A stretch of DNA of 64,000 nucleotides, from positions 190,712,001 through 190,776,000 of the forward strand of contig NC_042997.1 of assembly GCF_006345805.1 (NCBI RefSeq). The letters are read 5' to 3'. Under the pieces are notes generated by a model. It was not told the origin of the DNA, searched no databases, and worked only from the letters and a program-made list of their open reading frames with translations. The position numbers and the translations under genes were made by a program. Shown here in pieces: positions 1-64,000 of the stretch (positions within the stretch are counted from its first letter, which is position 1; each line of letters begins with the position of its first letter). This stretch comes from Octopus sinensis. Taxonomy: Eukaryota.

Positions 1-390
1 TTGCTGTTTTATAGGGTCTAATTTCAACCTAGAAAAAAAAATGAAGATAAGATGATAACGAACGATAACATATTGGAAGATTGATAATAGTTTATAAACT
101 GCAATGTTTCCACTAATAGATGATGGTGAAGTCGTGAAGCTAGGAAGTCCGTATTCCAGTCAAGTGGTTTGCTCATGATCCGACCCCATAGCACGACACC
201 TAAGGGAAGTAACTGTTATCTTCGCACAAACTCGACATTGTGAGTAGTACTTGGTGAAGAGAGACTGGCGAACTGGTTTATATGTATTACTTTTTTTTTG
301 TTTTCCAATGTGCATTTTCGCTTATTTTTCTTCTTACTTTCCCCTTACATTTCCACGTGTAGTTTCTATTTTCTTTTTGCAACATATTTC

Positions 391-397
<7 letters not shown>

Positions 398-450
<53 letters not shown>
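398..450. repeat. (TA)n microsatellite
   Basis: Pure TA run. It and the adjacent (CA)n explain ORF-track entries 251..745, 298..618 and 366..656. Confidence 0.95.
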
Positions 451-769
<319 letters not shown>

Positions 770-1998
770 ATATATATGGATCGGTGAGCATGTGAATTTT
801 CAAAGAAAATGAGTATAATATATATAAAATTGTGGGTATATTTTATTAGAAACTGCTGCATCATGTATCGTACATTACATCTGATGTAACCGATATTCAA
901 TCGTCAAAATATTGCCAATTTTCGAAATATCTAAATAAAAATATTCTTAAATACATCAAAATGTGATTATTTATAGAAATTTGAGAGCTGAATTTTTATC
1001 TGCTGATACCACTTCAGATTTCATATGCTGAACACAAAATATGAATCGTGTCAAATGTCAAAGAACATTATATATATAGTTTTTATGTCTTCAGTATTAT
1101 ATGTATAAAATACAAATAAGTAAGGAATGAGGGTGTTCTTAATGAACTTTTATTACTGATAAATTAATATATATTTTTGTTAATTATAGTCATTTTTCAG
1201 TGTGTGGCATTTCCCACGCCTTTCACGAATTCTTCTTCATCACTTTCCCCGTCGAGGCAAGCTGTGAGCATTGCTTCCTGATTTGGAAAGCTGTAGAAAA
1301 TGACATACGTACACAGAAATGCTATGTACAATACATAAAAATAAAATTTCATTTTTACTCTTTTATTATATAGCGAATAACAGCAGTAAATTTTTATTAG
1401 TTACCCCGATAAGAGGGAAAATCAATATGGTTGATGTTCATCTAGGAGCCGGATGAGGAAATATTGGCTACTCGTGAACAGCAGAGGTTTCTAATAATGG
1501 AAGAATTTGTTTGGATAAAACTGTTTGACACAAAATGGATAGCGAGAGGAGAAAAAGGAGATACTTGTGCCGAGTGCACTTGACTAAGTGGATGTGCAGC
1601 TTCTTAACTGAAGGAAATAGAATGTTTGAATAGCAATTTATAATGAAAAAAATAACGGTAAGTGTAACGTGTTGTTGAAAGATATTTTATCAATTAACAA
1701 AGCTATATTCTCATTTGTTTGTATGTGTCGTAGCAATATTATCCAAATCACGTGACCAATGGTCTAATGAGGATGCATTGAAGCATTTTATTTCTATAGA
1801 ATGTTAGAAGCGGTAACCAGGATTGAGGTGTTTCTGGTTCTGAGAATTAAACTAGTCTTTGAGATACTCCAGTAATATATTTTCCTAGTTTATTTTGTCT
1901 CTGTCTTATCTCGTGGTGCGGTATGAACATTTAAGGTGGTTTTCAGAGTCAGGGTTTTGACTGCTATTTCGGCATGCTAGTGTCTCTCAGATACCCTT

Positions 1999-2001
1999 AT
2001 G

Positions 2002-2046
<45 letters not shown>

Positions 2047-2094
2047 TTTCTCATTATATTCAACGTTCTTTTTTTCATGTCCTGTACCCATATA

Positions 2095-2130
<36 letters not shown>

Positions 2131-2201
2131 TGTGTACACATGTGTATGTATATATGCATATATTTATATATTATTTATATTATATATATAATATATATAT
2201 A

Positions 2202-2242
<41 letters not shown>

Positions 2243-3028
2243 TACAATATTGATGTGGGGGATAATCAGAGATTGAGAGAAGTAGCAATTATAGAGAAAC
2301 AAAAGTAATTTTACCGACAAACGTTAACTCGTTTGTAGTCTATGATTTAGAAATTTCAATTGATTAAAATTGCAATTAAAGACGAACATTTTTCGTAGAG
2401 GGAAACAGTTATTGGATTTTAATTTTCTTATGTGGAATTTCCAGAACGTAATTGATTTAACTTTTAGCATGACAGAAGAAAAGTGTTCGATTGTATGACA
2501 AATCTTGAATGAAACCAAATTCATGTGTGACTTGTCTTAGTATGATAAGTGGGTAATTGGATGAGCTTATATATATATGCGTATATTAAAGTATATTTGT
2601 TGGTGTGTGTTTGTGTATTTACATAAAAATATCTACACTTCTCTGTGTGTGTTAGTATAATTCGATTTTGTGTACGTAAATATAAGTTGTGTGAATAAGA
2701 ATTTCTCTCTCTCTCTCTCCCATCCTTCCTCTCCCTGTATATATATTTATGTATTTATATAAACACATATATATTTATACATGTATATACATATATATAC
2801 ATGTACATAACCGCATGCACACTATATATCTACATATATATACATATACACGTATGCATCTATCTATCTGTATCTATCTATATATATGTATATATGTATG
2901 TATATATGTATGTATATATATATGTATATACACACACACACATACACACATATATGCATACGCATAAATACATACATATATGCATACATATATGCATACG
3001 CATATACATACTTATATGCATACACATT

Positions 3029-3068
<40 letters not shown>

Positions 3069-3350
3069 AGTGCATCTGTGTACGCATGTGTGTTTGTGTG
3101 TTTGTGCGTGTGTGTGTGTCTATGCGTGAGCTTGTGAGAAGACAGATATGTTCAAATGAGTGTGTATGTCTGCGCATATGCTAAATATGCGATTGTGGAT
3201 GTTTAGATGTGTGGATTATACGCGCCTACGTGTGTCTCTGTGTATACATTCACATAAATGTCTATATACCATTCAAGGTGCGATTTGTGTATTCATGTGT
3301 GTGTAATGAGTGTATGTGTGTGTATGTGCGCCTAAGTATGTGTGGACTTG
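1999..3350. repeat. Cluster of (TA)n, (TATG)n, (CT)n and (TG)n simple repeats with short unique spacers
   Basis: Seen directly. Source of the Y/I/C/V-rich spurious ORFs. Confidence 0.9.
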
Positions 3351-3640
3351 CTTATATGTACAAGTGAATTGGGGATGATCTAGTGTCAAAGCAAGCAGAT
3401 GAAGATAGCAACTTAATCTGTTAATCCGGCTGTGTGTCGGGATCTACCAGTAAACAGAATAACCAGCTTAAAACCTATTTCCAACAAGCTGCGATTTAAC
3501 TGCTTTCCTCACACACTCGACTTCCTTTATGCTTATCTTATATTGCTTCCTGTAACACCTTACAATCAGGTCTTTTGTTATTATTGGCCTTACTATTGTT
3601 ATTAAATGTTGTTGCTGTTCTTCTTCTTCACCTTCTTCTG

Positions 3641-3677
<37 letters not shown>

Positions 3678-3713
3678 TATTATTATTATTATTACCGTTA
3701 TTATAAATATTAA

Positions 3714-3905
3714 GGCGGTGAACTGGCAAAATCGTTAGCACGACGGGCAAAATGCTTTAGACCATCTTTACGTTCTGAGCTCAAATTCCACCGAGGTCGA
3801 CTTTGCATTTCATCCTTTCCAGGTCGATAAAATAAATACATGTTGAGCATTGGGGTCGATGTAATCGACTCATTCCACTATCTCGAATTTTCTGGCCTTA
3901 TGGCA
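3714..3905 (+). mobile_element. SINE family B, tail variant B1
   Basis: A-box-like tggcaaaatcgttag, B-box-like gagctcaaattcc, core gtcgactttgcatttcatcctttccaggtcgataaa. Preceded by (ATT)n. Confidence 0.85.
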
Positions 3906-3939
3906 AATGAAGAAATGAGTAATAATAATAATAATAAAA

Positions 3940-6120
3940 ACTTAGATAAAACTTAGATATGTTTCGACCAGAGATTGGTCCAGGCCATGTCTAGCTTAAT
4001 AGCACCACCTGATAGGATTATTCGAATCCTGTTTAAGTCAAGTTTTGTTCAAGTAGTGAGTTCTTGTTGGGTGAGTTGTATCCAGTTTTGTTCAAGTAGT
4101 GAGTTCTTGTTGGGTGAGTTGTATCCAATTATGGGTGGCTTATCTGGTATTCTTTGAAGGAATCTATCCAGACTCTGTTTGAAGTTGATGGGATCCTTTT
4201 CCTCTTTGATCTCCCTCGGGACAATGTTAAATAGGGCAGGGCCTGTTGAGGAAAAGAAATTATGTTGCAGTGTACATGTATGTTGTGATCTTGAATTTGG
4301 CAGGGGACGTATAGCCCGTGGTCCAAGTCTCGGATGAACCTGAAGCTAATGTTTAGGTCGTTTGGCACAGTTGGCGGTATATTTTCCACATCGTACAAAT
4401 GATGTACCGCTCACGGCGACGCTGGAGGGAGTAAGTTTCAAGGCTTTAAGGCGATGATCCCAATAATCGAGAGCAGCCATGCCTTCAATTTGTTTAGTAA
4501 GAGCATCTTGGGGTGACTCAATCTGGAGATGTTTTGTCTTGTGTGAGGAGACCACAGTGGGCGTAGTATTCAAGGTGTGGCCGTACAAGGATGAAAAAAG
4601 TGGTATGATGACACCTTGTTCTCTGGACCGAAATTCTTAAGATCCAGGAACTCATCCTACGAGCTGTGTATCGACCTCTTGTTGATGTGTGCACTCCAGC
4701 TGAGATCGTCATCAACAATTACACCCAGGTCTCTGATATGTTAGAGGCTGTGAGCGGTTCCCCTGAAGGAAGATAGTATGGTTGTTTTAGTGAGGAATTT
4801 CTTCCAAAATGCATCAGCTCAAATTTTCCCTCATTCAGTTGCATTTTGTTTCTGTCTGCCCATTGACTCACAGCATATAGGTCAGACTGGAGTTGAGTTC
4901 GGTCTGCTTCTCATTGACGATTTGCTGGAGCTTAGTGTCATCAGCGATATTTTCACTTTGCAGTGATGTACGACACTGGAAAGGTCGTTTACATAAATTA
5001 TGAAGAGTAGCGGACCCAAAACAGTTCCCTGGGGAACACCGCTGGTGACTTTTGCTGGGTTTGAGTGGACTCCATCAACTACAACATGTTGTGTTCTATT
5101 CGCTAGGAAATACTGAATCCAGTGTAGAAACTTTTCCACGGATTCCAACATTTGCCAATTTTGAGAGTAGGATGTTATGGTCTACCCTGTCGAACGCTTA
5201 CTGAAGTCAAGGTATATGACGTCAGAGTTCGAACCTGTTCCCAAGGCTTTGAGTACATCTTCAATGTGGTGTAAAGGGTGTTAGACAGTCCCTGCCACAG
5301 CGAAAGCCATGCTGATTTGAATTTAGGAGTTGTGGGTCTCCAGGAAGTCAGCTATCCTTGATCTTAATACTCTTTCAAACACTTTAATGATGGGGAGGTG
5401 AGTGAGATGGGCGATAGTTGACTGCGAGGGATCTGTTTCCATTGTTGAAACCGGGATGACCGACTGGGATAGAAACTTTTTCGGTATATAACCTGCGTCT
5501 AACGAGTTTCTCCAGAGGTTGGTCAGAGGGACTGCAAGTTGATATCTACATTCCTTCAGGAGACTGGCGGGAAATCTATCAGGGCCTACAGCAGAGTAAT
5601 GTTGACCTCATTTATTGCTGCTACGATGTCGGTGGCAGTGAAGGTTATGTCTGCGATTTTGTGTTGGGAGTCAGCTTCGTTCGTTTCCCTCACATCAATA
5701 TCAGTGGGAACACTGAAGACAGAGCAATATTGTTTCTGCAGTATTTCTGCCATTTCTTTAGCATCGTGTTGGGGGAATAATAATAATAATAATAATAGCC
5801 TACAGCAAATATTCTGCTCAATACCACAGATTTGCTCGTCAGTTGTTTGATCTTAACCAGTTGAGCATATGTGGCTGACGATATGTGCATCTTTGATCTC
5901 GAGCAGAAGTAGTGGGGGAACGTCATAGCCATGTGTTGAGAGGGTTTCTTTGGGGTTTGAATAATTCACCTCTGGAAACATGGGTGTTTCGTCAACATCC
6001 TTAAACAATCCTTATTCAGGGACCTTTTGAGCGGGATGGGTTACTCGACCAGAAGAAAATTCTAACAGGGCCCCACCTGCAAGGTCAAGTGCTTTTTATC
6101 TTGATATGAGATCACCATGT
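3940..6120 (-). mobile_element. 5'-truncated, decayed CR1/Jockey-group LINE (RT and 3' end)
   Basis: Minus-strand peptides FLANRTQHVVVDG, SGVPQGTVLGPLLFIIYVNDL, LVRPHLEY and LDYWDxRLKALKL, broken by frameshifts. 3' end has a hairpin+GAAAC and a short (ATCTAAGTTTT)2 tail. Internal ~41-bp tandem duplication at ~4044-4125. Confidence 0.88.
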
Positions 6121-6134
6121 CGCGTACATATGGT

Positions 6135-6250
6135 TGTGATTCATATGCCTAGTGTACCCATATCAGACGGGTAGTCATGATGGGTATACTGGGTTTCTAT
6201 AGTTTAACCCAGTGTCACTTTGATGGCATGCACTGCTTTCTAACTCAATA
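6135..6250 (+). mobile_element. 3' fragment of a SINE/LINE ending in (AAT)n
   Basis: gggtagtcatgatgggtatactggg...gatggcatgcactgctttctaactc(aat)n. Recognised from memory as a common octopus repeat tail, with no second copy here. Confidence 0.45.
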
Positions 6251-6264
6251 ATAATAATAATAAT

Positions 6265-6582
6265 GTCAGAGATGATTTTAAAAATGCCTTCTAAGCGACG
6301 TATCAGTTCCAACAGGTGACGATGTATCTTTAAAAGAAACGGAGAAACTCTGAAAATGCAAAGATCTGGAAAAGGGGGAAATAGAATTAACCTGAATGTG
6401 GATCCTAAACACTGAAACAGTCCCCATAATAATAGGTGCATTGAGTTTGATTAAAAAACATACAAATAAATATACAGCCAAGACATCAGTACAAACGTAT
6501 ACATATAACATACAGAAAATAGTACTACTAGGCACTGAAAGCAGCCTACATAAAACACTTTCAATAAAGTGAACCTCTTCAA
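6265..6582 (+). mobile_element. R4/Dong-type (RLE-domain) LINE, 3' fragment
   Basis: Decayed translation ..KETEKL*KCKDLE..MWILNTETVPIIIGALSLIKK..YNIQKIVLLGT..LHKTLSIK* fits the RLE C-terminus of R4/Dong. Flanked by (AAT)n and (TAG)n. Confidence 0.75.
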
Positions 6583-6586
6583 CTTT

Positions 6587-6631
<45 letters not shown>

Positions 6632-6738
6632 CGGAAAACGTATATGCAAATAAAAACACATACAAAAACGCACGCATCATTATGTTCATATTCACATCTC
6701 TATACGCTCATACACATACATACGCGGATTGTATGACC

Positions 6739-7135
6739 GATGTCATCATTTATGAAACCACTGTAGACTCTACAACCAGTAAGGACATAGTTTCATCAAA
6801 GAAATATGTGGGTCTCACAGTGGGAAATTTTAAAGCCAGGTTCATCAATCACACTTAAGCTTCAGACACTGGGATAAAAGGAAAACAACCAAGTTATCCA
6901 GTTATATATGGTCCTTAAAAGAAAAAGGTGTCAACTATAAGATTCACTGAAAGATCTTGGCCAAGTGTAAGCCTTACACCAACGGCCGTGGAAAGAGCGG
7001 TCTTTGAGATATGGAAAGTTGGTTTATTTGGAAAAATTCTTTAGACCCCGCTACATGTCTAAATTCAAGAACTGAACTTTTGGGGTCATGTCCACACATG
7101 AGAAAATATTTGCTACGTTTTTGGACCCCACCACC
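6739..7135 (+). mobile_element. Penelope-like element, GIY-YIG endonuclease fragment (decayed)
   Basis: IYETTV..KKYVGLTVGNFKARFINH..TTKLSSYIWSLKEKGVNYKIH*KILAKCKPY..CLNSRTELLGSCPHMRKYLL, with stops and a frameshift. Confidence 0.8.
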
Positions 7136-8161
7136 AAGATCACGGATAGAACCTGCTTTTTATATTATGTCCACGTACAAGCCTTTCATATGTCTTAACA
7201 TCTCTTATATATTTATATATATTTTATTACATTATATATTTTTTCTGTATATTATTTTTCACCTTTTATAATTTTGTAACTATATACGCGTGTAGTATAT
7301 ATCAAATGTGTATGTGCGTGCATATATACATGTGTACGAATGCTTGTATATATACGAGTGCAACACTCTGCCTGTTGTACGGAGGAGTGTGTTTCCATAA
7401 TGAGCCAATTTATCTTAATATTGTAATATTAGAATCATTTAGACACAGATATTTATTTAATTAGATTCAGAAAATAAAATATGTATATGTACTGAGAATA
7501 TTATTGTTAAAAGTACTTTCAGTAAAGAACTATATATATTTTTATTTCGCTATTATTGAGGGAGAGATATATGATAAATTAATAAATGCTATACAAAAGT
7601 ACATACTGTAGTTAAAGATATTTGTGACATCTTTTGCATAAGATGGTTTTTTTAATTCTTTGTGTTGGAAACGATTTTTTTTATTCATACTGGTCATAGC
7701 AAACCTACAGTTTTTTAAGAAACTGTAGCCTACATAATGACTATTTGTTTTCAAGTTGTTATAATAAGTATGATCAATAGGGAAATGCTTACATGGCTTA
7801 CGAAAATGCTATTTAGAAACAAAAATTCACCCATTCACCACATGCTAATGAATATTACTGACGTTCTGCATTTAGTGTCTTCTATTTTTAAATCAACTAC
7901 CTCTTACTGCGTTGTATTTATGAGCTGTGCAGTGTGTATATTTCCACACAGCCACCCTACATGAATTGCACACACAATCAAACCAGTGAAAGTCAGGGTT
8001 GTGGGAAAAACATTTTCTGATGTCTATACTATAATTTACACTGCGAAATTTACACTAGGTTCTCTCCTTCGTAAACAGGAACGTTCTCTAGTCCAAAGGA
8101 GTTCTACAAGCTAATAGTTACATTCTTTATGTATGTTTCGAGAATCACTGTTTCACAGATG

Positions 8162-8208
<47 letters not shown>

Positions 8209-8379
8209 AATATGTATATATATATATATATATATATGTCTGTGACGTCCTGTTTTTGTTGTTATTATTATCATTATTGTTTTTACGTATTTTCGTATTC
8301 TTATTCGTGCTATCATTATTGTTTTTACGTATTTTTGTATTCTTAGTCGTGTAACATCGTCCGTTTTCCCATACTTGTT

Positions 8380-8590
8380 TTGTGTGCATTCGGGGCTTTC
8401 TTCCAAGGAATCTGGTGCGCTTGGCTTGGATTTTCCTTTGGGGCTGGCTGGGTCGGAGCAATCTCAAGATTAATCAGCCGAAATTGCGAGGATGATCCGG
8501 TTCTTGACTGAAAATTGAAGACTTCGAATGTCCCGTCCGTGTTTTTTGTGTCGTCTTCTAGGTGTTTTGCGTTCTTGTCCCAGTTTGTAT
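8380..8590. repeat. Dispersed repeat of unknown class; related copy at ~43510-43615
   Basis: Shared block ctttcttccaaggaatct..ttttcctt..gagcaatctcaag..taatcagccga in both places. Confidence 0.6.
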
Positions 8591-8618
8591 TTTTTTACAT
8601 ATACATGTATATATATAT

Positions 8619-8664
<46 letters not shown>

Positions 8665-9257
8665 CATAAGTGTGTGAGAATGTGCCTTTGTGTATGTGTA
8701 TTTATGTACAATTATACATAAATGCAAACCTATATGTATATTGTTTACAGAATAGCAGGGACACCACAATCACCACCATCTTCCACCAACATCAACAGCA
8801 TTCACGACAACACAAAGCATACAATCAATATACAAGTCAGCCTCTCAATATCGTAAACCGTGTCGCCAATAACAAGTGTATTAGCTGCATGTATTACCTA
8901 TACAAACGCCGTTATTGATACTATAAAGATGAGTGGTTAAAGCCAACATCTTGTATGAGATATATATACATATATACATATGTCCATAATTTGTTGCAGC
9001 TGTCTTCATATTTCATTTCTGTAGATTTGTTTAATTCTTCAATAAATGTGCCGATACGTTATAATTATGGTTAGTTGCATAATTTGTAACCCTCTTTATT
9101 AACACTCGAACCCATAAAGATGTCTGAACATAGTCGCTCGGCCTACTAAAATTAGCTGTCTAACCTCTACGAATTTTGTTAATAAGCCGTTTTGTTAATA
9201 ATACGGCGGTGCATCAGCATGGCCACAGCTCTGAGCTGAAACTAGAGAGAGAAAAAA

Positions 9258-9487
9258 ATAAGCCATTTAAGAAACACACAAAATGCGTTAGATTCACTTC
9301 AACATTTAAATTTAATTTGTCAAAATATTTTCGTCGCTTTGAGATCGCGACCGAATTTAAATGTTGAAGTGAATCTAACGGATTTTGTGTGTTTCTTAAA
9401 GGGCTTATAAACACCTTCCACGCTGCAATTGTTTTCGTTCCAGCACACGATCTCAGATCAGGTCACTTGTTTTGCAAATACATCTCC
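9258..9487. mobile_element. Palindromic MITE, left outer TIR missing; same family as 42940-43133
   Basis: Inverted arms ataagccatttaagaaacacacaaaatgcgttagattcacttcaacatttaaatt / aatttaaatgttgaagtgaatctaacggattttgtgtgtttcttaaagggcttat. Confidence 0.8.
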
Positions 9488-11665
9488 GTAACTCAAAAAA
9501 TTTGCTTTCTTTAAAATGAATTTGTTAAGAAAAATTAGATACGGTAAGTCTGAGATGAGCTATTTTAAAAATACACGATAAACATAGCTAGAATGCCGTC
9601 TTTCTTGTGTCTACTCATTGGAGACTAACCAAAGGGTACGAAGTTACAAAAACGCCTAAAATTTACAACTGTTATAACATGTAGGAACAATATTCCTCCG
9701 TTGACACTTGGGATATTTCATACTTATCACTTCATCATATAATATCACATTGTGCTATAATCATGGTTTCATTTAAAAGATGGGTTAATACTAATCTCAT
9801 TGCCTTTATGATATTTTATAAATTCAACAAATCTTACACGCCATTTTAATATTAGCTTTTGCAGTACAAAGCAATATATCAGATTTAGGTTTGTTACAGT
9901 TAATCAAGTCCTTTCTCGCTACCGATTTTAGTCACTTTCCATCCAACTTTGCCGCCCACTATTCCTGGAGAGGTCGCAGTGGATAGAGTCCTCAGGCGCC
10001 TTGATCTCAGAGCTGTCCCTATCGAACCAATTCACAATATCAAAATAAGAAGTATTTAATGGTCCTGTGCTAGGTTTAAATATTAACCATAAGTCATCTA
10101 GTATGCTTTGCCTCCTATTTTGTCGCGAGGATAAACTATATTGAAAGAAAAGCAGGAAAGCCAATATTATTTTGAAATTATTAGGGTAACAACTTCTCGA
10201 AAAAATGTGAGAATGTGGTTTACTATACCATTAAGAATAAAGCTTCGCCTACTACAGAAGTCCAGTAGTCGTTCAAAATCTCTTTCCTTTTACAAGCTGC
10301 TTGTTGATACTATTCAAATCAAACTGATACTATCTACACTTGCCAGCTGGTTGCTCTACCTTTATAGATAAGGAACCGTTAATTTTAAGACCATTTAAAG
10401 TCAATATTGAGGTTTGCATTTCAGTTAATATTTAGTATTCTGATTTTTTACGTATACATCGATATTGAGATATTTATTTTCTGGTTGGAAAAGAGTGCTG
10501 GTATTCGTGCCTTCCCTGGGGCATTAATAATGTAAGAGAAGTTATTAAAATAGGTGTTTACAACGTACTCCCAATAAGACAAGACAACATTATTCTAGCT
10601 TAAATAGATTTAAAATACACTTCTTTAATTAAATATAATCCTCATAAAAAACGCACCAACTCAATGAAAAAAAATGGTTATTGGTAATTTTAAACAAAAT
10701 GCCACTTAAGACTTTCGCGAGTTTAGTTATAAACTCATTAAAATATCGTGTATCAATAACTTTCTTCAGTTCTGTACCCTCCATTTTTTGTCCTTTGTGA
10801 AGTAAAGTTTTCTCCCTCTTAGCTTTTGAGCGATTTCAGTTTTCAAACTTTTAAATTAAAGTATTTCTGAAGCTATAATTGAACAATTATCGATCGCTTT
10901 TAATCATTTATTTCATTCTATATTCCCCCAGTAAAATAGGTCGAGGGAAGTTTTGTGGAAAAATTATATTAAAACGAAATTAAATCAGAACAATTCATAA
11001 TTTAGCCATTAAAGAAGATCTAAAGACGCTTTACGCTGACTAGTTTGCAGAAGTACTGCTTCTGAAAAAATATATACAATGAATTAATAACTAGAGAAAC
11101 GGGAGAATTTGGTGAACAGAAAGAATTTAAGGGTAAGATTGGTCTTTAAAAGAAGACGACGGTGTCTGTGTGTATGTGTGCCTCTGAAGCTTCCAGGGGA
11201 ATTTAATAAAATTGATAAGTTCATGTCAGATGAGGAGAAGATGACTTTTCCTTAAATATATTAAAAATGGAAATACTACCTGCCATGAGGATATATTTTT
11301 CAGAAATATATTTCTTTTTAAAAAAAGAAATGGGAAAAGCAAATAGTGTAAAAAGAAATATTAAGGCAGAAGGGAGTGTAGATAGCTACATGATAAAAAA
11401 AAAAAAGATACACATATATGCACATTGCCAGAGCAAAAGCAGGTAACGACACAAGGCTTCACAACATAAAAAGGCCATATAAATTAACAAAATTGAAAGC
11501 AGAAGAATGGAATAATATAATGATATGAACTAAGAGAATACAAATGCCATTTTTATTCGTTGTCGAAAATGGGTTTCTTCAGATTCTTAAGAAGAATAGT
11601 TTTGCAAGTAATGTCAATGCGATGGGGTTTCGGTCCCCAGTCATAGCTACGGTATTAAACTCATG

Positions 11666-12083
11666 GAAGTCGGTGAGCTGGCAGAAACGTTAGCACGCCG
11701 GGCGAAATTCGTAGCCGTATTTCGTCTGCCACTACGTTCTGAGTTCAAATTCCGCCGAGGTCGACTTTACCTTTCATCCTTTCGGGGTCGATAAATTAAG
11801 TGCCAGTTACGCACTGGGGTCGATGTAATCGACTTAATCCGTTTGTCTGTCCTTGTTTGTCATCTCTGTGTTTAGCCCCTTGTGGGTAGTAAACAAATAG
11901 GTATTTCGTCTGCCGCTACGTTCTGAGTTCAAATTCCGCCGAGGTCGACTTTGCCTTTCGTCCTTTCGGGGTCGATAAATTAAGTACCAGTTACGCACTG
12001 GGGACGATGTAATCGACTTAATCCGTTTTTCTATCCTTGTTTGTCCCTTCTGTGTTTAGCCCCTTGTGGGTAGTAAAGAAATA
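11666..12083 (+). mobile_element. SINE B2, head + two bodies, 15-bp TSD
   Basis: TSD ggtattaaactcatg at 11651-11665 and 12084-12098. Second body restarts at gtatttcgtctgccgctacg. Confidence 0.9.
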
Positions 12084-12405
12084 GGTATTAAACTCATGAG
12101 TTTAATACGATTGCAAATAGAAACAATTTCATTTATTATCTGTTGTGATTTTGAATTTCTTAACAAGAATTTGCAATAAGTGAGATGTTAACTAAAGCAG
12201 TATTTTTCATTATTGGAATTAATTATTCCCTTCAGTAGATCATCTTTCATATAAAAATAACCCAAGACGTTTATGGTCTGTTCGGGATAAATGGATGAAA
12301 TATTGATACTTTTAAATATTTTCTTTATCTATTTCGCACGAAAAAAGGCGTTGGAAAGCGGAGAATGGTAGTGACAGGATAATTGAGTAACAACATTTGG
12401 TTCGT

Positions 12406-12802
12406 TTACTCTCTTTTTTTCTCTTTCCCCTTTTACTTGTTTCAGTCATTTGACTGTGGTCATGCTGAAGCACAGCCTTTAGTCGAGCATATCGACCCCA
12501 AGACTTATTCTTTATAAGCCTAGTACTTATTCTATCGTTCTCTTTTTGCCGAACCGCTAAGTTACAGGAACGTAAACACACCAGCATTGGTTGTCAAGCG
12601 ATATTGGGGGGACAAATACAAACACACAAACATATATATACGACGGGCTTCTTTCAGTTTCCGTCTACTAAATCCACTCACAAGACTTTGGTCGGCCCGA
12701 GGCTATAGTAGAAGACAGTTGCCCAAGGTGTCACGCAGTGGGACTGAACCCGGAACCATGTGGTTGATAAGCAAGCTACTTACCACCCAGCTACTCCTAC
12801 GC
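12406..12802 (-). mobile_element. SINE family A, full length
   Basis: Head (gcgtaggagtagctgggtggtaag on the minus strand) through tail (cagtcaaatgactgaaacaagtaaaag). Confidence 0.9.
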
Positions 12803-13357
12803 TTGTTTAATGTCGTCCCATAGGATCCTGAGTTGAAATCATATTGGTCACACCTCAAACACTCGCAAGATCTATCAGATCGACTATACTGTTTACCAAT
12901 TTGAGATAATGTACCAAACATAAAAGGCAATTTTTTCAGAAAAGAAGAAAATCAGAAGGTAAAATTAAGGTTCAAGTACCGGACTAAATAATCTTACAGT
13001 ATTACATTTCATCTACCTACAATCTAAATTTTTTATTCTGTAGTCACTGATTTTACTTGTTATATCTCCTGCGACCTCTCGTTGCGTTGGAATAAAAGCA
13101 AAGTGGCTGAGGATTTTGATTTCGATACTTTGAATAAATGTAGATTTTTCACTTTGTATTTTTGAGGAAGCCACTTTATTGTACACAGCCACCGTCCGCC
13201 TAGCTTTGGAACAATACACATCAAATTACATTAACTGACATCTATGCCAAAGAGAAGTAGGGTTGAGCCTTGAGCTTCATACTTTACATTTGGTTGTATC
13301 TATTTTGTTCTTCTGCCACACCTTCGTTTACAATTTCTTAATATGTATTACAGTCGG

Positions 13358-13570
13358 GGCGGCAAGCTGGCAGAATCGTTAGCACGCCTACCAAAATGCT
13401 TAGCGGCATTTCATCCATCTTTACGTTCTGAGTTCAAATTCCACTATGATCGACTTTGCCTTTCATCCTTTCGCAGTCTGTAAAATAAGTACCAGTTGAA
13501 TACTGGGGTCGATGTGATCGGCTTACTTCCTTCACCGAACTTACTGGCTTTTTGCCAAAATGTGAAACCA
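13358..13570 (+). mobile_element. SINE B1
   Basis: ggcggcaagctggcagaatcgttagcacg..gagttcaaattcc..gccaaaatgtgaaacc. Confidence 0.85.
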
Positions 13571-14582
13571 AAGTTTATTACAGTAAAACAAAATTCGTTT
13601 CACGAATCTATCCGATGTTTTTAGCCTCTAAGTACAAATTCTATCGGATCCTCTGCGCCTTCTCTCCAAGGTAGATTGAGGATAAATAAAATATGTAAGC
13701 AGCAGGAGCACTATGAATATGACAAGTGTATTATATTTTTTTTTTACTTACTATTTCTAAACATTAAGTCCTACAATCAATGAATGCAGCCTGAAGGCGT
13801 ACGTTTTTGCAGTAAGAAGTTGATAATCCACCGTTTTTCTTTAAATCGGTTTACCAAAAAGAATCAAGCAATTGACTCTCTCACATCCATGAAATAAATA
13901 TTGATTGACGCCAAATTATAAGGAAATCATCCATTTTTTAAAATCTAAAGTTTGTTTGGAGTGGAGCTTCATCTGGTGAACGTCATATAGGTAAATGCAA
14001 TCATTTAACAAAACAGTACAACATATTTTGATTTGTTTGTTTGCTTTTTTCAACAAGATTTTATTGGAAATGTCAATCATTGAGTTCTTTTGGCTTTCCA
14101 GCTGAAATTTTTTTCTGAAGGTATATATCCTCAAAACACTAAACTGACAAGTATTTTATATTTTATTTTTACAATCAAAATTCATTTTTAACATGATTTG
14201 ATTAATACTTGCTTTGATAAAATTTAGTATAAATGTTGACTTTTAACATGATTTTTTTTTTATATAAATAGCTTTAATAAATGAAGTTTTAAAACATGTG
14301 TGTGTATATAGGACGTGTTCAAATTTAATAAGAATTTCATTTTTACAAGAATTTATGTAAATGGAAGTTATTATTTGTCACGGCATAAATCCGTTTAGAA
14401 TTTGTGGGATGCCAATTAAGTAACAATTATTTCATGATGTTTTAAATGTCTACAAGGGAAAATCAGAAGTTGTGATGTGCCTGCATTTCCCCACAGATTA
14501 ACGGTCCAGTAACTCCAAATATTAACCTCTTGTAATCTCTTTGATGATGTTATTTCAGCTGTTGTTTTAGAATTTACAGCAT

Positions 14583-14648
14583 ATATAAAGATGGACGAAA
14601 AGCCGCTTAGCATTTTGCCCGGCGTGCTAACAATTCTGCCAGTTCAGC
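14583..14648 (-). mobile_element. SINE B head fragment
   Basis: gacggacgaaa-like motif followed by ccgcttagcattttgcccggcgtgctaacaattctgccag. Confidence 0.7.
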
Positions 14649-14965
14649 GCTTTAGTGATCCTATAAATATTGTAAATATAAAACCTCAAATTAAAGGGCC
14701 CATTGATATATATATATATTCTATTATCAGGTAAAGTATAATTCTATATTCTTTATACTGATGTAATTCCGAAACGCGCGTCCATGGATGACCAGATATT
14801 GATTGATTTTCGTTACTTCTCTCTGCCTGTGCGGATTGTTCTCAAGTATTTTGGTTTCTCTGGGAGTCCCTTTTTAAAGTAGAAGAAATAACTAAGGTTT
14901 TTGGCTGCTATTTCTAAATTTCGGTATGTGGTAAAGCAAATCTTTGCTGAACCCTAATTATTAAG

Positions 14966-15017
<52 letters not shown>

Positions 15018-15025
15018 TATATATA

Positions 15026-15157
15026 TTAGAAGAAATGAGGTACTCAGAAATCTGGATGGTTTTATATTTACAGATATTTATTAGTATGTTACATGTTTTT
15101 ATATATCATATATTGATATAAAACCATCCAGATTTCTGAGTGCCTCATTTGTTCTAA
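15026..15157. mobile_element. Short MITE with ~42-bp TIRs in a (TA)n tract
   Basis: ttagaagaaatgaggtactcagaaatctggatggttttatat versus atataaaaccatccagatttctgagtgcctcatttgttctaa (2 mismatches). Confidence 0.85.
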
Positions 15158-15754
15158 TATATAATACCTGTACATCATCTCCAAACCTTCAGACAGACAG
15201 ACGTTTATGAATTTGTGTTGCAAGATACCTGATGTGAAACCGTGTGCTGAAACAGATATTTTTATATTTCGGGATGGTATTTTCTTTTTTTTCTTTTTGC
15301 AAATTAAACATATGAACTATAAATTCGTTCTTGACTCGTTTATTTCTGTTCTTATTTCATCTTATAGACTACAGAATGGATTGAACGGAAGAGGAGGACA
15401 CACGTGGGAGGAAAGTATCGCTGAAGAAGTCACAGATGAGTGACCTAAGATTTCCGGACAATAGACATAAGATAAAATTAGAACAGTAATAAACAAGTGA
15501 AGAACGAATATATAGCCCGTGGGTTTATTTGATAAAAAAAATGACCGTTCCGAAATATAACAATGTGTGTGTGTAACTCATGCCGTATATATATAGACAG
15601 GGCAAATTTAAATATTTAAATATTTAGATTAAAATAAGAATTGACGAAAATGCTTAACCGATTGAAGGAAGGAAAAAATTATGGACGACACCGCTAATTA
15701 ATACGTTTGACACATCGTTAATTAGCATAATAGCATAGCCTGGATAAAACATGG

Positions 15755-16631
15755 ATTACGTGGAATAATGCGAGCAAGAGAAATAATATTCTTAAGATTA
15801 TAAACCTGGAAAATTACAGGACAAATAATTACACTTGGAAAATTTCAGGACAACTCATTACATCTGGTAAAGTACAGAACAAGAAAACTTTCACTTAATA
15901 TATTGCAGCCTACGATAAAATTTGTATATCAAAAACTACTTGATTTTAAGTTACAAAGTAACATTATAATTAAAAAAGGTACCGTCATTTTGTTAAAATA
16001 TTGACACACAGGAATACTTAAAAATGAGAGCCAGAAGTACCAATATAGTTAAAGTTTTATGCAAAGTACAATAGTATATATGGTTGGCAAATTCATTATG
16101 TAAAAAATAGGCAATTGGTCAAGACTAAAAATGTGAAAATTTGGCAATAACTCAAGCAAGTGTTACTATGGATTTGTTGCTATAGGTAGATTTTATTGTA
16201 ATATATAACTAATTTTTGTATTATTCTATTTATTGTACTAGCTAATTATGTACTACTATTATTTTTATAACCTATTTTCAAATTCCTAATTATTAATAAT
16301 TAAAATATATTTAAAACATTTTTTTAAGGTGCAAAAATATTTTGAGTTATTTTTTCATTTTTAATAGAAGAAACAAATAATAAGAAATAGAAGTAATAAC
16401 TTGTAATAAAATTTTTAGTTTTAATAAAAGCTAATATTTTCTAAATCTAAATATTTATTTGAAATTTTATCCTTACCTACAATATTTTAAGCAAAAAATA
16501 TTCTTGTTCTGTACTTTACCGGATGTAATGAGTTGTCCTGAACTTTTCCGAGTGAAATAACTTGTCCTGTAATTTTATAGGTTTATAATCTTAAGAATAT
16601 TATTACTCTTGCTCGCATTTTTCCATGTAAT
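15755..16631. mobile_element. Non-autonomous DNA transposon / foldback element with ~130-bp TIRs
   Basis: 15755-15887 is a near-identical reverse complement of ~16501-16631 (atgcgagcaagag..taatattcttaagattataaacct..caggacaactcattacatc..gtaaagtacagaacaagaa). Interior is AT-rich and non-coding. Confidence 0.8.
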
Positions 16632-16640
16632 ATACAAATA

Positions 16641-16800
16641 TATACACGACAGGTTTCTTGCTGTTTCTCTCTACCAAATCCACTTTCAGGGCTTTGGTCG
16701 GCCCGAGGCTCCAGTAGAAGATACTTGCCCAAGGTGCCACGCAGTAGGACTGAACCTGAAACCATGTGGTTGAGAAGCAAGTTTCTTACCACACAGCCAC
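16641..16800 (-). mobile_element. SINE A, 5' half
   Basis: ctaccaaatccact..gctttggtcggcccgaggct..cttgcccaaggtgccacgcagt..accacacagccac. Confidence 0.85.
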
Positions 16801-17267
16801 ATCATTTTTCTTTTTTGATATTTTTAGATAATTAATGATGTCTCTATTTCTTCATATGCGTAAGTTTTCCCCCAAACAATATCTTCATATTTTGTGCCTA
16901 GATAACTTATTATGCCTACCTAACACTTTAGTCTAAATGGCATTCTTCTCCCTCCTCCTTCCATAAAGTTATAACCTTACATTTAAATTTTAATTTGACT
17001 TAGAATACCTTTTTTCTATAAAATTTGTCTCACTTCTTCCGTTCAGATGAAGAGTGATGTACAAATATATGTCTACATTTTAAAATTTCCTTCTTTTTTT
17101 TTCCCCTTATATATTTCCATCTAATTTACACACAGTGTTATATTTTGAAAATGAATGTACCTCAATTATTTCTCCGTTTTTTAAAATAAAACTTTAGTTT
17201 TAAGTTAATTTTATTTCTATTTCTATTATGTTAACAATTCAGATACTGAAGGCCGAATCGTTACCGC

Positions 17268-17455
17268 ACCGGTAAAAATGTTTAGCGTCATTTCTTCCGA
17301 CTTTATGTTCTGAATTCAACTGCCGTTGCGGTCGACTTTGCCTATCATCCTTTCAGGATCGATAATACACGTATCAGTTGAGCAATGGTGTCGCTGTAAT
17401 TGATTTAACCCCTTTCCTGAAATTGCTGGACTTGAACCAAATTTTAACATCAATA
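17268..17455 (+). mobile_element. SINE B1, diverged
   Basis: gaatcgttaccgcaccgg..gtcgactttgcctatcatcctttcaggatcgata..aaattgctggacttgaaccaaa. Confidence 0.75.
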
Positions 17456-19655
17456 ATTTAAATACATCTGCTTATTGACTCACTCTAAGATCTAACTTGG
17501 TTCTCATTTTTACTCTACAGTGTATAAATGTATCGTCCACTTCTATCCACAACCTACACTTTTACAACAATTTTTTAAAAGAATTACACTCGTTAACGTA
17601 CTTATATACTTTAATACTACCAGATTTCAAAACATATTTTCAATGTTGCTAACATTATTTTTATCAATTTTAATCTTTTTCAGTAGTAATATATTTTAAT
17701 ATATTTGTCAAATATTTCTTCCTCGTGTATTCCAAACTATTTCCTTCAAATACTTACACAACGTCATACATTGAGTTTGTCTTTCTGAAACTTTTCTTTT
17801 TTTCTTTTCATTTTTCTCTCTATCTACTTCAACATTTCTTTCGTCTCTTATCGTCTTCCTGCCATATAATTCTTTTCTTCTCTCTCCCTCCCTCCTTCTA
17901 CGTTTCCATATCTCTCTATACATCTTTCAAATAAAGTCCGTTTGGACTGAAAATCTTTACTGATGGGCAGACAATTCCTTATCAACAGAAATTCTTCCTT
18001 CCTTCATCATTGCCTTCTCTCTTCTTAGTCTCTCTTTCTTTGAAATACATTTAGTCAGCGGTATATCGTTGCTAAAATAACTCTCCAAAATGCATTTCAC
18101 CTTCATTTATTCAATTAGCATATTCTGAACACGTGATATAGCCATGTGCTAAAACATAATATTTTCATGTCCGTATCGACTGTGTAAAACGCATTAAAGT
18201 AAGAGGCACTATTATTTTAGTGCTGATGAATATCTTAAACTGCAATTTTGGTGTAGATAAATATCTTAAACTTTAGCGTTAGGTGAACGATATGTTTTAT
18301 AGTTCATACGATAACTTTTTTTTATGCAAACCCCCTACTGCAGATAAAAATCCGTGTTAATTTCTCAGATATTGGAAAGTAATATATTTCTGTTTTTAAA
18401 GTGGGTTACAATAAATATATAATATAGAATTTAAGGGGGCGGATACATGAACAAAGGAAGTATATTACAGCGGTGTGTGAAGACGAAGGTTGGTATTGAA
18501 AAATAGTTGAAAAATGAGAGAATGACAAAAGATGGAAGAGAAAAGAGAGGATTGATAAAAGATGAAAAACAAATTAATGTAAAGCAAGTTAAATTTCTGT
18601 TCGTTTTCATGACTTTAACCTAGTACAGCTGGTGTTTACTGCTTCTGTGAAAAGTGCTTCGTGTGTCCCAGTTCTGTAACAAGTGAGTCAGAAGTGTCGG
18701 CAGTACCTGATCTGTTCTCATCTGTTGTTTGGATAGAGGCATTGATTGCGGAGGCCTTTGAAGATTTTTCCTTGTCCTTGCTATGTTCAAACCATGCTCT
18801 TTGCTTCTGTTTTACTTGGGTTTAGATGTAACAACGATTTTCCATTTAAGCACTAGACTGAAGCGTTTCCCTTTACTTGTCACACGTAGTTGGCTAATTT
18901 AACTGTTTTGTGTGATTGTGTGTCTGTCTGTCTGTATGTGTGTGTTTCTAAAAGAAAATGTAGCATTATAATTTTTTTACATTTCGCCATGTCTATGTTA
19001 ATATTCACGTACCAGTTGTCTGTTAAACGTTTTAGATGTTATACTGCGTATGTTATCGCTTCTGCGTTATAGCATTCATTTATTACTGCCGCTGCATCAG
19101 CATGTAACTTTATTTTCAATGGATGTGTTAACGTATGCGTATGACATGCGTTTCCATATTGTTCATTCAACTATATTATATTTTCAATTTTTATCTGTTA
19201 AAAAGGTATTTTATGTCTACGATTGGCGGGTTAGTTCTTGACAATTTACTTTAGAAAAAGTCTAGCTGTTTTATATCTGAAATTGGCAAAAATGTGGTTA
19301 GAGAATGTAGAATACTACTACGTGTCTTCTTAATTCGCGGGTAGATAGCAATGTCAGTTGGTAATTTCATTTCTTAATCCAGAAACCTGTAAAGCGTTAT
19401 TGTATAGGCAGCTGCATTATCGAATGTTTGAACACACCTTGCCTGAAAATATCAATTGTAATGTTGTTGATGAAGGCCTAAAAGACTAAGGGTGCGTAGT
19501 ATAAAGCTACGTTGATATAAGGGAATTTCTCCACGGGTTTTGAATGTTTTTTGTGAGTTATTTAATCTTGTGCAACACCATGCAACTCAGCTCTAATTAA
19601 TGTAATAACCGTAGATACATCAAAACTTTTAAATACTAATATTAAAGCTTTTAAA

Positions 19656-20556
19656 TACTCTTACTCTTTTACTTGTTTCAGTCATTTGACTGTGGCCATG
19701 CTGGAGCACCGCCTCTAGTCGAGAATATCGACCCCTGGACTTCTTTGTAAGCCTAGTACTTATTCTATCGGTCTCTTTTGCTGAACCGCTAAGTTATGGG
19801 GACGTAAACACACCAGCATCGATTGTCAAGCGACGTTGTGGGGACAAACATAGACACACATATATATATATAAAGTTATATCTTGAGTGACAACAACGCT
19901 CAAGATATACAACGGACCGGAAATAGAAGTGCTCCAATGAGCTGTATACACTTTTTTATCCAAGGGGAGACAATGGATCGAATTGTATGCGTTTAAAGTT
20001 CCATTCAGGATCGACGAAAAAATTTCTGGGAATACCTAAATGTCGTGTTCTGAGAATGGCCGGTATGTGATTGTGTATTTGTTCATTGTTTTATATGTGT
20101 TGTATAGGACATCTGATGAGGGGAGTGCCAATATTTATTTCTCTTATTCTAACAGTTTTAAGCGTGTTATATGCAAAATTTATATTTATATTTACATTTT
20201 TATTTGTATATGATACCTATATATTACTGAATTAAATTTTTTTTTTAAATGTCGGACTGTTTAGATATAAATTAGTATATAAGATTTGTATGTGTTTGGT
20301 CTATCTTTGAATTTTGTGATGTTCCTGTGGTTGTTGCTCACATTGCCTCCCCTTGGATAAAAAAGTGTATATATGTATATATATATATATATGTGACGGG
20401 CTTCTTTCAGTTTCCGTCTACCAAATCCACTCACAAGGCTTTGGTCGGCCCGAGGCTATTGTAGAAGACACTTGCCCAAGGTGCCATGCAGTGGGACTGA
20501 ACCCGGAACCATGTGGTTGGTAAGCAAGCTACTTACCACACAGCCACTCCTGCGCC
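19656..20556 (-). mobile_element. SINE A split at its internal (TA)n by a MITE
   Basis: 3' half at 19656-19870 and 5' half at 20375-20556 are colinear. Confidence 0.85.
19945..20371. mobile_element. Tc1/mariner-like MITE (TA-flanked, ~31-bp TIR)
   Basis: tatacacttttttatccaaggggagacaatg / cattgcctccccttggataaaaaagtgtata (1 mismatch). Superfamily inferred from TA flanks. Confidence 0.8.
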
Positions 20557-21466
20557 TATTGTAAATGTGTAGAGAAAGTTCGTTGATTTGTCGAAAATGT
20601 TAGGATTAGTATTTTTTGTCAGAGATCATCTTTGTAAAGTCAAAATATATCATTCTATTGTTATGAATCCTTTTGTATATACACCCCTAATATGTACGAC
20701 TCTTTTAAACTGCATACACTCGCGCTCTCGATCCCACATTTACTTATGTAAGTTGTTTGGTGAAATTCTTTAGCCACGCTGAATATATATTGGAAAATAT
20801 GTCTTTTTTCTTTTTCAGCGCTGTCATATCATTTCTATATTTCTATCATGTAGAGTAGTTCTTGTGAAATTCTATGGCATTACATTTAGGCTTTTAGGTA
20901 TAGGGATAAAATAAAACAATGTTGAATTGAGTAAATCTATGTCTAATTATGACTGATACCATTCAACCAATTAATGAGATCATTACTATTATTCCAATTA
21001 CTGTGGATTTGTGAGTTTCAAAATTTCAGTGCCAATATGATTCAAAATCGTCTTAGTAACCTATTACTCTCACGGATCCTGCTGGGCTAATTTATCTGCA
21101 TTTAGCGTTAGATTAATACTTAATCGTTATAAACACATGAGGATTAGTCAAGAATACCAGTATGTTGTCTTGTTTTAGGTTTTATTGTTGTTTTATTTTA
21201 TTATATAATCATTTTTGTGCGTATATATAAATATTTTTAGAATGCATCTTCCCTGATGACGGACCAATGAGTGAGGGAATTTCGATAAATATTTTACTGT
21301 TTCTTTAACAGAACACAGCAGTTTTCACATTGTTTGGTATCTCCATACCTAATACTTTCAATCAGGTGACACAGGAAAATTATCTAGATTATGCATACTT
21401 CAGTTTTTGAGAGTTAACTTGTGTTCTGTATCAACATATTATTTGTATGTGATGTATGTGTACATA

Positions 21467-21496
<30 letters not shown>

Positions 21497-21498
<2 letters not shown>

Positions 21499-21910
21499 CT
21501 CTTTACTCTCTTTACTCTTTTACTTGTTTCAGTCATTTGACTGCGGCCATGCTGGAGCACCGCCTTTAGTCGAGCAAATCGACCCCGGGACTTATTCTTT
21601 GTAAGCCCAGTACTTATTCTATCGGTCTCTTTTGCCGAACCGCTAAGTGACGGGGACGTAAACACACCAGCATTGGTTGTCAAGCAATGCTAGGGGGACA
21701 AACACAAACATATACACACACACCCATACATATATATACATATATACGACAGGCTTCTTTCAGTTTCCGTCTACCAAATCCACTCACAAGGCATTGGTTG
21801 GCCCGGGGCTATAGCAGAAGACACTTGCCCAAGATGCCACGCAGTGGGACTGAACCCGGAACCATGTGGCTGGTTAGCAAGCTACTTACCACACAGCCAC
21901 TCCTGCGCCT
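21497..21910 (-). mobile_element. SINE A, full length
   Basis: Complete head-to-tail match with the other A copies. Confidence 0.9.
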
Positions 21911-21922
21911 ATAGTGTGAGTA

Positions 21923-22302
21923 GGAAGCACTCCGTCGGTTACGACGACGAGGGTTCCGGTTGATCCGAATCAACGGAACAGCCTGCTCGTGAAATTAACG
22001 TGTAAGTGGCTGAGCACTCCACAGTCACGTGTACCCTTAACGTAGTTCTCGGGGATATTCAGCGTGACACACAGTGACAAGGCTGGCCCTTTGAAATACA
22101 GGTACAACAGAAACAGGAAGTAAGAGTGAGAGAAAGTTGTGGTGAAAGAGTACAGCAGGGATCACCACCATCCCCTGCCGGAGCCTCGTGGAGCTTTAGG
22201 TGTTTTCGCTCAATAAACACTCACAACGCCCGGTCTGGGAATTGAAACCGCGATCCTATGACCGCGAGTCCGCTGCCCTAACCACTGGGCCATTGCGCCT
22301 CC
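21923..22302 (-). mobile_element. SINE family D
   Basis: Minus-strand head ggaggcgcaatggcccagtggttagggcagcggactcgcgg..ggtttcaattccc. Tail accctcgtcgtcgtaaccgacggagtgcttcc. Confidence 0.85.
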
Positions 22303-22329
22303 ACTATATATATATATATATATACCTAC

Positions 22330-22639
22330 GCATTTTTTTCGCTATTTTCAAGCCTAGTCAGACTCATCCACCCGGTTTCGCGGTTTCTGTGGCGTATGTG
22401 TTCCCCCCAGCTGGACGGGACGCCAGTCCATCGCAGCGTTACCCAAGAAACAGGAAGAAAGAGTGAGAGAAAGTTGGGGTGAAAGAGTACAACAGGGAGC
22501 TCCACCACCCCCTGCCGGAGCCTGCTGGAGCCTTTACGTGTTTTCGCTCAATAAACACACACAACGCCCGGTCTGGGAATCGAAACCGCGATCCTTCGAA
22601 TGCGAGTCCGCTGCCCTAACCACTGGGCCATTGCGCCTT
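22330..22639 (-). mobile_element. Hybrid SINE: D-type 5' part + C-type 3' part
   Basis: D head and body up to ttcctgtttct, then gtaacgctgcgatggactggcgtcccgtccagctggg (C). Flanked by atacctac direct repeats. Confidence 0.8.
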
Positions 22640-22974
22640 ACATACCTACACACACACACATATAAATATATACGAATACACACACATGCACGCACGCACA
22701 CACAAACACATACACATAACTACAATTTTGCTACGTGTAAATACATTAAACAGTATATTATGCTTCTAGCGGGTGCAATGACTGATAGTCGTATCAGATT
22801 CCCCTCTATGTGGATGGTCATATTTCACGCTATATGAAAGCAAATTTCATAACCATGAAACCTAAACGCTGTCTATATATCTATGTAATCTAGGAAGTAA
22901 TAAGCACTGTATGAAAAGACATTTACAGGTAGTAACGGATATAGTTAGTCGCTCTCGTTTCCAGCTTTTCTTCT

Positions 22975-23590
22975 TATTTCGTTACTACCCACAAGGGGCT
23001 AAACTTAGAGGGGTCAAAGAAGGACAGACAAACGGATTAAGTCGATTATATCGGCCCCGGTGTGTAATAGGTACTTATTTAATCGACCCCGAAAGGATGA
23101 AAGGTAAAGTCGACCCCGGCGGAATTTGAACTCAGAACGTAGCGGCAGACGAAAGACGAAGTACATATTTTCTTTACAAACCACAAGGGGCTAAACACAG
23201 AAGGGACAAACAAAGACAGATAAACGGATTAAGTCGATTATATCAACCCCAGTTCGTAACTGGTACTTATTTAATCGACTTCGAAAGGATGAAAGGCAAA
23301 GTCGACCCCGGCGGAATTTGAACTCAGAACGTAGCAGCAGACGAAATACGAAGTACATATTTTCTTTACAAACCACAAGGGGCTAAACACAGAAGGGACA
23401 AACAAAGACAGATAAACGGATTAAGTCGATTATATCAACCCCAGTTCGTAACTGGTACTTATTTAATCGACTTCGAAAGGATGAAAGGCAAAGTCGACCC
23501 CGGCGGAATTTGAACTCAGAACGTAGCAGCAGACGAAATACTGCTGAGCATTTCGCCCGGCGTACTAACGTTTCTGCCATCTCGCCACCT
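22975..23590 (-). mobile_element. SINE B2, one head + three bodies (~192-bp period)
   Basis: Two of the bodies share private variants (cgacttcgaaagg, tcaacccc, agcagcagacg). The third differs. Confidence 0.9.
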
Positions 23591-23802
23591 TTCCAGCTTT
23601 TCATCTATGTTCCTGATAGAAGCAACCACAGACCAGTTTAAAACACGAAAATGTCCACCACAAACAAAAGGCCTTGATTCTTTGGAATTCCAGTTTTAGA
23701 TATGATAACTAACACACGCTTCTGTATTTGCGTTAACAACTCTGAAAACAGTATGGTTGACATTAATTATTTTCTTACTATGATAGGCACATGGCTATCT
23801 GT

Positions 23803-24121
23803 GAAAGCGCATGGCTCAGTGGTTAGAGCGTCGAGCTTACGATCGTGAGGTTGTGAGTTCGAGTCCCGGTCCAAGCTGTGTGTTGTGTTCTTGAGCAAGA
23901 CACTTTATTTCACGTTGCTCCAGTTCACTCAGTATTAGTGCGATGTCACTGGTGCCAAGCTGTATCGACTTGTGCCTTGGATAACACTGGCGGCACGGAG
24001 AGGGGAGGCCGGTATGCATGGGCGACTGCTCGTCTTCCATAAACAACCTTGCCCGGACTTGTGCCTTGGAATGTAGCTTTCTAGGTGCAAGCCCACGTTC
24101 AGTCATGACCGAAGGGGGTCT
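23803..24121 (+). mobile_element. SINE family E (tRNA head + CORE-like block + distinct 3' body)
   Basis: tggctcagtggttagagcg..gagttcgagtccc; cttgagcaagacactttatttcacgttgctccag. 12-bp direct repeat atgataggcaca at 23780-23791 and 24126-24137. Confidence 0.8.
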
Positions 24122-24127
24122 AAGCAT

Positions 24128-24332
24128 GATAGGCACAAGACCTGAAATTCTAGAGGAGTGGGATAATCGATTACATAGACTCCAGTGCTCGACTGGTAAA
24201 TATTTTATCTACTCCGAAAGATTGACAGGCAAAGTCGACATCAAGGAAAATTTGAGCTTCGAACTTAATGAGTCGGAAGGATGCCGCTAAGCATTTTTTC
24301 CAAAGTGCTTACAATCCTACCAGTTCATTGCC
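24128..24332 (-). mobile_element. SINE B1, diverged
   Basis: aggcacaagacctgaaattc..atcgattacat..ggcaaagtcgac..gccgctaagcatttt. Confidence 0.7.
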
Positions 24333-24939
24333 TTTTTGTTCGACATCAGGAAATAATATCAGGAAATGTGCAAAAAACTACTTGTGTATTCTCTGACAGA
24401 ACTAGTAACATTTTGGAGTAGGAAACAGCATAATAAAAGGCCCAGATGTTAACCAATATTTCGAAAAAGACTTGTGCAAACATAATGATATGAACAATGA
24501 GGCAAAATTAAAAAATAAAAATTGTAGATTAGATTTTCGTGTTTAGCTAAAGGCGAATCGTATGTTACGATTTAAGATGACAAAGATAATTATATCTCGA
24601 ATACAAAATGTAGATTAATTAATCCGACAAAAACAGAAATATGATTAATTAGCAAGAATAACTCAAGAAAACTTAATAATATTAAAGATACAACCAGATG
24701 CCAGCTGTAGCATATCTGTAATATAGCATTTATTTGATTCAACAAAATTAAAATATATGAAGCTCTGTTTGCTCGACTTGCCGGCGAATTTTACCCATCG
24801 TTTTCTAAATTTCAAGAGAGGTCTCAGAATATTATTCAATGTCAGCACGGGGTTGATTTATTGCGCATATCTGTACTGTGCAATCTCGTTATTCAATAAA
24901 TATTGGATTCACTAAGTAACAAATCTCTAAACCTAAATA

Positions 24940-25368
24940 TCATATTGGTTTCAAATTTTGGCTGAGGGTCAGCAAGTTCAGGGGGAGGTGGGTAAGTCGA
25001 TTACATTGACCCAAGTACTCAGCTGGTAGTTATTTTATAGACCTCCGAAATGATGAAACACAAAGTCGGACTCGGCGGAATTCGAACACAGAACGTAAAG
25101 ACGGACGAAATGCCTACTTCTCTACTACCCACAAGGGGCTAGACACAGAGGGGACAAACAAGGACAGACAAACGGATTAAGTCGATTATATCGACCCCAG
25201 TGCGTAACTGGTACTTATTTAATCGAATCCGAAAGGATGAAAAGCAAAGTCGACCTCGGCGGAATTTGAACTCAGAACGTAGCGGCAGACGAAATACCGC
25301 TAAGCATTTCGCCAGCTCGCCGCCTTCAGACGGACGAAATATCGCTATGCATCTTTCTCTCGGGCGTA
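24940..25368 (-). mobile_element. Old SINE B1 interrupted by a younger B2 copy (25112-25327)
   Basis: 13-bp direct repeat agacggacgaaat at 25099-25111 and 25328-25340 brackets the B2 copy. Old head remnant lies beyond 25340 and the old B1 body below 25099. Confidence 0.85.
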
Positions 25369-25509
25369 TTCCAATATGACAAAGGGCGTTCACTAAACAT
25401 TTTTAGGAAAGATCCTATTTGTACCTTTAACACTAAAACAACATAATATCGTAAATCTCTAAGACGTTCCCCTACAATAAACCAAAAATAATTATCATAT
25501 GTTAATATC

Positions 25510-25815
25510 GACTCCATTCAGCGTTCACATAGCTACCTTCAAAATCATGAGCATGGACACTTTAATGCAGCTATTCGATATTCTGAGGTCTTCAAATGTA
25601 CAACTGCTTACCTAAAGATATAAGAACATACAAAGCACCTCTGCAGAAATGTTCAACGAACTATTGAATGGACTATTAACCAAAATAATGGGCAAAACAT
25701 CTATGCTCCAGGAAGACCAGCTGCCACTAATTCTCTTGTGAACCATCTTCCAGCCTTAAAGCTTCAACAAAACTAGAAAAGAATGGTAATCAATAAATAA
25801 TAGATGTGGTGCTCT
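25510..25815 (+). mobile_element. CR1-type LINE 3' fragment, decayed
   Basis: ..QMYNCLPKDIR.., then after a frameshift ..SAEMFNELLNGLLTKIMGKTSMLQ.., similar to the C-terminus of the 3940-6120 element. Ends gtggtgctc. Confidence 0.55.
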
Positions 25816-25843
25816 AATTTCTCTCTCTATATATATATATACT

Positions 25844-26243
25844 GGCGTAGGAGTGACTGTGAAGTAAGTAGCTAGCTAACCAACCACATGGTTCCGGGTT
25901 CAGTCCCACTGCCTGGCATCTTGGGTAAGTGTCTTCTGCTATAGCCTCGGGCCGACCAATGCCTTGTGAGTGGATTTGGTAGACAGAAACTGAAAGAAGC
26001 CTGTCGTATATATGTATATATATATATGTGTGTGTGTGTGTTTGTGTGTCTGTGTTTGTCCCCCTAGCATTGCTTGACAACCGATGCTGGTGTGTTTACG
26101 TCCCCGTCACTTAGCGGTTCGGCAAAAGAGACCGATAGAATAAGTACTGGGCTTATAAAGAATAAGTCCCGGGGTCGATTTGCTCGACTAAAAGGCGGTG
26201 CTCCAGCATGGCCGCAATCAAATGACTGAAACAAGTAAAAGAG
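25844..26243 (+). mobile_element. SINE A, full length
   Basis: ggcgtaggagtgactgtg...gactgaaacaagtaaaagag. Confidence 0.9.
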
Positions 26244-26255
26244 TATATATATACT

Positions 26256-26627
26256 GGCGTAGGAGTTACTGTGAGGTAAGTGGCTTCCGTACCAACGACA
26301 TGGTTCCGGGTTCAGTCCCACTGCGTGGGATCTGGAGCGAGTGTCTTCTACTATAGGCTCGGGTCAATCAAGGCCTTGTGAGTGGATTTGGTAGACGGAA
26401 ACTGAAAGAAGCCCGTCGTATATATGTATATATATATATGTGTGTGTGTATGTTTGTGTGTCTGTGTTTTTCCCCTCAACATCGCTTGACAACCGATGCT
26501 GGTGTGTTTACGTCCCCGTAACCTAGCGGTTAGAATAAGTACTAAGCTTACAAAGATTAAGTCCTGGGTCGACTGAAGGCAGTGCTCCGGCATGGCCACA
26601 TTCAAATGACTGAAACAAGTAAAAGAG
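26256..26627 (+). mobile_element. SINE A, second head-to-tail copy
   Basis: Follows the previous copy after tatatatatact, the same 5' flank that precedes the first copy. Confidence 0.88.
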
Positions 26628-27179
26628 TATATATATATGTATTTTTGTGTGCATACGTGCACATGAATACACATATCCATATTGAATATCATAGATAGAT
26701 AGGCATATAGATAGAAATGTATATAATATTTGTGTGTGTCGATGTACAGTATTTAAGCGTCTGTGTATGTATATGCGTGAGCGCCGCGCGCGTTTAAACA
26801 TCTTTGCACAGGATTATAAACACTAATTGGGTTTACTGTACAGAAGGATTGGAAATGAGAATATATGACATCTACACCAGGTTTGCGATTAACATTCAAG
26901 TAGGTCTCATATATATATATATATATGTGGAGGGAGGGGGGTAAATATGAAGAAACTGACATATGTTTTTATAAGCGTCGAAATGTGTATAGAACGATAC
27001 AAATTAGATGATGTATTTTCGAATGCAGATTTGCCGTTGGAACAACCGAAATACTGGAAGAATTACTCTTACAAAGCGGAAAAATGTATCAACAACTAGC
27101 TTTATAAAGGAAATTCACCCTGTATTTCTGCAGTTCTACCGGCAGATCTGCGTTCGAAAAATATCTTCTAATTGTATCG

Positions 27180-27248
<69 letters not shown>

Positions 27249-27330
27249 ATGTGTGTGTGTGTGGGGGTGTGGGTAATCGTTGGCGAATTTCTTCTCCGTC
27301 TTCCCTTCCTTGGACCTTTCCTTTTTCTAT

Positions 27331-27364
27331 GTTTCTGACGAGAGCTCCGCTCGAAACGTTAAAT
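27331..27364 (+). ncRNA. Minimal type I hammerhead ribozyme motif
   Basis: gttt-CTGACGA-gagc(tcc)gctc-GAAA-cg-T-T-aaat. Stem I gttt/aaat (one G:U pair), 4-bp stem II, palindromic ACGT stem III that needs a dimer, putative cleavage after GUU at 27360. Confidence 0.65.
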
Positions 27365-27461
27365 CCTCCTTCTTTCTTTCATTTCCTGAGCGTCCTCGCG
27401 TTGTTGTGTTTTCTCTTTGCTCATGTTTGGATAAACTATATCTATGACTATGTGTGTCTGA

Positions 27462-27499
<38 letters not shown>

Positions 27500-27504
<5 letters not shown>

Positions 27505-27650
27505 CAAATGGCTTCTTTCAGTTTCCGTATACCATATCCACTCTCAAGGCCTTGCTCAGACTGGAGATATAAAAGGTAGCACACAGTTGAACCGAACCCC
27601 AAACCAGATTATTGGCAAACAAGTTACTTGTATGCAGAGGCACGCCTGAG
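27500..27650 (-). mobile_element. SINE A 5' half, degenerate
   Basis: ggcttctttcagtttccgtatacca..ccactctcaaggcctt..gaaccccaaacca. Confidence 0.6.
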
Positions 27651-27699
27651 CCTATATAAACACACACAAGTAGACAGACAAACAGCCAGTCAGGCAAAC

Positions 27700-27734
27700 A
27701 GACAAACAAACGGATAGACAGATAGATAGGTAGG

Positions 27735-27791
<57 letters not shown>
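27700..27791. repeat. (GACA)/(GGTA)/(GATA)n compound tetranucleotide repeat, 3' flank of the Tx1-like LINE
   Basis: Seen directly. Confidence 0.95.
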
Positions 27792-27792
<1 letters not shown>

Positions 27793-28189
27793 TGTTTCTT
27801 TATTAGCCACACAGGGCTGCACACAGATAGAACAAATTACAAGGTAGAGCTTTTCTTTTGAAGGTTTAAAAAAAAAAAAAAAAAAAAAAAGAAGGGGGAG
27901 TTTCGATCAAAAGGGATCGTAAAAGGAGAGAAAGAGGACAAAAGAAAGGGGGGGTTAAAAAAAAAAAAAAGGGGGAGAGGAAAAAAAAATTGATCAATAG
28001 GGATCGTTATCACAGAAATGTCAATATGAAGTGTAAAGGGGAGGACAGGTGAGGTTTACCCGTGGAAAGAAAAGCCTACGGAAAAGACCACGGTAACCTC
28101 GGTCAATGAAGTCACATTTTATATTTCTTTTTTTTTTTTTTTTTTTTTTTTTTTGCAAATAAGCAACTCTCTGTTTTCGATTTCTGAGT

Positions 28190-31100
28190 TCATAGGACTA
28201 TGCTCAAGGTGGCTTCGTCATTCATACGTGCCATTCTTGCTACATTCACCCATCTTTTTTTAAAACATTCGCTAGACAAAACTTGCCTCTCTACTCTCAC
28301 TTTCCTTTTCAAGTGGTACTTGAAGAAGTTGATGAGAGATTGACCAGAGAGGAAAGTGTTTGTCTCCAATCCTTTCAGACGCGTCCACCAGATACATTCT
28401 TTCGCCATAGCCACAAGGATGTATCTGGTGGACGCGTCTTCCTTCCCGTTTGAAGGAAGGAGGCGTGACAATATTGACGATAGACTCAGCTGATAAACCG
28501 ACTCGTCCCACACGTGACAGCAGTTGTTCGACATAAGCCCACAGGTCGAAATTGTTGGACACTAAACGAGTGCGTGCAGAACGGTTTCGTCGCTCTGACC
28601 GCATCTCGGGCAGGTCGGCCCCGTGTTTCTCGAGCCGTGTCTGTAGAGCTTATCCCGAACGGGTAGCGCTTCTCGGTAGCACTGCCAGGCCAGGGATCTC
28701 TGGAAGTTGTCCATGGGCCCTGGCCCGAAAGTCGTCCCGAACAGGCGGTCAGGTACTCCTCGTCGACGTCCAGGTTCGCCCCGAGCTCGTCGTCGTACCC
28801 CCCCTCCACTAAACCCCTATAGAATGCTTTGGTTGTGTTGAAGTCACTTAAGGTCGACCCAGGACGGCAGAGTTGCTTGAGAGCAACGCGACACTCGCGG
28901 TGCATTCGCCCTTCCTCGGCCTCTTTTTGATCCACGACTGCAGTTCGGTCATGGAGACGAGCTGCGGGAAAGCGTGCCTCACAAACGGCGACCACACCTG
29001 TTCACCGTCGTCTACATAGAGCCAGAGATGTCGCAGTCTCAGCGCGTGTCTGTGCATCATCAACCACGGCATGCCCAGCCCTCCTTTTAACGGGTGTTGA
29101 CAGCAAATGGATCGCCTGACCATCGGGACGCATCCTTTCCACAAGAAGCGAAAGAGGATGCGTTGTAGTTTGGTGATGGTAGGGTCGGGACAAGGTACGA
29201 CGGTCAGGCGGTAGTAGATGACGGACGCGATGTACGTGTTCGCCACCTCCGCTCGACCTTTTAGGGACAGTTTCCTCTCGGCCCATTGCCGGGCGAGAGT
29301 GACCACCCTACTCGTTATCTCGTTCCAGTTCTTCTCCACTTGGAGGTCCGGACCAAACCAGACCCCGAGCAACTCAACCGGGCCGTCGGTCCAGCGTCCC
29401 ACGACGGAGGCGCTGGTGGACGGCATGGGCTTGCTTCTCCAGGTGCCTAGTCGCAAGCCCACTGACTTTTCCCGGTTGATTTTCGCTCCTGTCACCGCTT
29501 CGTAGTTTTTCAGTGTCTCGCCGACCAGCTCGATGTGCTCGTGGCTAGACACTATGACGGTGACGTCGTCCGCGTATGCAGACACGCTCGTCCCGCATCC
29601 CAATTCTCGCGGGATGCCCCTTAGAGTCGCCAGCTTCCGCAGTAGTGGCTCAAGAGTCAATACGTATAGAAGCGCCGAGAGGGGGCATCCCTGACGGACC
29701 GAACGTGCAATGTCGAAAGGTCTCGATAGATGTCCATTTACGCGAATTACCGAACGGATGCCTCTGTACAAGGCAGCTATCCAGCCGCGGAAGACGGGAC
29801 CGAAACCAGCCGCTCTCAGGACTGCCTCCAAGTATCGATGGTCTACCCTATCAAAGGCTTTCGATTGATCCAAGTTGATCAGGGCCCCACCCATGCCAGG
29901 TTCGTTAACTACCCTGTCTATGATGTAGCGCATCAGATGGAGGTTGTCATGGATGGTCCGGCCTGGCACGGCGCATGTTTGCGCCTTGTCGACCAGTTTC
30001 TCGATGACAAGCGCCAACTTCTTGGCTAGCACCTTGGCCAAAATTTTCAAGTCTGCATTAATCAGAGTGATGGGCCTAAAGTTATCTATTACATTTCCCT
30101 TGTTTAGATCTTTCTTCAGCAGTGTTACGGCTCCTCGGCTCACAAAACCAGGAATGCTCCCGTTTTGCTGCCAGTTTCAGTACACCGCCGCCAAGAGATC
30201 TCCAAACAAGTCTGGCATACAATTGTAAAGCTCGTAGGGTAGACCATCCAAACCCGGTGATTTGTCCCTCGAGCATTCTGCCATCGCTTCCCGCACTTCC
30301 GCCGCCGTGATGGCACCTTCGCAGCACCCTGCCCTTCTTGTCGAGAGTCGTGTAGGCTATGTAGGTAGGCACTGAAGTCCACCCTACGTTCTTGCCCTCC
30401 ACTCGTTCCGAACAGTCGGGCAAAATGCTGCTGAAAGGCCTCACACATTTTACTTGGCTCGAGCAATTCGCGCCCCTGTTCATCTACCAGTGACCGAATG
30501 GTGGCTTTGTTGCCCTGTTGCGCCTCTGCCACCCGGGCCTCTCTCGCGGCTCCAACACCTTCGTTCCTTAGAGCACGCATCCTAGCTCTGACAGCACATC
30601 CTTCGTGTTTGGCGTTGAAGTGCTGGTCGAGGGCCAACCTCGCCGCCAAAACGTCGGATGCGATGCCGCTTCTAATTGCCTCTTCTAGCTTCTTAACTAG
30701 CTCACCCTCTACTCTATTTCTATCTATGGCTAGTGCTTTGCTGTACCTAATCGCTTCTGCTTTTACTGCTCTCTTGAGGGCAAACCACCATTTGTTGTTG
30801 ATGATGGCTCCCGTCAAAGCCCTCTTTACTAGTGTGCTAATCCGGTCTCTGAAAACTTGTCTCGATGGAAAGACGCGTTTAGTTTCCAGTATCCGGGACC
30901 CTGCCTAAGTGTCTTACCTAAGTCTAGCGTACATGTCACAAGTTTGTGATCCGTGTAGCTGACTATGTGGAATTGTGGACATCCTATGCTATCTCTATCT
31001 ACTGTCCTACACAGTATCCTATCTAGATACGATCTCGACGACCCGATGCGGTTGCTCCATGTCCACGTTGGCGCATTCGGGTGGTCTAGTCGGAACCTGT

Positions 31101-31625
31101 CAGACAGTTGAAAGCGTCTGAGCAGGTCTCTGAGGCATTTGCATCCCCGTCTATTCCTATCTCTACCCACGTAGTCTACATGCGTGTCCAAGGTAGCATT
31201 CCAATCCCCCACTAAGAGTAAAGGACGAGACGTTCCAAGAAAACTTCTAGACGTTGAAAGAAATCCGCCCGACCTGTTAAGGGCGGTGCGTAAACTGATA
31301 CGAGTCGAAAAGCGCACCCATTGCTGCCGTCGACATCCAGGACGACCAGTCTACCCTCCGGGTCTACGAATATTGTCCTTACATTGAGATCCAGACTCTT
31401 GTGAAAAAGTACCGCGGTGCCACTACCGCCCATTCTCGGCAGACAGGGGGAAAAAAAAATGTTGAACTGTCCGCCAAACATGGTCTTTAGGGCCCGCGGA
31501 TTGTGGAGTCTGGTCTCGCTTATGGCTATGATTTCTAACTTATGTGACTTTATGTCATTTAAGAGGTACCCTTGTTTCCAAGGGGACCCCAAGCCACGCG
31601 CATTTACACAACCAATCTTGATCAT
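28190..31625 (-). pseudogene. Tx1-like LINE ORF2 (AP endonuclease, reverse transcriptase, C-terminal CCHC), disrupted
   Basis: IGCVNARGL, ISETRL, VGDWNA, SYLDRI, TDHK, WKLNAS; KSPGLDGLPYELY; FRPITLIN, LDQSKAFDRVDH, SVRQGCPLS, AYADDV; CPRCGQSDETVLHALV*C. Several frameshifts and at least two in-frame stops. Confidence 0.92.
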
Positions 31626-31639
31626 AGTTCTAATGAATT

Positions 31640-33653
31640 AGAATACAGAGGGTTACTTACTGCTCGAAAGTTTTTGCTTTCTCCTCCGTTGGTTTGTCCT
31701 CGAGAAGGTCCCAGTACAGTTTCTTTGTGAGATATTTTTGGCATTTACCAACCGCACTGGGGAAAATGCCTTTGAGTGTGTGGTGCAGACTTTTGGAGAT
31801 GTGTAATATTTTGATGTGGTCTGGTGGTGTTGTGTATGGGTGATTGTTTGTTTTATGTCATCTTCTGTTATGTTTGTTTTTGATTGGATTATTCCATCAA
31901 TTTGTGTTTTTGGTGTCTATGGCTGTGAGCATGTTTGCTGTATATGTTTTTGTGGTGTTGGTGTGGCTGTTGTTTGCGTTGGGTTTTGAAATGTCTTCGG
32001 GAGATGTATTTCCCCCTGCTTTGTTCGTGTTTGCATTTGGTTTGGTTGTGTTTCTGCTCTTTATTTTCCTTCTTTTTGTAGCTATTTGCCATTCCTCACT
32101 GGTTTCGTCTCTCCGACGAAATTCTGAGGAATCAGAAGGGGGTAGGGGTATGTTGTGGGCTTCTATGTATGTCTGTGTAAGTGGTTGTGTTGTTGTTTTC
32201 GTTGTTGTTGGTTGTTGAGTGTTTGTGTGTTGAGTGCGGTATAAGGGATGGGGGATCAGTTTGTGTGTGTTTTCTTTGTTTTTCTGTTCCTTTGGGTTTT
32301 GCTGTTGATGGTGGTGTTGGTATTTTTTCAGGTGTCGAGTGGTTTTTGGTTGATGACGGATTAGCTTGGTGTGCTTCTCTTGTCGTCTTCTGTGTTGATG
32401 GTGGTGTGGGTAGTAGAGCTTTTTTTCCGGAGTGCTTTGGTTGTGGTAGTGGTTGTTGTTGTTGCTCTTGGTGTGCAGTGGTTGGGCACGTCTTTTTCAA
32501 GTGTGTTTCGCTTCCACACAAATAGCAGCGTGGTCGCCTGCCCTCTACCACTATATAGAGTTTGTAGCCTCCTGGCAGTTCTATAGCGGTGGGTATCTTC
32601 TCTCTTGCTGCTTCATCCAATTGAAGCAGGAATTCGATTGATTTGCCCACATAGTCTTTCTCTCCTAGAACCGCGATTTCCAGGATGTTTGTCTCTGACA
32701 TTGTCTCTGACATTTCAAAGCAGATGGCAGAGACCAACCATTGTGTTTCGACATCAAATGGTATGTTTTTTATTTGGACTTTCGTGACCCTTTTGTTTAA
32801 ATAGACTGGTATCATTACCAAGTCGTCCGAATGCAGCTCCAATGTGGAAAAACGTTTTGCTAAACTTTCGTTGAGGAAACGTACTTGGACTGTACCAAAT
32901 TTGTTTCCCCAACTGATATATTCCTTGGAGTCCCATGCAGGACGAAGGCATTTATCGATTTTTTCCTGCGGTGCATTTTCTGTTCTTCTTGTTTTTTTGT
33001 TTATTACTTTATAAATTATTGTTTTTTTTGTGTGTTTTCCACGATGTGTTGTGGAATATGAAGGTGCAATTTGTCTCCTTCTTTGGAGAAGAGTGCCTTT
33101 GTGCGGTTTATCTCTTGTGTGGTGAATGTTACAATTGTTCTTTTTTGTTTTGTTACGTCCGCAAAATTCGTTTTGAATTTGGCAGTAGAAGTGTTATTGT
33201 GGCAGTGTTAATTGAAGTCATGGTAGTGGTGTTGGTGTTGGCGGTATTAGCAGCAGAAGGCTTGGATGTAGCATTTGACGTCGTAGTAGTGGTGTTGGTG
33301 TTGGCGGTGTTGTCTTTGGTAGGCGGCTTTGTGCCAATTTCGTTGTTGTTGTTGTTGTTGGTGGTGATGGTGGTGGTGCTGGCATTCATGTTTTCGTTTG
33401 TATTCATTTTTGAAATCCCTTTCTCTCTGTCCCTTTATTATCAACAAGTGGTGGGGAGTGAGGGGAAATCTAAGTTAATGTCTTTGGTCGCGGCGATGGT
33501 GAATGCGACGTTAGATTTGTTGTTGTTGTTGTGGTAGTGGTGATGGTGGTGACAGCGGTGTTCACGCTGCGATGTTTAGCACTAGTGGTAGCAATAGTGT
33601 TTTGCTACCGTCTGCATGACTGGCGGGCTAGCCACGTGGTTTCTAGTTGCCAT
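31640..33653 (-). pseudogene. Tx1-like LINE ORF1 (gag-like), frameshifted
   Basis: ATG at 33653. T/N-rich low-complexity N-terminus, RRM-like FGTVQVRFLNESLAKRFSTLELHSDDLVMIPVYLNKRVTKVQIKNIPFDV, zinc knuckle CYLCGSETHLKKTC (ORF 32132..32842), P/T/Q-rich C-terminus. Confidence 0.8.
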
Positions 33654-33873
33654 TTTCAAAATGAAAAATGGCTAAAAAAACCCACGAAAGTTTTGAAAGT
33701 TTTTTTGTAATTTCGCCCATACAGGGGCGGAATTCTACGTGAATAATTCTCAGGTTTTTTAGTGAATGAACTTGCACAACGATTAAAACAAAATATTTGA
33801 CAACAAGGAATTTTAAACATGTAAAAGTGGCCAACTTACGTAGAGCCGATATGACTAGCGTCCGTCCATTGTG

Positions 33874-34215
<342 letters not shown>

Positions 34216-35053
34216 TGGTAGGTAGGTCGGTAGATCTGACTTTAAAGAGTCTATATCACATATATAATTATATACATATATAAATGTATGTACATAACTC
34301 GTTGCAGTCATGTGTTGATCTGTGTGTCTAAGAATGTTTGTGCGTCTGTTTCTGTGTATGAGTGAGTGAGAGAGAGAGGAGGTGCGCGCATGCATGTGCG
34401 TGTGTACGTTTGTCTGTAGTGTTTGTACGACTTATGTTCTACGGTTGTTATATTTTCTTTTTTGTGTGTGTATGGTTACATATTCAAATTATTAATACAA
34501 CTCAAGACAGGGAAATTCATGTGTAGATTCTTTCAAATTATCATTTAATTCTCAGTATGGTTAATTAACGGATTGATTAATTTTCCTGTTGAGGTCTTGC
34601 TGCTTTTATCATATACGATTTCAATTTCGTGATTTATTTCTATCGTCATTTAAAAAATTAATTTTCTTTTTATTTTCACGCAGACACACACACACACACA
34701 CACACAAACACACACGCACTTACACATACACACATACATTACAGGCGTGCATAAACGCACATGTCAATTCACAAACGTTTAATTCGAACTTTAAGCATAA
34801 GCTTATCTCTAGTATTCGTATGACATACATACATACAAACACACAAATATACTCGTATAAATGCACATAGCTACGTGCGGCGTCACACGCACATTCAGCT
34901 GGGCCACGTATATTTATATACACACACGTCCAAAGACGCATTAACTACACAGACTCACAAACATAGAATGAATATACACTTTCACAGAAACATCACAAAA
35001 TCACTATATATAGTTTTACTTTCATATACTTAAATATACATTTTCTCAAAACA

Positions 35054-35576
35054 TTACATATATAGACAAAAAATATATATGTATATATATATATGTATAT
35101 ATATGTATATATGTATGTATATGTATGTATATATATATGTATGTCTATATAAGTGTATGTATATATGTATGCTTATATATATATTTATATTATATATGTG
35201 TGTATCTATATATATATGTATGTATATATGCATGTATATAAGTATATATATGTATATATGCATGTATATATGTATATATATGTATGTATAAATGCATGTA
35301 TATATGTATATATATATGTATGTATAAATGCATGTATATATGTATATATATGTATGTATAAATGCATGTATATATGTATATATATGTATGTATATATGCA
35401 TGTATATATGTATATATATGTATGTATAAATGCATGTATATATGTATATATGTGTATGTATGTATGTATATATATATGTATATGTATGTATGTATATATG
35501 CACGTATATATGTATATATATATGTGTGTGTGTGTGTATACCTAAAATATATATGTATGTATATTACATATATATT

Positions 35577-35616
<40 letters not shown>

Positions 35617-36075
35617 TATGTATGTTTATACGTAGATATATATGTATGTATATATATATGTATGTATATATATATATGTATATATATATGTATATAAATA
35701 TATATATATATTTATATATATGTATGTATATGTATATATATGTATATATACATGTATATATATATGCATATAAATATACGTATATTTATATATATGTATG
35801 TACATATATATACATGTATGTATCTATATGTATGTATGCATATATATATACATTTATATATGTATGTATATGCATGTATATATGTATATATATATATGTC
35901 TAGATATATATGTATATATATGTATATATATATGCGTATATATATATGTATATATATATTTATCTCTACATATATGTATATATATTATATATATATATAT
36001 GTATCTATGCATATATGTATATATTATATATATATATAATATATATATATATATATTATATATATAATATATATT

Positions 36076-36130
<55 letters not shown>
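35054..36130. repeat. ~1.1-kb degenerate (TA/TATG)n array with a ~34-bp higher-order unit
   Basis: atgcatgtata recurs at ~30-36-bp spacing between ~35228 and ~35430. Confidence 0.9.
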
Positions 36131-36132
<2 letters not shown>

Positions 36133-36388
36133 TCTCTATATGTGTTTGTGCGTATTTGATATACACACACAAACATACATATAATGACCTGGAGGTGGGA
36201 GGTGTGCGTGTGTGTGTCATTTATAATTGAAAGAAATATTATACTAAAGATGTTTAACTATATCATAATGAGCACAGTAGGTGTAAAAGCGCCTTTCAAC
36301 ATCATACCGCTGCTTTAACTACTACTACTGATGATGATGATGATGCTACCACTACAACTACTACTGCTAGTAAAATTAATAACTGTAC

Positions 36389-36455
<67 letters not shown>

Positions 36456-36486
36456 GTTGTTGTTGTTGTTATTATTATTTTTATTA

Positions 36487-36700
36487 AGACGGCGAGCCGG
36501 CAGAATCGTTAGCACGCTGGACGAAATGCGTAGCGGTATTTCGTCCGTCGCTACGTTCTGAGTTCAAATTCCATCGAGTTCGACTTTGCCTTTCATCCTT
36601 TCGGGTTCCATGAACTAAATACCAGTTAAGCACCGGGGTCGATGTAGTCGACTGAATCCCTTCTCCCAAATTTGAGACCTTGTGCTTCCAGCAGAAAGAT
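36487..36700 (+). mobile_element. SINE B1
   Basis: gacggcgagccggcagaatcgttagcacg..gagttcaaattcc..gtcgatgtagtcgac. Confidence 0.85.
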
Positions 36701-36864
36701 TGTTATTATTATTATCATTATTATTATTATTATTATCATTATTATTATTATTATCATTATCATTATTATTATTATCATCATTATTATTATTATTATCATC
36801 ATTATTATTATTATTATCATCATTATTATTATTATTATTTATTATCATCATCATTATTATTATA

Positions 36865-36895
<31 letters not shown>

Positions 36896-37024
36896 TATTA
36901 TCATTATCATTATTATTATTATCATCATTATTATATTATTATCATCATTATTATTATTATTATCATCATTATTATTATTATTATCATTATCATCATTATT
37001 ATTATTATTATCATTATTATTATT

Positions 37025-37110
<86 letters not shown>

Positions 37111-37322
37111 AGCGGCGAGTTGGCTTAATCAATAGCTCGCTGCACGAAATGCTTACCGGTATTTCGTCTGCCGTTACGTTCTGACTTCAAATTCTGTCAA
37201 GGTCGACGTTGCCTTTCATCTTTTTGGGATTGATAAATTAAGTACCAGTCAAGTACTGGGGTCTATGTAATCGACTTACCCCTCCCCGAAAATTTCAGGC
37301 ATTGTGCCCATATTAGAATGGA
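37111..37322 (+). mobile_element. SINE B1
   Basis: gcggcgagttggc..gtatttcgtctgccgttacg..cccctccccgaaaatttcaggcattgtgcc. Confidence 0.85.
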
Positions 37323-37372
37323 TTATTATTATTGTTGTTGTTGTTATTATAATAATTATTATTATTATTGAT

Positions 37373-37613
37373 CGCGTGGCTTAGTGGTTAGGATGTCAGC
37401 ATCATGATCATAAGATTGTGGTTTCGATTCCTGGACGGGCGACGCGTTGTTTCCTTGAGCAAAACACTTCATTTCACGTTGCTTCAGTCCACTCAACTGG
37501 CAAAAATGAGTAACGCTGCGATGGAGTGGTGTCCAGTCCAGCTGGGTAACACATACGCCATAGAAACCGGGAAACCGGGCCCATGAGCCTGGCTAGGCTT
37601 TAAAAGGGCGCAT
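37373..37613 (+). mobile_element. SINE family C
   Basis: gtggcttagtggttagg..ggtttcgattcc; CORE-like ccttgagcaaaacacttcatttcacg; gcgatggagtggtgtccagtccagc; tail gggcccatgagcctggctaggctttaaaagggcgcat. Confidence 0.87.
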
Positions 37614-37621
37614 TTATTTCA

Positions 37622-37677
<56 letters not shown>

Positions 37678-37732
37678 TTTATAAAATCATCATCATCATT
37701 ATTTTTTTTTATTATTATTATCATCATCATTA

Positions 37733-37776
<44 letters not shown>

Positions 37777-37858
37777 CATCATCATCATTATTATTATTTT
37801 TATTATTATTATCATCATCATAATTATCATTATTATTTTTATTATCATCATCATCATA

Positions 37859-37903
<45 letters not shown>

Positions 37904-38100
37904 GCAGCTGGCTAGCAGAAACTTTAGCACGCCAGGCAAAATTCTTAGCAGCAATTTGTCCGAGTTCAAATTCTGTCGAGGTCCACTTTGTCTTTCATCC
38001 TTTCGAAGTCGATAAAATAAGTTCCTGTTGAGTGCCGGGATCAATGTAATCGATTAATCCCTCCAACGAAATTGATGGCCTTGTACCAACATTTCAAACC
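37904..38100 (+). mobile_element. SINE B1, diverged
   Basis: ttagcacgccaggcaaaat..gagttcaaattc..ggccttgtaccaacatttcaaacc. Confidence 0.8.
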
Positions 38101-38400
38101 AACACTTGTTACAGTAAGGGCCAATAAAGAAACGGGAAAAATATGACTACCTTTTAAAAAAGACTTTCCAAAAACTAACAGCCAAGTAAGTAGGGGATTT
38201 TAGCCAGAGAAAGAAATGAATTAAAATAAGCCGCTGCAGCCATTAAAAACAGTTGTAAATCTAGAGAAATGTATTGAAGGAAGTCAACAAATATAAAATA
38301 GAGACGGATGTATCATATAATTGTGAGGTGGAGTGAGAAACAAATCGCTGAAACGAGTAGTAACTTGGGTGAAAATGTGACAGTAGAATGTTATGCTTAG

Positions 38401-38823
38401 TTACTCTTTTACTCTTTCACTCTTTTACTTGTTTCAGTCATTTGACTGCGGCCATGCTGGAGCACCGCTTTTAGTCGATCGAATCGACCCCAGGACTTAT
38501 TCTTTGTAAGCCTAGTACTTATTGTATTGCTCTTTTGCCGAACCGCTAAGTTACGAGGACGTAAACACGCCAGCATCGGTTGTCAAGCGATGTTGGGGGG
38601 GGGGACAAACGCAGACACACAAAAGAATGCACACATATTTATACATATACATATATACGACGGGCTTCTTTCAGTTTCCGTCTACCAAATCTACCCACAA
38701 GGCTTTGGTCGGCCTGAGGCTATAGTGGAAGACACTTGCCCAAGGTGCCACGCTGCGCAGTGGGACTGAACTCGGAACCATGTGGTTCGTAAGCCTATTT
38801 ACCACACAGCCACTCCTGCGCCT
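38401..38823 (-). mobile_element. SINE A, full length
   Basis: Complete match with the other A copies. Confidence 0.9.
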
Positions 38824-38935
38824 ATAAATTAAAATAAATTAAAATAAGCCGCAACCATTAAAAATAGTTGTAAATCTGGAAAAAATGTATTTAAGAAAGT
38901 CAACAAATATAAAATAGAAGCGGATGTATCATATA

Positions 38936-39275
38936 TATTTCTTTACTGCCCACAAGAGGCTAAACATGGAGGGGACAAACAAGGACAGACACAGGGATTA
39001 AGTCGATTACATCGACACCAGTGCGAAAATGGTACTTTATTTATCGACCCCGAAAGGATGAAAGGCAAAGTCGGCCTCGGCGGAATTTGAACTCAGAACG
39101 TAAAGACAGACGAAATACCTATTTCTTTACTACCCACAAGGGGCTAAACACAGGTGACAAACAAGGACAGACAAACGGATTAAGTCGATTACATCGACCC
39201 CAGAACGTAACGGCAGACGAAATACGGCTACGCATTTCGCCCGGCGTGCTAACGTTTCTGCCAGCTCGCCGCCTT
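38936..39275 (-). mobile_element. SINE B2, head + two bodies of different sequence variants
   Basis: Junction aaagaaataggtatttcgtctgtc on the minus strand. Flanked by ggatgtatc(a/g)tat direct repeats. Confidence 0.87.
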
Positions 39276-39622
39276 AAGTGGATGTATCGTATAATTGTCA
39301 GGTGGATGGAGAAACAAATCGTTGAAACTTGATAGAAACAAGTCACTATCATGGTCAATACCTGACAAAACCTGATAAAAGTTCAGATATTTATTCCTAT
39401 TTCTTCACTCACTTCACTGGCCCCAACTCAAAAGATGCAAAGTCGTTGCATTAGCGACAGTATCAGCGCTACTTTAAAATTGAATTGTTCAAATCTTTAA
39501 TTTCCTTCGTTATCTATGTTCACTCTGCGTTCTAATTCCCCATCTACTATCTCTAACACTTCAGTCAACTTCTTAGATGTCTCCATCCATCGTCATTTAC
39601 CATTACCACCTGTCTATTTGAT

Positions 39623-39862
39623 GGAGGCGCATGGCTTAGTGGTTAGAATGTCAGCATCGTGATATTAAGATTGTGGTTTCGATTCCTGGACCGGGCGACG
39701 CGTTGTGTTCTTGAGCAAAACACTTCATTTCACGTTTCTCCAGTCCACTCAGCTGGCAAAAATGAGTAACGCTGCGATGGACTGGCGTCCCGTCCAGCTG
39801 GGGAACACATACACCATAGAAACCGGGCCCATGAGCCTGGTTAGGCTTTAAAAGAGCGCATT
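39623..39862 (+). mobile_element. SINE C with 12-bp TSD
   Basis: TSD cctgtctatttg at 39609-39620 and 39876-39887. Confidence 0.9.
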
Positions 39863-40239
39863 TTTTTTTTATCTGCCTGTCTATTTGTCTGTCCCCGCTA
39901 CTTTAGTTTTCCTTATCTCACGCTACTCACAGTAAATTAGATATTACCTCGCAATATTTTCTTTTCCACCGCCTCTGTACGATAAATTTTAGGCAAAATC
40001 TCATGGGAAGTTCTACCCAGTGTAGTAAGGTTTTACTGATGTGGATGAATACCTAAACTCTTCATATTCTGGATTTCCTATGTCATAAATAAATTGCGAA
40101 CAATGAGAAATACATAAACTAATACCCTCCCTTCTAAAACAAGGACATTTCACATTATCTCTTTACTGTTATTCACCACTTTTAAGTGGCCTGCTAAACG
40201 TTATTGTACTCAAATTTAAATATTATAGGGTTGCTGTCC

Positions 40240-40375
40240 CATAACTTCTGAATTCATCCCTTGAAAAGAATGACAGGCAACATTAATCATGTTAGGATTA
40301 GAACTCAGAACCAAAGAGCCGGATGAAATACCAGAAAACGTTTTTGACGTTCTAATGATTCTGCCAATCTAAGGT
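40240..40375 (-). mobile_element. SINE B, highly diverged
   Basis: gaactcagaac..ggatgaaatacc..ctaatgattctgcca. Confidence 0.55.
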
Positions 40376-40399
40376 TCAATGTTTGGAGGAGGCAAGAAA

Positions 40400-42070
40400 A
40401 GAAGGATTCTTTATGCCTAGTGGGAACCCTTTAACCTAGATTGGCACCCCGTTATTAATTGTTTCTCGATAATAAAAAAAAGACCCTTATTGTTGTGCTA
40501 CTCATCACCAGCAATAATTCCTCAAAATAGAATGAAATTCAACATTGAACCAGGCAACATCAACGATATAAACGAAAATGGAATATCGGAAGAAGGTATA
40601 GTCCGGTAGGCGAGTGGTGCTAGACAGATCGTCAGTCAATACTTGTTTGATGAAGGACTTATGGCCAGCGGAGATGGATCAAGACAGATTACACACATTT
40701 GAATGAAAGCCATTTGAGAAATAAGGTTGAAGAAGAAAGCTCACGTACTCGATGATGAAATGTTTGTTTGTTTGAGTTGGCACAAAACAAGTAAAAGCAA
40801 ACACACACGATCCATGGAAGATAGTGGCTAACACAAGTTGAAATAGAGATCAATCAAAAAATCAACGAGGACGCGTTGGGGATCGGTCAAGGAGTAAATG
40901 AAGACATCATACAGGCTGGACACTATAAATTTCATGGAAAAAAGGAAGTAAATATTGAACTAGAACATACCAGCTTTGTAAGCGATGAAGTTGGGCTTGG
41001 CAACAATATACATTTGATGGAAAGACATTTAAATTATACGATCAAGGGAAAATGCTTAATATGTAAAGATTTGAAAGGCGAAAAGCGAAATATTTTGACA
41101 CGATTAAAAGAAATTCTAAATAATTCAGAAACGAAAAGCCATTATACTTGAGACAGATTAACACAGGCAAATTCTTAGTTGAAACCTAAAAAGTTGAAGC
41201 TGTATAAGAACATATAATTATAAACATGACATTACTGACATCCATAATTTAATGTGCCGCTGCGGTTGATGTGGAAGAAAGATTGAATGTGAAACACGTC
41301 GATATAAAAAAAGTGAAACAAGATTCATGGTGGGAAAGATGGATTGAAAGGTACATAAAAATACTGAGACCTGGGTCAGACTGAAAGCTGGAGTAAAAGC
41401 AACTTCGGAAAAGTAGAAAAGTCTTATCTTAAGTGAAAGCACAGCATATATATGAAAAGCTTTACCTTAGTGTTAGAAAATATCAAGGAATGATTTCGTA
41501 CAAATCAAACCAGGACAAAGCATCATACTGAGAGAGCAATCTAAGTGTAACAGACTATTTTTAGTCAAATCAGGAACAGGTTTACCATAACATTTGAGGA
41601 GACACAATACAAAATTTGACACTTCATACAAATAGATTCAAGAGAATTTTAAGTAGGAATATGGATGTCCCTCAGTACACATATTAAAATAGCAGACTGG
41701 ATAAAACCGATTAAAACAGAGCGACAATGCAAAGTAGAAAACTCCGATGACTCTAACTAGAGACAATATCCTGTAGCAGGTAAATATTATGCCAAATGGA
41801 AAAGTTCAAAGCCTAGATGGGATGAAAACACTTTGGACGTAAAATAAAAATCCTTACACTGCCCAATTGTAAATCATTAACATGAATGTGTGATACAAGG
41901 AAATGTATCAGAGTGCATGCCTGAGGGAAGAACTGCTTTGATATAAAAGATAAAGTGAAAGGATATGCATTAGAAAATTATCGTCTTATTATGTGCAACT
42001 GCTTCATTCAGTTATGTAAGTTTCTAACAGGCATTTTTGATGGGAAAACACACAAGCATTTTATGTAGAG
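40400..42070 (+). mobile_element. Old R4/Dong-type LINE, 5' part to start of RT, heavily decayed
   Basis: MPNGKVQSLDG..ECMPEGRTALI..KDKVKG..ENYR..CKFLTGIF resembles the R4/Dong pre-RT motif PNWKAPGPDG..WMTTGRTVLI.K..NYRPI..KLLTGI. Many stops. Confidence 0.65.
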
Positions 42071-42076
42071 TATCAA

Positions 42077-42308
42077 GGCGGCGAGCTGGCAGAATCGTTA
42101 GCACGCCGGGCGAAATGCGTAGCCGTATTTCGTCTGCCGTTACGTTCTGCGTTCAAATTCCGCCGAGGTCAACTTTGCCTTTCATCCTTTTGGGGTCGAT
42201 AAATAAAGTACCGGTTATGCACTGGGGTCGACGTAATCGACTTAATCCCTTTGTTTATCTTTGTTTGTCCCCTCTATGTTTAGCCCCTTGTGGGCAATAA
42301 AGAAATAT
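42077..42308 (+). mobile_element. SINE B2 monomer
   Basis: Full head. Tail ctttgtttgtcccctctatgtttagccccttgtgggcaataaagaaatat. Confidence 0.92.
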
Positions 42309-42876
42309 ATATTGTTAAATATTGAAGAGAAGATGTGGAGGAAACACAAAAAATCACCCAGGACCAGCAAGCGCAACGTTGGCGGAGGGACTCCCAAAAG
42401 AGATATGATATGGTGAGATGATCTTGTATTCTTTGGTGTAGCTGAAAATCTCGTCAATGCCTTCAGTGACTGTATGAAAAATCACTGGGATGTGTTGCCA
42501 TAGAAACATTTATTATCCTGTTATTTGTTATCGCGTTAATACAATGATTTAGTGTAAAAACGCTATGAGCAATAGGAGAGGCCAACAATGGCACAAAACG
42601 TTTCATTGATCATTGCTGCATAAGATCAACGTCAAGTTAAAAATTCTACAACAATATGTTTACTAAACCAGAACGCTGCTGTCGATACCAAATGATAGCT
42701 TTATGATTTAATATACGAACGCTTTTTCTGGTTTCTCAGTAATCTCTCAATGATAGTGTATATCCACGGATATGTGGGTAACATTTGGTAATAACATTGA
42801 CAACTGAAGTAAACATGCACTGGTGTATGATAATGATGAGACTATTATAATGTGTGTCACTCAGAAGTAAATGTTA

Positions 42877-42939
<63 letters not shown>

Positions 42940-42942
<3 letters not shown>

Positions 42943-43129
42943 GATGTACTCGCATAGCAAGTAATTTGATCTGAGATTGTTAGCTGAAACGAAAACAATT
43001 GCAGCGTGGAAGGTGTTTGTAAGCCATTTAAGAAACACACAAAAGCCGTTCGATTCACTTCAAATTAATGTTGAATCGTAGGGTTTTTGTGTGTTTCTTA
43101 AATGGCTTACAAACACCTTCCACGCTGCA

Positions 43130-43133
<4 letters not shown>
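42940..43133. mobile_element. Palindromic MITE in (TA)n; same family as 9258-9487
   Basis: caattgcagcgtggaaggtgtttgtaagccatttaagaaacacacaaaa / tttttgtgtgtttcttaaatggcttacaaacaccttccacgctgcaattg. Confidence 0.85.
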
Positions 43134-43172
<39 letters not shown>

Positions 43173-45339
43173 CCCTTTCACGCTTATTCGTTCGTTCCAC
43201 TCTTCGTTCTTTCTTTCCCCTTCTCTCACATTTCTTTGCCTTCGCTTCTTGCTCACTTTCCCTCCACTTTTCACTTCGCAGTGTCCCTGTCAATTTTTCT
43301 CGCCCCTCCTTAATTCTTCTGTCTCTCTGCTTCTACTTCTCTCTTTTCTCTTCTCTTCCCACGTACCTGGCGTTCGGCCAAGCCTCTTCTTTCTTTCTTA
43401 GTCTGGCCGTTGTCCGTGCAACATCGATATTCCTCCCTGTGTTTGTGAAATAGTCAATCCCTGCCGTAAGGCTTCATTTCCACACACGTCCGTTTTTTTT
43501 CCGTCCTTGTTTTTGTATACATTCGCTGCTTTCTTCCAAGGAATCTAATGCTCTTAGCCTAGTTTTTCCTTGGGACTGGCCAGATTAGAGCAATCTCAAG
43601 TATAATCAGCCGAGAGCGTAATCAATTCTAATAATAATTAGCGTGCTGTGTAGCATAAATTTAAACAGAAAATTATAAACACAGTTCTGGGGGAGAATCA
43701 CAGTTTTACGAAGTGAAACTGTTGTGTTGTGATGATCTTTCTTAGATAACAAATTATAGTGTTTTTCAACATCTTGCTAACCTGGTCGAGACTCAATTTT
43801 ATGTATTTGTTTTGCACGATTCGTGTTATTAAATCGTGTGTTGAAACAGATATTTTTATACTTGGGGATGGCCATATTTTGCCGATTAAACTCACGCACT
43901 ATATATTTGGTCTTCACTTCAGCTTTATTTTTGTTCTTTATTTTTGTCTGATATCTTTCTTCACACATCCTGTGAACTTTTCAGTGATTCACCATCTCAC
44001 AAAGGCAAAAATTTGCAAATAAACCCAAAAGTAATCCCGCAAAACACAATCCATATTCTGCATCACACAAAATTTTTTTTAATAACACAAATCACATGAC
44101 ACATATTCTGAATTTTAACAATACTCTTCTCGTAGTAGACACTCAGTTACCTCCGTTAAGCTATCTCGACAATTAAACGTAACGCTATAAAGAACCTGCA
44201 GAACAACGAAACAAATCCTGCAACACAGCAAATTAGATATGACAAAAATATTTAATTCCTTCCTACAAAATCTCGGTTTTCTGAGTTCGGTAAAGTGACA
44301 AAGGGTGCATTAACTAGGAATTCCGTCAAGATCCTTAATTTTTCTGGTCATATGGTATTATTATGAATGCTTTCAAAAGTTTTTTCTTTCATAGACATTT
44401 ATTCATGTCATTCGTAAGTGTTCTTCATGTTTGAAGGGTTACATCAAAATATTATATTTCTCAGCTAGGCATTAGTTGCATCTTTTTCACGGATTGGAAT
44501 ATATTGCAGTTTCAGCTATGTAATTAATAACAGAGTATTATATTCTTCATAGCTGAGAATATAATGGATTAAGAAAGATATAGCTTATGTCTGGATGAGA
44601 GATATACTATAAAGCAGCTCTTCGAACTATTTAACAAAATACCCGAAATACAAACAGGAATAAACACAAATGCATTGAAATAAAAAGATGGAATATATTG
44701 TGTCTCAAGATCTGAAGGAGTGAGTATGCTGTATGTACCTGGATATGAATGTGTGCTTCCTTAGCGCTATATAGATCCTTTCGATAGCAACCGTGATTGT
44801 TATCTTACTTTTATTGACCAACACTTTTGTAAGTCGTTTGCTATTAAGCAAACAGGATGTGACATTGCCGCAACAGCATTCCAGTGATTTTTAATATAAA
44901 TACACACACACACACAACACACACACACACAATTACACAACGTGTACACTCGTATACATGCATATGTGTCACTCATATGTGGAGACATAAAAAGACACAA
45001 AACCAGTCCCAACCCAACTCTATCAACGCTGGAAGCATCATCAAGTCTTCCGAATTTATCCTTGGCCCTCAACCTGAAAATCCTCTGAAAAAAAATTGTT
45101 TAAGCTTAATCGTCGATTTTTATTGTATCTGCCAGAACACCTCCCTAACGCTCTGCAGAACGCAATATTGGACGTCCTATTAATTGTATGGTCCACCTGG
45201 TAATGAATTGAGAACATTCAAGATATCAAGCACGTCTTTGAGCAATCCAGGGCAGGTCTTTTACAGTGACTAACTGTCTCTACAATGTCCTACCCACTTT
45301 CCAGGAATGTCTACTGAAGACGTAGACTCAATGATAATA

Positions 45340-45725
45340 ATGGTTTCAAATTTTGGCACAAGGCCAGCAATTTTTCACAGGAAGAGGAAGTCGATTGGAA
45401 CGATCCCAACTCTTGACCGGTACTTATTTTATCGATCTAGAAACGATGAAACGCAAAGTTGGCCCCGGCTGAATTTAAACTCAAAACACAAAGCGGTCTG
45501 CCAGCTCGCTGTCTTAGCCTCAGTGATAATGATATTGGTTTCAAATTCTGACACAAGGCCAGTAATTTCGGGGAATGGGGGTAAGTGCTCAACTGGAACT
45601 TATTTTATCAGCCCCGAAAGGAGTGAAAGGAAAAGTCGACTTCGGTGGAATTTGAACTCAGAACGTAAAGACGGACGAAATGCTGCTAGGCATTATGGAC
45701 CGGCATGCTAAAGACTTTGCCTTAG
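45340..45725 (-). mobile_element. Two adjacent diverged SINE B1 copies
   Basis: Each begins (plus strand) ggtttcaaatt..gcacaaggccag. The second has cggtggaatttgaactcagaacgtaaagacggacgaaatgc. Confidence 0.75.
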
Positions 45726-46682
45726 CGTCAGTGATGATAATATCAACTATAATTTATTTTACAAAAAGTTCAAATAGACACTTTGACGGTTTTGTATTTT
45801 GCAAAAAAAAAATTGAAAAAAAAACAGACTTTTAGCAACGTCCATGGCTCTTGACCAGTAATCGAAACCTGATGTTAATATCTTCATTTACGTCATCACG
45901 ACATAGCCGTGGCTACTGTTATCTTTAAAGATGCCATATTCATTGTCTTTCTCATCATTATCAATTCAGCGTCACCACCTTCACCAACGTCATTGTCTCG
46001 TGCACTTTTCAAAGAAAATGCAAGGAAGTTTATATGGCATCGTAATTTAGACGGAGTTTGCAGGCAATGATGGTTGTGATAAACCGTCTTGAGTTTGGTG
46101 GCGAGGAGAGGAACTATAAAAATATAGTCTGAATGAATTAAAATCGTTTCAACTCACGCACATATACTCATACACATGCAAACACACACATATACACACA
46201 AACACGTACACACACGCACAAACACAAGCACACGCACACACAGACATAAGCATACATACTTGCATGCATCATCGTTTCATGAATATCATTTTAAAATTAT
46301 TTGTATATAATATTTATTTATACAGTTTCTCAATACTATTTCGATACACAGTTCTCGGGAGTCCTTATTTATACTATTTTATTCATTCATTCATTCATTT
46401 ATTCATTAACGAAGTGGTTGTTTGTTGGTTTTTGTGTTCTTTTTTTTTTACTGTTTGTTTTTCTTTTTTCTTTTTCTTACTTTGTTGTTTTGATTATTCT
46501 TTTTTAAACACCGTCTGTTTATATAGCTTCATACAAATACGTGACAACATAATTTAATGACTAAACATTTTATAAACCTATTGAAACGTAAATCACGCAA
46601 ATATATTACTGGCTTTCTTCAATTAAACTGTGCTTTACTGCTTGCACTACTCAAAGTGCAATATATATGCGTGTATATATAT

Positions 46683-46902
46683 ATTTCTTTACTACCCACA
46701 AGGGGCTAAACACAGAGGGGACAAACAAGGACAGACAAAGGGATTAAGTCGATTACATCGACCCCAGTGCGTAACTGGGGTTATCGACCCCGAAAGGATG
46801 AAAGGCAAAGTCGACCTCGGCGGAATTTGAACTCGGAACGTAACGACAGACGAAATACGGCTACGCAGGTCGCCCGGCGTGCTAACGTTTCTGCCAGCTC
46901 GC
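46683..46902 (-). mobile_element. SINE B2 monomer in (TA)n context
   Basis: atttctttactacccacaaggggctaaacacagaggggacaaacaaggacagacaaag...ctgccagctcgc. Confidence 0.9.
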
Positions 46903-47614
46903 GTGTATATATATGCGTGTATATATATATGTATGTGTGCGTGTGCGTGCGTGCATGCGTGAGGTTGGGGGTGTATGTGTGTGTATATACATATATGGCA
47001 TGCACGTGTGTGTGTGTATAAATGCTGTTATGTTGGACATGTTAGATAATGCTGTTCCATAGACGTTATGTCTGAAAAATATTTCGACGGAATAGTCTCA
47101 GATGTAACGCCTTTTATCGTAGATTTTTTCAATCAAGAGCAACTTATTGCTAAGCAAGAACCACCAGTTCTGGAAAAGTTCGAAATACTCATTGAAACGT
47201 AAATCTCTAATTTTTACGATACTAGCGTATTGTCAACTATACTGTATGAATGTGGAACAATGACAGTCATTGACAATTAAGAAATGGACAGAAGATAGAA
47301 AAATTGGCGCCTTCTGAGTCAAACATTCGAGATGAATTATGGCAATAATCTGGTGTGATCTCACGAAGGTTGAATTTTCAACGAGAAATTAGCATACACC
47401 AATATCACCAAGACACGATTATGATTTGTAAGCACCATTTCTAAAAGTCCGGTCACGTCCTGCTATACACACCTCAAAGTGAGCCTCGTGCTGAAAGACA
47501 TGAAATGATTTAAAGATTTAAAGTTGGACGGCGTTTGGAGGATTTAACTCATGTCCCGCGTCGAACAGGGTGTTCTGGTTCTGCATTAATATCTCTAACT
47601 TCAAAATCGCCGTG

Positions 47615-47758
47615 CGAGGCACGGTCCCAGGAATTTCTCGAAGGGAGGGCACAAAGTCAGAAGGGAATACAATTCCAGGAGAAAAGGGAGTAATAACATT
47701 ATTTAGAAGGGCGCACTTATTTTCCTGAGTGGGCACGTGCACCTCAGCCCCGCCCCTG
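47615..47758. mobile_element. Possible hAT-like MITE remnant
   Basis: GC-rich ends (gcacggtcccaggaattt ... gggcacgtgcacc..ccccgcccctg) resemble CAGGGGCGG-type TIR MITEs. Left TIR is degenerate. Confidence 0.35.
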
Positions 47759-48575
47759 CTTACAACTAAAGTCAATGATGAGATTAGTAGTGATGGTAGT
47801 GGTGGTGATGGTGGTGGTGGTGGTGTTGATGGTAATGTTGCCATCAAAAGATTGCTAAACTCCGTCTTTAGTAGCTTGTTACAGCGATGCACCCACCACT
47901 GTGGTTTTTCAGATGTGCCAGTTAATCTCTTACTTGCGGTCCGACTTCAAGCATTTTTCTTTTGTTTGTGTTTTTTTGTTTCTTTTCTGCATTTTTTTTC
48001 ACTTATTTTTTCTTATTTTGAAATCAAATATTCTATCGTTGCAGGGATCCAAAAAAGAATCTAACCCTCTGTGCTCTTGGAGGTAATTCTGCAAAAAACC
48101 TCAACTTTTACAAATAACAAGTCCCTAACCAATAAACAATAAGCGTTAGTCAAATTCTTACGTAAACTAATCTTAATAATAATCGTTTCTCACATAGATA
48201 CAAATCCAGAATTTAAAGATAGTATTTGATTGGTAATTTGGCCACAGCGGTATTTGAACTCTGAATACAAAGAGCCGGAACAAATTCCTGATAGCGGTGA
48301 CAAGTCTTTAAGCAAGAACATATCTAGGGTCTTTACCTTTTGACCGACAGATTAAAAAAAAATTTTTGTAACTAAACTCTTTCAACCTTCGTATACTGGT
48401 AGAATGTGTCATATAAAACATCTTTTACTATTGGCGTTGTTGAGAAAATTCTGTATTTCGGAATTTTTTTTTTTTGTTAAAGTTGTCGTATTTCGATAAT
48501 TTCAACCAATCAATGACGTGTATTCAGGTGAATAAAATTACTGCTGTTGTTTGTCAATAACAACTTCCGGCGCAT

Positions 48576-48853
<278 letters not shown>

Positions 48854-48879
48854 TGACGTGTGTGTGTGTGTGTGTATGT

Positions 48880-48925
<46 letters not shown>

Positions 48926-49000
48926 CAAAACATTTTAAATTATAAATTAGTATTGAATTAAAGAAACCTGTTAGAAAAACCGATGAACAAATATATGATG

Positions 49001-49122
49001 GACGTGATTCCGGGTTCAGTCCCGCTGCGTGGCACCTTGGGCAAGTGTCTTCTACTGTAGCCTCGGGCCGACCAAAGCCTTGTAGGTGGAATTGTTAAAC
49101 ATAAACTGAAAGAAGCCCGGCG

Positions 49123-49193
<71 letters not shown>

Positions 49194-49405
49194 TTGTGTG
49201 TCTGTATTTGTCCCCCCGCCAACATCGCTTGACAACCGATGCTGGTGTGTTTACGTCCCCCGTAACTTAGCGGTTCGCCAAAGAGACCGATAGAATAAGT
49301 ACTAGGCTTACAAAGAATAAGTCCTGGGAGTCGATTTTCTCGACTAAAGGCGGTGCTCCAGCATGGCCGCAGTCAAATGACTGAAACAAGTAAGAGAGTA
49401 AAAGT
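49001..49405 (+). mobile_element. SINE A (5' end clipped), head-to-head with the previous copy
   Basis: ccgggttcagtcccgctgcgtggcaccttgggcaagtgtctt...gcagtcaaatgactgaaacaag. Confidence 0.88.
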
Positions 49406-49844
49406 GAGATACACATACACACACACACACACACACATGCACACACACACACATACCTATTTACTTGGCTTTGGGATACTCTTTGACATTGGAACAAGTA
49501 AAAGAGTAAAAGATATATGGTTGGAAATCTGAAACATTGACTAGCGCTTACACAAATTCCCAAAATTTTCCATCATGTTTGTGCTAATTTGGTTTTGTAA
49601 GTAGGGGAATTTTTATTTTTATTAATCATTTTTAATTAAAGAAAATCTTTATTAATGTAACTATGAAGTTATTCCTCCAAATTCTTTATCGCTCTATATA
49701 TGTGTGTATATATGTGTTTGCGAGTGTGTGTGTACATGTGTCAGCGTATGTGTAAGTGTGTGTATGCTGTGCTTTTATATATGCATCTACCTGTATACAT
49801 GCATATATGTATATGTGTGTATACACACACACACACATACACAT

Positions 49845-49886
<42 letters not shown>

Positions 49887-49917
49887 TTGTATATGTATGT
49901 ATGCATATGTGTCTAAA

Positions 49918-49962
<45 letters not shown>

Positions 49963-49994
49963 ATATGTATGTATGCATATGTGTCTAAATATTC

Positions 49995-50026
<32 letters not shown>

Positions 50027-50265
50027 TCACATATATTATTAATGCTCGTTGCCTCTGTATACTTATTAGTAGAAAAGTTAAACAAACATTTATTGAAGTC
50101 TCCATCAAAACATTTACTTAAAATAGCATATTAATTTCGTTTTCGTATTTGGATTTGGTATCAGTGACTTGGAATTTTCCCTGATCAGTCACAAGGGACG
50201 ATACTTCGAAATCATTGTTATATACTATGTATGTATGTATGTATGTATGTATGTATGTATGTATG

Positions 50266-50323
<58 letters not shown>

Positions 50324-50339
50324 AGCATATATGTATATA

Positions 50340-50731
50340 CTAGCAGTATCGCCCGTACTTGCTCGGATTTGTTTCGACCCTTTAGAATTGGATTTTTTGA
50401 AAAGTAAAATTTTGCATTATGTAGCTTGTTATTCTCTTCAAGTGAACATTTTTCTGGTTGAAATACACCGAAAAATGGCGATACAGCAGTCAAAAAATCG
50501 TAAAAAATAGGAATTTTCTTTGAAGAAAAAGCACCTTTTTAATGTAAATAATTTTTTGGTGTTAACATGGTCCGATTTGGATTTTTCTTCTACGGAAGAA
50601 AGAGCAAGTCTTCTTCTATTATACTATCAATTTTGGTCAACTTGCACCGCAGGGTCTCGGAGGAGATAGTGTTAGTTGAAGGCTACCAAACCTGCCATAC
50701 ACAGACAACTGCAGCTTTATATAGAGAGAGA
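50340..50731 (-). mobile_element. Non-autonomous Helitron-like element
   Basis: On the minus strand it starts TC(TCTC), ends CTAG and lies between A and T. Subterminal GC hairpin near the 3' end. Termini shared with 55363-55746. Confidence 0.75.
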
Positions 50732-51719
50732 TTAACGTATGTGTGGAGGATAATGCGTGTCTGTGTCTGTCGTGAGGGAGCGTTCCTGCGTGTTTAAGTT
50801 TGTGTTTTTATGAAATATTTTCCACCATACAGATTAAGGTTGAACATATTGCGGTAGCCATTTACGGCAAATGGAAATCATGTTAGTTCATTTTAACGTG
50901 AACATATGTCTCCGTGCGTGTGTGTATGTTTGTTGGAGAGGGCCCGAGCGCGAGTACTATATGTGTATATGTGTGTGTGTATGTATGTCTATACATGTAA
51001 TTACTTTTCGGTTTGCGTGCACGTGTACCTATCTACCAACATATACCAGCAAAACATTAGCACCAAATGAATAGCTTTGTTTTACATCTGAATTATAACA
51101 CAACGGTGCCGCATTTTCTAATATGCAAAGTTTATTATTGTTGGAAATTGAAATCCGTTAAGGGTGTTTTATAATATTGTACGACAGAAAGAAAATTACG
51201 AATACACCAGAGACGATTGGGTTTTTTTTTCCTTTGTTTTACGTATGTAATTTGTACCATTGTTGCTATATTTTCTCGTTTGCTTTTCTTCGTATAATAT
51301 TTATTTAATCATATCTACCACGTTCGTTTATTTATTAATCTATTTATTGGTTTCTTGTTTGTGTTTATTTCGAAGCTGCTTTAATTTAATAGCAATGTAA
51401 GTTGGCTGTGTCGATATAATGAATGAGACACGAAGAACGATTTCCATACGCATAGAACTGTCTATAGGATATGGTGTCAAATATTGGAGATTGACAGAGA
51501 GTGGATGATGATAGAAGAGCCGGTAATTGATTGCTGTCGGTATAAGAACTTGACAAAAGTGATGACGAGTAGAAATGTTGGCGATAGCACCGACAACGAT
51601 GCTAAAGAAACAAGAATTATTTTACAGATTACGGTTTTACAGATTAATTTCGAAATTAAGAGGTTACAAATAAAATAGAGTGTGAGATAGACAGACGGCA
51701 TTGCTACCAAACATACATG

Positions 51720-51751
<32 letters not shown>

Positions 51752-52409
51752 AAATCACATTTAAATATATATATATTTATATACATACATACACACATAC
51801 ATACATACATACATACATACATACATACATACATACATACATACATACAACATACATACATACATATGTCATCTAATGTATAATAGTGTAAATTGCTAGA
51901 ATCTTGAGTCACTCAACGTAGTTATTACGCCAAACATATGTAGATTACGAATTTGCAGTAGAAAACCAGGTGTTAGAGGTATATAGTTTACAGTTCCCTC
52001 GAGGTAAAAATCAACAACTGTGGCGAGTCTCTCAAGATTCTACCAATTTACACACCATTATACATTAAATATTTATCTCTCACTGGATGGTGTACTTTTT
52101 TGTTGATCTTATCTTAACGGAACAGTAAACTGTATACATATACAAGTATATGTATGGATGGATATATGTATATACGTAAACAAGTTTGAAAAATAAGTCA
52201 TAATGATGCGGGAAGAACTCACCAAAGGAACATTTGGTAAAAGTAAAAAAAAAATTATAACACCTACAGGGAATGACGCCGTCTGAAAGAGCTTACACAA
52301 ACATTATGCTTGTATTATGCTTGTATTATTCCGTTTTAAAGATGTCTTTAAGTAATGTAATTTCTAAAGAACTTTTTTTTCACGCACATACACATATACC
52401 CTGTAGAAG

Positions 52410-54950
52410 TCGGCTTGTGACCGACTAAGACCACTGTCTAGACGCATTTCACTTTGACAAATATCTCAAGCTTGGTCTCCTCATTACTGATGATATCTCA
52501 TATGGGTCCTACCGCCTGCAAGGAACTTACGAGTCATTCCACAATGACCACAAGTCAGTCTCACCAACAACAGTCCGACCATCTGGATATTAGGACCTAT
52601 AATGCCGAGTGAGTCCACTGACCGACCCACACACTCTGCTACTCAAGATGCATGACTGATCCAGTTGGCTATCACATTGCTGGACGCGGGCGCCTCCATG
52701 ACCACGCTTTTGGTTTTTGGATCAGTAGGTCAGCCTTTGTGAAACAGACACAGCCACACTGGTCGCACGAAATACATTATTCCGTGCCCTTCTCAGGGAG
52801 AAGGTTTACGTCCTCCTCATATTTACCAGTAAGTTTCAATTCAGTGCATGCAGTCCTGTTATTCTCCAATTCTTTATCACAAGTAGCTATTAGATACCTC
52901 TACAATACCCTATCTGATGCAAGGTCTTCTCCATGTTAGTATCAATACTGACATTTTAAGTGTGACTTTAAGACTCACTTCTTTGAAAGTGTTGCATGGC
53001 TCGCACTGGGAACGTTTTCTTGCTCATCTCACTATACACTGTTTTTAGCTAGTGGATATCGTCTATACAAACAAGATGACCATCTAAGTTGGTGCTTTAT
53101 AATCAAGGACTCGATATTCGGGTTTTTTGCCCACTCCATTACTCTTGTATCAGATATATGAGGTCACCATGTCATCTTCAGGATATTACAACAGCATCGC
53201 GGATAGAATCGTTCGAGATGTTGGATTTACATGCAGCACGTCGTCCAGACCTTATAGCAATACAACAGCGCTGGTGAGACACGTACTTGATAGACTTCAA
53301 CTTTCGTTGCTGTTTTGATGTCCGATTATCCAGAACCTTGATTCAAGCTTTTAAAATGCATTACAGGCCTTAGAAGGTTGACAGGTGACATCCTCGTCAA
53401 GTGTATTAAATATAGATAGTGTGCTACCAAGGTAAACAAACATGTTCTCGACATTGATAGTAGGATATATGGTTTGTGTGGTGCTGGTAATAGCATGACT
53501 ACGGTCTTCATAAGACTGATTGTAAGTCCAAACTAGTCACATGCGGCTGAAAAGCAATTGGTTAGGAGCTGAAGGTCTTACCTAGTTTGGGTTACAAGAT
53601 CGCAGTCATTAGTGTAAAGGAGATCATGAATGAGAGACATAAAAAGTTAATGTGTCTGCAGTAAAACGAGGGATGTTGAAAAGCTTTTCTGTTGTACGGT
53701 AACGGATGTAGATACCAGGATCGCTATGCGCGAAGGCTTGCAAAATAACAATCGCCAAGAAGATGGTGAACAATTTAGCAGCTAGATCACCCTGTTCAAC
53801 ACCAGATTCTACTGGTATGGGTTCAAGTAGTTCACCGTTAACACAAACCTATGTTTTTGTGTGGTCACGAAGAGACTGAATGTGAACTTTTCCGGGCACC
53901 CCAGCTTCAGGTCATCTCCAAAGGGTCGGCCTATGTGCGATGTCAAATGCCTTGGTAAGATAGACGAAACACTGATACAAACTCTGTTGTTGTTCCCTGA
54001 ACATCTCTTGAATTTGTCGACCTGTAACGATCTTATCAGTTATACCTAGATTAGGTCGAAACCCACCTTGCGACTCAGGAATAATGTCTAGTGCAACATA
54101 GTACAGCAACCGATGAAGAAGTATCCTGAATAAACATTTTGCGAACAACTGACAACTAGGAGATCCCACAGTAATCACATATGTTTTTGTGTCCTTTCTT
54201 ACACAAAGAAACAAGAATAGCATATCTCTGCTACTGTGGGGGGTTCGCCTCTCATCCACACTGTGTGAAATATGGTAGATAACATCCTCCTGTATCTGAA
54301 TCACCACTACTATCATTTCCAGGAGCTTTCTAAGTATTCGTCACTTTTACAACTACCGTTATTTCATTGTTAGTTAGTAGATAATTGGTAGGTCATCAAA
54401 CTGGTGGATCACAGGTGCCTGTGCAAGCAGCCCTTCGATTACAACAGAACTTTCTACGGCCTCACGGTTTAAGAAATCGCTAAAGTGCTGCCGCTTTGGT
54501 TTCATTCGCTTGCGCAGTTGCGCACTAACAGTTTTTGCTCACAGACGTGCAAAGTTGGAGGATGGTGGCCCATAGACTGCAGCCGATGGTACAGAGATTT
54601 TGAATCTTGTATCTCTGACGTTGTGTGAATTTATAACCACAACGCGTCTTTTGCTGCTTGCAACTCTCGCAGGACCTTAGCTTTGCACCCTTGATAATCT
54701 TTCTCAAACTTACCAAGTTTACGTCTCGGCATAAACCAATAGAGTAATTTGTCAAGTACCACTTCTTTTTCTTCCAACAACGTTGTCACAGAACCTATTT
54801 TTTCAAAGAGAGCCTGGTGTTTTCTTCCAATAAATCCCAACGTAACTGAAGCAGTAACTGTATCGAAGTTATCCAAGACAAATTCCCTACATACAAAAGC
54901 AGTAGGGAGCTGTGGATGAGCGGATCCTGGCAAGTCTAAAAGAGTACGTA
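52410..54950 (-). mobile_element. Decayed RTE (BovB-like) LINE
   Basis: IIPESQGGFRP..RQIQE..LTKAFDI..LW; KLFTIFLA; IHDLLYTNDCDL..FGLTISLMKTVVM. 3' hairpin gtcggtcacaagccgac. Confidence 0.82.
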
Positions 54951-55362
54951 TATTCCAGCTTGCGATTTTAAGATTTTATCATACATACATAAAAATCACC
55001 GGGATATACGTACGTACGCCAAATATAAGCGAAAACTAAGTTATTGATGTTGTTGTTGTTGTTTATTTTTTGTTTGCTTTTTTGTTGAATACACCTGTTA
55101 TTTAAATCCTCTCATTATTGAATAGTTATCTACTATTTAATTCAAACGTAAACGAACGGGGCCTTTGAAAGATCGAATTATATCTATTGATATTATGATA
55201 GATAAGAATGGAAACAATCAAAGGGAACGGTAGATAAGTAAATGCGCAACATGTAACAAGAGCATCTTTAAATGATTATTCCGGAGTATATTCATCATCT
55301 ACTTCAATTTCTCCTTCCCATAAATTCTTAATTGTTTGAATTATTTGTGATTTTATTGAAAA

Positions 55363-55746
55363 CTAGCAGTATCGCCCGGCGTTGCTCGGGTTTGTAAGGG
55401 AAATAACTATAAAGCATTTTTAGAGAGTTATAGCCAAAAAATAGCAAAAAATAGAAAAAAAATGATGGTAAATTTTTTTTTGAGAGTAAAAAAAGGTTGA
55501 GTTGCGTCCCCTAGACAGTCTGTGGTTTATTTTTTTGATTCTCGACCCATGTCGAATTTATCGATTTTTTTCAGAACTGGGGGAACTTTTCAAAATTTTC
55601 GCTTCGTTAGTTTTGAATTATGACATTGGGCTATGTGTGTGTCAAGTTTCATCAGAATCGGTTGAAAGCCGTGGTCAGAGTGAGGGTACGAGAAAACAGA
55701 CACACAGAAACACGCACAGACAAACTGCCGTTTATATAGAGAGAGA
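55363..55746 (-). mobile_element. Non-autonomous Helitron-like element
   Basis: Minus strand a|tctctctctatataaacggcagttt ... cccgagcaacgccgggcgatactgctag|t: 5' TC, 3' hairpin + CTAG, A|T target. Confidence 0.8.
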
Positions 55747-56304
55747 TAAGAATGGAAAATTTGAAGAACGAAATATTCAGCAAAATGTTTAAGTTTTCAC
55801 TTATGTCTTTGATATCGTATACCCATAGTACATTTTTATTATGATTATTATTATTATTATTATTGCTACTATCAAAGTGACTAGCTGGCAGCATCATTAG
55901 TGTGTCGGACAAAATGCTGCGCACCATTTTTACCAGTCTTTTGCGTTCTGAGATCAAAATTTGCTTCATCATTATGCACTACAGGTTAATCTCAGATCGA
56001 TCTCCAGAATCGATCTCTGCATCTGATATCATTGTTACGTGTAATTGCCCATCTTTTGGGTTCGTGCATAATTATTGTGGCTTTTTTTCCACAAATTCAC
56101 TCAACAAAAACAATAAAAATATTTCACAAAACCATCATCTTTAAATGACTGTCTGACAGTCTACCAAGCAAATGGGAAGGAGTAATAGAAGTAGATGATG
56201 AATATACTCCGGAATAATCATTTAAAGATGTTTTTGTTACATGTTGTTATTGTTTTTGTTGAATAAAATTTGTTCAAACAAAAAGCCGCAATAATTACGC
56301 ACCA

Positions 56305-56458
56305 ACCCGATAGTTCCTGAAACAGTTTCTTCTGATTTGCTTCAAACAATCTGTTTTGCCCAAATTGTTTTGTTCTATTGTTATATCGTTCCAGTTTTGC
56401 TTTGATTGCTACTACTCTTTGTTTCAATGCTTCCAATATCACATCATAACCATTAGCT
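56305..56458 (-). mobile_element. R4/Dong-type LINE internal (pre-RT) fragment
   Basis: LEALKQRVVAIKAKLERYNNRTKQFGQNRLFEANQKKLFQEL. Preceded in sense by (TAA)n. Confidence 0.7.
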
Positions 56459-56478
56459 ATTATTATTATTATTATTAT

Positions 56479-56516
<38 letters not shown>

Positions 56517-56517
56517 T

Positions 56518-56968
56518 GTTTTTCCTTCTTTCTTCAAATTTTCTTCCGTTTCTCGCCGAGTGTTTTCCACACACCTAGGGCAGAGAAGTTCATTGCATGC
56601 ATTCCCAGATTACACACGCAAATTCATAGATAAAATATGTATTTAAAAATTAATAAATAAATAAATTCATGGATGGATGTTGTTTTCACAGCGATAATGC
56701 TCTTCTCAGTACATGAGCCGTTCCAGTTAATACGATTTTTTGGACTTCCTGTAGGGACGGTAAGCCTGGAATCATTTTCAAATAGGTTTCAGTACCTTTT
56801 TTTTATCATTCCTAGAGATCCTACAATCGCTGGTACTGTAGTCGCCTTGAGATGCCACATTTTTTTTCAATTTCTATTAGCAGGTCTTTATATTTACTAA
56901 TCTTGTCAAATTCTTTCGCCGCTATATTGTGATCGCAAGGGATACTCATGTCAATTAATAAACACATC

Positions 56969-56972
<4 letters not shown>
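56518..56972 (-). mobile_element. 5'-truncated R4/Dong-type LINE (RLE C-terminus + 3' UTR)
   Basis: CLLIDMSIPCDHNIAAKEFDKISKYKDLLIEIEK..MWHLKATTVPAIVGSLGMIKK..LQEVQKIVLTGTAHVLRRALSL*. Flanked in sense by (TAA)n and (CTA)n(TAA)n. Confidence 0.85.
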
Positions 56973-57019
<47 letters not shown>

Positions 57020-57164
57020 TATTATTATCATTATTTTGCATTAGCAAAAAAGTTAATCGAAGCACCTACTATACTGCACATGTGTACTCTTGTCGCATGC
57101 GTATCTAGCATGCAGGATGCTATCTCAGCCTTATTGTACACACACGCGCGCGCGCACACACACA

Positions 57165-57195
<31 letters not shown>

Positions 57196-57915
57196 CATTG
57201 AATGTGATACCTCTGTGTAGCATTCGATTAAAGTACACGAAAGAAAAACCTTCTTCTGGCGTTTATCTGATAGATCTTGTCATTCTGAGTAATAAAAATT
57301 GAAATACCGACTCTAAACACTTGAAATGACGCCTTTTAACATTAAGACAGAAGTAATCTTAACTACACTTAAACGACATTTCTAAATTATATCTCTGTTC
57401 CTGGAGATAAAAGGTTGAAAACGTACATGAATGCTTTCTTTTCTTCTTTTTCTTTCGGTTTTTTTTTTGTATTTTTCTTCTTCCTTTTTTTTTTTTACAA
57501 AAATTTAAAATCAATTCATGCTAAATCATTACAAATGCGATTAGAAACTTTTCTTATTATATTTTTCTTCTTTTTCCGATTTTCTTTAATCAAAACTCAC
57601 TGATTAATGGTTTTTAACGTTGCAGTTGTTATAGTTTTAATTAACAGCATTTTTCCTTCATTTGCCGTTCTATTATGTTAGAATTATTTCCACAAAAAGA
57701 AAACAGAAGATGATTAATTGCTCAAGGAATAAATTCAATAGTTGTTTCAATGTGTTACACAATTGAGCTAAGATTTAAACAAAATTTACTGCAGTGAAAT
57801 TTTTACTTATATGTAAATAAATAGATAAATAATATTTGCGAATTCTTCCGCCCGTTTTCTAGCTTTCAATTTTCTGCTAACGCTAATAATGCTAACATCG
57901 AACATATTACTATAA

Positions 57916-58204
57916 CGATAAACGTCGTCCTTTTAAGCCTAGCCAGGCTCATGGGCCCTGTTGCTGTGGCATATGTGTTCCCCCCAGCTGGACGGGATAC
58001 CAGCCCATCGCAGCGTTACTCAAGAAACAGGAAGAAAGTGAGAGAAAGTTGAGGCGAAAGAGTACAACATGGGTCGACACCACCCCCTGCCGGAGCGTCG
58101 TGGATCTTTAAGGTGTTTTCGCTTAGCAATGCCCGGTCTGGGAATCGAAACCGCGATCCTCCGACCGCGAGTCCGCTACCCTAACCACTGGGCCATTGCG
58201 CCTT
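57916..58204 (-). mobile_element. Hybrid D/C SINE with 13-bp TSD
   Basis: Same mosaic as 22330-22639. TSD catattactataa at 57903-57915 and 58205-58217. Confidence 0.85.
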
Positions 58205-58447
58205 CATATTACTATAAGGTATAAGTAAAGGTAAAGAAACACCTCCTTTACTGCACGTTGGTTTGCTTATATATTTATTTAAGTAGAAACATCTACAGCA
58301 TCCTGGACACACTGAAAGCTCAGAAACAGATGCATATAAATATAAACGTATTCATATACGTAATAAAAACGGACGCCTGGTTTATTATAAGGCAACTATT
58401 ATCCATTTCAAACAATTGGTATTTGTTATATTAAATGTGAATAAATA

Positions 58448-58618
58448 GGCGCAGGAGTGGCTGTGTGGTAAGTAGCTTGCTAACCAACCACATGGTTCCG
58501 GGTTCAGTCCCACTGCGTGACATCTTGGGCAAGTGTCTTCTACTATAGCCCCGGGCTGACCAATGCCTTGTGAGTGGATTTGGTAGACGGAAACTGAAAG
58601 AAGCCTGTTGTATATATG

Positions 58619-58659
<41 letters not shown>

Positions 58660-58868
58660 TTGTGTGTCTGTGTTTGTCCCCCTAGCATTGCTTGACAACC
58701 GATGCTGGTGTGTTTACGTCCCCGTCACTTAGCGGTTCGGCAAAAGAGACCGATAAAATAAGTACTGGGCTTACAAAAATAAGTCCCGGGGTCGATTTGA
58801 TCGACTAAAGGCGGTGCTCCAGCATGGCCGCAGTCAAATGACTGAAACAAGTAAAAGAGTAAAAGAGT
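58448..58868 (+). mobile_element. SINE A, full length
   Basis: ggcgcaggagtggctgtgtggtaag...gaaacaagtaaaagagtaaaagag. Confidence 0.92.
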
Positions 58869-59209
58869 AAAATGCTAATATGAAACATATATATACGTGG
58901 TGAACTCTGCTGCCGTAAACGACTAACGATTGCTCTGCAATCTACACAAACGATTTGTTTAATTGCAATGTTATTACCAGTTCAAATATACTTCTGGCAC
59001 GTTTGGACTCATAAACAAGCTATTCACTATTTTGTTATGGAGAAAAGTTCTCGCTGTAGACAAATGGTGCAAGTACACCTAAATCAGGTGTTTAATGGTC
59101 ATCAAACATTTGTCTTGTATATTAGCACCCTCCCATCATCAAATTGACATTTATAAAACCTTGAAGCAAGCTCACAGTAGGCCACATGTCAAAAGTCGAA
59201 GTGATCACA

Positions 59210-60406
59210 TTTGGTGTTTATGGCGCATATTCTTAAAATTCATCCGAATTTGCATGAGGACAAAATTACAGACCGTATCCCGAAATTATGGTTTGCCCAT
59301 TACAATTTCCGTAAGCACAAAATCCCATAACTCGTAGTAACCGTAACGGTGTGGTACATATATATATTCTTTTATTCTTTTACTTGTTTCAGTATTTTGA
59401 CTGGGGCCATGCTGGAGCACTGCCTTTTAGTCGAAGAGATCGACCGTTGAACTTATTCTTTGTAAGCCTGGTACGTATTCTATCGGTTTTTTTTTCTGCC
59501 GAACCGCTAAGTTACGGAGACGTAAACACACGTGAAATGAAGTGTTTTCCTCAAGACAACAATGCATCGCATGTTCTGGTTGTCGATGCCACGATCTGGT
59601 GAGCGTAAGTGCAAGGTTTACGTAATTTAATAACGTAAAATAATATATAAAAGGAAGAGTGTATCAGCACAGCATAGATCTATAGACCCACTCTGTCATC
59701 ACTACGGTGCTGACATGTAACTAATCAGTCATCTGCTCAGAACTAAATTAGTGTAATTGAAGATTAACTAAGAATTTCGCTATTCAGATTATCTTGCCGC
59801 TCGTATATGTTCAACAATCAAGTATTTGACAAAGCCTTCAGTACCATTGGCGTCAGAACAAAATATTAAAGTCCTGGAAAGCTGGAGTAGAGTTAAGTAG
59901 CTTGCTTACGAACTACATGGTTCCGGGTTCAGTCCCCTTGGGCAAGTGTCTTCTACTATAGCCTGGGGCCAACCAAAGCCTTGTGAGTTAATTTGGTAGA
60001 CGGAAACTGAAAGAAGCCTGTCATATATATGTATATATATGAATGTGTGTGTGTGTGTTTCCCCACATCACTTGACAACCGATGTTGGTGTGTTTACGTC
60101 TCCGTAACTTAGCGGTTCGGCAAAAGAGACCGATAGAATAAGTACCAGGCTTACAAAGAATAAGTTCAACGGTCGATCTCTTCGACTAAAAGGCAGTGCT
60201 CCAGCATGGCCCCAGTCAAAAGACGGAAACAAGTAAAAGAATAAAAGAATATATATATGTACCACACCGTTACGGTTACTACGAGTTATGGGATTTTGTG
60301 CTTACGGAAATTGTAATGGACAACCCATAATTTCGGGATACGGTCTGTAATTTTGTCCTCATGCAAATTCGGATGAATTTTAAGAGTATGCGCCATAAAC
60401 ACCAAA
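59210..60406. repeat. Long inverted duplication: arms 59210-59531 and 60088-60406
   Basis: ~320-bp arms, each with ~155 bp of unique DNA plus a SINE A 3' half. Only a handful of mismatches by eye. Confidence 0.88.
59895..60248 (+). mobile_element. SINE A (5' clipped); its 3' half is part of the inverted duplication
   Basis: ggttccgggttcagtcccc..ttgggcaagtgtctt..gaaacaagtaaaagaataaaag. Confidence 0.85.
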
Positions 60407-60644
60407 CAATTTTGAGTGAGATAGTGTCCTTCGAGATCACAATAATTTTGAAACTGCTATCTCCACCCCCACACGGTAATGAACGTCTTTTATGTAAGAG
60501 CTTACTTAATTACGATATTACTTAAATCATATATTCCTCACAGAGATATTAGCCTCTTTATGGTAAGATTATATCCCATAGCGATATTATGATTCTTATT
60601 TACTCCCTTGCGCATCTTTCTTCATATATCTTTATGTATAACGT

Positions 60645-60988
60645 CGCCCTTTTCAAGCCTAGCCCGTCTCATGGGCCCCGTTTCCCGGTTTCTATGGCGG
60701 ATGTGTTCCCACCAGCTGAACGGGACGCCAGTCCATCACAGATGCGCCCTTTTAAAGCCTAGCCAGGCTCATGGGCCCGGTTTCCCGATTTCTATGGCGT
60801 ATGTATTCCCCAGCTGGACGGGACGACAGTCCATCGCAGCGTTACTCACTTTTGCCAGCTGAGTAGACTGGAGCAACGTGAAATGAAGTGTTTTGCTCAA
60901 GACCACAACGCGTCGCCCGGTCCAGGAATCGAAACCACAATCTTACGATCATGGTGCTGACACCCTAACCACTAAGCCACGCGCCTCC
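60645..60988 (-). mobile_element. SINE C with tandemly duplicated 3' ~98 bp and 14-bp TSD
   Basis: gccctttt.aagcctagcc..ctcatgggccc..ccagtccatc occurs twice. TSD tatctttatgtata at 60627-60640 and 60991-61004. Confidence 0.87.
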
Positions 60989-61189
60989 ACTATCTTTATG
61001 TATATGTATTGGAAATTGTTATTTACATGCATAAAAGTGGTCGTGTTGTTTGAATTTTATTTTTTCTGAAAATGATCCATCGGAACGCTTTCTCAGTTTG
61101 ACATGAAAATCAATGTGAAAACTAAATTTTCGTTACCCTAAAACGCTAAAACGCTAAATTTGTCCTTTCTCCCACTACGCGGGTATTAC

Positions 61190-61263
61190 TCTGTGTGTGG
61201 TGTGTGTGTGTGGTGTGTGTGTGGTGTGTGTGTGTGGTGTGTGTGTGTGTGTGTGTGGTGTGG

Positions 61264-61294
<31 letters not shown>

Positions 61295-61315
61295 TGTGTG
61301 TGTGTGTGTGTGTTT
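61190..61315. repeat. (TG)n/(TGG) compound microsatellite
   Basis: Seen directly. Confidence 0.95.
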
Positions 61316-61854
61316 GTATGAATGGGTACGTGTGCGTGTGTCTGCATGCTCAGAGGAGCAAGTTGGAGGAAATAGCACTCGAATATGAAGGGTAGAGTAA
61401 AATAGTGTTCTGTTTAAATTGAAAAATTTCACAAACTACAAAGAATATTACGTTAACGATCATCAGACAGAACTGAACTTATTAAATAATAGAATATCTT
61501 ATAAATGCTTATAAATTGTGCGGTGGTAATTATTTAGTATCACATCAAAACGAACATTTAAAGCTGAATGAACAGAGACATCACTTATCTAAATTACTGG
61601 AATATATTGGTTAAAAACGATTGACTGTTGACGAATGATAATCTAAACGTTATTAACTACTGGAACTCAAAAACAAAGCGCGAACCGTAATCCACTTATG
61701 CACCTGGTAATAGACATAATCATTACAGCAAAGGAAAGAAAAGTTTTACTTTTTTGATTAAATGTGTAAGTCTCAAAAACAAATGAAGATTAGAAATTTA
61801 GCCGAATGCCAAAGAGTATCTCAAAGCCAAGTAAATAGGTGTGTGTGTGTATCT

Positions 61855-62084
61855 CTCTTTTACTCTTTTACTTGTTTCAGTCATTTGACTGCGGCCATGC
61901 TGGAGCACCGCCTTTAGTCGAGCAAATCGACCCCAGGACTTATTCTTTGTAAGCCTGGTACTTATTCTATCGGTTTCTTTTGCCGAGCCGCTAAGTTACG
62001 GGGACGTAACACACCAGCATCGGCTGTCAAGCGATGTTGGGGGGACGAACACAGACACACTAACATATACACACGCATACATAC

Positions 62085-62095
<11 letters not shown>
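61855..62095 (-). mobile_element. SINE A, 3' half
   Basis: tactcttttacttgtttcagtcatttgactgcggccatgctggagcaccgcc...gaacacagacacac. Confidence 0.88.
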
Positions 62096-62133
<38 letters not shown>

Positions 62134-62809
62134 CAAATGCGTGAGTGCTGTTGTTTTAGCTTCTTTTCTTATCACCCGTGATGCATATTGGACCGTATCT
62201 TTTGGTTGAAATTTTAAATTTTATCCATTTTCTGCAATGATCTTTATTACTGTTTTGTTCTTTCTGTTTGGAAACTGTTCGTCTCTGAAGTAATTTTTTC
62301 TAGGCGTTGTTTCCATATAACAAGAAACTACTGTTGACTTGATGCGTCGAGAAAAAATTAAATATTTTATAACTTTGTACTTCTGAGTATGGAAGATTTC
62401 AAAATGCTCGATAATACCTGTTGCTCTTTCGAATGACAGTGAAGTTGAAGAAGATAGTTGTATGGCTTTGATGTAGTTGTTCTATTCGATATTGTTTTTG
62501 TTCTTTCTTTCGTAGCTACGGTTGTAGTTGTGATTTTGCTGCTATTGTTTCTGTGAAGGCGGTATAGATGGTGATGATGATGGCGAACGTGTGGTAGGCA
62601 GTCTTCGATACTCTTTCCAACATCCTATCAAACCATCTCGATTTCAACTTTCTTTGCCGTTTTTGGTGGTTCTGATGAGCAAAATGAATGTGATAGTGAC
62701 AGATATGGTGGTGATAATGGTAAAAGACGTGCAGACTATCGATTTTGATGATGCAGGAGGTCTTTCTGGTCGATAGGATGATGAGAAGGAAACGATTTGC
62801 CCATTCAAT

Positions 62810-63400
62810 TTCTTTATTAACCATGAGGTTGAGAAAAAGTGGGGACGATACGAGGACAGACAAAACAAACATTGGGGTCAGGGTTGGAATGAGATGAAAC
62901 GTATGAATAGACAAACAATTAAAATATATACAATTAAATGGGAATTAGGGATTTACGAAAAAGGAAGCGGAGGACGCGGTCGACCCCACAAACCACATAC
63001 TGACACAGAAGACTTTGCTTTCTCCTTTTTATATTCTCGTTTAAACAGGTTCTTTCACTCGCAACATACTTGCTATAGACTTCCATCTTTTACGAAACAC
63101 CCTTTGCGACAGGCATTTCTTCTCCTGCCTTATTTTCCGTTTCATGTAGAAAACGAAAAAGTCGATTAGCTCGAGACTGGAGATGAACATTCCTGTTGCA
63201 ATTCCTTTTACTCTCGTCTGCTACACTACCTCTTTCGCCATAGCAACTACCGAGAGAAAACAGGCTCGCTCCTTCCTATTCAGGGAGGTCGGCGGAACAA
63301 TCTTAATTAGATATTCGCTCGACAGTTGTACTCTTCTCGAATGCGAAAGCAGGTGTTCGACATAAGCCCAGAGCTGAGTCACCTTGGGGGCATTGCACAA
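62810..63400 (-). mobile_element. 3' fragment of a second, diverged Tx1-like LINE family
   Basis: IVQCPKVTQLWAYVEHLLS..VAMAKEVV*..RKIRQERR..FRKRW aligns with LWAYVEQLLS..VAMAKECIW..RKVRVERQ..FKKRW of the 28-kb element. The 3' UTR ends AATAAAGAAA. Confidence 0.82.
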
Positions 63401-63810
63401 TCGACGTCACAGTGGTGGAAACATTGGTGATGATGGTGGTGTTGTTCTCTTTATTGGCGCTAGTTATTGTCCCCTAGCCACAATCACCGTCATTGCCACA
63501 GTGTTTACAGGGCCTGAAACTCTTTTTCACTAAAAATAACGAAATACGACTTGTTGTTCGTCTTATTTTTGTTTTTTGGTACTACTAATACTGTAACAAT
63601 TTGATATGTTGCTGTTATTTCTACCTGTGGTGGTGGTGGTGGTGGTGGTATTGGCGGGTGGTAGTAGTTATTTGTGATGTCATTACTGCAAAATTTCTTC
63701 TGAAAATATTTAGACATAATCGTATTTTTCCCTTGACTAGTAAAATTTTCGAAACAAATGACAAGCGACTGTTACCGCGTATCACTGCTACCTCCTTTCT
63801 TTTTCTTTCT

Positions 63811-63811
<1 letters not shown>

Positions 63812-63870
<59 letters not shown>
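63812..63870. repeat. (CT)n microsatellite
   Basis: Seen directly. Confidence 0.95.
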
Positions 63871-63873
<3 letters not shown>

Positions 63874-64000
63874 TGTCTTTAAATTGACATTTTTATATGA
63901 GATGATTGTCTGCTAACAGTAGACAATGTGGAAAATAGCTGTCTTTTCTCTAATTAAGAGAGACACAGAGTTTCAAATCCTCATTTTCCTAAAAATGTTA

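What the first reader, a model, noticed from the sequence alone, without database searches (positions are those of the whole stretch)
24940..25368. SINE B2 inserts into its own family at one motif (GTATTTCGTC), with a clean 13-bp TSD
Seen: a B2 copy (25112-25327) sits inside an older, more diverged B1 and is bracketed by identical agacggacgaaat repeats. That site is the atttcgtc motif of the tRNA-like head. The head-(body)n structures at 11666, 22975 and 38936 all restart at the same motif, so 4 of 6 B2 loci here are nested or concatemeric. At 38936 the two bodies are different sequence variants, which argues against simple slippage. Inference: targeted self-insertion, driven by endonuclease preference or by 3'-end microhomology (aaatagGTATT), builds SINE arrays. 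Sequence-specific targeting is well known for Tx1-clade LINEs.
Basis: partly seen in the sequence, partly recalled or inferred. Interest (0 to 1): 0.7.

Follow-up and report, generated by a model that had tools for sequence, protein, structure and literature searches.

The report
Octopod SINE nests at its hairpin
In this octopus-like genome, a short mobile element has jumped into an older relative at exactly the nucleotide where three neighbouring copies restart as head-plus-several-bodies chains, so the pattern is real, but one 64-kb window cannot show whether it comes from targeted self-insertion.

Summary
A 216-bp SINE copy (25112-25327, minus strand) lies inside an older, about 20% diverged relative. 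It is bracketed by a perfect 13-bp duplication (ATTTCGTCCGTCT; 25099-25111 and 25328-25340). Removing the insert and one repeat restores a gap-free head.

Three other loci (11666, 22975, 38936) are head-(body)2-3 chains. Every extra body starts at the same TATTTCGTC motif, so 4 of 6 loci are composite.

The motif is the 3' arm of a 10-13 bp inverted repeat in the SINE head. The break lies at its loop end.

- Each chain has a single outer duplication and no internal one.
- One extra unit (locus 22975) is a 192/192-identical local duplication.
- The five outer target sites are unrelated, so there is no Tx1/R2-like site-specific endonuclease.
- Each preceding body ends at the exact SINE 3' terminus, so reverse transcription made the junctions.

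The junctions are most likely nested insertions guided by homology or structure, followed by re-copying of read-through transcripts.

Precedents exist: the Alu self-insertion hotspot, SINE multimers and SINE-derived satellites. No other sequence from this species was reachable, so the genome-wide enrichment test remains undone.

The parts
25112..25327 (-). It is full length at the 5' end (GAAGGCGGCGAG...) and has a 21-nt internal head deletion. It ends ...GTAGAGAAGTA plus a 3-nt filler GGC (25114-25112).
   Evidence: BLAST to the family; sequence; 12/213 differences from the B2 consensus.
25328..25340 (-). Upstream copy of the 13-bp target-site duplication ATTTCGTCCGTCT.
   Evidence: Exact match search.
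25099..25111 (-). Downstream copy of the 13-bp target-site duplication ATTTCGTCCGTCT.
   Evidence: Exact match search. The same 13-mer is native in the B1 head at 45669-45681.
25341..25364 (-). 5' part of the old host SINE Y ('B1' type, 5'-truncated or decayed), upstream of the insertion.
   Evidence: The reconstructed empty site aligns gap-free to other B1 copies.
24941..25098 (-). 3' part of host Y (body and B1-type tail ...GCCAAAATTTGAAACCAAT), about 20% from the B1 mini-consensus.
11666..12083 (+). Array A. Head plus unit 1 is 11666-11899, the filler GG is 11900-11901, and unit 2 is 11902-12083. The junction reads ...AAACAAATA|GG|TATTTCGTC.
   Evidence: TRF gives period 184, 2.0 copies, 94% matches. 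The units differ at 11/183 sites.
11651..11665 (+). Outer duplication of array A, GGTATTAAACTCATG. The second copy is at 12084-12098 (15/15).
   Evidence: The empty site is unique in the window.
22975..23589 (-). Array B. Head plus unit 1 is 23589-23358, with filler TGTACTTCG at 23357-23349. Unit 2 is 23348-23166, with the same filler at 23165-23157. Unit 3 is 23156-22975. Units 1 and 2 are identical; unit 3 differs at 24/183 sites.
   Evidence: TRF gives period 192, 2.9 copies.
22958..22974 (-). Outer duplication of array B, AGAWGAAAAGCTGGAAA. The second copy is at 23590-23606 (16/17).
38936..39275 (-). Array D. Head plus a truncated unit 1 is 39275-39120, holding consensus 1-75 joined to 120-234 at 39201|39200. 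The filler GG is 39119-39118 and unit 2 is 39117-38936.
   Evidence: Unit 1 is 2/153 and unit 2 is 15/184 from consensus.
38918..38935 (-). Outer duplication of array D, TATAYGATACATCCRCTT. The second copy is at 39276-39293 (16/18).
42075..42307 (+). Solo copy E. Its head inverted repeat lies at about 42107-42136 and the motif TATTTCGTC at 42126-42134.
46682..46901 (-). Solo copy F, slightly 5'-truncated. Its 21-bp duplication TATATATACACGCATATATAT is at 46661-46681 and 46907-46927.

Best explanation
What the element is:
- It is a LINE-dependent SINE family of an octopod, with a conserved central domain of the kind shared across animal SINE superfamilies.
- Its head carries a 10-13 bp inverted repeat (CGAAATGC, a 4-6 nt loop, GYATTTCG).
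- Its consensus has no internal run of four T, so RNA polymerase III should read through into whatever lies downstream.

Shown:
- At 25112-25327 a young copy was inserted by target-primed reverse transcription into the head of an old relative. It is in the sense orientation and has a 13-bp target-site duplication that starts at the loop-proximal end of the 3' arm of the inverted repeat.
- In three further loci each extra body starts at that same nucleotide (within 1-2 nt). The preceding body ends at the exact SINE 3' terminus, with 1-3 filler bases (9 in array B).

Inferred:
- Because the joins use the RNA 3' terminus, reverse transcriptase made them.
- Because each chain has one outer duplication and one head, the chains have one of two origins. 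Either they are nested insertions whose 5' end was resolved in register against the homologous host head, or they are retro-copies of read-through transcripts from loci built like the one at 25112.
- Local unequal crossing-over then adds units. This is certain for units 1 and 2 of the chain at 22975.
- The site is not chosen by a sequence-specific endonuclease.
- It is more likely chosen by base pairing between the nicked target and the RNA just 3' of the tail. In transcripts of such loci that RNA reads GGYAUUUCGUC.
- The hairpin-prone structure of the site may also help.
For: - Clean 13/13 duplication and gap-free empty site (chance about 7e-7).
- The breakpoint is the same in A, B, D and C, and the orientation is sense in 4 of 4.
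- Upstream units end at the SINE terminus ...GAAATA, the same terminus as in solo copies E and F and in the ENA copy L003.
- Inverted repeat: the minimum-free-energy fold pairs consensus 34-46 with 51-63. Across 13 heads, 83% of cells pair, against 34-53% when the partner is slid.
- There is no T4 run in the consensus.
- Outer duplications are single and their sequences are unrelated.
- The filler GGC in C matches the B2 context GGT|ATTTCG rather than the host's GAT|ATTTCG.
- The outer duplication of A begins GGTATT, the same six bases as the internal junctions of A and D.
- In D, the head and unit 1 are near consensus while unit 2 is decayed (p=0.005), as expected for a transcript that starts in a young copy and runs into an older headless body.
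- Subfamily markers are shared between the units of one array and with monomers. AAATTAAGT occurs in both units of A and in L003. GATTAAATAAGT and GATATAATCG occur in all B units and in the monomer at 25112. So the arrays arose more than once.
- Precedent: Alu self-insertions cluster at one nucleotide, in sense, and are explained by pairing of the tail with the target (PMC2836564).
Against: - There are only six loci, all in one window, with no second individual and no sister species.
- No internal duplication is visible in A or B, so nested insertion there is inferred, not seen.
- The possible hidden 24-bp duplication in D (22/24) is contradicted by the pristine state of D's head.
- The homology-pairing hints rest on two small observations (a 3-nt filler and a 6-nt match). 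The other junction fillers are partly circular, because they abut the host motif by construction.
- The partner LINE and its 3' end were not found in the window, so nothing is known about how it primes.
- The inverted repeat shows little covariation. Its structure was read off the consensus, which inflates the comparison with slid controls.
- RNAalifold did not recover the inverted repeat.
Confidence: 0.45

Rival explanations
1. The partner LINE's endonuclease prefers this site itself. It would recognise either the local sequence or the cruciform or hairpin tip of the head inverted repeat. Every junction would then be an independent nested insertion.
For: - Four junctions lie within 2 nt of each other and all are in sense.
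- The site is at the loop end of an inverted repeat.
- TATTTCG holds the only TAT in the B2 consensus, and three outer duplications start with TAT.
- From my own knowledge: APE-type LINE endonucleases are known to be sensitive to DNA structure.
Against: - The five outer targets share no motif and no inverted repeat. Any preference is therefore weak, yet 4 of 9 junctions hit a site that makes up well under 1% of AT-rich positions.
- Arrays lack internal duplications and second heads.
- D's head does not match the age of D's unit 2.
Confidence: 0.2
2. A few composite (dimeric) master copies amplify as units, as Alu does. The nested copy at 25112 would land at the same position by coincidence.
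For: - Each array has exactly one outer duplication.
- A and D share the identical junction AAATA-GG-TATTTCGTC.
- D's two units have different distances from consensus, as expected if the composite existed before insertion.
- The authors of the mouse B2 and jerboa Dip multimer study say they cannot tell these two origins apart (PMC8466645).
Against: - Subfamily markers group units within an array, and with monomers, rather than by unit position across arrays.
- The junction of B differs.
- D2 lacks the marker that both units of A carry.
- Given a nested insertion into a SINE, the chance that C falls within 2 nt of the array boundary and in sense is about 1% (5/230 x 1/2, my estimate).
- A first dimer must still be made at this position.
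Confidence: 0.2
3. Reverse transcriptase runs off a SINE RNA whose 5' end was created in the hairpin loop by cleavage. It then adds one or two untemplated bases and jumps to the 3' end of a second SINE RNA. The concatemer is inserted as one unit.
For: - It explains one head, one outer duplication, unit ends at the RNA 3' terminus and the extra G or GG at the junctions.
- It explains units of different origin in D.
- From my own knowledge: end-to-end template jumping is documented for non-LTR reverse transcriptases.
Against: - It cannot produce locus C, which has the host head upstream and a 13-bp duplication.
- No solo body-only copies starting at position 52/53 are present in the window.
- No evidence for cleavage in the loop is available.
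Confidence: 0.1
4. The arrays are DNA-level tandem duplications made after insertion, by unequal crossing-over, replication slippage or break repair at the inverted repeat. Retrotransposition plays no role in them.
For: - Units 1 and 2 of B are 192/192 identical.
- A can be produced by exchange between GTATT in its head and GTATT in its own 3' flank, which also explains its GG.
- Unequal recombination is the mechanism proposed for the first step of SINE-derived satellites (PMC10702118).
Against: - D has the same GG junction, but its flank begins TATAT.
- The unit ends of B and D coincide with the exact SINE 3' terminus without flank microhomology.
- B3 against B1 (13%) and D1 against D2 (9%) are as different as unrelated copies, while the outer duplications are nearly intact.
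- It does not explain C.
Confidence: 0.05

Closest known systems
Alu self-insertion hotspot in human (Levy, Schwartz and Ast 2010, PMC2836564)
   Same: A SINE inserts into copies of its own family in sense orientation, at essentially one nucleotide that is not the canonical endonuclease site. This is explained by pairing of the incoming RNA's 3' end with the target.
   Different: - In Alu the site is the end of the A-rich linker, and the pairing is poly(A) with poly(T).
- Here the element has no A tail and the site is in the head, at the tip of an inverted repeat.
- Any pairing would need read-through sequence beyond the tail.
- The Alu case rests on 15,759 events; this one rests on 1 direct and 3 indirect.
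SINE-derived satellites of squamate reptiles (Vassetzky, Kosushkin and Ryskov 2023, PMC10702118)
   Same: These are tandem repeats of part of a SINE with a longer terminal unit that reaches the SINE terminus, that is, head-(body)n. They arise independently in several families, and 'insertion into the same locus' or unequal recombination is proposed as the first step.
   Different: - Here the arrays have only 2-3 units.
- The animal is a cephalopod, and the authors did not know whether such arrays exist outside squamates.
- This window also holds a nested copy with a duplication at the very unit boundary, a link those authors did not report.
Head-to-tail SINE multimers (mouse B2, jerboa Dip, bat Ves; Vassetzky et al. 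2021, PMC8466645) and dimeric master SINEs such as Alu
   Same: A large share of copies sit in tandem (40% of B2, 49% of Dip). The open question is the same: integration next to a resident copy, or retro-copying of a composite template.
   Different: Those multimers are made of complete units joined at the A-rich tail. Here the later units lack the first 51-52 nt and the join is inside the head.
Site-specific non-LTR elements (Tx1 clade, R2)
   Same: Repeated use of one target sequence; a possible role of 3' homology with the target (own knowledge).
   Different: Solo and outer insertions of this SINE lie in unrelated sequences, so the machinery is not site-specific.
Chimeric L1 insertions, in which the nascent cDNA recombines with a resident L1 upstream (cell-culture studies of 2002; own knowledge, not checked here)
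   Same: This would give the in-register 5' join needed to turn a nested insertion into head-(body)2 without a second head.
   Different: It has not been shown for SINEs or for this family. It is an inference only.

Membership tests
SINE (LINE-dependent short retroposon) | Dispersed copies with defined termini flanked by target-site duplications of variable sequence | tested here: met
   Duplications of 13-21 bp surround A, B, C, D and F. They are 15/15, 16/17, 13/13, 16/18 and 21/21.
SINE (LINE-dependent short retroposon) | 3' end shared with a partner LINE | tested here: inconclusive
   No tail-only match was found in the window, and the LINE at 28-32.8 kb does not share the tail. A related tail (...GAGAAATCTAT) occurs on SINE-like and head-less copies in Argonauta locus L002.
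tRNA-derived SINE | Head recognisably similar to a tRNA, with A and B boxes | tested here: not met
   ARAGORN finds 0 genes. Rfam gives no tRNA match at gathering score or at E<=10. Only a B-box-like GTTCAAATTCC can be seen by eye. The motif lies in a 13-bp hairpin that is not a tRNA arm.
SINE superfamily with a conserved central domain (CORE-SINE suspected) | A central block of about 40-65 nt shared by families that have unrelated heads and tails | tested here: met
   The 20-nt word TTCATCCTTTCGGGGTCGAT hits at least 120 metagenome contigs. These share only consensus 93-137 and have different heads and tails. That the block is the CORE domain, as in octopus OR1 (PMC4824008), rests on my memory of the MIR sequence and was not tested.
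Site-specific retroelement (Tx1/R2 type) | Nearly all copies in one target sequence | tested here: not met
   The five outer targets are unrelated.
Self-insertion hotspot of the Alu type | Insertions into the element's own family at one position, in sense orientation | tested here: met
   One direct event (C) and three junctions lie within 2 nt, and all four are in sense. The sample is very small.
Self-insertion hotspot of the Alu type | Pairing of the incoming RNA's 3' end with the target explains the position | tested here: inconclusive
   The hints are the GGC filler in C and the GGTATT start of A's duplication. The canonical tail ...GAAATA is itself not complementary to the primer strand at the site.
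SINE-derived satellite | Tandem repeats of part of a SINE, with a terminal unit that extends to the SINE terminus | tested here: met
   A has period 184 and 2.0 copies. B has period 192 and 2.9 copies. D was shown by alignment.
SINE-derived satellite | Long, homogenised arrays at many loci | tested here: not met
   The maximum in the window is three units. The genome as a whole was not testable.
Dimeric master SINE | Unit-specific diagnostic sites shared by all composite copies | tested here: not met
   Markers group by array and subfamily, not by unit position. Only three arrays were available.

The most novel reading that the evidence does not exclude
A SINE lineage has become self-homing. 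Once a copy sits in front of the head motif of another copy, its terminator-less transcript carries GGYAUUUCGUC beyond the tail. This read-through sequence pairs with nicked SINE heads at the tip of their inverted repeat. New copies are therefore steered to the same nucleotide of other family members. The resulting loci export head-(body)n transcripts. This would be an RNA-guided route from a dispersed SINE to a SINE-derived satellite, seen at its first steps in a cephalopod.
Probability: 0.25. Interest if true: 0.65.

Novelty: new variant of a known kind. Interest (0 to 1): 0.4.

Why it matters
SINEs make up about 11.6% of an octopus genome (PMC13282606). How dispersed SINEs turn into tandem arrays is an open question, raised for squamates in PMC10702118.

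This window holds a nested copy with a clean duplication at exactly the boundary used by small arrays of the same family. That gives a concrete and testable first step. A simple table of 3' junctions in any octopod assembly would settle three things:
- whether the head inverted repeat is a real insertion hotspot;
- whether read-through transcripts spread the composites;
- whether homology or endonuclease preference picks the site.

If the excess is not there, the finding reduces to an ordinary nested insertion plus a composite subfamily.

Tried and rejected
Attempts to reach more sequence of this species all failed:
- A metagenome scan with a B2-specific pattern gave 0 hits.
- A second metagenome scan with the core word gave at least 120 contigs. 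They belong to another animal whose SINEs share only the central domain.
- A viral-contig scan gave 0 hits.
- A protein search with a SINE-encoded peptide gave one 543-nt ENA contig holding a solo copy.
- LINE reverse-transcriptase relatives led to an unrelated ENA assembly without the SINE.
- They also led to Argonauta hians, which has a related SINE with a different head.

Structure and family searches:
- Rfam and ARAGORN give no tRNA or other family.
- RNAalifold did not recover the head hairpin. I therefore tested a named structure instead.

Ideas rejected:
- A single dimeric master for all arrays: the markers disagree.
- Slippage for all arrays: D's flank lacks the microhomology, and unit ends sit at the SINE terminus.
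- A template switch eased by tail/head complementarity: the tail AAGAAATA is the reverse complement of TATTTCTT-like head sequence, but the nascent cDNA would be identical, not complementary, to the incoming tail.
- A hidden 24-bp duplication in D as proof of nesting: the age of D's head contradicts it.

A literature search found no description of octopus SINE arrays.

Full report
**What the window is.** The sequence is AT-rich, full of microsatellites and retroelement debris, and has no tRNA or Rfam hits. A frameshifted LINE with endonuclease and reverse-transcriptase domains lies at about 28.0-32.85 kb on the minus strand. Its best protein relative, at 65% identity, is from the octopod Argonauta hians, followed by cuttlefish proteins. 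So the window comes from a cephalopod, most likely an octopod. The species' own genome is not in any collection I could search.

**The element.** All sequence below is read on its sense strand.
- The consensus runs GAAGGCGGCGAGCTGGCAGAAACGTTAGCACGCCGGGCGAAATGCGTAGCCGTATTTCGTCTGCCG...GTGGGTAGTAAAGAAATA.
- The head is not detectably tRNA-like.
- The central domain (consensus 93-137) is a conserved block. It also occurs in at least 120 metagenome contigs from another animal, attached to unrelated heads and tails.
- This fits a SINE superfamily. Octopus OR1 is listed among CORE-SINEs (PMC4824008). My identification of the block as CORE rests on memory only.

**Check of the observation.** It is exact.
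- The copy at 25112-25327(-) is full length at its 5' end and carries a 21-nt head deletion.
- It is flanked by ATTTCGTCCGTCT at 25328-25340 and 25099-25111.
- The same 13-mer is the native head sequence of the B1 copy at 45669-45681.
- Joining the flanks with one repeat gives a host that aligns gap-free with five other B1 heads across ...GCATTTCGTCCGTCTTTACGTTCTG....
- The chance of such a repeat is about 7e-7.
- The host is about 20% from a B1 mini-consensus and the insert 5.6% from the B2 consensus. The insert is the younger of the two.

**The other loci.**

| Locus | Coordinates | Structure | Junction | Outer duplication |
|---|---|---|---|---|
| A | 11666-12083(+) | head + 2 bodies | ...AAACAAATA-GG-TATTTCGTC | GGTATTAAACTCATG, 15/15 |
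| B | 23589-22975(-) | head + 3 bodies | ...AAAATA-TGTACTTCG-TATTTCGTC (second junction: -TCTTTCGTC) | AGAWGAAAAGCTGGAAA, 16/17 |
| D | 39275-38936(-) | consensus 1-75 joined to 120-234, then 53-234 | ...AAAGAAATA-GG-TATTTCGTC | TATAYGATACATCCRCTT, 16/18 |
| E | 42075-42307(+) | solo | none | not resolved |
| F | 46901-46682(-) | solo, slightly 5'-truncated | none | 21 bp, 21/21 |

- In C the junction is ...AAGTA-GGC-ATTTCGTCCGTCT.
- Four junctions therefore fall within 2 nt of consensus position 52-54, and all are in sense.
- In every case the upstream unit ends at the terminus that solo copies use.

**What the site is.**
- The minimum-free-energy fold of the consensus pairs positions 34-46 (CGGGCGAAAUGCG) with 51-63 (CGUAUUUCGUCUG) around a UAGC loop.
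- Across 13 B1 and B2 heads, 83% of the cells of this helix are standard pairs, against 34-53% when the 3' partner is slid by 1-3 columns.
- Covariation is weak and the structure was taken from the consensus, so this shows a conserved inverted repeat, not a selected RNA structure.
- RNAalifold did not find it.
- The insertion and restart point is the loop-proximal end of the 3' arm.

**What the arrays are not.**
- They are not stacks of complete nested insertions. Each has one head, one outer duplication and no internal duplication.
- They are not copies of one dimeric master. Both units of A carry AAATTAAGT, which the monomer L003 also has. All B units carry GATTAAATAAGT and GATATAATCG, which the monomer at 25112 shares, plus a private CCGGGGTCGAC. 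D2 lacks the A marker.
- They are not all slippage.
  - Units 1 and 2 of B are 192/192 identical, so that step is a local duplication (or an assembly error).
  - B3 differs from B1 by 13% and D1 from D2 by 9%, as much as unrelated copies do, while the outer duplications are nearly intact.
  - A alone could be explained by exchange between GTATT in its head and GTATT in its own flank. D has the same GG junction with a flank that starts TATAT.
- The machinery is not sequence-specific. The outer targets are unrelated.

**What the arrays probably are.**
- The joins use the RNA 3' terminus, so reverse transcriptase made them.
- The consensus has no run of four T. Polymerase III transcripts must therefore run into the downstream flank, and the reverse transcriptase must normally start at a tail that is internal to the RNA.
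- A locus built like C would then give a transcript of insert plus headless host body, ending in a usable tail. Its retro-copy is head-(body)2 with one duplication.
- D fits this. Its head and unit 1 are 2/153 from consensus and its unit 2 is 15/184 (p=0.005).
- The alternative is a nested insertion whose cDNA was resolved against the homologous host head. It gives the same structure and cannot be excluded.
- D's join of position 75 to 120 at a CTG microhomology, with a 22/24 repeat of positions 52-75, looks like such an event. The pristine head argues against it unless the head was converted.

**Why this site.** Two small observations point to pairing with read-through sequence.
- The three filler bases in C (GGC) resemble what precedes ATTTCG in B2 heads (GGT), not what precedes it in the host (GAT). 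This is as expected if the template RNA came from a copy already sitting in front of a B2 motif.
- The outer duplication of A begins with GGTATT, the same six bases as the junctions of A and D.

Three copies of the other subfamily (D2, E, F) are followed by TATAT. Where the duplication can be read (D, F), it starts with TATA.
- Together this suggests that the first bases of the target tend to match what follows the tail in the template.
- The evidence is thin, and for the internal junctions it is partly circular.
- A structural preference for the tip of the inverted repeat is the other candidate.
- Template jumping from a 5' end made in the loop explains the arrays but not C.

**Comparison with what is known.**
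- Alu inserts into Alu in sense at a single nucleotide after the A-rich linker. There are 15,759 such events, explained by pairing of the tail with the target (PMC2836564).
- Tandem multimers make up 40-49% of mouse B2 and jerboa Dip copies. Their origin, by integration or from a composite template, is stated to be unresolved (PMC8466645).
- Squamate SINE-derived satellites have exactly the head-(body)n layout. Their authors propose unequal recombination or insertion into the same locus as the first step, and did not know whether such arrays exist outside squamates (PMC10702118).
- I found no description of this in cephalopods.
- The finding is therefore a new variant of a known kind. The variant features are a head-internal, inverted-repeat-tip position, an element without an A tail, and a nested copy with a duplication at the array boundary in the same window.

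**Verdict.**
- Confidence in the reverse-transcription route (nested insertion, then in-register resolution or read-through re-copying, then local duplication) is 0.45.
- Interest is 0.4. The pattern is clean and gives a cheap, decisive genome-wide test. But the general phenomenon has precedents, and the present evidence is six loci.

Noticed in passing
window 45330-45715 (-): Two diverged B1 copies, one with a large head deletion, lie in tandem. They are separated and flanked by three copies of a 15-18 bp sequence (ATTATCAYYACTGAGKCT). The layout is duplication-SINE-duplication-SINE-duplication. This means either re-use of the same target or unequal exchange between the duplications.
   Followed up: partly
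L002 (Argonauta hians, GCA_054771915.1) 14827-15310: The related Argonauta SINE shows the same three-repeat tandem layout (AGRYCAGCAC repeats). Copy 'c' at 13620-13860 has a duplication, CTATTTCAAGGAA, whose first bases equal the SINE's tail end (CTAT). This is tail-target microhomology.
   Followed up: partly
L002 about 1700-1720 (-): A tail fragment (...TTCTGTGTTCGTTCCTTGTGGCTA) is fused directly to the Argonauta SINE head at GTCAATTTCGTTCTGG. This is a tail-to-head join inside the head, reminiscent of the octopod junctions.
   Followed up: no
L004-L123 (JGI metagenome contigs): At least 120 contigs from host-associated metagenomes carry SINE families of another animal. They share only the 40-45 nt central domain (87-92% identity, a 20-nt exact word) with the octopod SINE. 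This shows deep conservation of that block.
   Followed up: partly
window 12085-12108: The target of array A is the left edge of a perfect 24-bp palindrome, GTATTAAACTCATGAGTTTAATAC. Like the head motif, this insertion site lies at an inverted repeat.
   Followed up: no
window 14585-14652 (-): An isolated B1 head fragment ends at ...CTTTTCGTCCATCTTTA, 3 nt beyond the stretch that is duplicated in locus C. No body follows. It could be a deletion product or a recombination remnant at the same region.
   Followed up: no
window about 28000-32850 (-): A frameshifted LINE with ORF1, an APE-type endonuclease and a reverse transcriptase. It is 65% identical to an Argonauta hians protein. Its 3' end does not match either SINE tail.
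   Followed up: partly
window 3700-3960, 36440-37400, 37850-38100: B1 copies sit inside or next to long (ATT)n/(TAA)n microsatellites. Their tails appear to seed these repeats or to target them.
   Followed up: no
SINE consensus 53-60 and 226-234: The SINE tail (A/C)GAAATA is the reverse complement of the head motif TATTTCGT (8 nt in B3 and L003). The RNA 3' end could therefore pair with the head of the same or another transcript. No role could be assigned.
   Followed up: partly
L003 (ENA ERZ23499442, 543-nt scaffold): This is the only external copy of the family found. It is a solo element, 87.6% identical to the consensus, and lies next to the reverse complement of a different tRNA-like repeat.
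   Followed up: yes

What the first reader, a model, noticed from the sequence alone, without database searches (positions are those of the whole stretch)
27792..27844. SINE B2 carries the 3' tail of the Tx1-like LINE: candidate Tx1-driven SINE/LINE pair
Seen: the LINE ends (sense) ccttgtaatttgttctatctgtgtgcagccctgtgtggctaataaagaaacat. The B2 copy at 46683 ends ccttgt---ttgtcccctctgtgtttagccccttgtgggtagtaaagaaatat. By eye this is 40/50 identical columns plus one 3-nt gap. The second Tx1-like 3' end (62810-62870) shares tttgtctgtcct..gtcccc..taaagaaat with B2. B1 copies have the same head and core but an unrelated tail. Known: many SINEs borrow the 3' end of the LINE that mobilises them, mostly CR1, L2 and RTE types. 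To my knowledge, L1/Tx1-clade partners with a homologous tail are reported far less often. Inference: B2 arose by tail-swapping onto a Tx1 3' UTR and is mobilised by a stringent Tx1 machinery.
Basis: partly seen in the sequence, partly recalled or inferred. Interest (0 to 1): 0.8.

Follow-up and report, generated by a model that had tools for sequence, protein, structure and literature searches.

The report
Octopus SINE borrows Tx1-like LINE tail
A short, very abundant repeat (SINE) in this cephalopod DNA ends with the same roughly 40-60 base hairpin-containing tail as a Tx1-like LINE next to it, which is the usual sign that the LINE's enzyme copies the SINE; this is an ordinary kind of partnership, but with a LINE group for which it has rarely been reported.

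Summary
Its last ~42-58 nt match the exact 3' ends of two LINE copies in the window: LINE A, 27792-27844 on the minus strand, and LINE B, 62808-62864 on the minus strand. With SINEs masked, these two LINE ends are the best two matches to the B2 tail in all 64 kb. No dinucleotide shuffle out of 5000 reaches the observed score.

The tail belongs to the LINE lineage. It closes homologous 3' UTRs in LINE A, in LINE B, in a related contig (L002) and in Argonauta hians LINE copies. In Argonauta, local SINEs carry an almost identical tail (57/72 identical, z=17.8).

The tail folds into a bulged hairpin with a GGCC/GGCC-type apical stem and a CUUGU loop, followed by AAUAAAGAAAU. Two apical stem pairs show compensatory changes.

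B2 copies end precisely at ...GTAAAGAAATA, have no poly(A) and carry 12-18 bp target-site duplications.

The LINE has an APE endonuclease, an RT and a zf-RVT domain, plus an ORF1 with a CCHC knuckle. Its RT is closer to vertebrate proteins named 'transposon TX1' (35-40% identity) than to human L1 ORF2p (26%).

Neither LINE copy in the window is the exact partner of B2 (~79% tail identity). Mobilisation is inferred, not shown. The B1 tail is not unrelated, because it carries the same hairpin.

Verdict: a new member of a known kind, of moderate interest.

The parts
27792..27844 (-). It holds hairpin AGCC-CUGUGU-GGCU followed by AAUAAAGAAACAU. It is homologous to the SINE B2 tail.
   Evidence: Covariance model R1 hits 27793-27831 with E=0.008, and this sequence was not in the model's seed.
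27792..28192 (-). 3' UTR of LINE A, about 400 nt, with expanded T runs. It is homologous to the 3' UTRs of relatives (shared CCCC..GATTTCT block and terminal tail).
28193..31625 (-). LINE A ORF2, now dead. The APE endonuclease lies at 30829-31625, the RT at 28848-30143 and the C-terminal zinc-binding region at 28193-28744. It has at least 4 frameshifts and 1 in-frame stop.
   Evidence: Pfam finds Exo_endo_phos and RVT_1. tblastn to P0001/P0002 maps the regions. Intact relatives carry zf-RVT PF13966. RT similarity is higher to TX1-named proteins than to human L1.
32132..32842 (-). LINE A ORF1, 236 aa, with one CX2CX4HX4C zinc knuckle (CYLCGSETHLKKTC). No L1-type ORF1 domain is present.
   Evidence: Translation. 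No Pfam family at E<0.01.
27700..27791 (-). (ATCT)n array that degenerates into GTCT/GTTT units, directly after the LINE A end. It is either the element's own 3' repeat tail or its target microsatellite.
33874..34215 (-). Same-strand (ATCT)n/(GTCT)n/(ACCT)n array upstream of LINE A. This sets an upper bound of about 33873 for the LINE A 5' end. The true 5' end was not determined.
62808..63460 (-). LINE B, a 5'-truncated copy of a related family. The ORF2 C-terminus lies at 63038-63460 and the 3' UTR at 62808-63037. The tail at 62808-62864 matches the B2 tail over 58 nt, with hairpin AACC-UCAU-GGUU.
   Evidence: R1 hits 62807-62844 with E=0.078.
46682..46902 (-). The LINE-derived tail is 46682-46740.
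   Evidence: R1 scores 64.6 bits. The TSD is ATATATACACGC-like.
42075..42307 (+). SINE B2, full-length monomer (consensus 1-233, K2P 0.073).
11667..12083 (+). SINE B2 dimer. A full unit at 11667-11899 is followed by a partial unit (consensus 51-233) at 11901-12083. One TSD, GGTATTAAACTCATG, flanks the whole.
22975..23591 (-). SINE B2 trimer. A full unit at 23361-23591 is followed by two partial units at 23169-23350 and 22975-23158. One TSD, AGA[T/A]GAAAAGCTGGAAA, flanks the whole.
24993..25313 (-). SINE B2 unit (25115-25313, consensus 35-233) joined to a partial unit with a B1-type tail (24993-25111).
38936..39275 (-). SINE B2 array. An internally deleted first unit (39201-39275 and 39120-39211) is followed by a partial unit at 38936-39118. 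The TSD is TATA[C/T]GATACATCC[A/G]CTT.
37911..38140 (+). Example of a SINE B1 copy. It has the same head and core but a different tail, GATGGCCTTGTACCAACATTTCAAACC...TTACAGTAAGGGCCAATAAAGAAAC. That tail carries the same CUUGU hairpin and a LINE-like terminal motif. Other B1/B3 copies begin near 3720, 13362, 17251, 24167, 36492, 37115, 45388 and 45584.

Best explanation
B2 is a 233-bp non-autonomous retroposon (SINE). It has a head with a Pol III B-box-like motif and a body shared with subfamilies B1 and B3. Its last ~58 nt were copied from the 3' UTR end of a Tx1-like (L1-superfamily) LINE lineage that lives in octopod genomes.

The tail forms a bulged hairpin. The outer arms are UCU.../...AGA. 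The apical stem is 4 bp of the GGCC/GGCC type. The loop is CUUGU. The hairpin ends in AAUAAAGAAAU.

The proposed mechanism is as follows. The LINE's ORF2 protein recognises this structure on its own RNA and, in trans, on SINE RNA. It nicks the target DNA with its APE endonuclease. It then starts target-primed reverse transcription exactly at the end of the tail. That would explain why copies end at ...AAAGAAATA, carry no poly(A) and are flanked by 12-18 bp duplications.

Shown here:
- the tail homology
- that the tail belongs to the LINE lineage
- the precise 3' ends and the TSDs
- a hairpin consistent with compensatory changes
- similarity of the LINE to the Tx1 group

Inferred:
- that the hairpin is the recognition element
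- that a Tx1-like ORF2p mobilises B2
- that the actual partner is a family outside this window
- the direction of transfer, LINE to SINE
For: Tail similarity:
- B2 against LINE A gives 33/42 identical, z=12.4. B2 against LINE B gives 43/58, z=8.8-9.0. No shuffle out of 5000 reaches either score.
- These two LINE ends are the top two non-SINE matches in the whole window.

The tail is a LINE feature:
- It is present at the end of homologous 3' UTRs in LINE A, LINE B, L002 (73% aa identity) and two Argonauta hians copies (65% aa identity).
- The last 40 nt are 65% identical on average, against 49% for the rest of the UTR.

Independent replicate: Argonauta SINEs share 57/72 and 51/62 positions with the Argonauta LINE tail, z=15.6-17.8, including the same terminal ATCTAT.

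Structure:
- A 12-bp bulged hairpin is paired in 87% of cells, against 32-62% when the partners are slid.
- Apical pair 20-43 occurs as GC:10, CG:8, AU:1. Apical pair 19-44 occurs as GU:11, GC:5, AU:3.
- Covariance model R1, searched over 100 kb on both strands, finds only SINE and LINE tails. Hits outside the seed are L002 (3.8e-4), LINE A (0.008) and LINE B (0.078).

Retroposition hallmarks:
- B2 copies end at GTAAAGAAATA with no poly(A).
- TSDs are 15, 17, 18 and at least 12 bp.
- K2P distance from the local consensus is 0.03-0.09.

LINE identity:
- APE endonuclease and RT domains are present, and relatives carry zf-RVT.
- ORF1 has a CCHC knuckle and no L1-type ORF1 domain.
- The RT is 35-40% identical (208-250 bits) to TX1-named vertebrate proteins and to Q76IM4, against 26% (135 bits) to human L1 ORF2p.

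Literature:
- L1-Tx1 is the only L1-group LINE listed among recently active octopus LINEs.
- SINE and LINE expansions coincide at JC distance ~0.065 (PMC13282606).
Against: - Neither LINE copy in the window has a tail close enough (~79%) to be the actual driver of B2 copies, which are 91-97% identical to their consensus. The true partner was not seen.
- The compensatory changes come from few independent lineages. Many rows are related B2 copies, and alignment A5 is fitted to the model.
- LINE A is dead, so nothing here shows a Tx1-like family active at the time B2 was active in this genome.
- The tRNA origin of the head was not detected by ARAGORN or Rfam.
- Placement in Tx1 rests on pairwise similarity and on NCBI-given names, not on a phylogeny with a full reference set.
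- No functional data exist.
Confidence: 0.75

Rival explanations
1. The resemblance is chance similarity between T/G-rich, A-rich 3' ends that both contain a poly(A)-signal-like AATAAA.
For: The tails are compositionally biased (TGT-rich, then A-rich). The next-best window hits lie in TG-rich simple sequence.
Against: No dinucleotide shuffle out of 5000 reaches the score. The two best hits in 128 kb of searched strand are exactly the two LINE termini. Both alignments are anchored at the ends of the elements. The relationship recurs more strongly in Argonauta.
Confidence: 0.01
2. The direction is the reverse, or the match is an artefact of adjacency. Either the LINE copies picked up a SINE tail, or a 5'-truncated SINE fragment landed at the LINE's end, so the tail is not a native LINE feature.
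For: LINE A's 3' UTR is interrupted by long T runs. Argonauta L001 shows nested or tandem tails. Recombination between SINE and LINE RNAs is known in general.
Against: The tail closes the 3' UTR in LINE families only 41-65% identical in protein, in three different sources. Tail divergence among LINEs tracks LINE divergence. The B2 body sequence upstream of the tail is absent from all LINE copies. B1, B2 and B3 share head and body but differ in tail, which is the pattern expected for tail exchange in the SINE.
Confidence: 0.05
3. The tail is a historical relic. B2 is, or was, amplified by another LINE clade abundant in octopus (RTE, CR1, Dong-R4), or by a relaxed mechanism that does not read the tail.
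For: No LINE with a near-identical tail is in the window. Other LINE clades are more abundant and active in octopus genomes (PMC13282606, PMC9115989). A degraded, unrelated RT fragment is present at 4942-5532.
Against: Young B2 copies (K2P 0.03-0.09) keep the tail and its hairpin intact and end at one precise nucleotide without poly(A). No other sequence in the window resembles the tail. Argonauta SINEs track the local LINE tail, which argues for ongoing selection for a match.
Confidence: 0.12
4. The pairing is real, but the LINE is not Tx1. It could belong to another branch of the L1 superfamily, such as an L1 'F'-type lineage or a mollusc-specific clade.
For: No phylogeny with curated clade references was possible. 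The 'transposon TX1' names are automatic best-hit names. Target specificity, a hallmark of many Tx1 elements, is not established here.
Against: The RT is clearly closer to the TX1-named set and to Q76IM4 (Takifugu pol-like protein) than to human L1. Octopus repeat annotations report L1-Tx1 and no plain L1 (PMC13282606, PMC8967140). ORF1 has a CCHC knuckle and lacks the L1 ORF1 domain. LINE A sits inside an (ATCT)n array, as microsatellite-specific Tx1 elements do.
Confidence: 0.1

Closest known systems
ZmSINE2/ZmSINE3 with LINE1-1_ZM (maize) and SINEX-3_CR with L1-1_CR (Chlamydomonas): the L1-clade 'stringent' SINE/LINE pairs (Ohshima 2012, PMC3472496)
   Same: The SINE's last ~45-80 nt are homologous to the 3' end of an L1-clade LINE. 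The tail forms a conserved stem-loop with compensatory changes. Such pairs are rare for this clade: 3 of the 58 pairs then known.
   Different: Those pairs are in plants and an alga, and they end in poly(A). Here the host is an animal (cephalopod), the LINE is on the Tx1-like branch, there is no poly(A), and the ends are short or microsatellite-type 3' repeats: (ATCT)n, (ATT)n, ATCTAT.
SINEU with Tx1-Mar in crocodilians (Kojima 2015, PMC4494074)
   Same: A Tx1-group LINE is proposed as the driver of a SINE.
   Different: In that case the link rests on a shared target preference (Mariner-N4_AMi) and shared snRNA-derived heads. SINEU elements have poly(A) tails, and no specific shared 3' tail was reported. 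Here the link is a shared, structured 3' tail. The head has a B-box-like motif rather than an snRNA origin.
UnaSINE1 with UnaL2 (eel) and the ZfL2 elements: the experimentally proven stringent type (Kajikawa & Okada 2002; Hayashi et al. 2014, PMC4176376)
   Same: The proposed mechanism is the same: ORF2p recognises a 3' stem-loop plus a short terminal repeat, a SINE with the same tail is mobilised in trans, and copies have precise 3' ends without poly(A).
   Different: The LINE clade is different (L2, not L1/Tx1). Those cases were tested experimentally, and nothing was tested here.
CORE-SINEs, including octopus OR1/OR2 (Ohshima & Okada 1994; PMC4824008, PMC4758252), and the 'tRNA-Core' SINEs annotated in octopus genomes (PMC8967140)
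   Same: They share the host group and the modular build of head, conserved body and exchangeable LINE-derived tail. B1, B2 and B3 share head and body and differ in tail.
   Different: I could not compare B2 with OR1/OR2 or with a CORE consensus because no reference sequences were available, so membership is untested. Known CORE-SINE partners are L2, CR1 and RTE, not L1/Tx1.
Kibi/Koshi and crocodilian Tx1 families specific for microsatellites (Kojima & Fujiwara 2004; PMC4494074)
   Same: They are Tx1-group LINEs associated with microsatellites. LINE A lies between same-strand (ATCT)n arrays, and L002 ends in (ATT)n.
   Different: With one copy per family I cannot tell target specificity from a self-made 3' repeat tail. 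LINE B and the Argonauta copies are not in microsatellites.

Membership tests
SINE (short non-autonomous retroposon) | Short, non-coding and multi-copy, with each insertion flanked by target-site duplications | tested here: met
   The consensus is 233 bp. There are 10 B2 units in 6 loci and about 10 B1/B3 copies in 64 kb. TSDs of 12-18 bp were found at 4 of 6 B2 loci.
SINE (short non-autonomous retroposon) | Head derived from a Pol III-transcribed small RNA (tRNA), with A and B boxes | tested here: inconclusive
   A B-box-like GAGTTCAAATTCC is present. ARAGORN finds no tRNA, even at relaxed thresholds on the consensus, and Rfam finds none either.
Stringent-type SINE/LINE pair (shared 3' tail) | The SINE 3' end is homologous to the 3' end of a LINE in the same genome | tested here: met
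   The same holds in Argonauta hians.
Stringent-type SINE/LINE pair (shared 3' tail) | A conserved stem-loop in the shared tail, supported by compensatory changes | tested here: met
   87% of cells are paired, against 32-62% when partners are slid. Two apical pairs show changes on both sides (GC/CG/AU and GU/GC/AU). Support is modest because few lineages are independent and the alignment is fitted to the model.
Stringent-type SINE/LINE pair (shared 3' tail) | Precise 3' end without poly(A), ending in short non-A repeats | tested here: met
   B2 ends at ...GTAAAGAAATA directly before the TSD. LINE A ends in (ATCT)n, L002 in (ATT)n, and the Argonauta SINE and LINE both end in ATCTAT.
Stringent-type SINE/LINE pair (shared 3' tail) | The LINE protein mobilises the SINE in trans, dependent on the tail | not testable with these tools
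   This needs a retrotransposition assay.
Stringent-type SINE/LINE pair (shared 3' tail) | A partner LINE family with a near-identical tail and overlapping activity | tested here: not met
   Within the window the best LINE tails are only ~79% identical to B2, and LINE A is dead. The genome-wide test was not possible. In Argonauta the pair is near-identical over the last ~38 nt.
L1 superfamily LINE | APE endonuclease, then RT, then a C-terminal Cys/His zinc-binding region | tested here: met
   Pfam finds Exo_endo_phos and RVT_1 in LINE A. Intact relatives P0001-P0004 carry zf-RVT PF13966. The best solved structure is human L1 ORF2p at 2e-32, against R2 at 1e-14.
Tx1 clade | RT closer to Tx1-group references than to L1 proper | tested here: met
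   LINE A scores 208-250 bits (35-40% identity) against TX1-named proteins and Q76IM4, and 135 bits (26%) against human L1. The TX1-named proteins score 118-135 bits against human L1. This is by similarity only, and no reference phylogeny was made.
Tx1 clade | Sequence-specific target choice (common in Tx1 elements, but not universal) | tested here: inconclusive
   LINE A lies between same-strand (ATCT)n arrays. L002 ends in (ATT)n. LINE B and the Argonauta copies show no such context. No TSD was found for LINE B.
L1 proper (mammalian/vertebrate type) | ORF1 with the L1 RRM/CTD fold (Pfam Transposase_22), and a poly(A) tail | tested here: not met
   ORF1 matches no Pfam family at E<0.01 and has a CCHC knuckle. 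No poly(A) is present at any LINE end.
CORE-SINE superfamily | Central ~65-bp CORE domain | not tested
   No CORE, OR1 or OR2 reference sequence was available. The literature annotates octopus SINEs as tRNA-Core or tRNA-Deu (PMC8967140).

The most novel reading that the evidence does not exclude
B2 may not be the only case. All the main SINE subfamilies of octopods (B1, B2 and B3 here; SINEs make up ~11-12% of the Octopus vulgaris genome) could be driven by different families of one old Tx1-like LINE lineage. Recognition would go through a conserved 3' hairpin with a CUUGU loop that is also kept in cuttlefish LINEs. If so, structure-specific ('stringent') 3'-end recognition is an ancient property of the L1/Tx1 group in animals. 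SINE tails would be repeatedly swapped among LINE families as these turn over.
Probability: 0.4. Interest if true: 0.65.

Novelty: new member of a known kind. Interest (0 to 1): 0.5.

Why it matters
SINEs and LINEs each make up more than 10% of octopus genomes (PMC13282606). SINE expansion is the feature that sets octopus repeat content apart from that of squids and cuttlefish (PMC8967140). None of the papers I could search names the LINE that drives these SINEs.

Tail sharing is the standard signature of a SINE/LINE partnership, but it is rare for the L1 group. Only 3 of 58 known pairs were of this kind in 2012, all in plants or algae (PMC3472496). The one proposed Tx1-driven SINE, SINEU, has poly(A) and no shared tail.

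An animal Tx1-like lineage with a conserved, structured tail shared with abundant SINEs would have three uses:
- It would name the likely engine of octopus SINE expansion.
- It would give an animal test case for the idea that stringent recognition is ancestral in the L1 group.
- It would provide a small, mutable RNA element (stem, CUUGU loop, AAUAAAGAAAU) for direct assays.

It also has a practical use for repeat annotation, through tail-based assignment of SINE subfamilies to LINE partners.

Tried and rejected
- **Metagenome scan with a protein alignment.** I scanned with the ORF2 C-terminus alignment (A1) to collect more LINE tails. 48 pattern matches came back and none was a relative.
- **Metagenome scan with the tail DNA pattern CCNTGTGGNTANTAAAGAAA.** None contains the SINE. 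I did not scan bacterial genome contigs because the same outcome was expected.
- **Look-up of P0091.** This is a LINE fragment filed under a Herbaspirillum MAG. It is not on record.
- **Rfam and ARAGORN.** Rfam with gathering thresholds on the window, Rfam with E-value thresholds on one SINE, and ARAGORN on the window and on the consensus found no tRNA and no known RNA family.
- **Pfam on ORF1 and on the C-terminal ORF fragments of LINE A.** No hits. The zf-RVT evidence comes from intact relatives only.
- **MAFFT alignments of the tails (A2, A3).** These put LINEs with 4- or 6-nt loops out of structural register. RNAalifold therefore gave only a weak 4-bp consensus. I solved this by building a covariance model and re-aligning.
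- **Search for a LINE with a B1- or B3-type tail inside the window.** None was found. The hit at 48100-48300 is another old SINE.
- **TSD search for LINE B.** None of 8 nt or longer.
- **Full-text search of the literature for four SINE or tail sequence strings.** No paper contains them.
- **Papers and supplements not available.** The SINEBase supplements and Albertin et al. 2015 are not held. I therefore could not compare B1/B2 with OR1, OR2 or OK, and I could not check Repbase or Dfam annotation.
- **Pfam on the RT fragment at 4942-5532.** It failed because the frame is full of stops.
Full report
**What is at the coordinates.**

The window is cephalopod DNA, most likely from an octopod. The best protein match of the LINE is a hypothetical protein of Argonauta hians at 65% identity. 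The SINEs have relatives in an Argonauta contig.

On the minus strand, a LINE of about 6 kb ('LINE A') runs from no further than about 33873 down to 27792. Its parts are:
- ORF1 at 32132-32842, with one CX2CX4HX4C zinc knuckle
- an APE endonuclease at 30829-31625 (Pfam Exo_endo_phos)
- a reverse transcriptase at 28848-30143 (Pfam RVT_1, 1.6e-30)
- a C-terminal region at 28193-28744 that aligns with the zinc-binding end of intact relatives
- a 400-nt 3' UTR

ORF2 is broken by at least four frameshifts and one in-frame stop (frames, HSPs).

The flagged interval 27792-27844 is the very end of this element. It reads ...CCTTGTAATTTGTTCTATCTGTGTGCAGCCCTGTGTGGCTAATAAAGAAACAT and is followed by (ATCT)n.

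**The SINE.**

It is a 233-bp element with ten units at six loci in the window. A local consensus ends ...CTTAATCCG-TTTGTCTGTCCTTGTTTGTCCCCTCTGTGTTTAGCCCCTTGTGGGTAGTAAAGAAATA.

About ten further copies share the head and body but have other tails. These are B1 and a third type that I call B3.

B2 units are 91-97% identical to the local consensus (K2P 0.03-0.09). B1 and B3 copies are visibly older.

B2 insertions end exactly at ...GTAAAGAAATA with no poly(A). They are flanked by duplications of 15, 17, 18 and at least 12 bp. One locus showed none.

ARAGORN and Rfam do not recognise a tRNA in the head. Only a B-box-like GAGTTCAAATTCC is evident.

**Is the similarity real?**

Yes.

I scanned the 67-nt B2 tail over the whole window on both strands, with B2 copies masked. 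The two best matches are exactly the 3' ends of LINE A and of a second element at 62808-62864 on the minus strand. Each scores 24. The next best score is 18, in TG-rich simple sequence. The background is 7.8 +/- 1.9.

Dinucleotide shuffles never reach the observed scores (0/5000, z=12.4 and 8.8).

The second element ('LINE B') is a genuine 5'-truncated LINE of the same lineage. tblastn places the ORF2 C-terminus at 63038-63460 (41% identity to P0002/P0003), 230 nt upstream of the tail. Its match to B2 starts right at the point where B2 departs from B1, so the LINE-derived module of B2 is about 58 nt.

**The tail belongs to the LINE lineage.**

I fetched DNA around related proteins.
- L002 is a 2.1-kb contig whose protein is 73% identical. 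It ends ...GTTTCCGGGCCCTTGTGGCCAATAAAAGAAATC(ATT)n.
- The Argonauta locus L001 holds two LINE 3' UTR ends...TCTGTGTCAGCCAGGTGGCTAAGAAAGAAATTT and ...TCTGTGTCGGCCCTTGTGGCTAATAAAGAAATCTAT.

The 3' UTRs are homologous in outline. Their last 40 nt are more conserved than the rest, at 65% versus 49% mean pairwise identity. LINE families that are only 41-65% identical in protein therefore keep this terminus. That argues that the tail is ancestral to the LINEs and was copied into the SINE, not the reverse.

**An independent replicate.**

The same Argonauta contig contains SINEs with a related body. Their tail...TTCTGTGTTCGGCCCTTGTGGCTAATAGAGAAATCTAT, is almost identical to the Argonauta LINE tail, including the terminal ATCTAT. 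The matches are 57/72 and 51/62 identical, with z=15.6-17.8.

In both species the SINE tail resembles LINE tails of the same lineage. In Argonauta the match is close enough to be a working pair.

**Structure.**

All tails fold into a hairpin just before the end. The apical stem is 4 bp:
- LINE A: AGCC/GGCU
- L002: GGCC/GGCC
- LINE B: AACC/GGUU
- B2: GCCC/GGGU

The loop is usually CUUGU. The stem is flanked by a middle stem and an outer stem that pair the conserved UCUGUGU with AAUAAAGA.

On a seed alignment, the 12-bp bulged hairpin is paired in 87% of cells, against 37-50% with slid partners.

I built a covariance model from B2 and Argonauta sequences and searched 100 kb on both strands. It finds only SINE and LINE tails. 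Hits that were not in the seed are L002 (E=3.8e-4), LINE A (0.008) and LINE B (0.078).

On the model-based alignment the apical stem is paired in 96% of cells. Two of its pairs vary on both sides: GC:10/CG:8/AU:1 and GU:11/GC:5/AU:3.

This is consistent with a selected structure. The number of independent lineages is small, and the alignment leans towards the model.

**Which LINE clade?**

Among solved structures the RT is closest to human L1 ORF2p (2e-32) rather than R2 (1e-14). Only those two LINE types have solved structures, so this comparison discriminates little.

Three further observations help:
- Intact relatives carry the zf-RVT domain.
- ORF1 has a CCHC knuckle and no L1-type ORF1 domain.
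- A search started from a 40%-identical hit (P0118) returned vertebrate proteins that NCBI names 'transposon TX1 uncharacterized 149 kDa protein' (alligator, catfish, Betta, hake) and the Takifugu 'pol-like protein' Q76IM4.

LINE A's RT is 35-40% identical (208-250 bits) to these proteins and 26% identical (135 bits) to human L1. The TX1-named proteins are themselves only 25-28% identical to human L1.

Published octopus repeat annotations list L1-Tx1 as the only L1-group LINE (PMC13282606, PMC8967140).

I therefore accept 'Tx1-like', with the caveat that no reference phylogeny was possible.

**How it most likely works.**

This is the classical 'stringent' SINE/LINE relationship. The LINE's ORF2 protein binds the 3' hairpin and terminal motif of its own RNA. 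It starts target-primed reverse transcription at a fixed nucleotide. A Pol III transcript that carries the same tail is accepted in trans.

The supporting observations are:
- the precise ends
- the absence of poly(A)
- the short or microsatellite-like terminal repeats: (ATCT)n in LINE A, (ATT)n in L002 and in B3 SINEs, ATCTAT in Argonauta
- the 12-18 bp TSDs

Binding, trans-mobilisation and the role of the hairpin were not shown.

LINE A and LINE B are only about 79% identical to the B2 tail. They are relatives of the real partner, not the partner itself.

B1's tail is different but not unrelated. B1 (...GAAATTGCTGGCCTTGTGCCAAAATTTGAAACC...) and B3 (...TTTCAGGCCTTGTGCCCATATTAGAAAGGATT(ATT)n) carry the same GGC-CUUGU-GCC hairpin with their own pairing outer arms.

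B1 resembles the tails of related LINEs from the cuttlefish Acanthosepion pharaonis (L006) and from an unidentified assembly (L004), with z of about 5-6. B3 resembles the tail of L005, with z=8.6.

The motif GGCC(C)TTGTG(G)CC occurs 13 times in the window plus six loci. Twelve of those are in SINE or LINE tails.

This suggests, without proving it, that all three subfamilies use LINEs of this lineage and that B2 arose by exchanging one such tail for another.

**Comparison with what is known.**

Tail sharing between SINEs and LINEs is textbook, but it is rare for the L1 group. Ohshima found 3 such SINEs among 58 pairs, in maize and Chlamydomonas, all with poly(A) (PMC3472496, PMC3747384). Neither octopus nor Tx1 appears in that survey.

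Kojima proposed that crocodilian SINEU elements are mobilised by Tx1-Mar. That proposal rests on shared target sites and shared heads. SINEU elements have poly(A) tails.

The papers I could search on octopus repeats do not name a partner LINE for the SINEs. Four diagnostic sequence strings occur in no searchable paper.

I could not consult Repbase, Dfam or SINEBase sequences, so prior annotation there cannot be excluded.

**Verdict.**

The finding is a new member of a known kind: a stringent SINE/LINE pair, here with a Tx1-like partner in an animal. Interest is moderate. It would rise if genome-wide work shows that one hairpin-reading Tx1-like lineage drives the whole octopod SINE expansion.

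Noticed in passing
window 11667-12083 (+); 22975-23591 (-); 24993-25313 (-); 38936-39275 (-): Four of the six B2 loci are head-to-tail arrays. A full or longer unit is followed by one or two partial units. The partial units always begin near consensus position 50 (GTATTTCGTCTG), right after ...AAAGAAATA(G). A single TSD pair flanks the whole array. Units within a locus share private variants. This could reflect template switching back to an RNA 3' end during one insertion, a dimeric master copy, or later tandem duplication. At 25115 a B2 unit is joined to a B1-type unit.
   Followed up: partly
window 27700-27791 and 33874-34215: LINE A lies between two same-strand (ATCT)n/(GTCT)n/(ACCT)n arrays. 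It may have inserted into a microsatellite, which would be target preference like the Kibi/Koshi Tx1 elements. Alternatively the 3' array may be its own slippage-made tail. One copy cannot decide between these.
   Followed up: partly
window 3720-3960, 13362-13620, 17251-17500, 24167-24300, 36492-36750, 37095-37370, 37911-38150, 45388-45735; loci L004 4860-4940, L005 4680-4770, L006 5045-5125: The older SINE subfamilies B1 and B3 have other tails, but these carry the same GGC-CUUGU-GCC hairpin. They resemble the tails of related LINEs from cuttlefish-type assemblies (z 5-6 and 8.6). B3 and the L002 LINE both end in (ATT)n. One B1 copy (about 38077-38140) ends ...TTACAGTAAGGGCCAATAAAGAAAC, which is the LINE-type terminus.
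   Followed up: partly
L001 (Argonauta hians) 8014-8652; also 1124-1162 (-), 9885-9921 (-), 10232-10320 (-): A second copy of the LINE 3' UTR (8400-8652) sits about 115 nt downstream of the first LINE end (8285). A B-box-like GGTTCAATCTGAATC lies in between. This may be a 5'-truncated LINE inserted next to a LINE tail, or a head-plus-3'UTR non-autonomous element. Several more tails of the same type lie within 14 kb. One of them, at 10232-10320, is the closest match to the B2 tail (48/64 identical).
   Followed up: partly
window 4942-5532 (-): A degraded reverse-transcriptase fragment, only 25-28% identical to the Tx1-like RTs and full of stops. It comes from another, unrelated LINE. Its tail region shows no similarity to B2.
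   Followed up: no
window 27850-28150 (-): LINE A's 3' UTR contains three long T runs (A runs on the plus strand) and one A run just after the stop codon. These make it about 130 nt longer than the UTRs of its relatives.
   Followed up: no
window about 63470-63560 (-): Just upstream of the 5' truncation point of LINE B lies ...GTGATTGTGGCTAGGGGACAATAACTAGCGCCAATAAAGAGAAC. It ends in a tail-like CCAATAAAGAGAA and may be the remnant of another LINE or SINE terminus, giving a tandem arrangement as in Argonauta.
   Followed up: no
window 48180-48270 (-): Another old SINE copy (B-box AGAGTTCAAATACCGC) with a B3-like tail ending GAGAAACGATTATTATTAAG. The blast with the B2 copy did not pick it up.
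   Followed up: no
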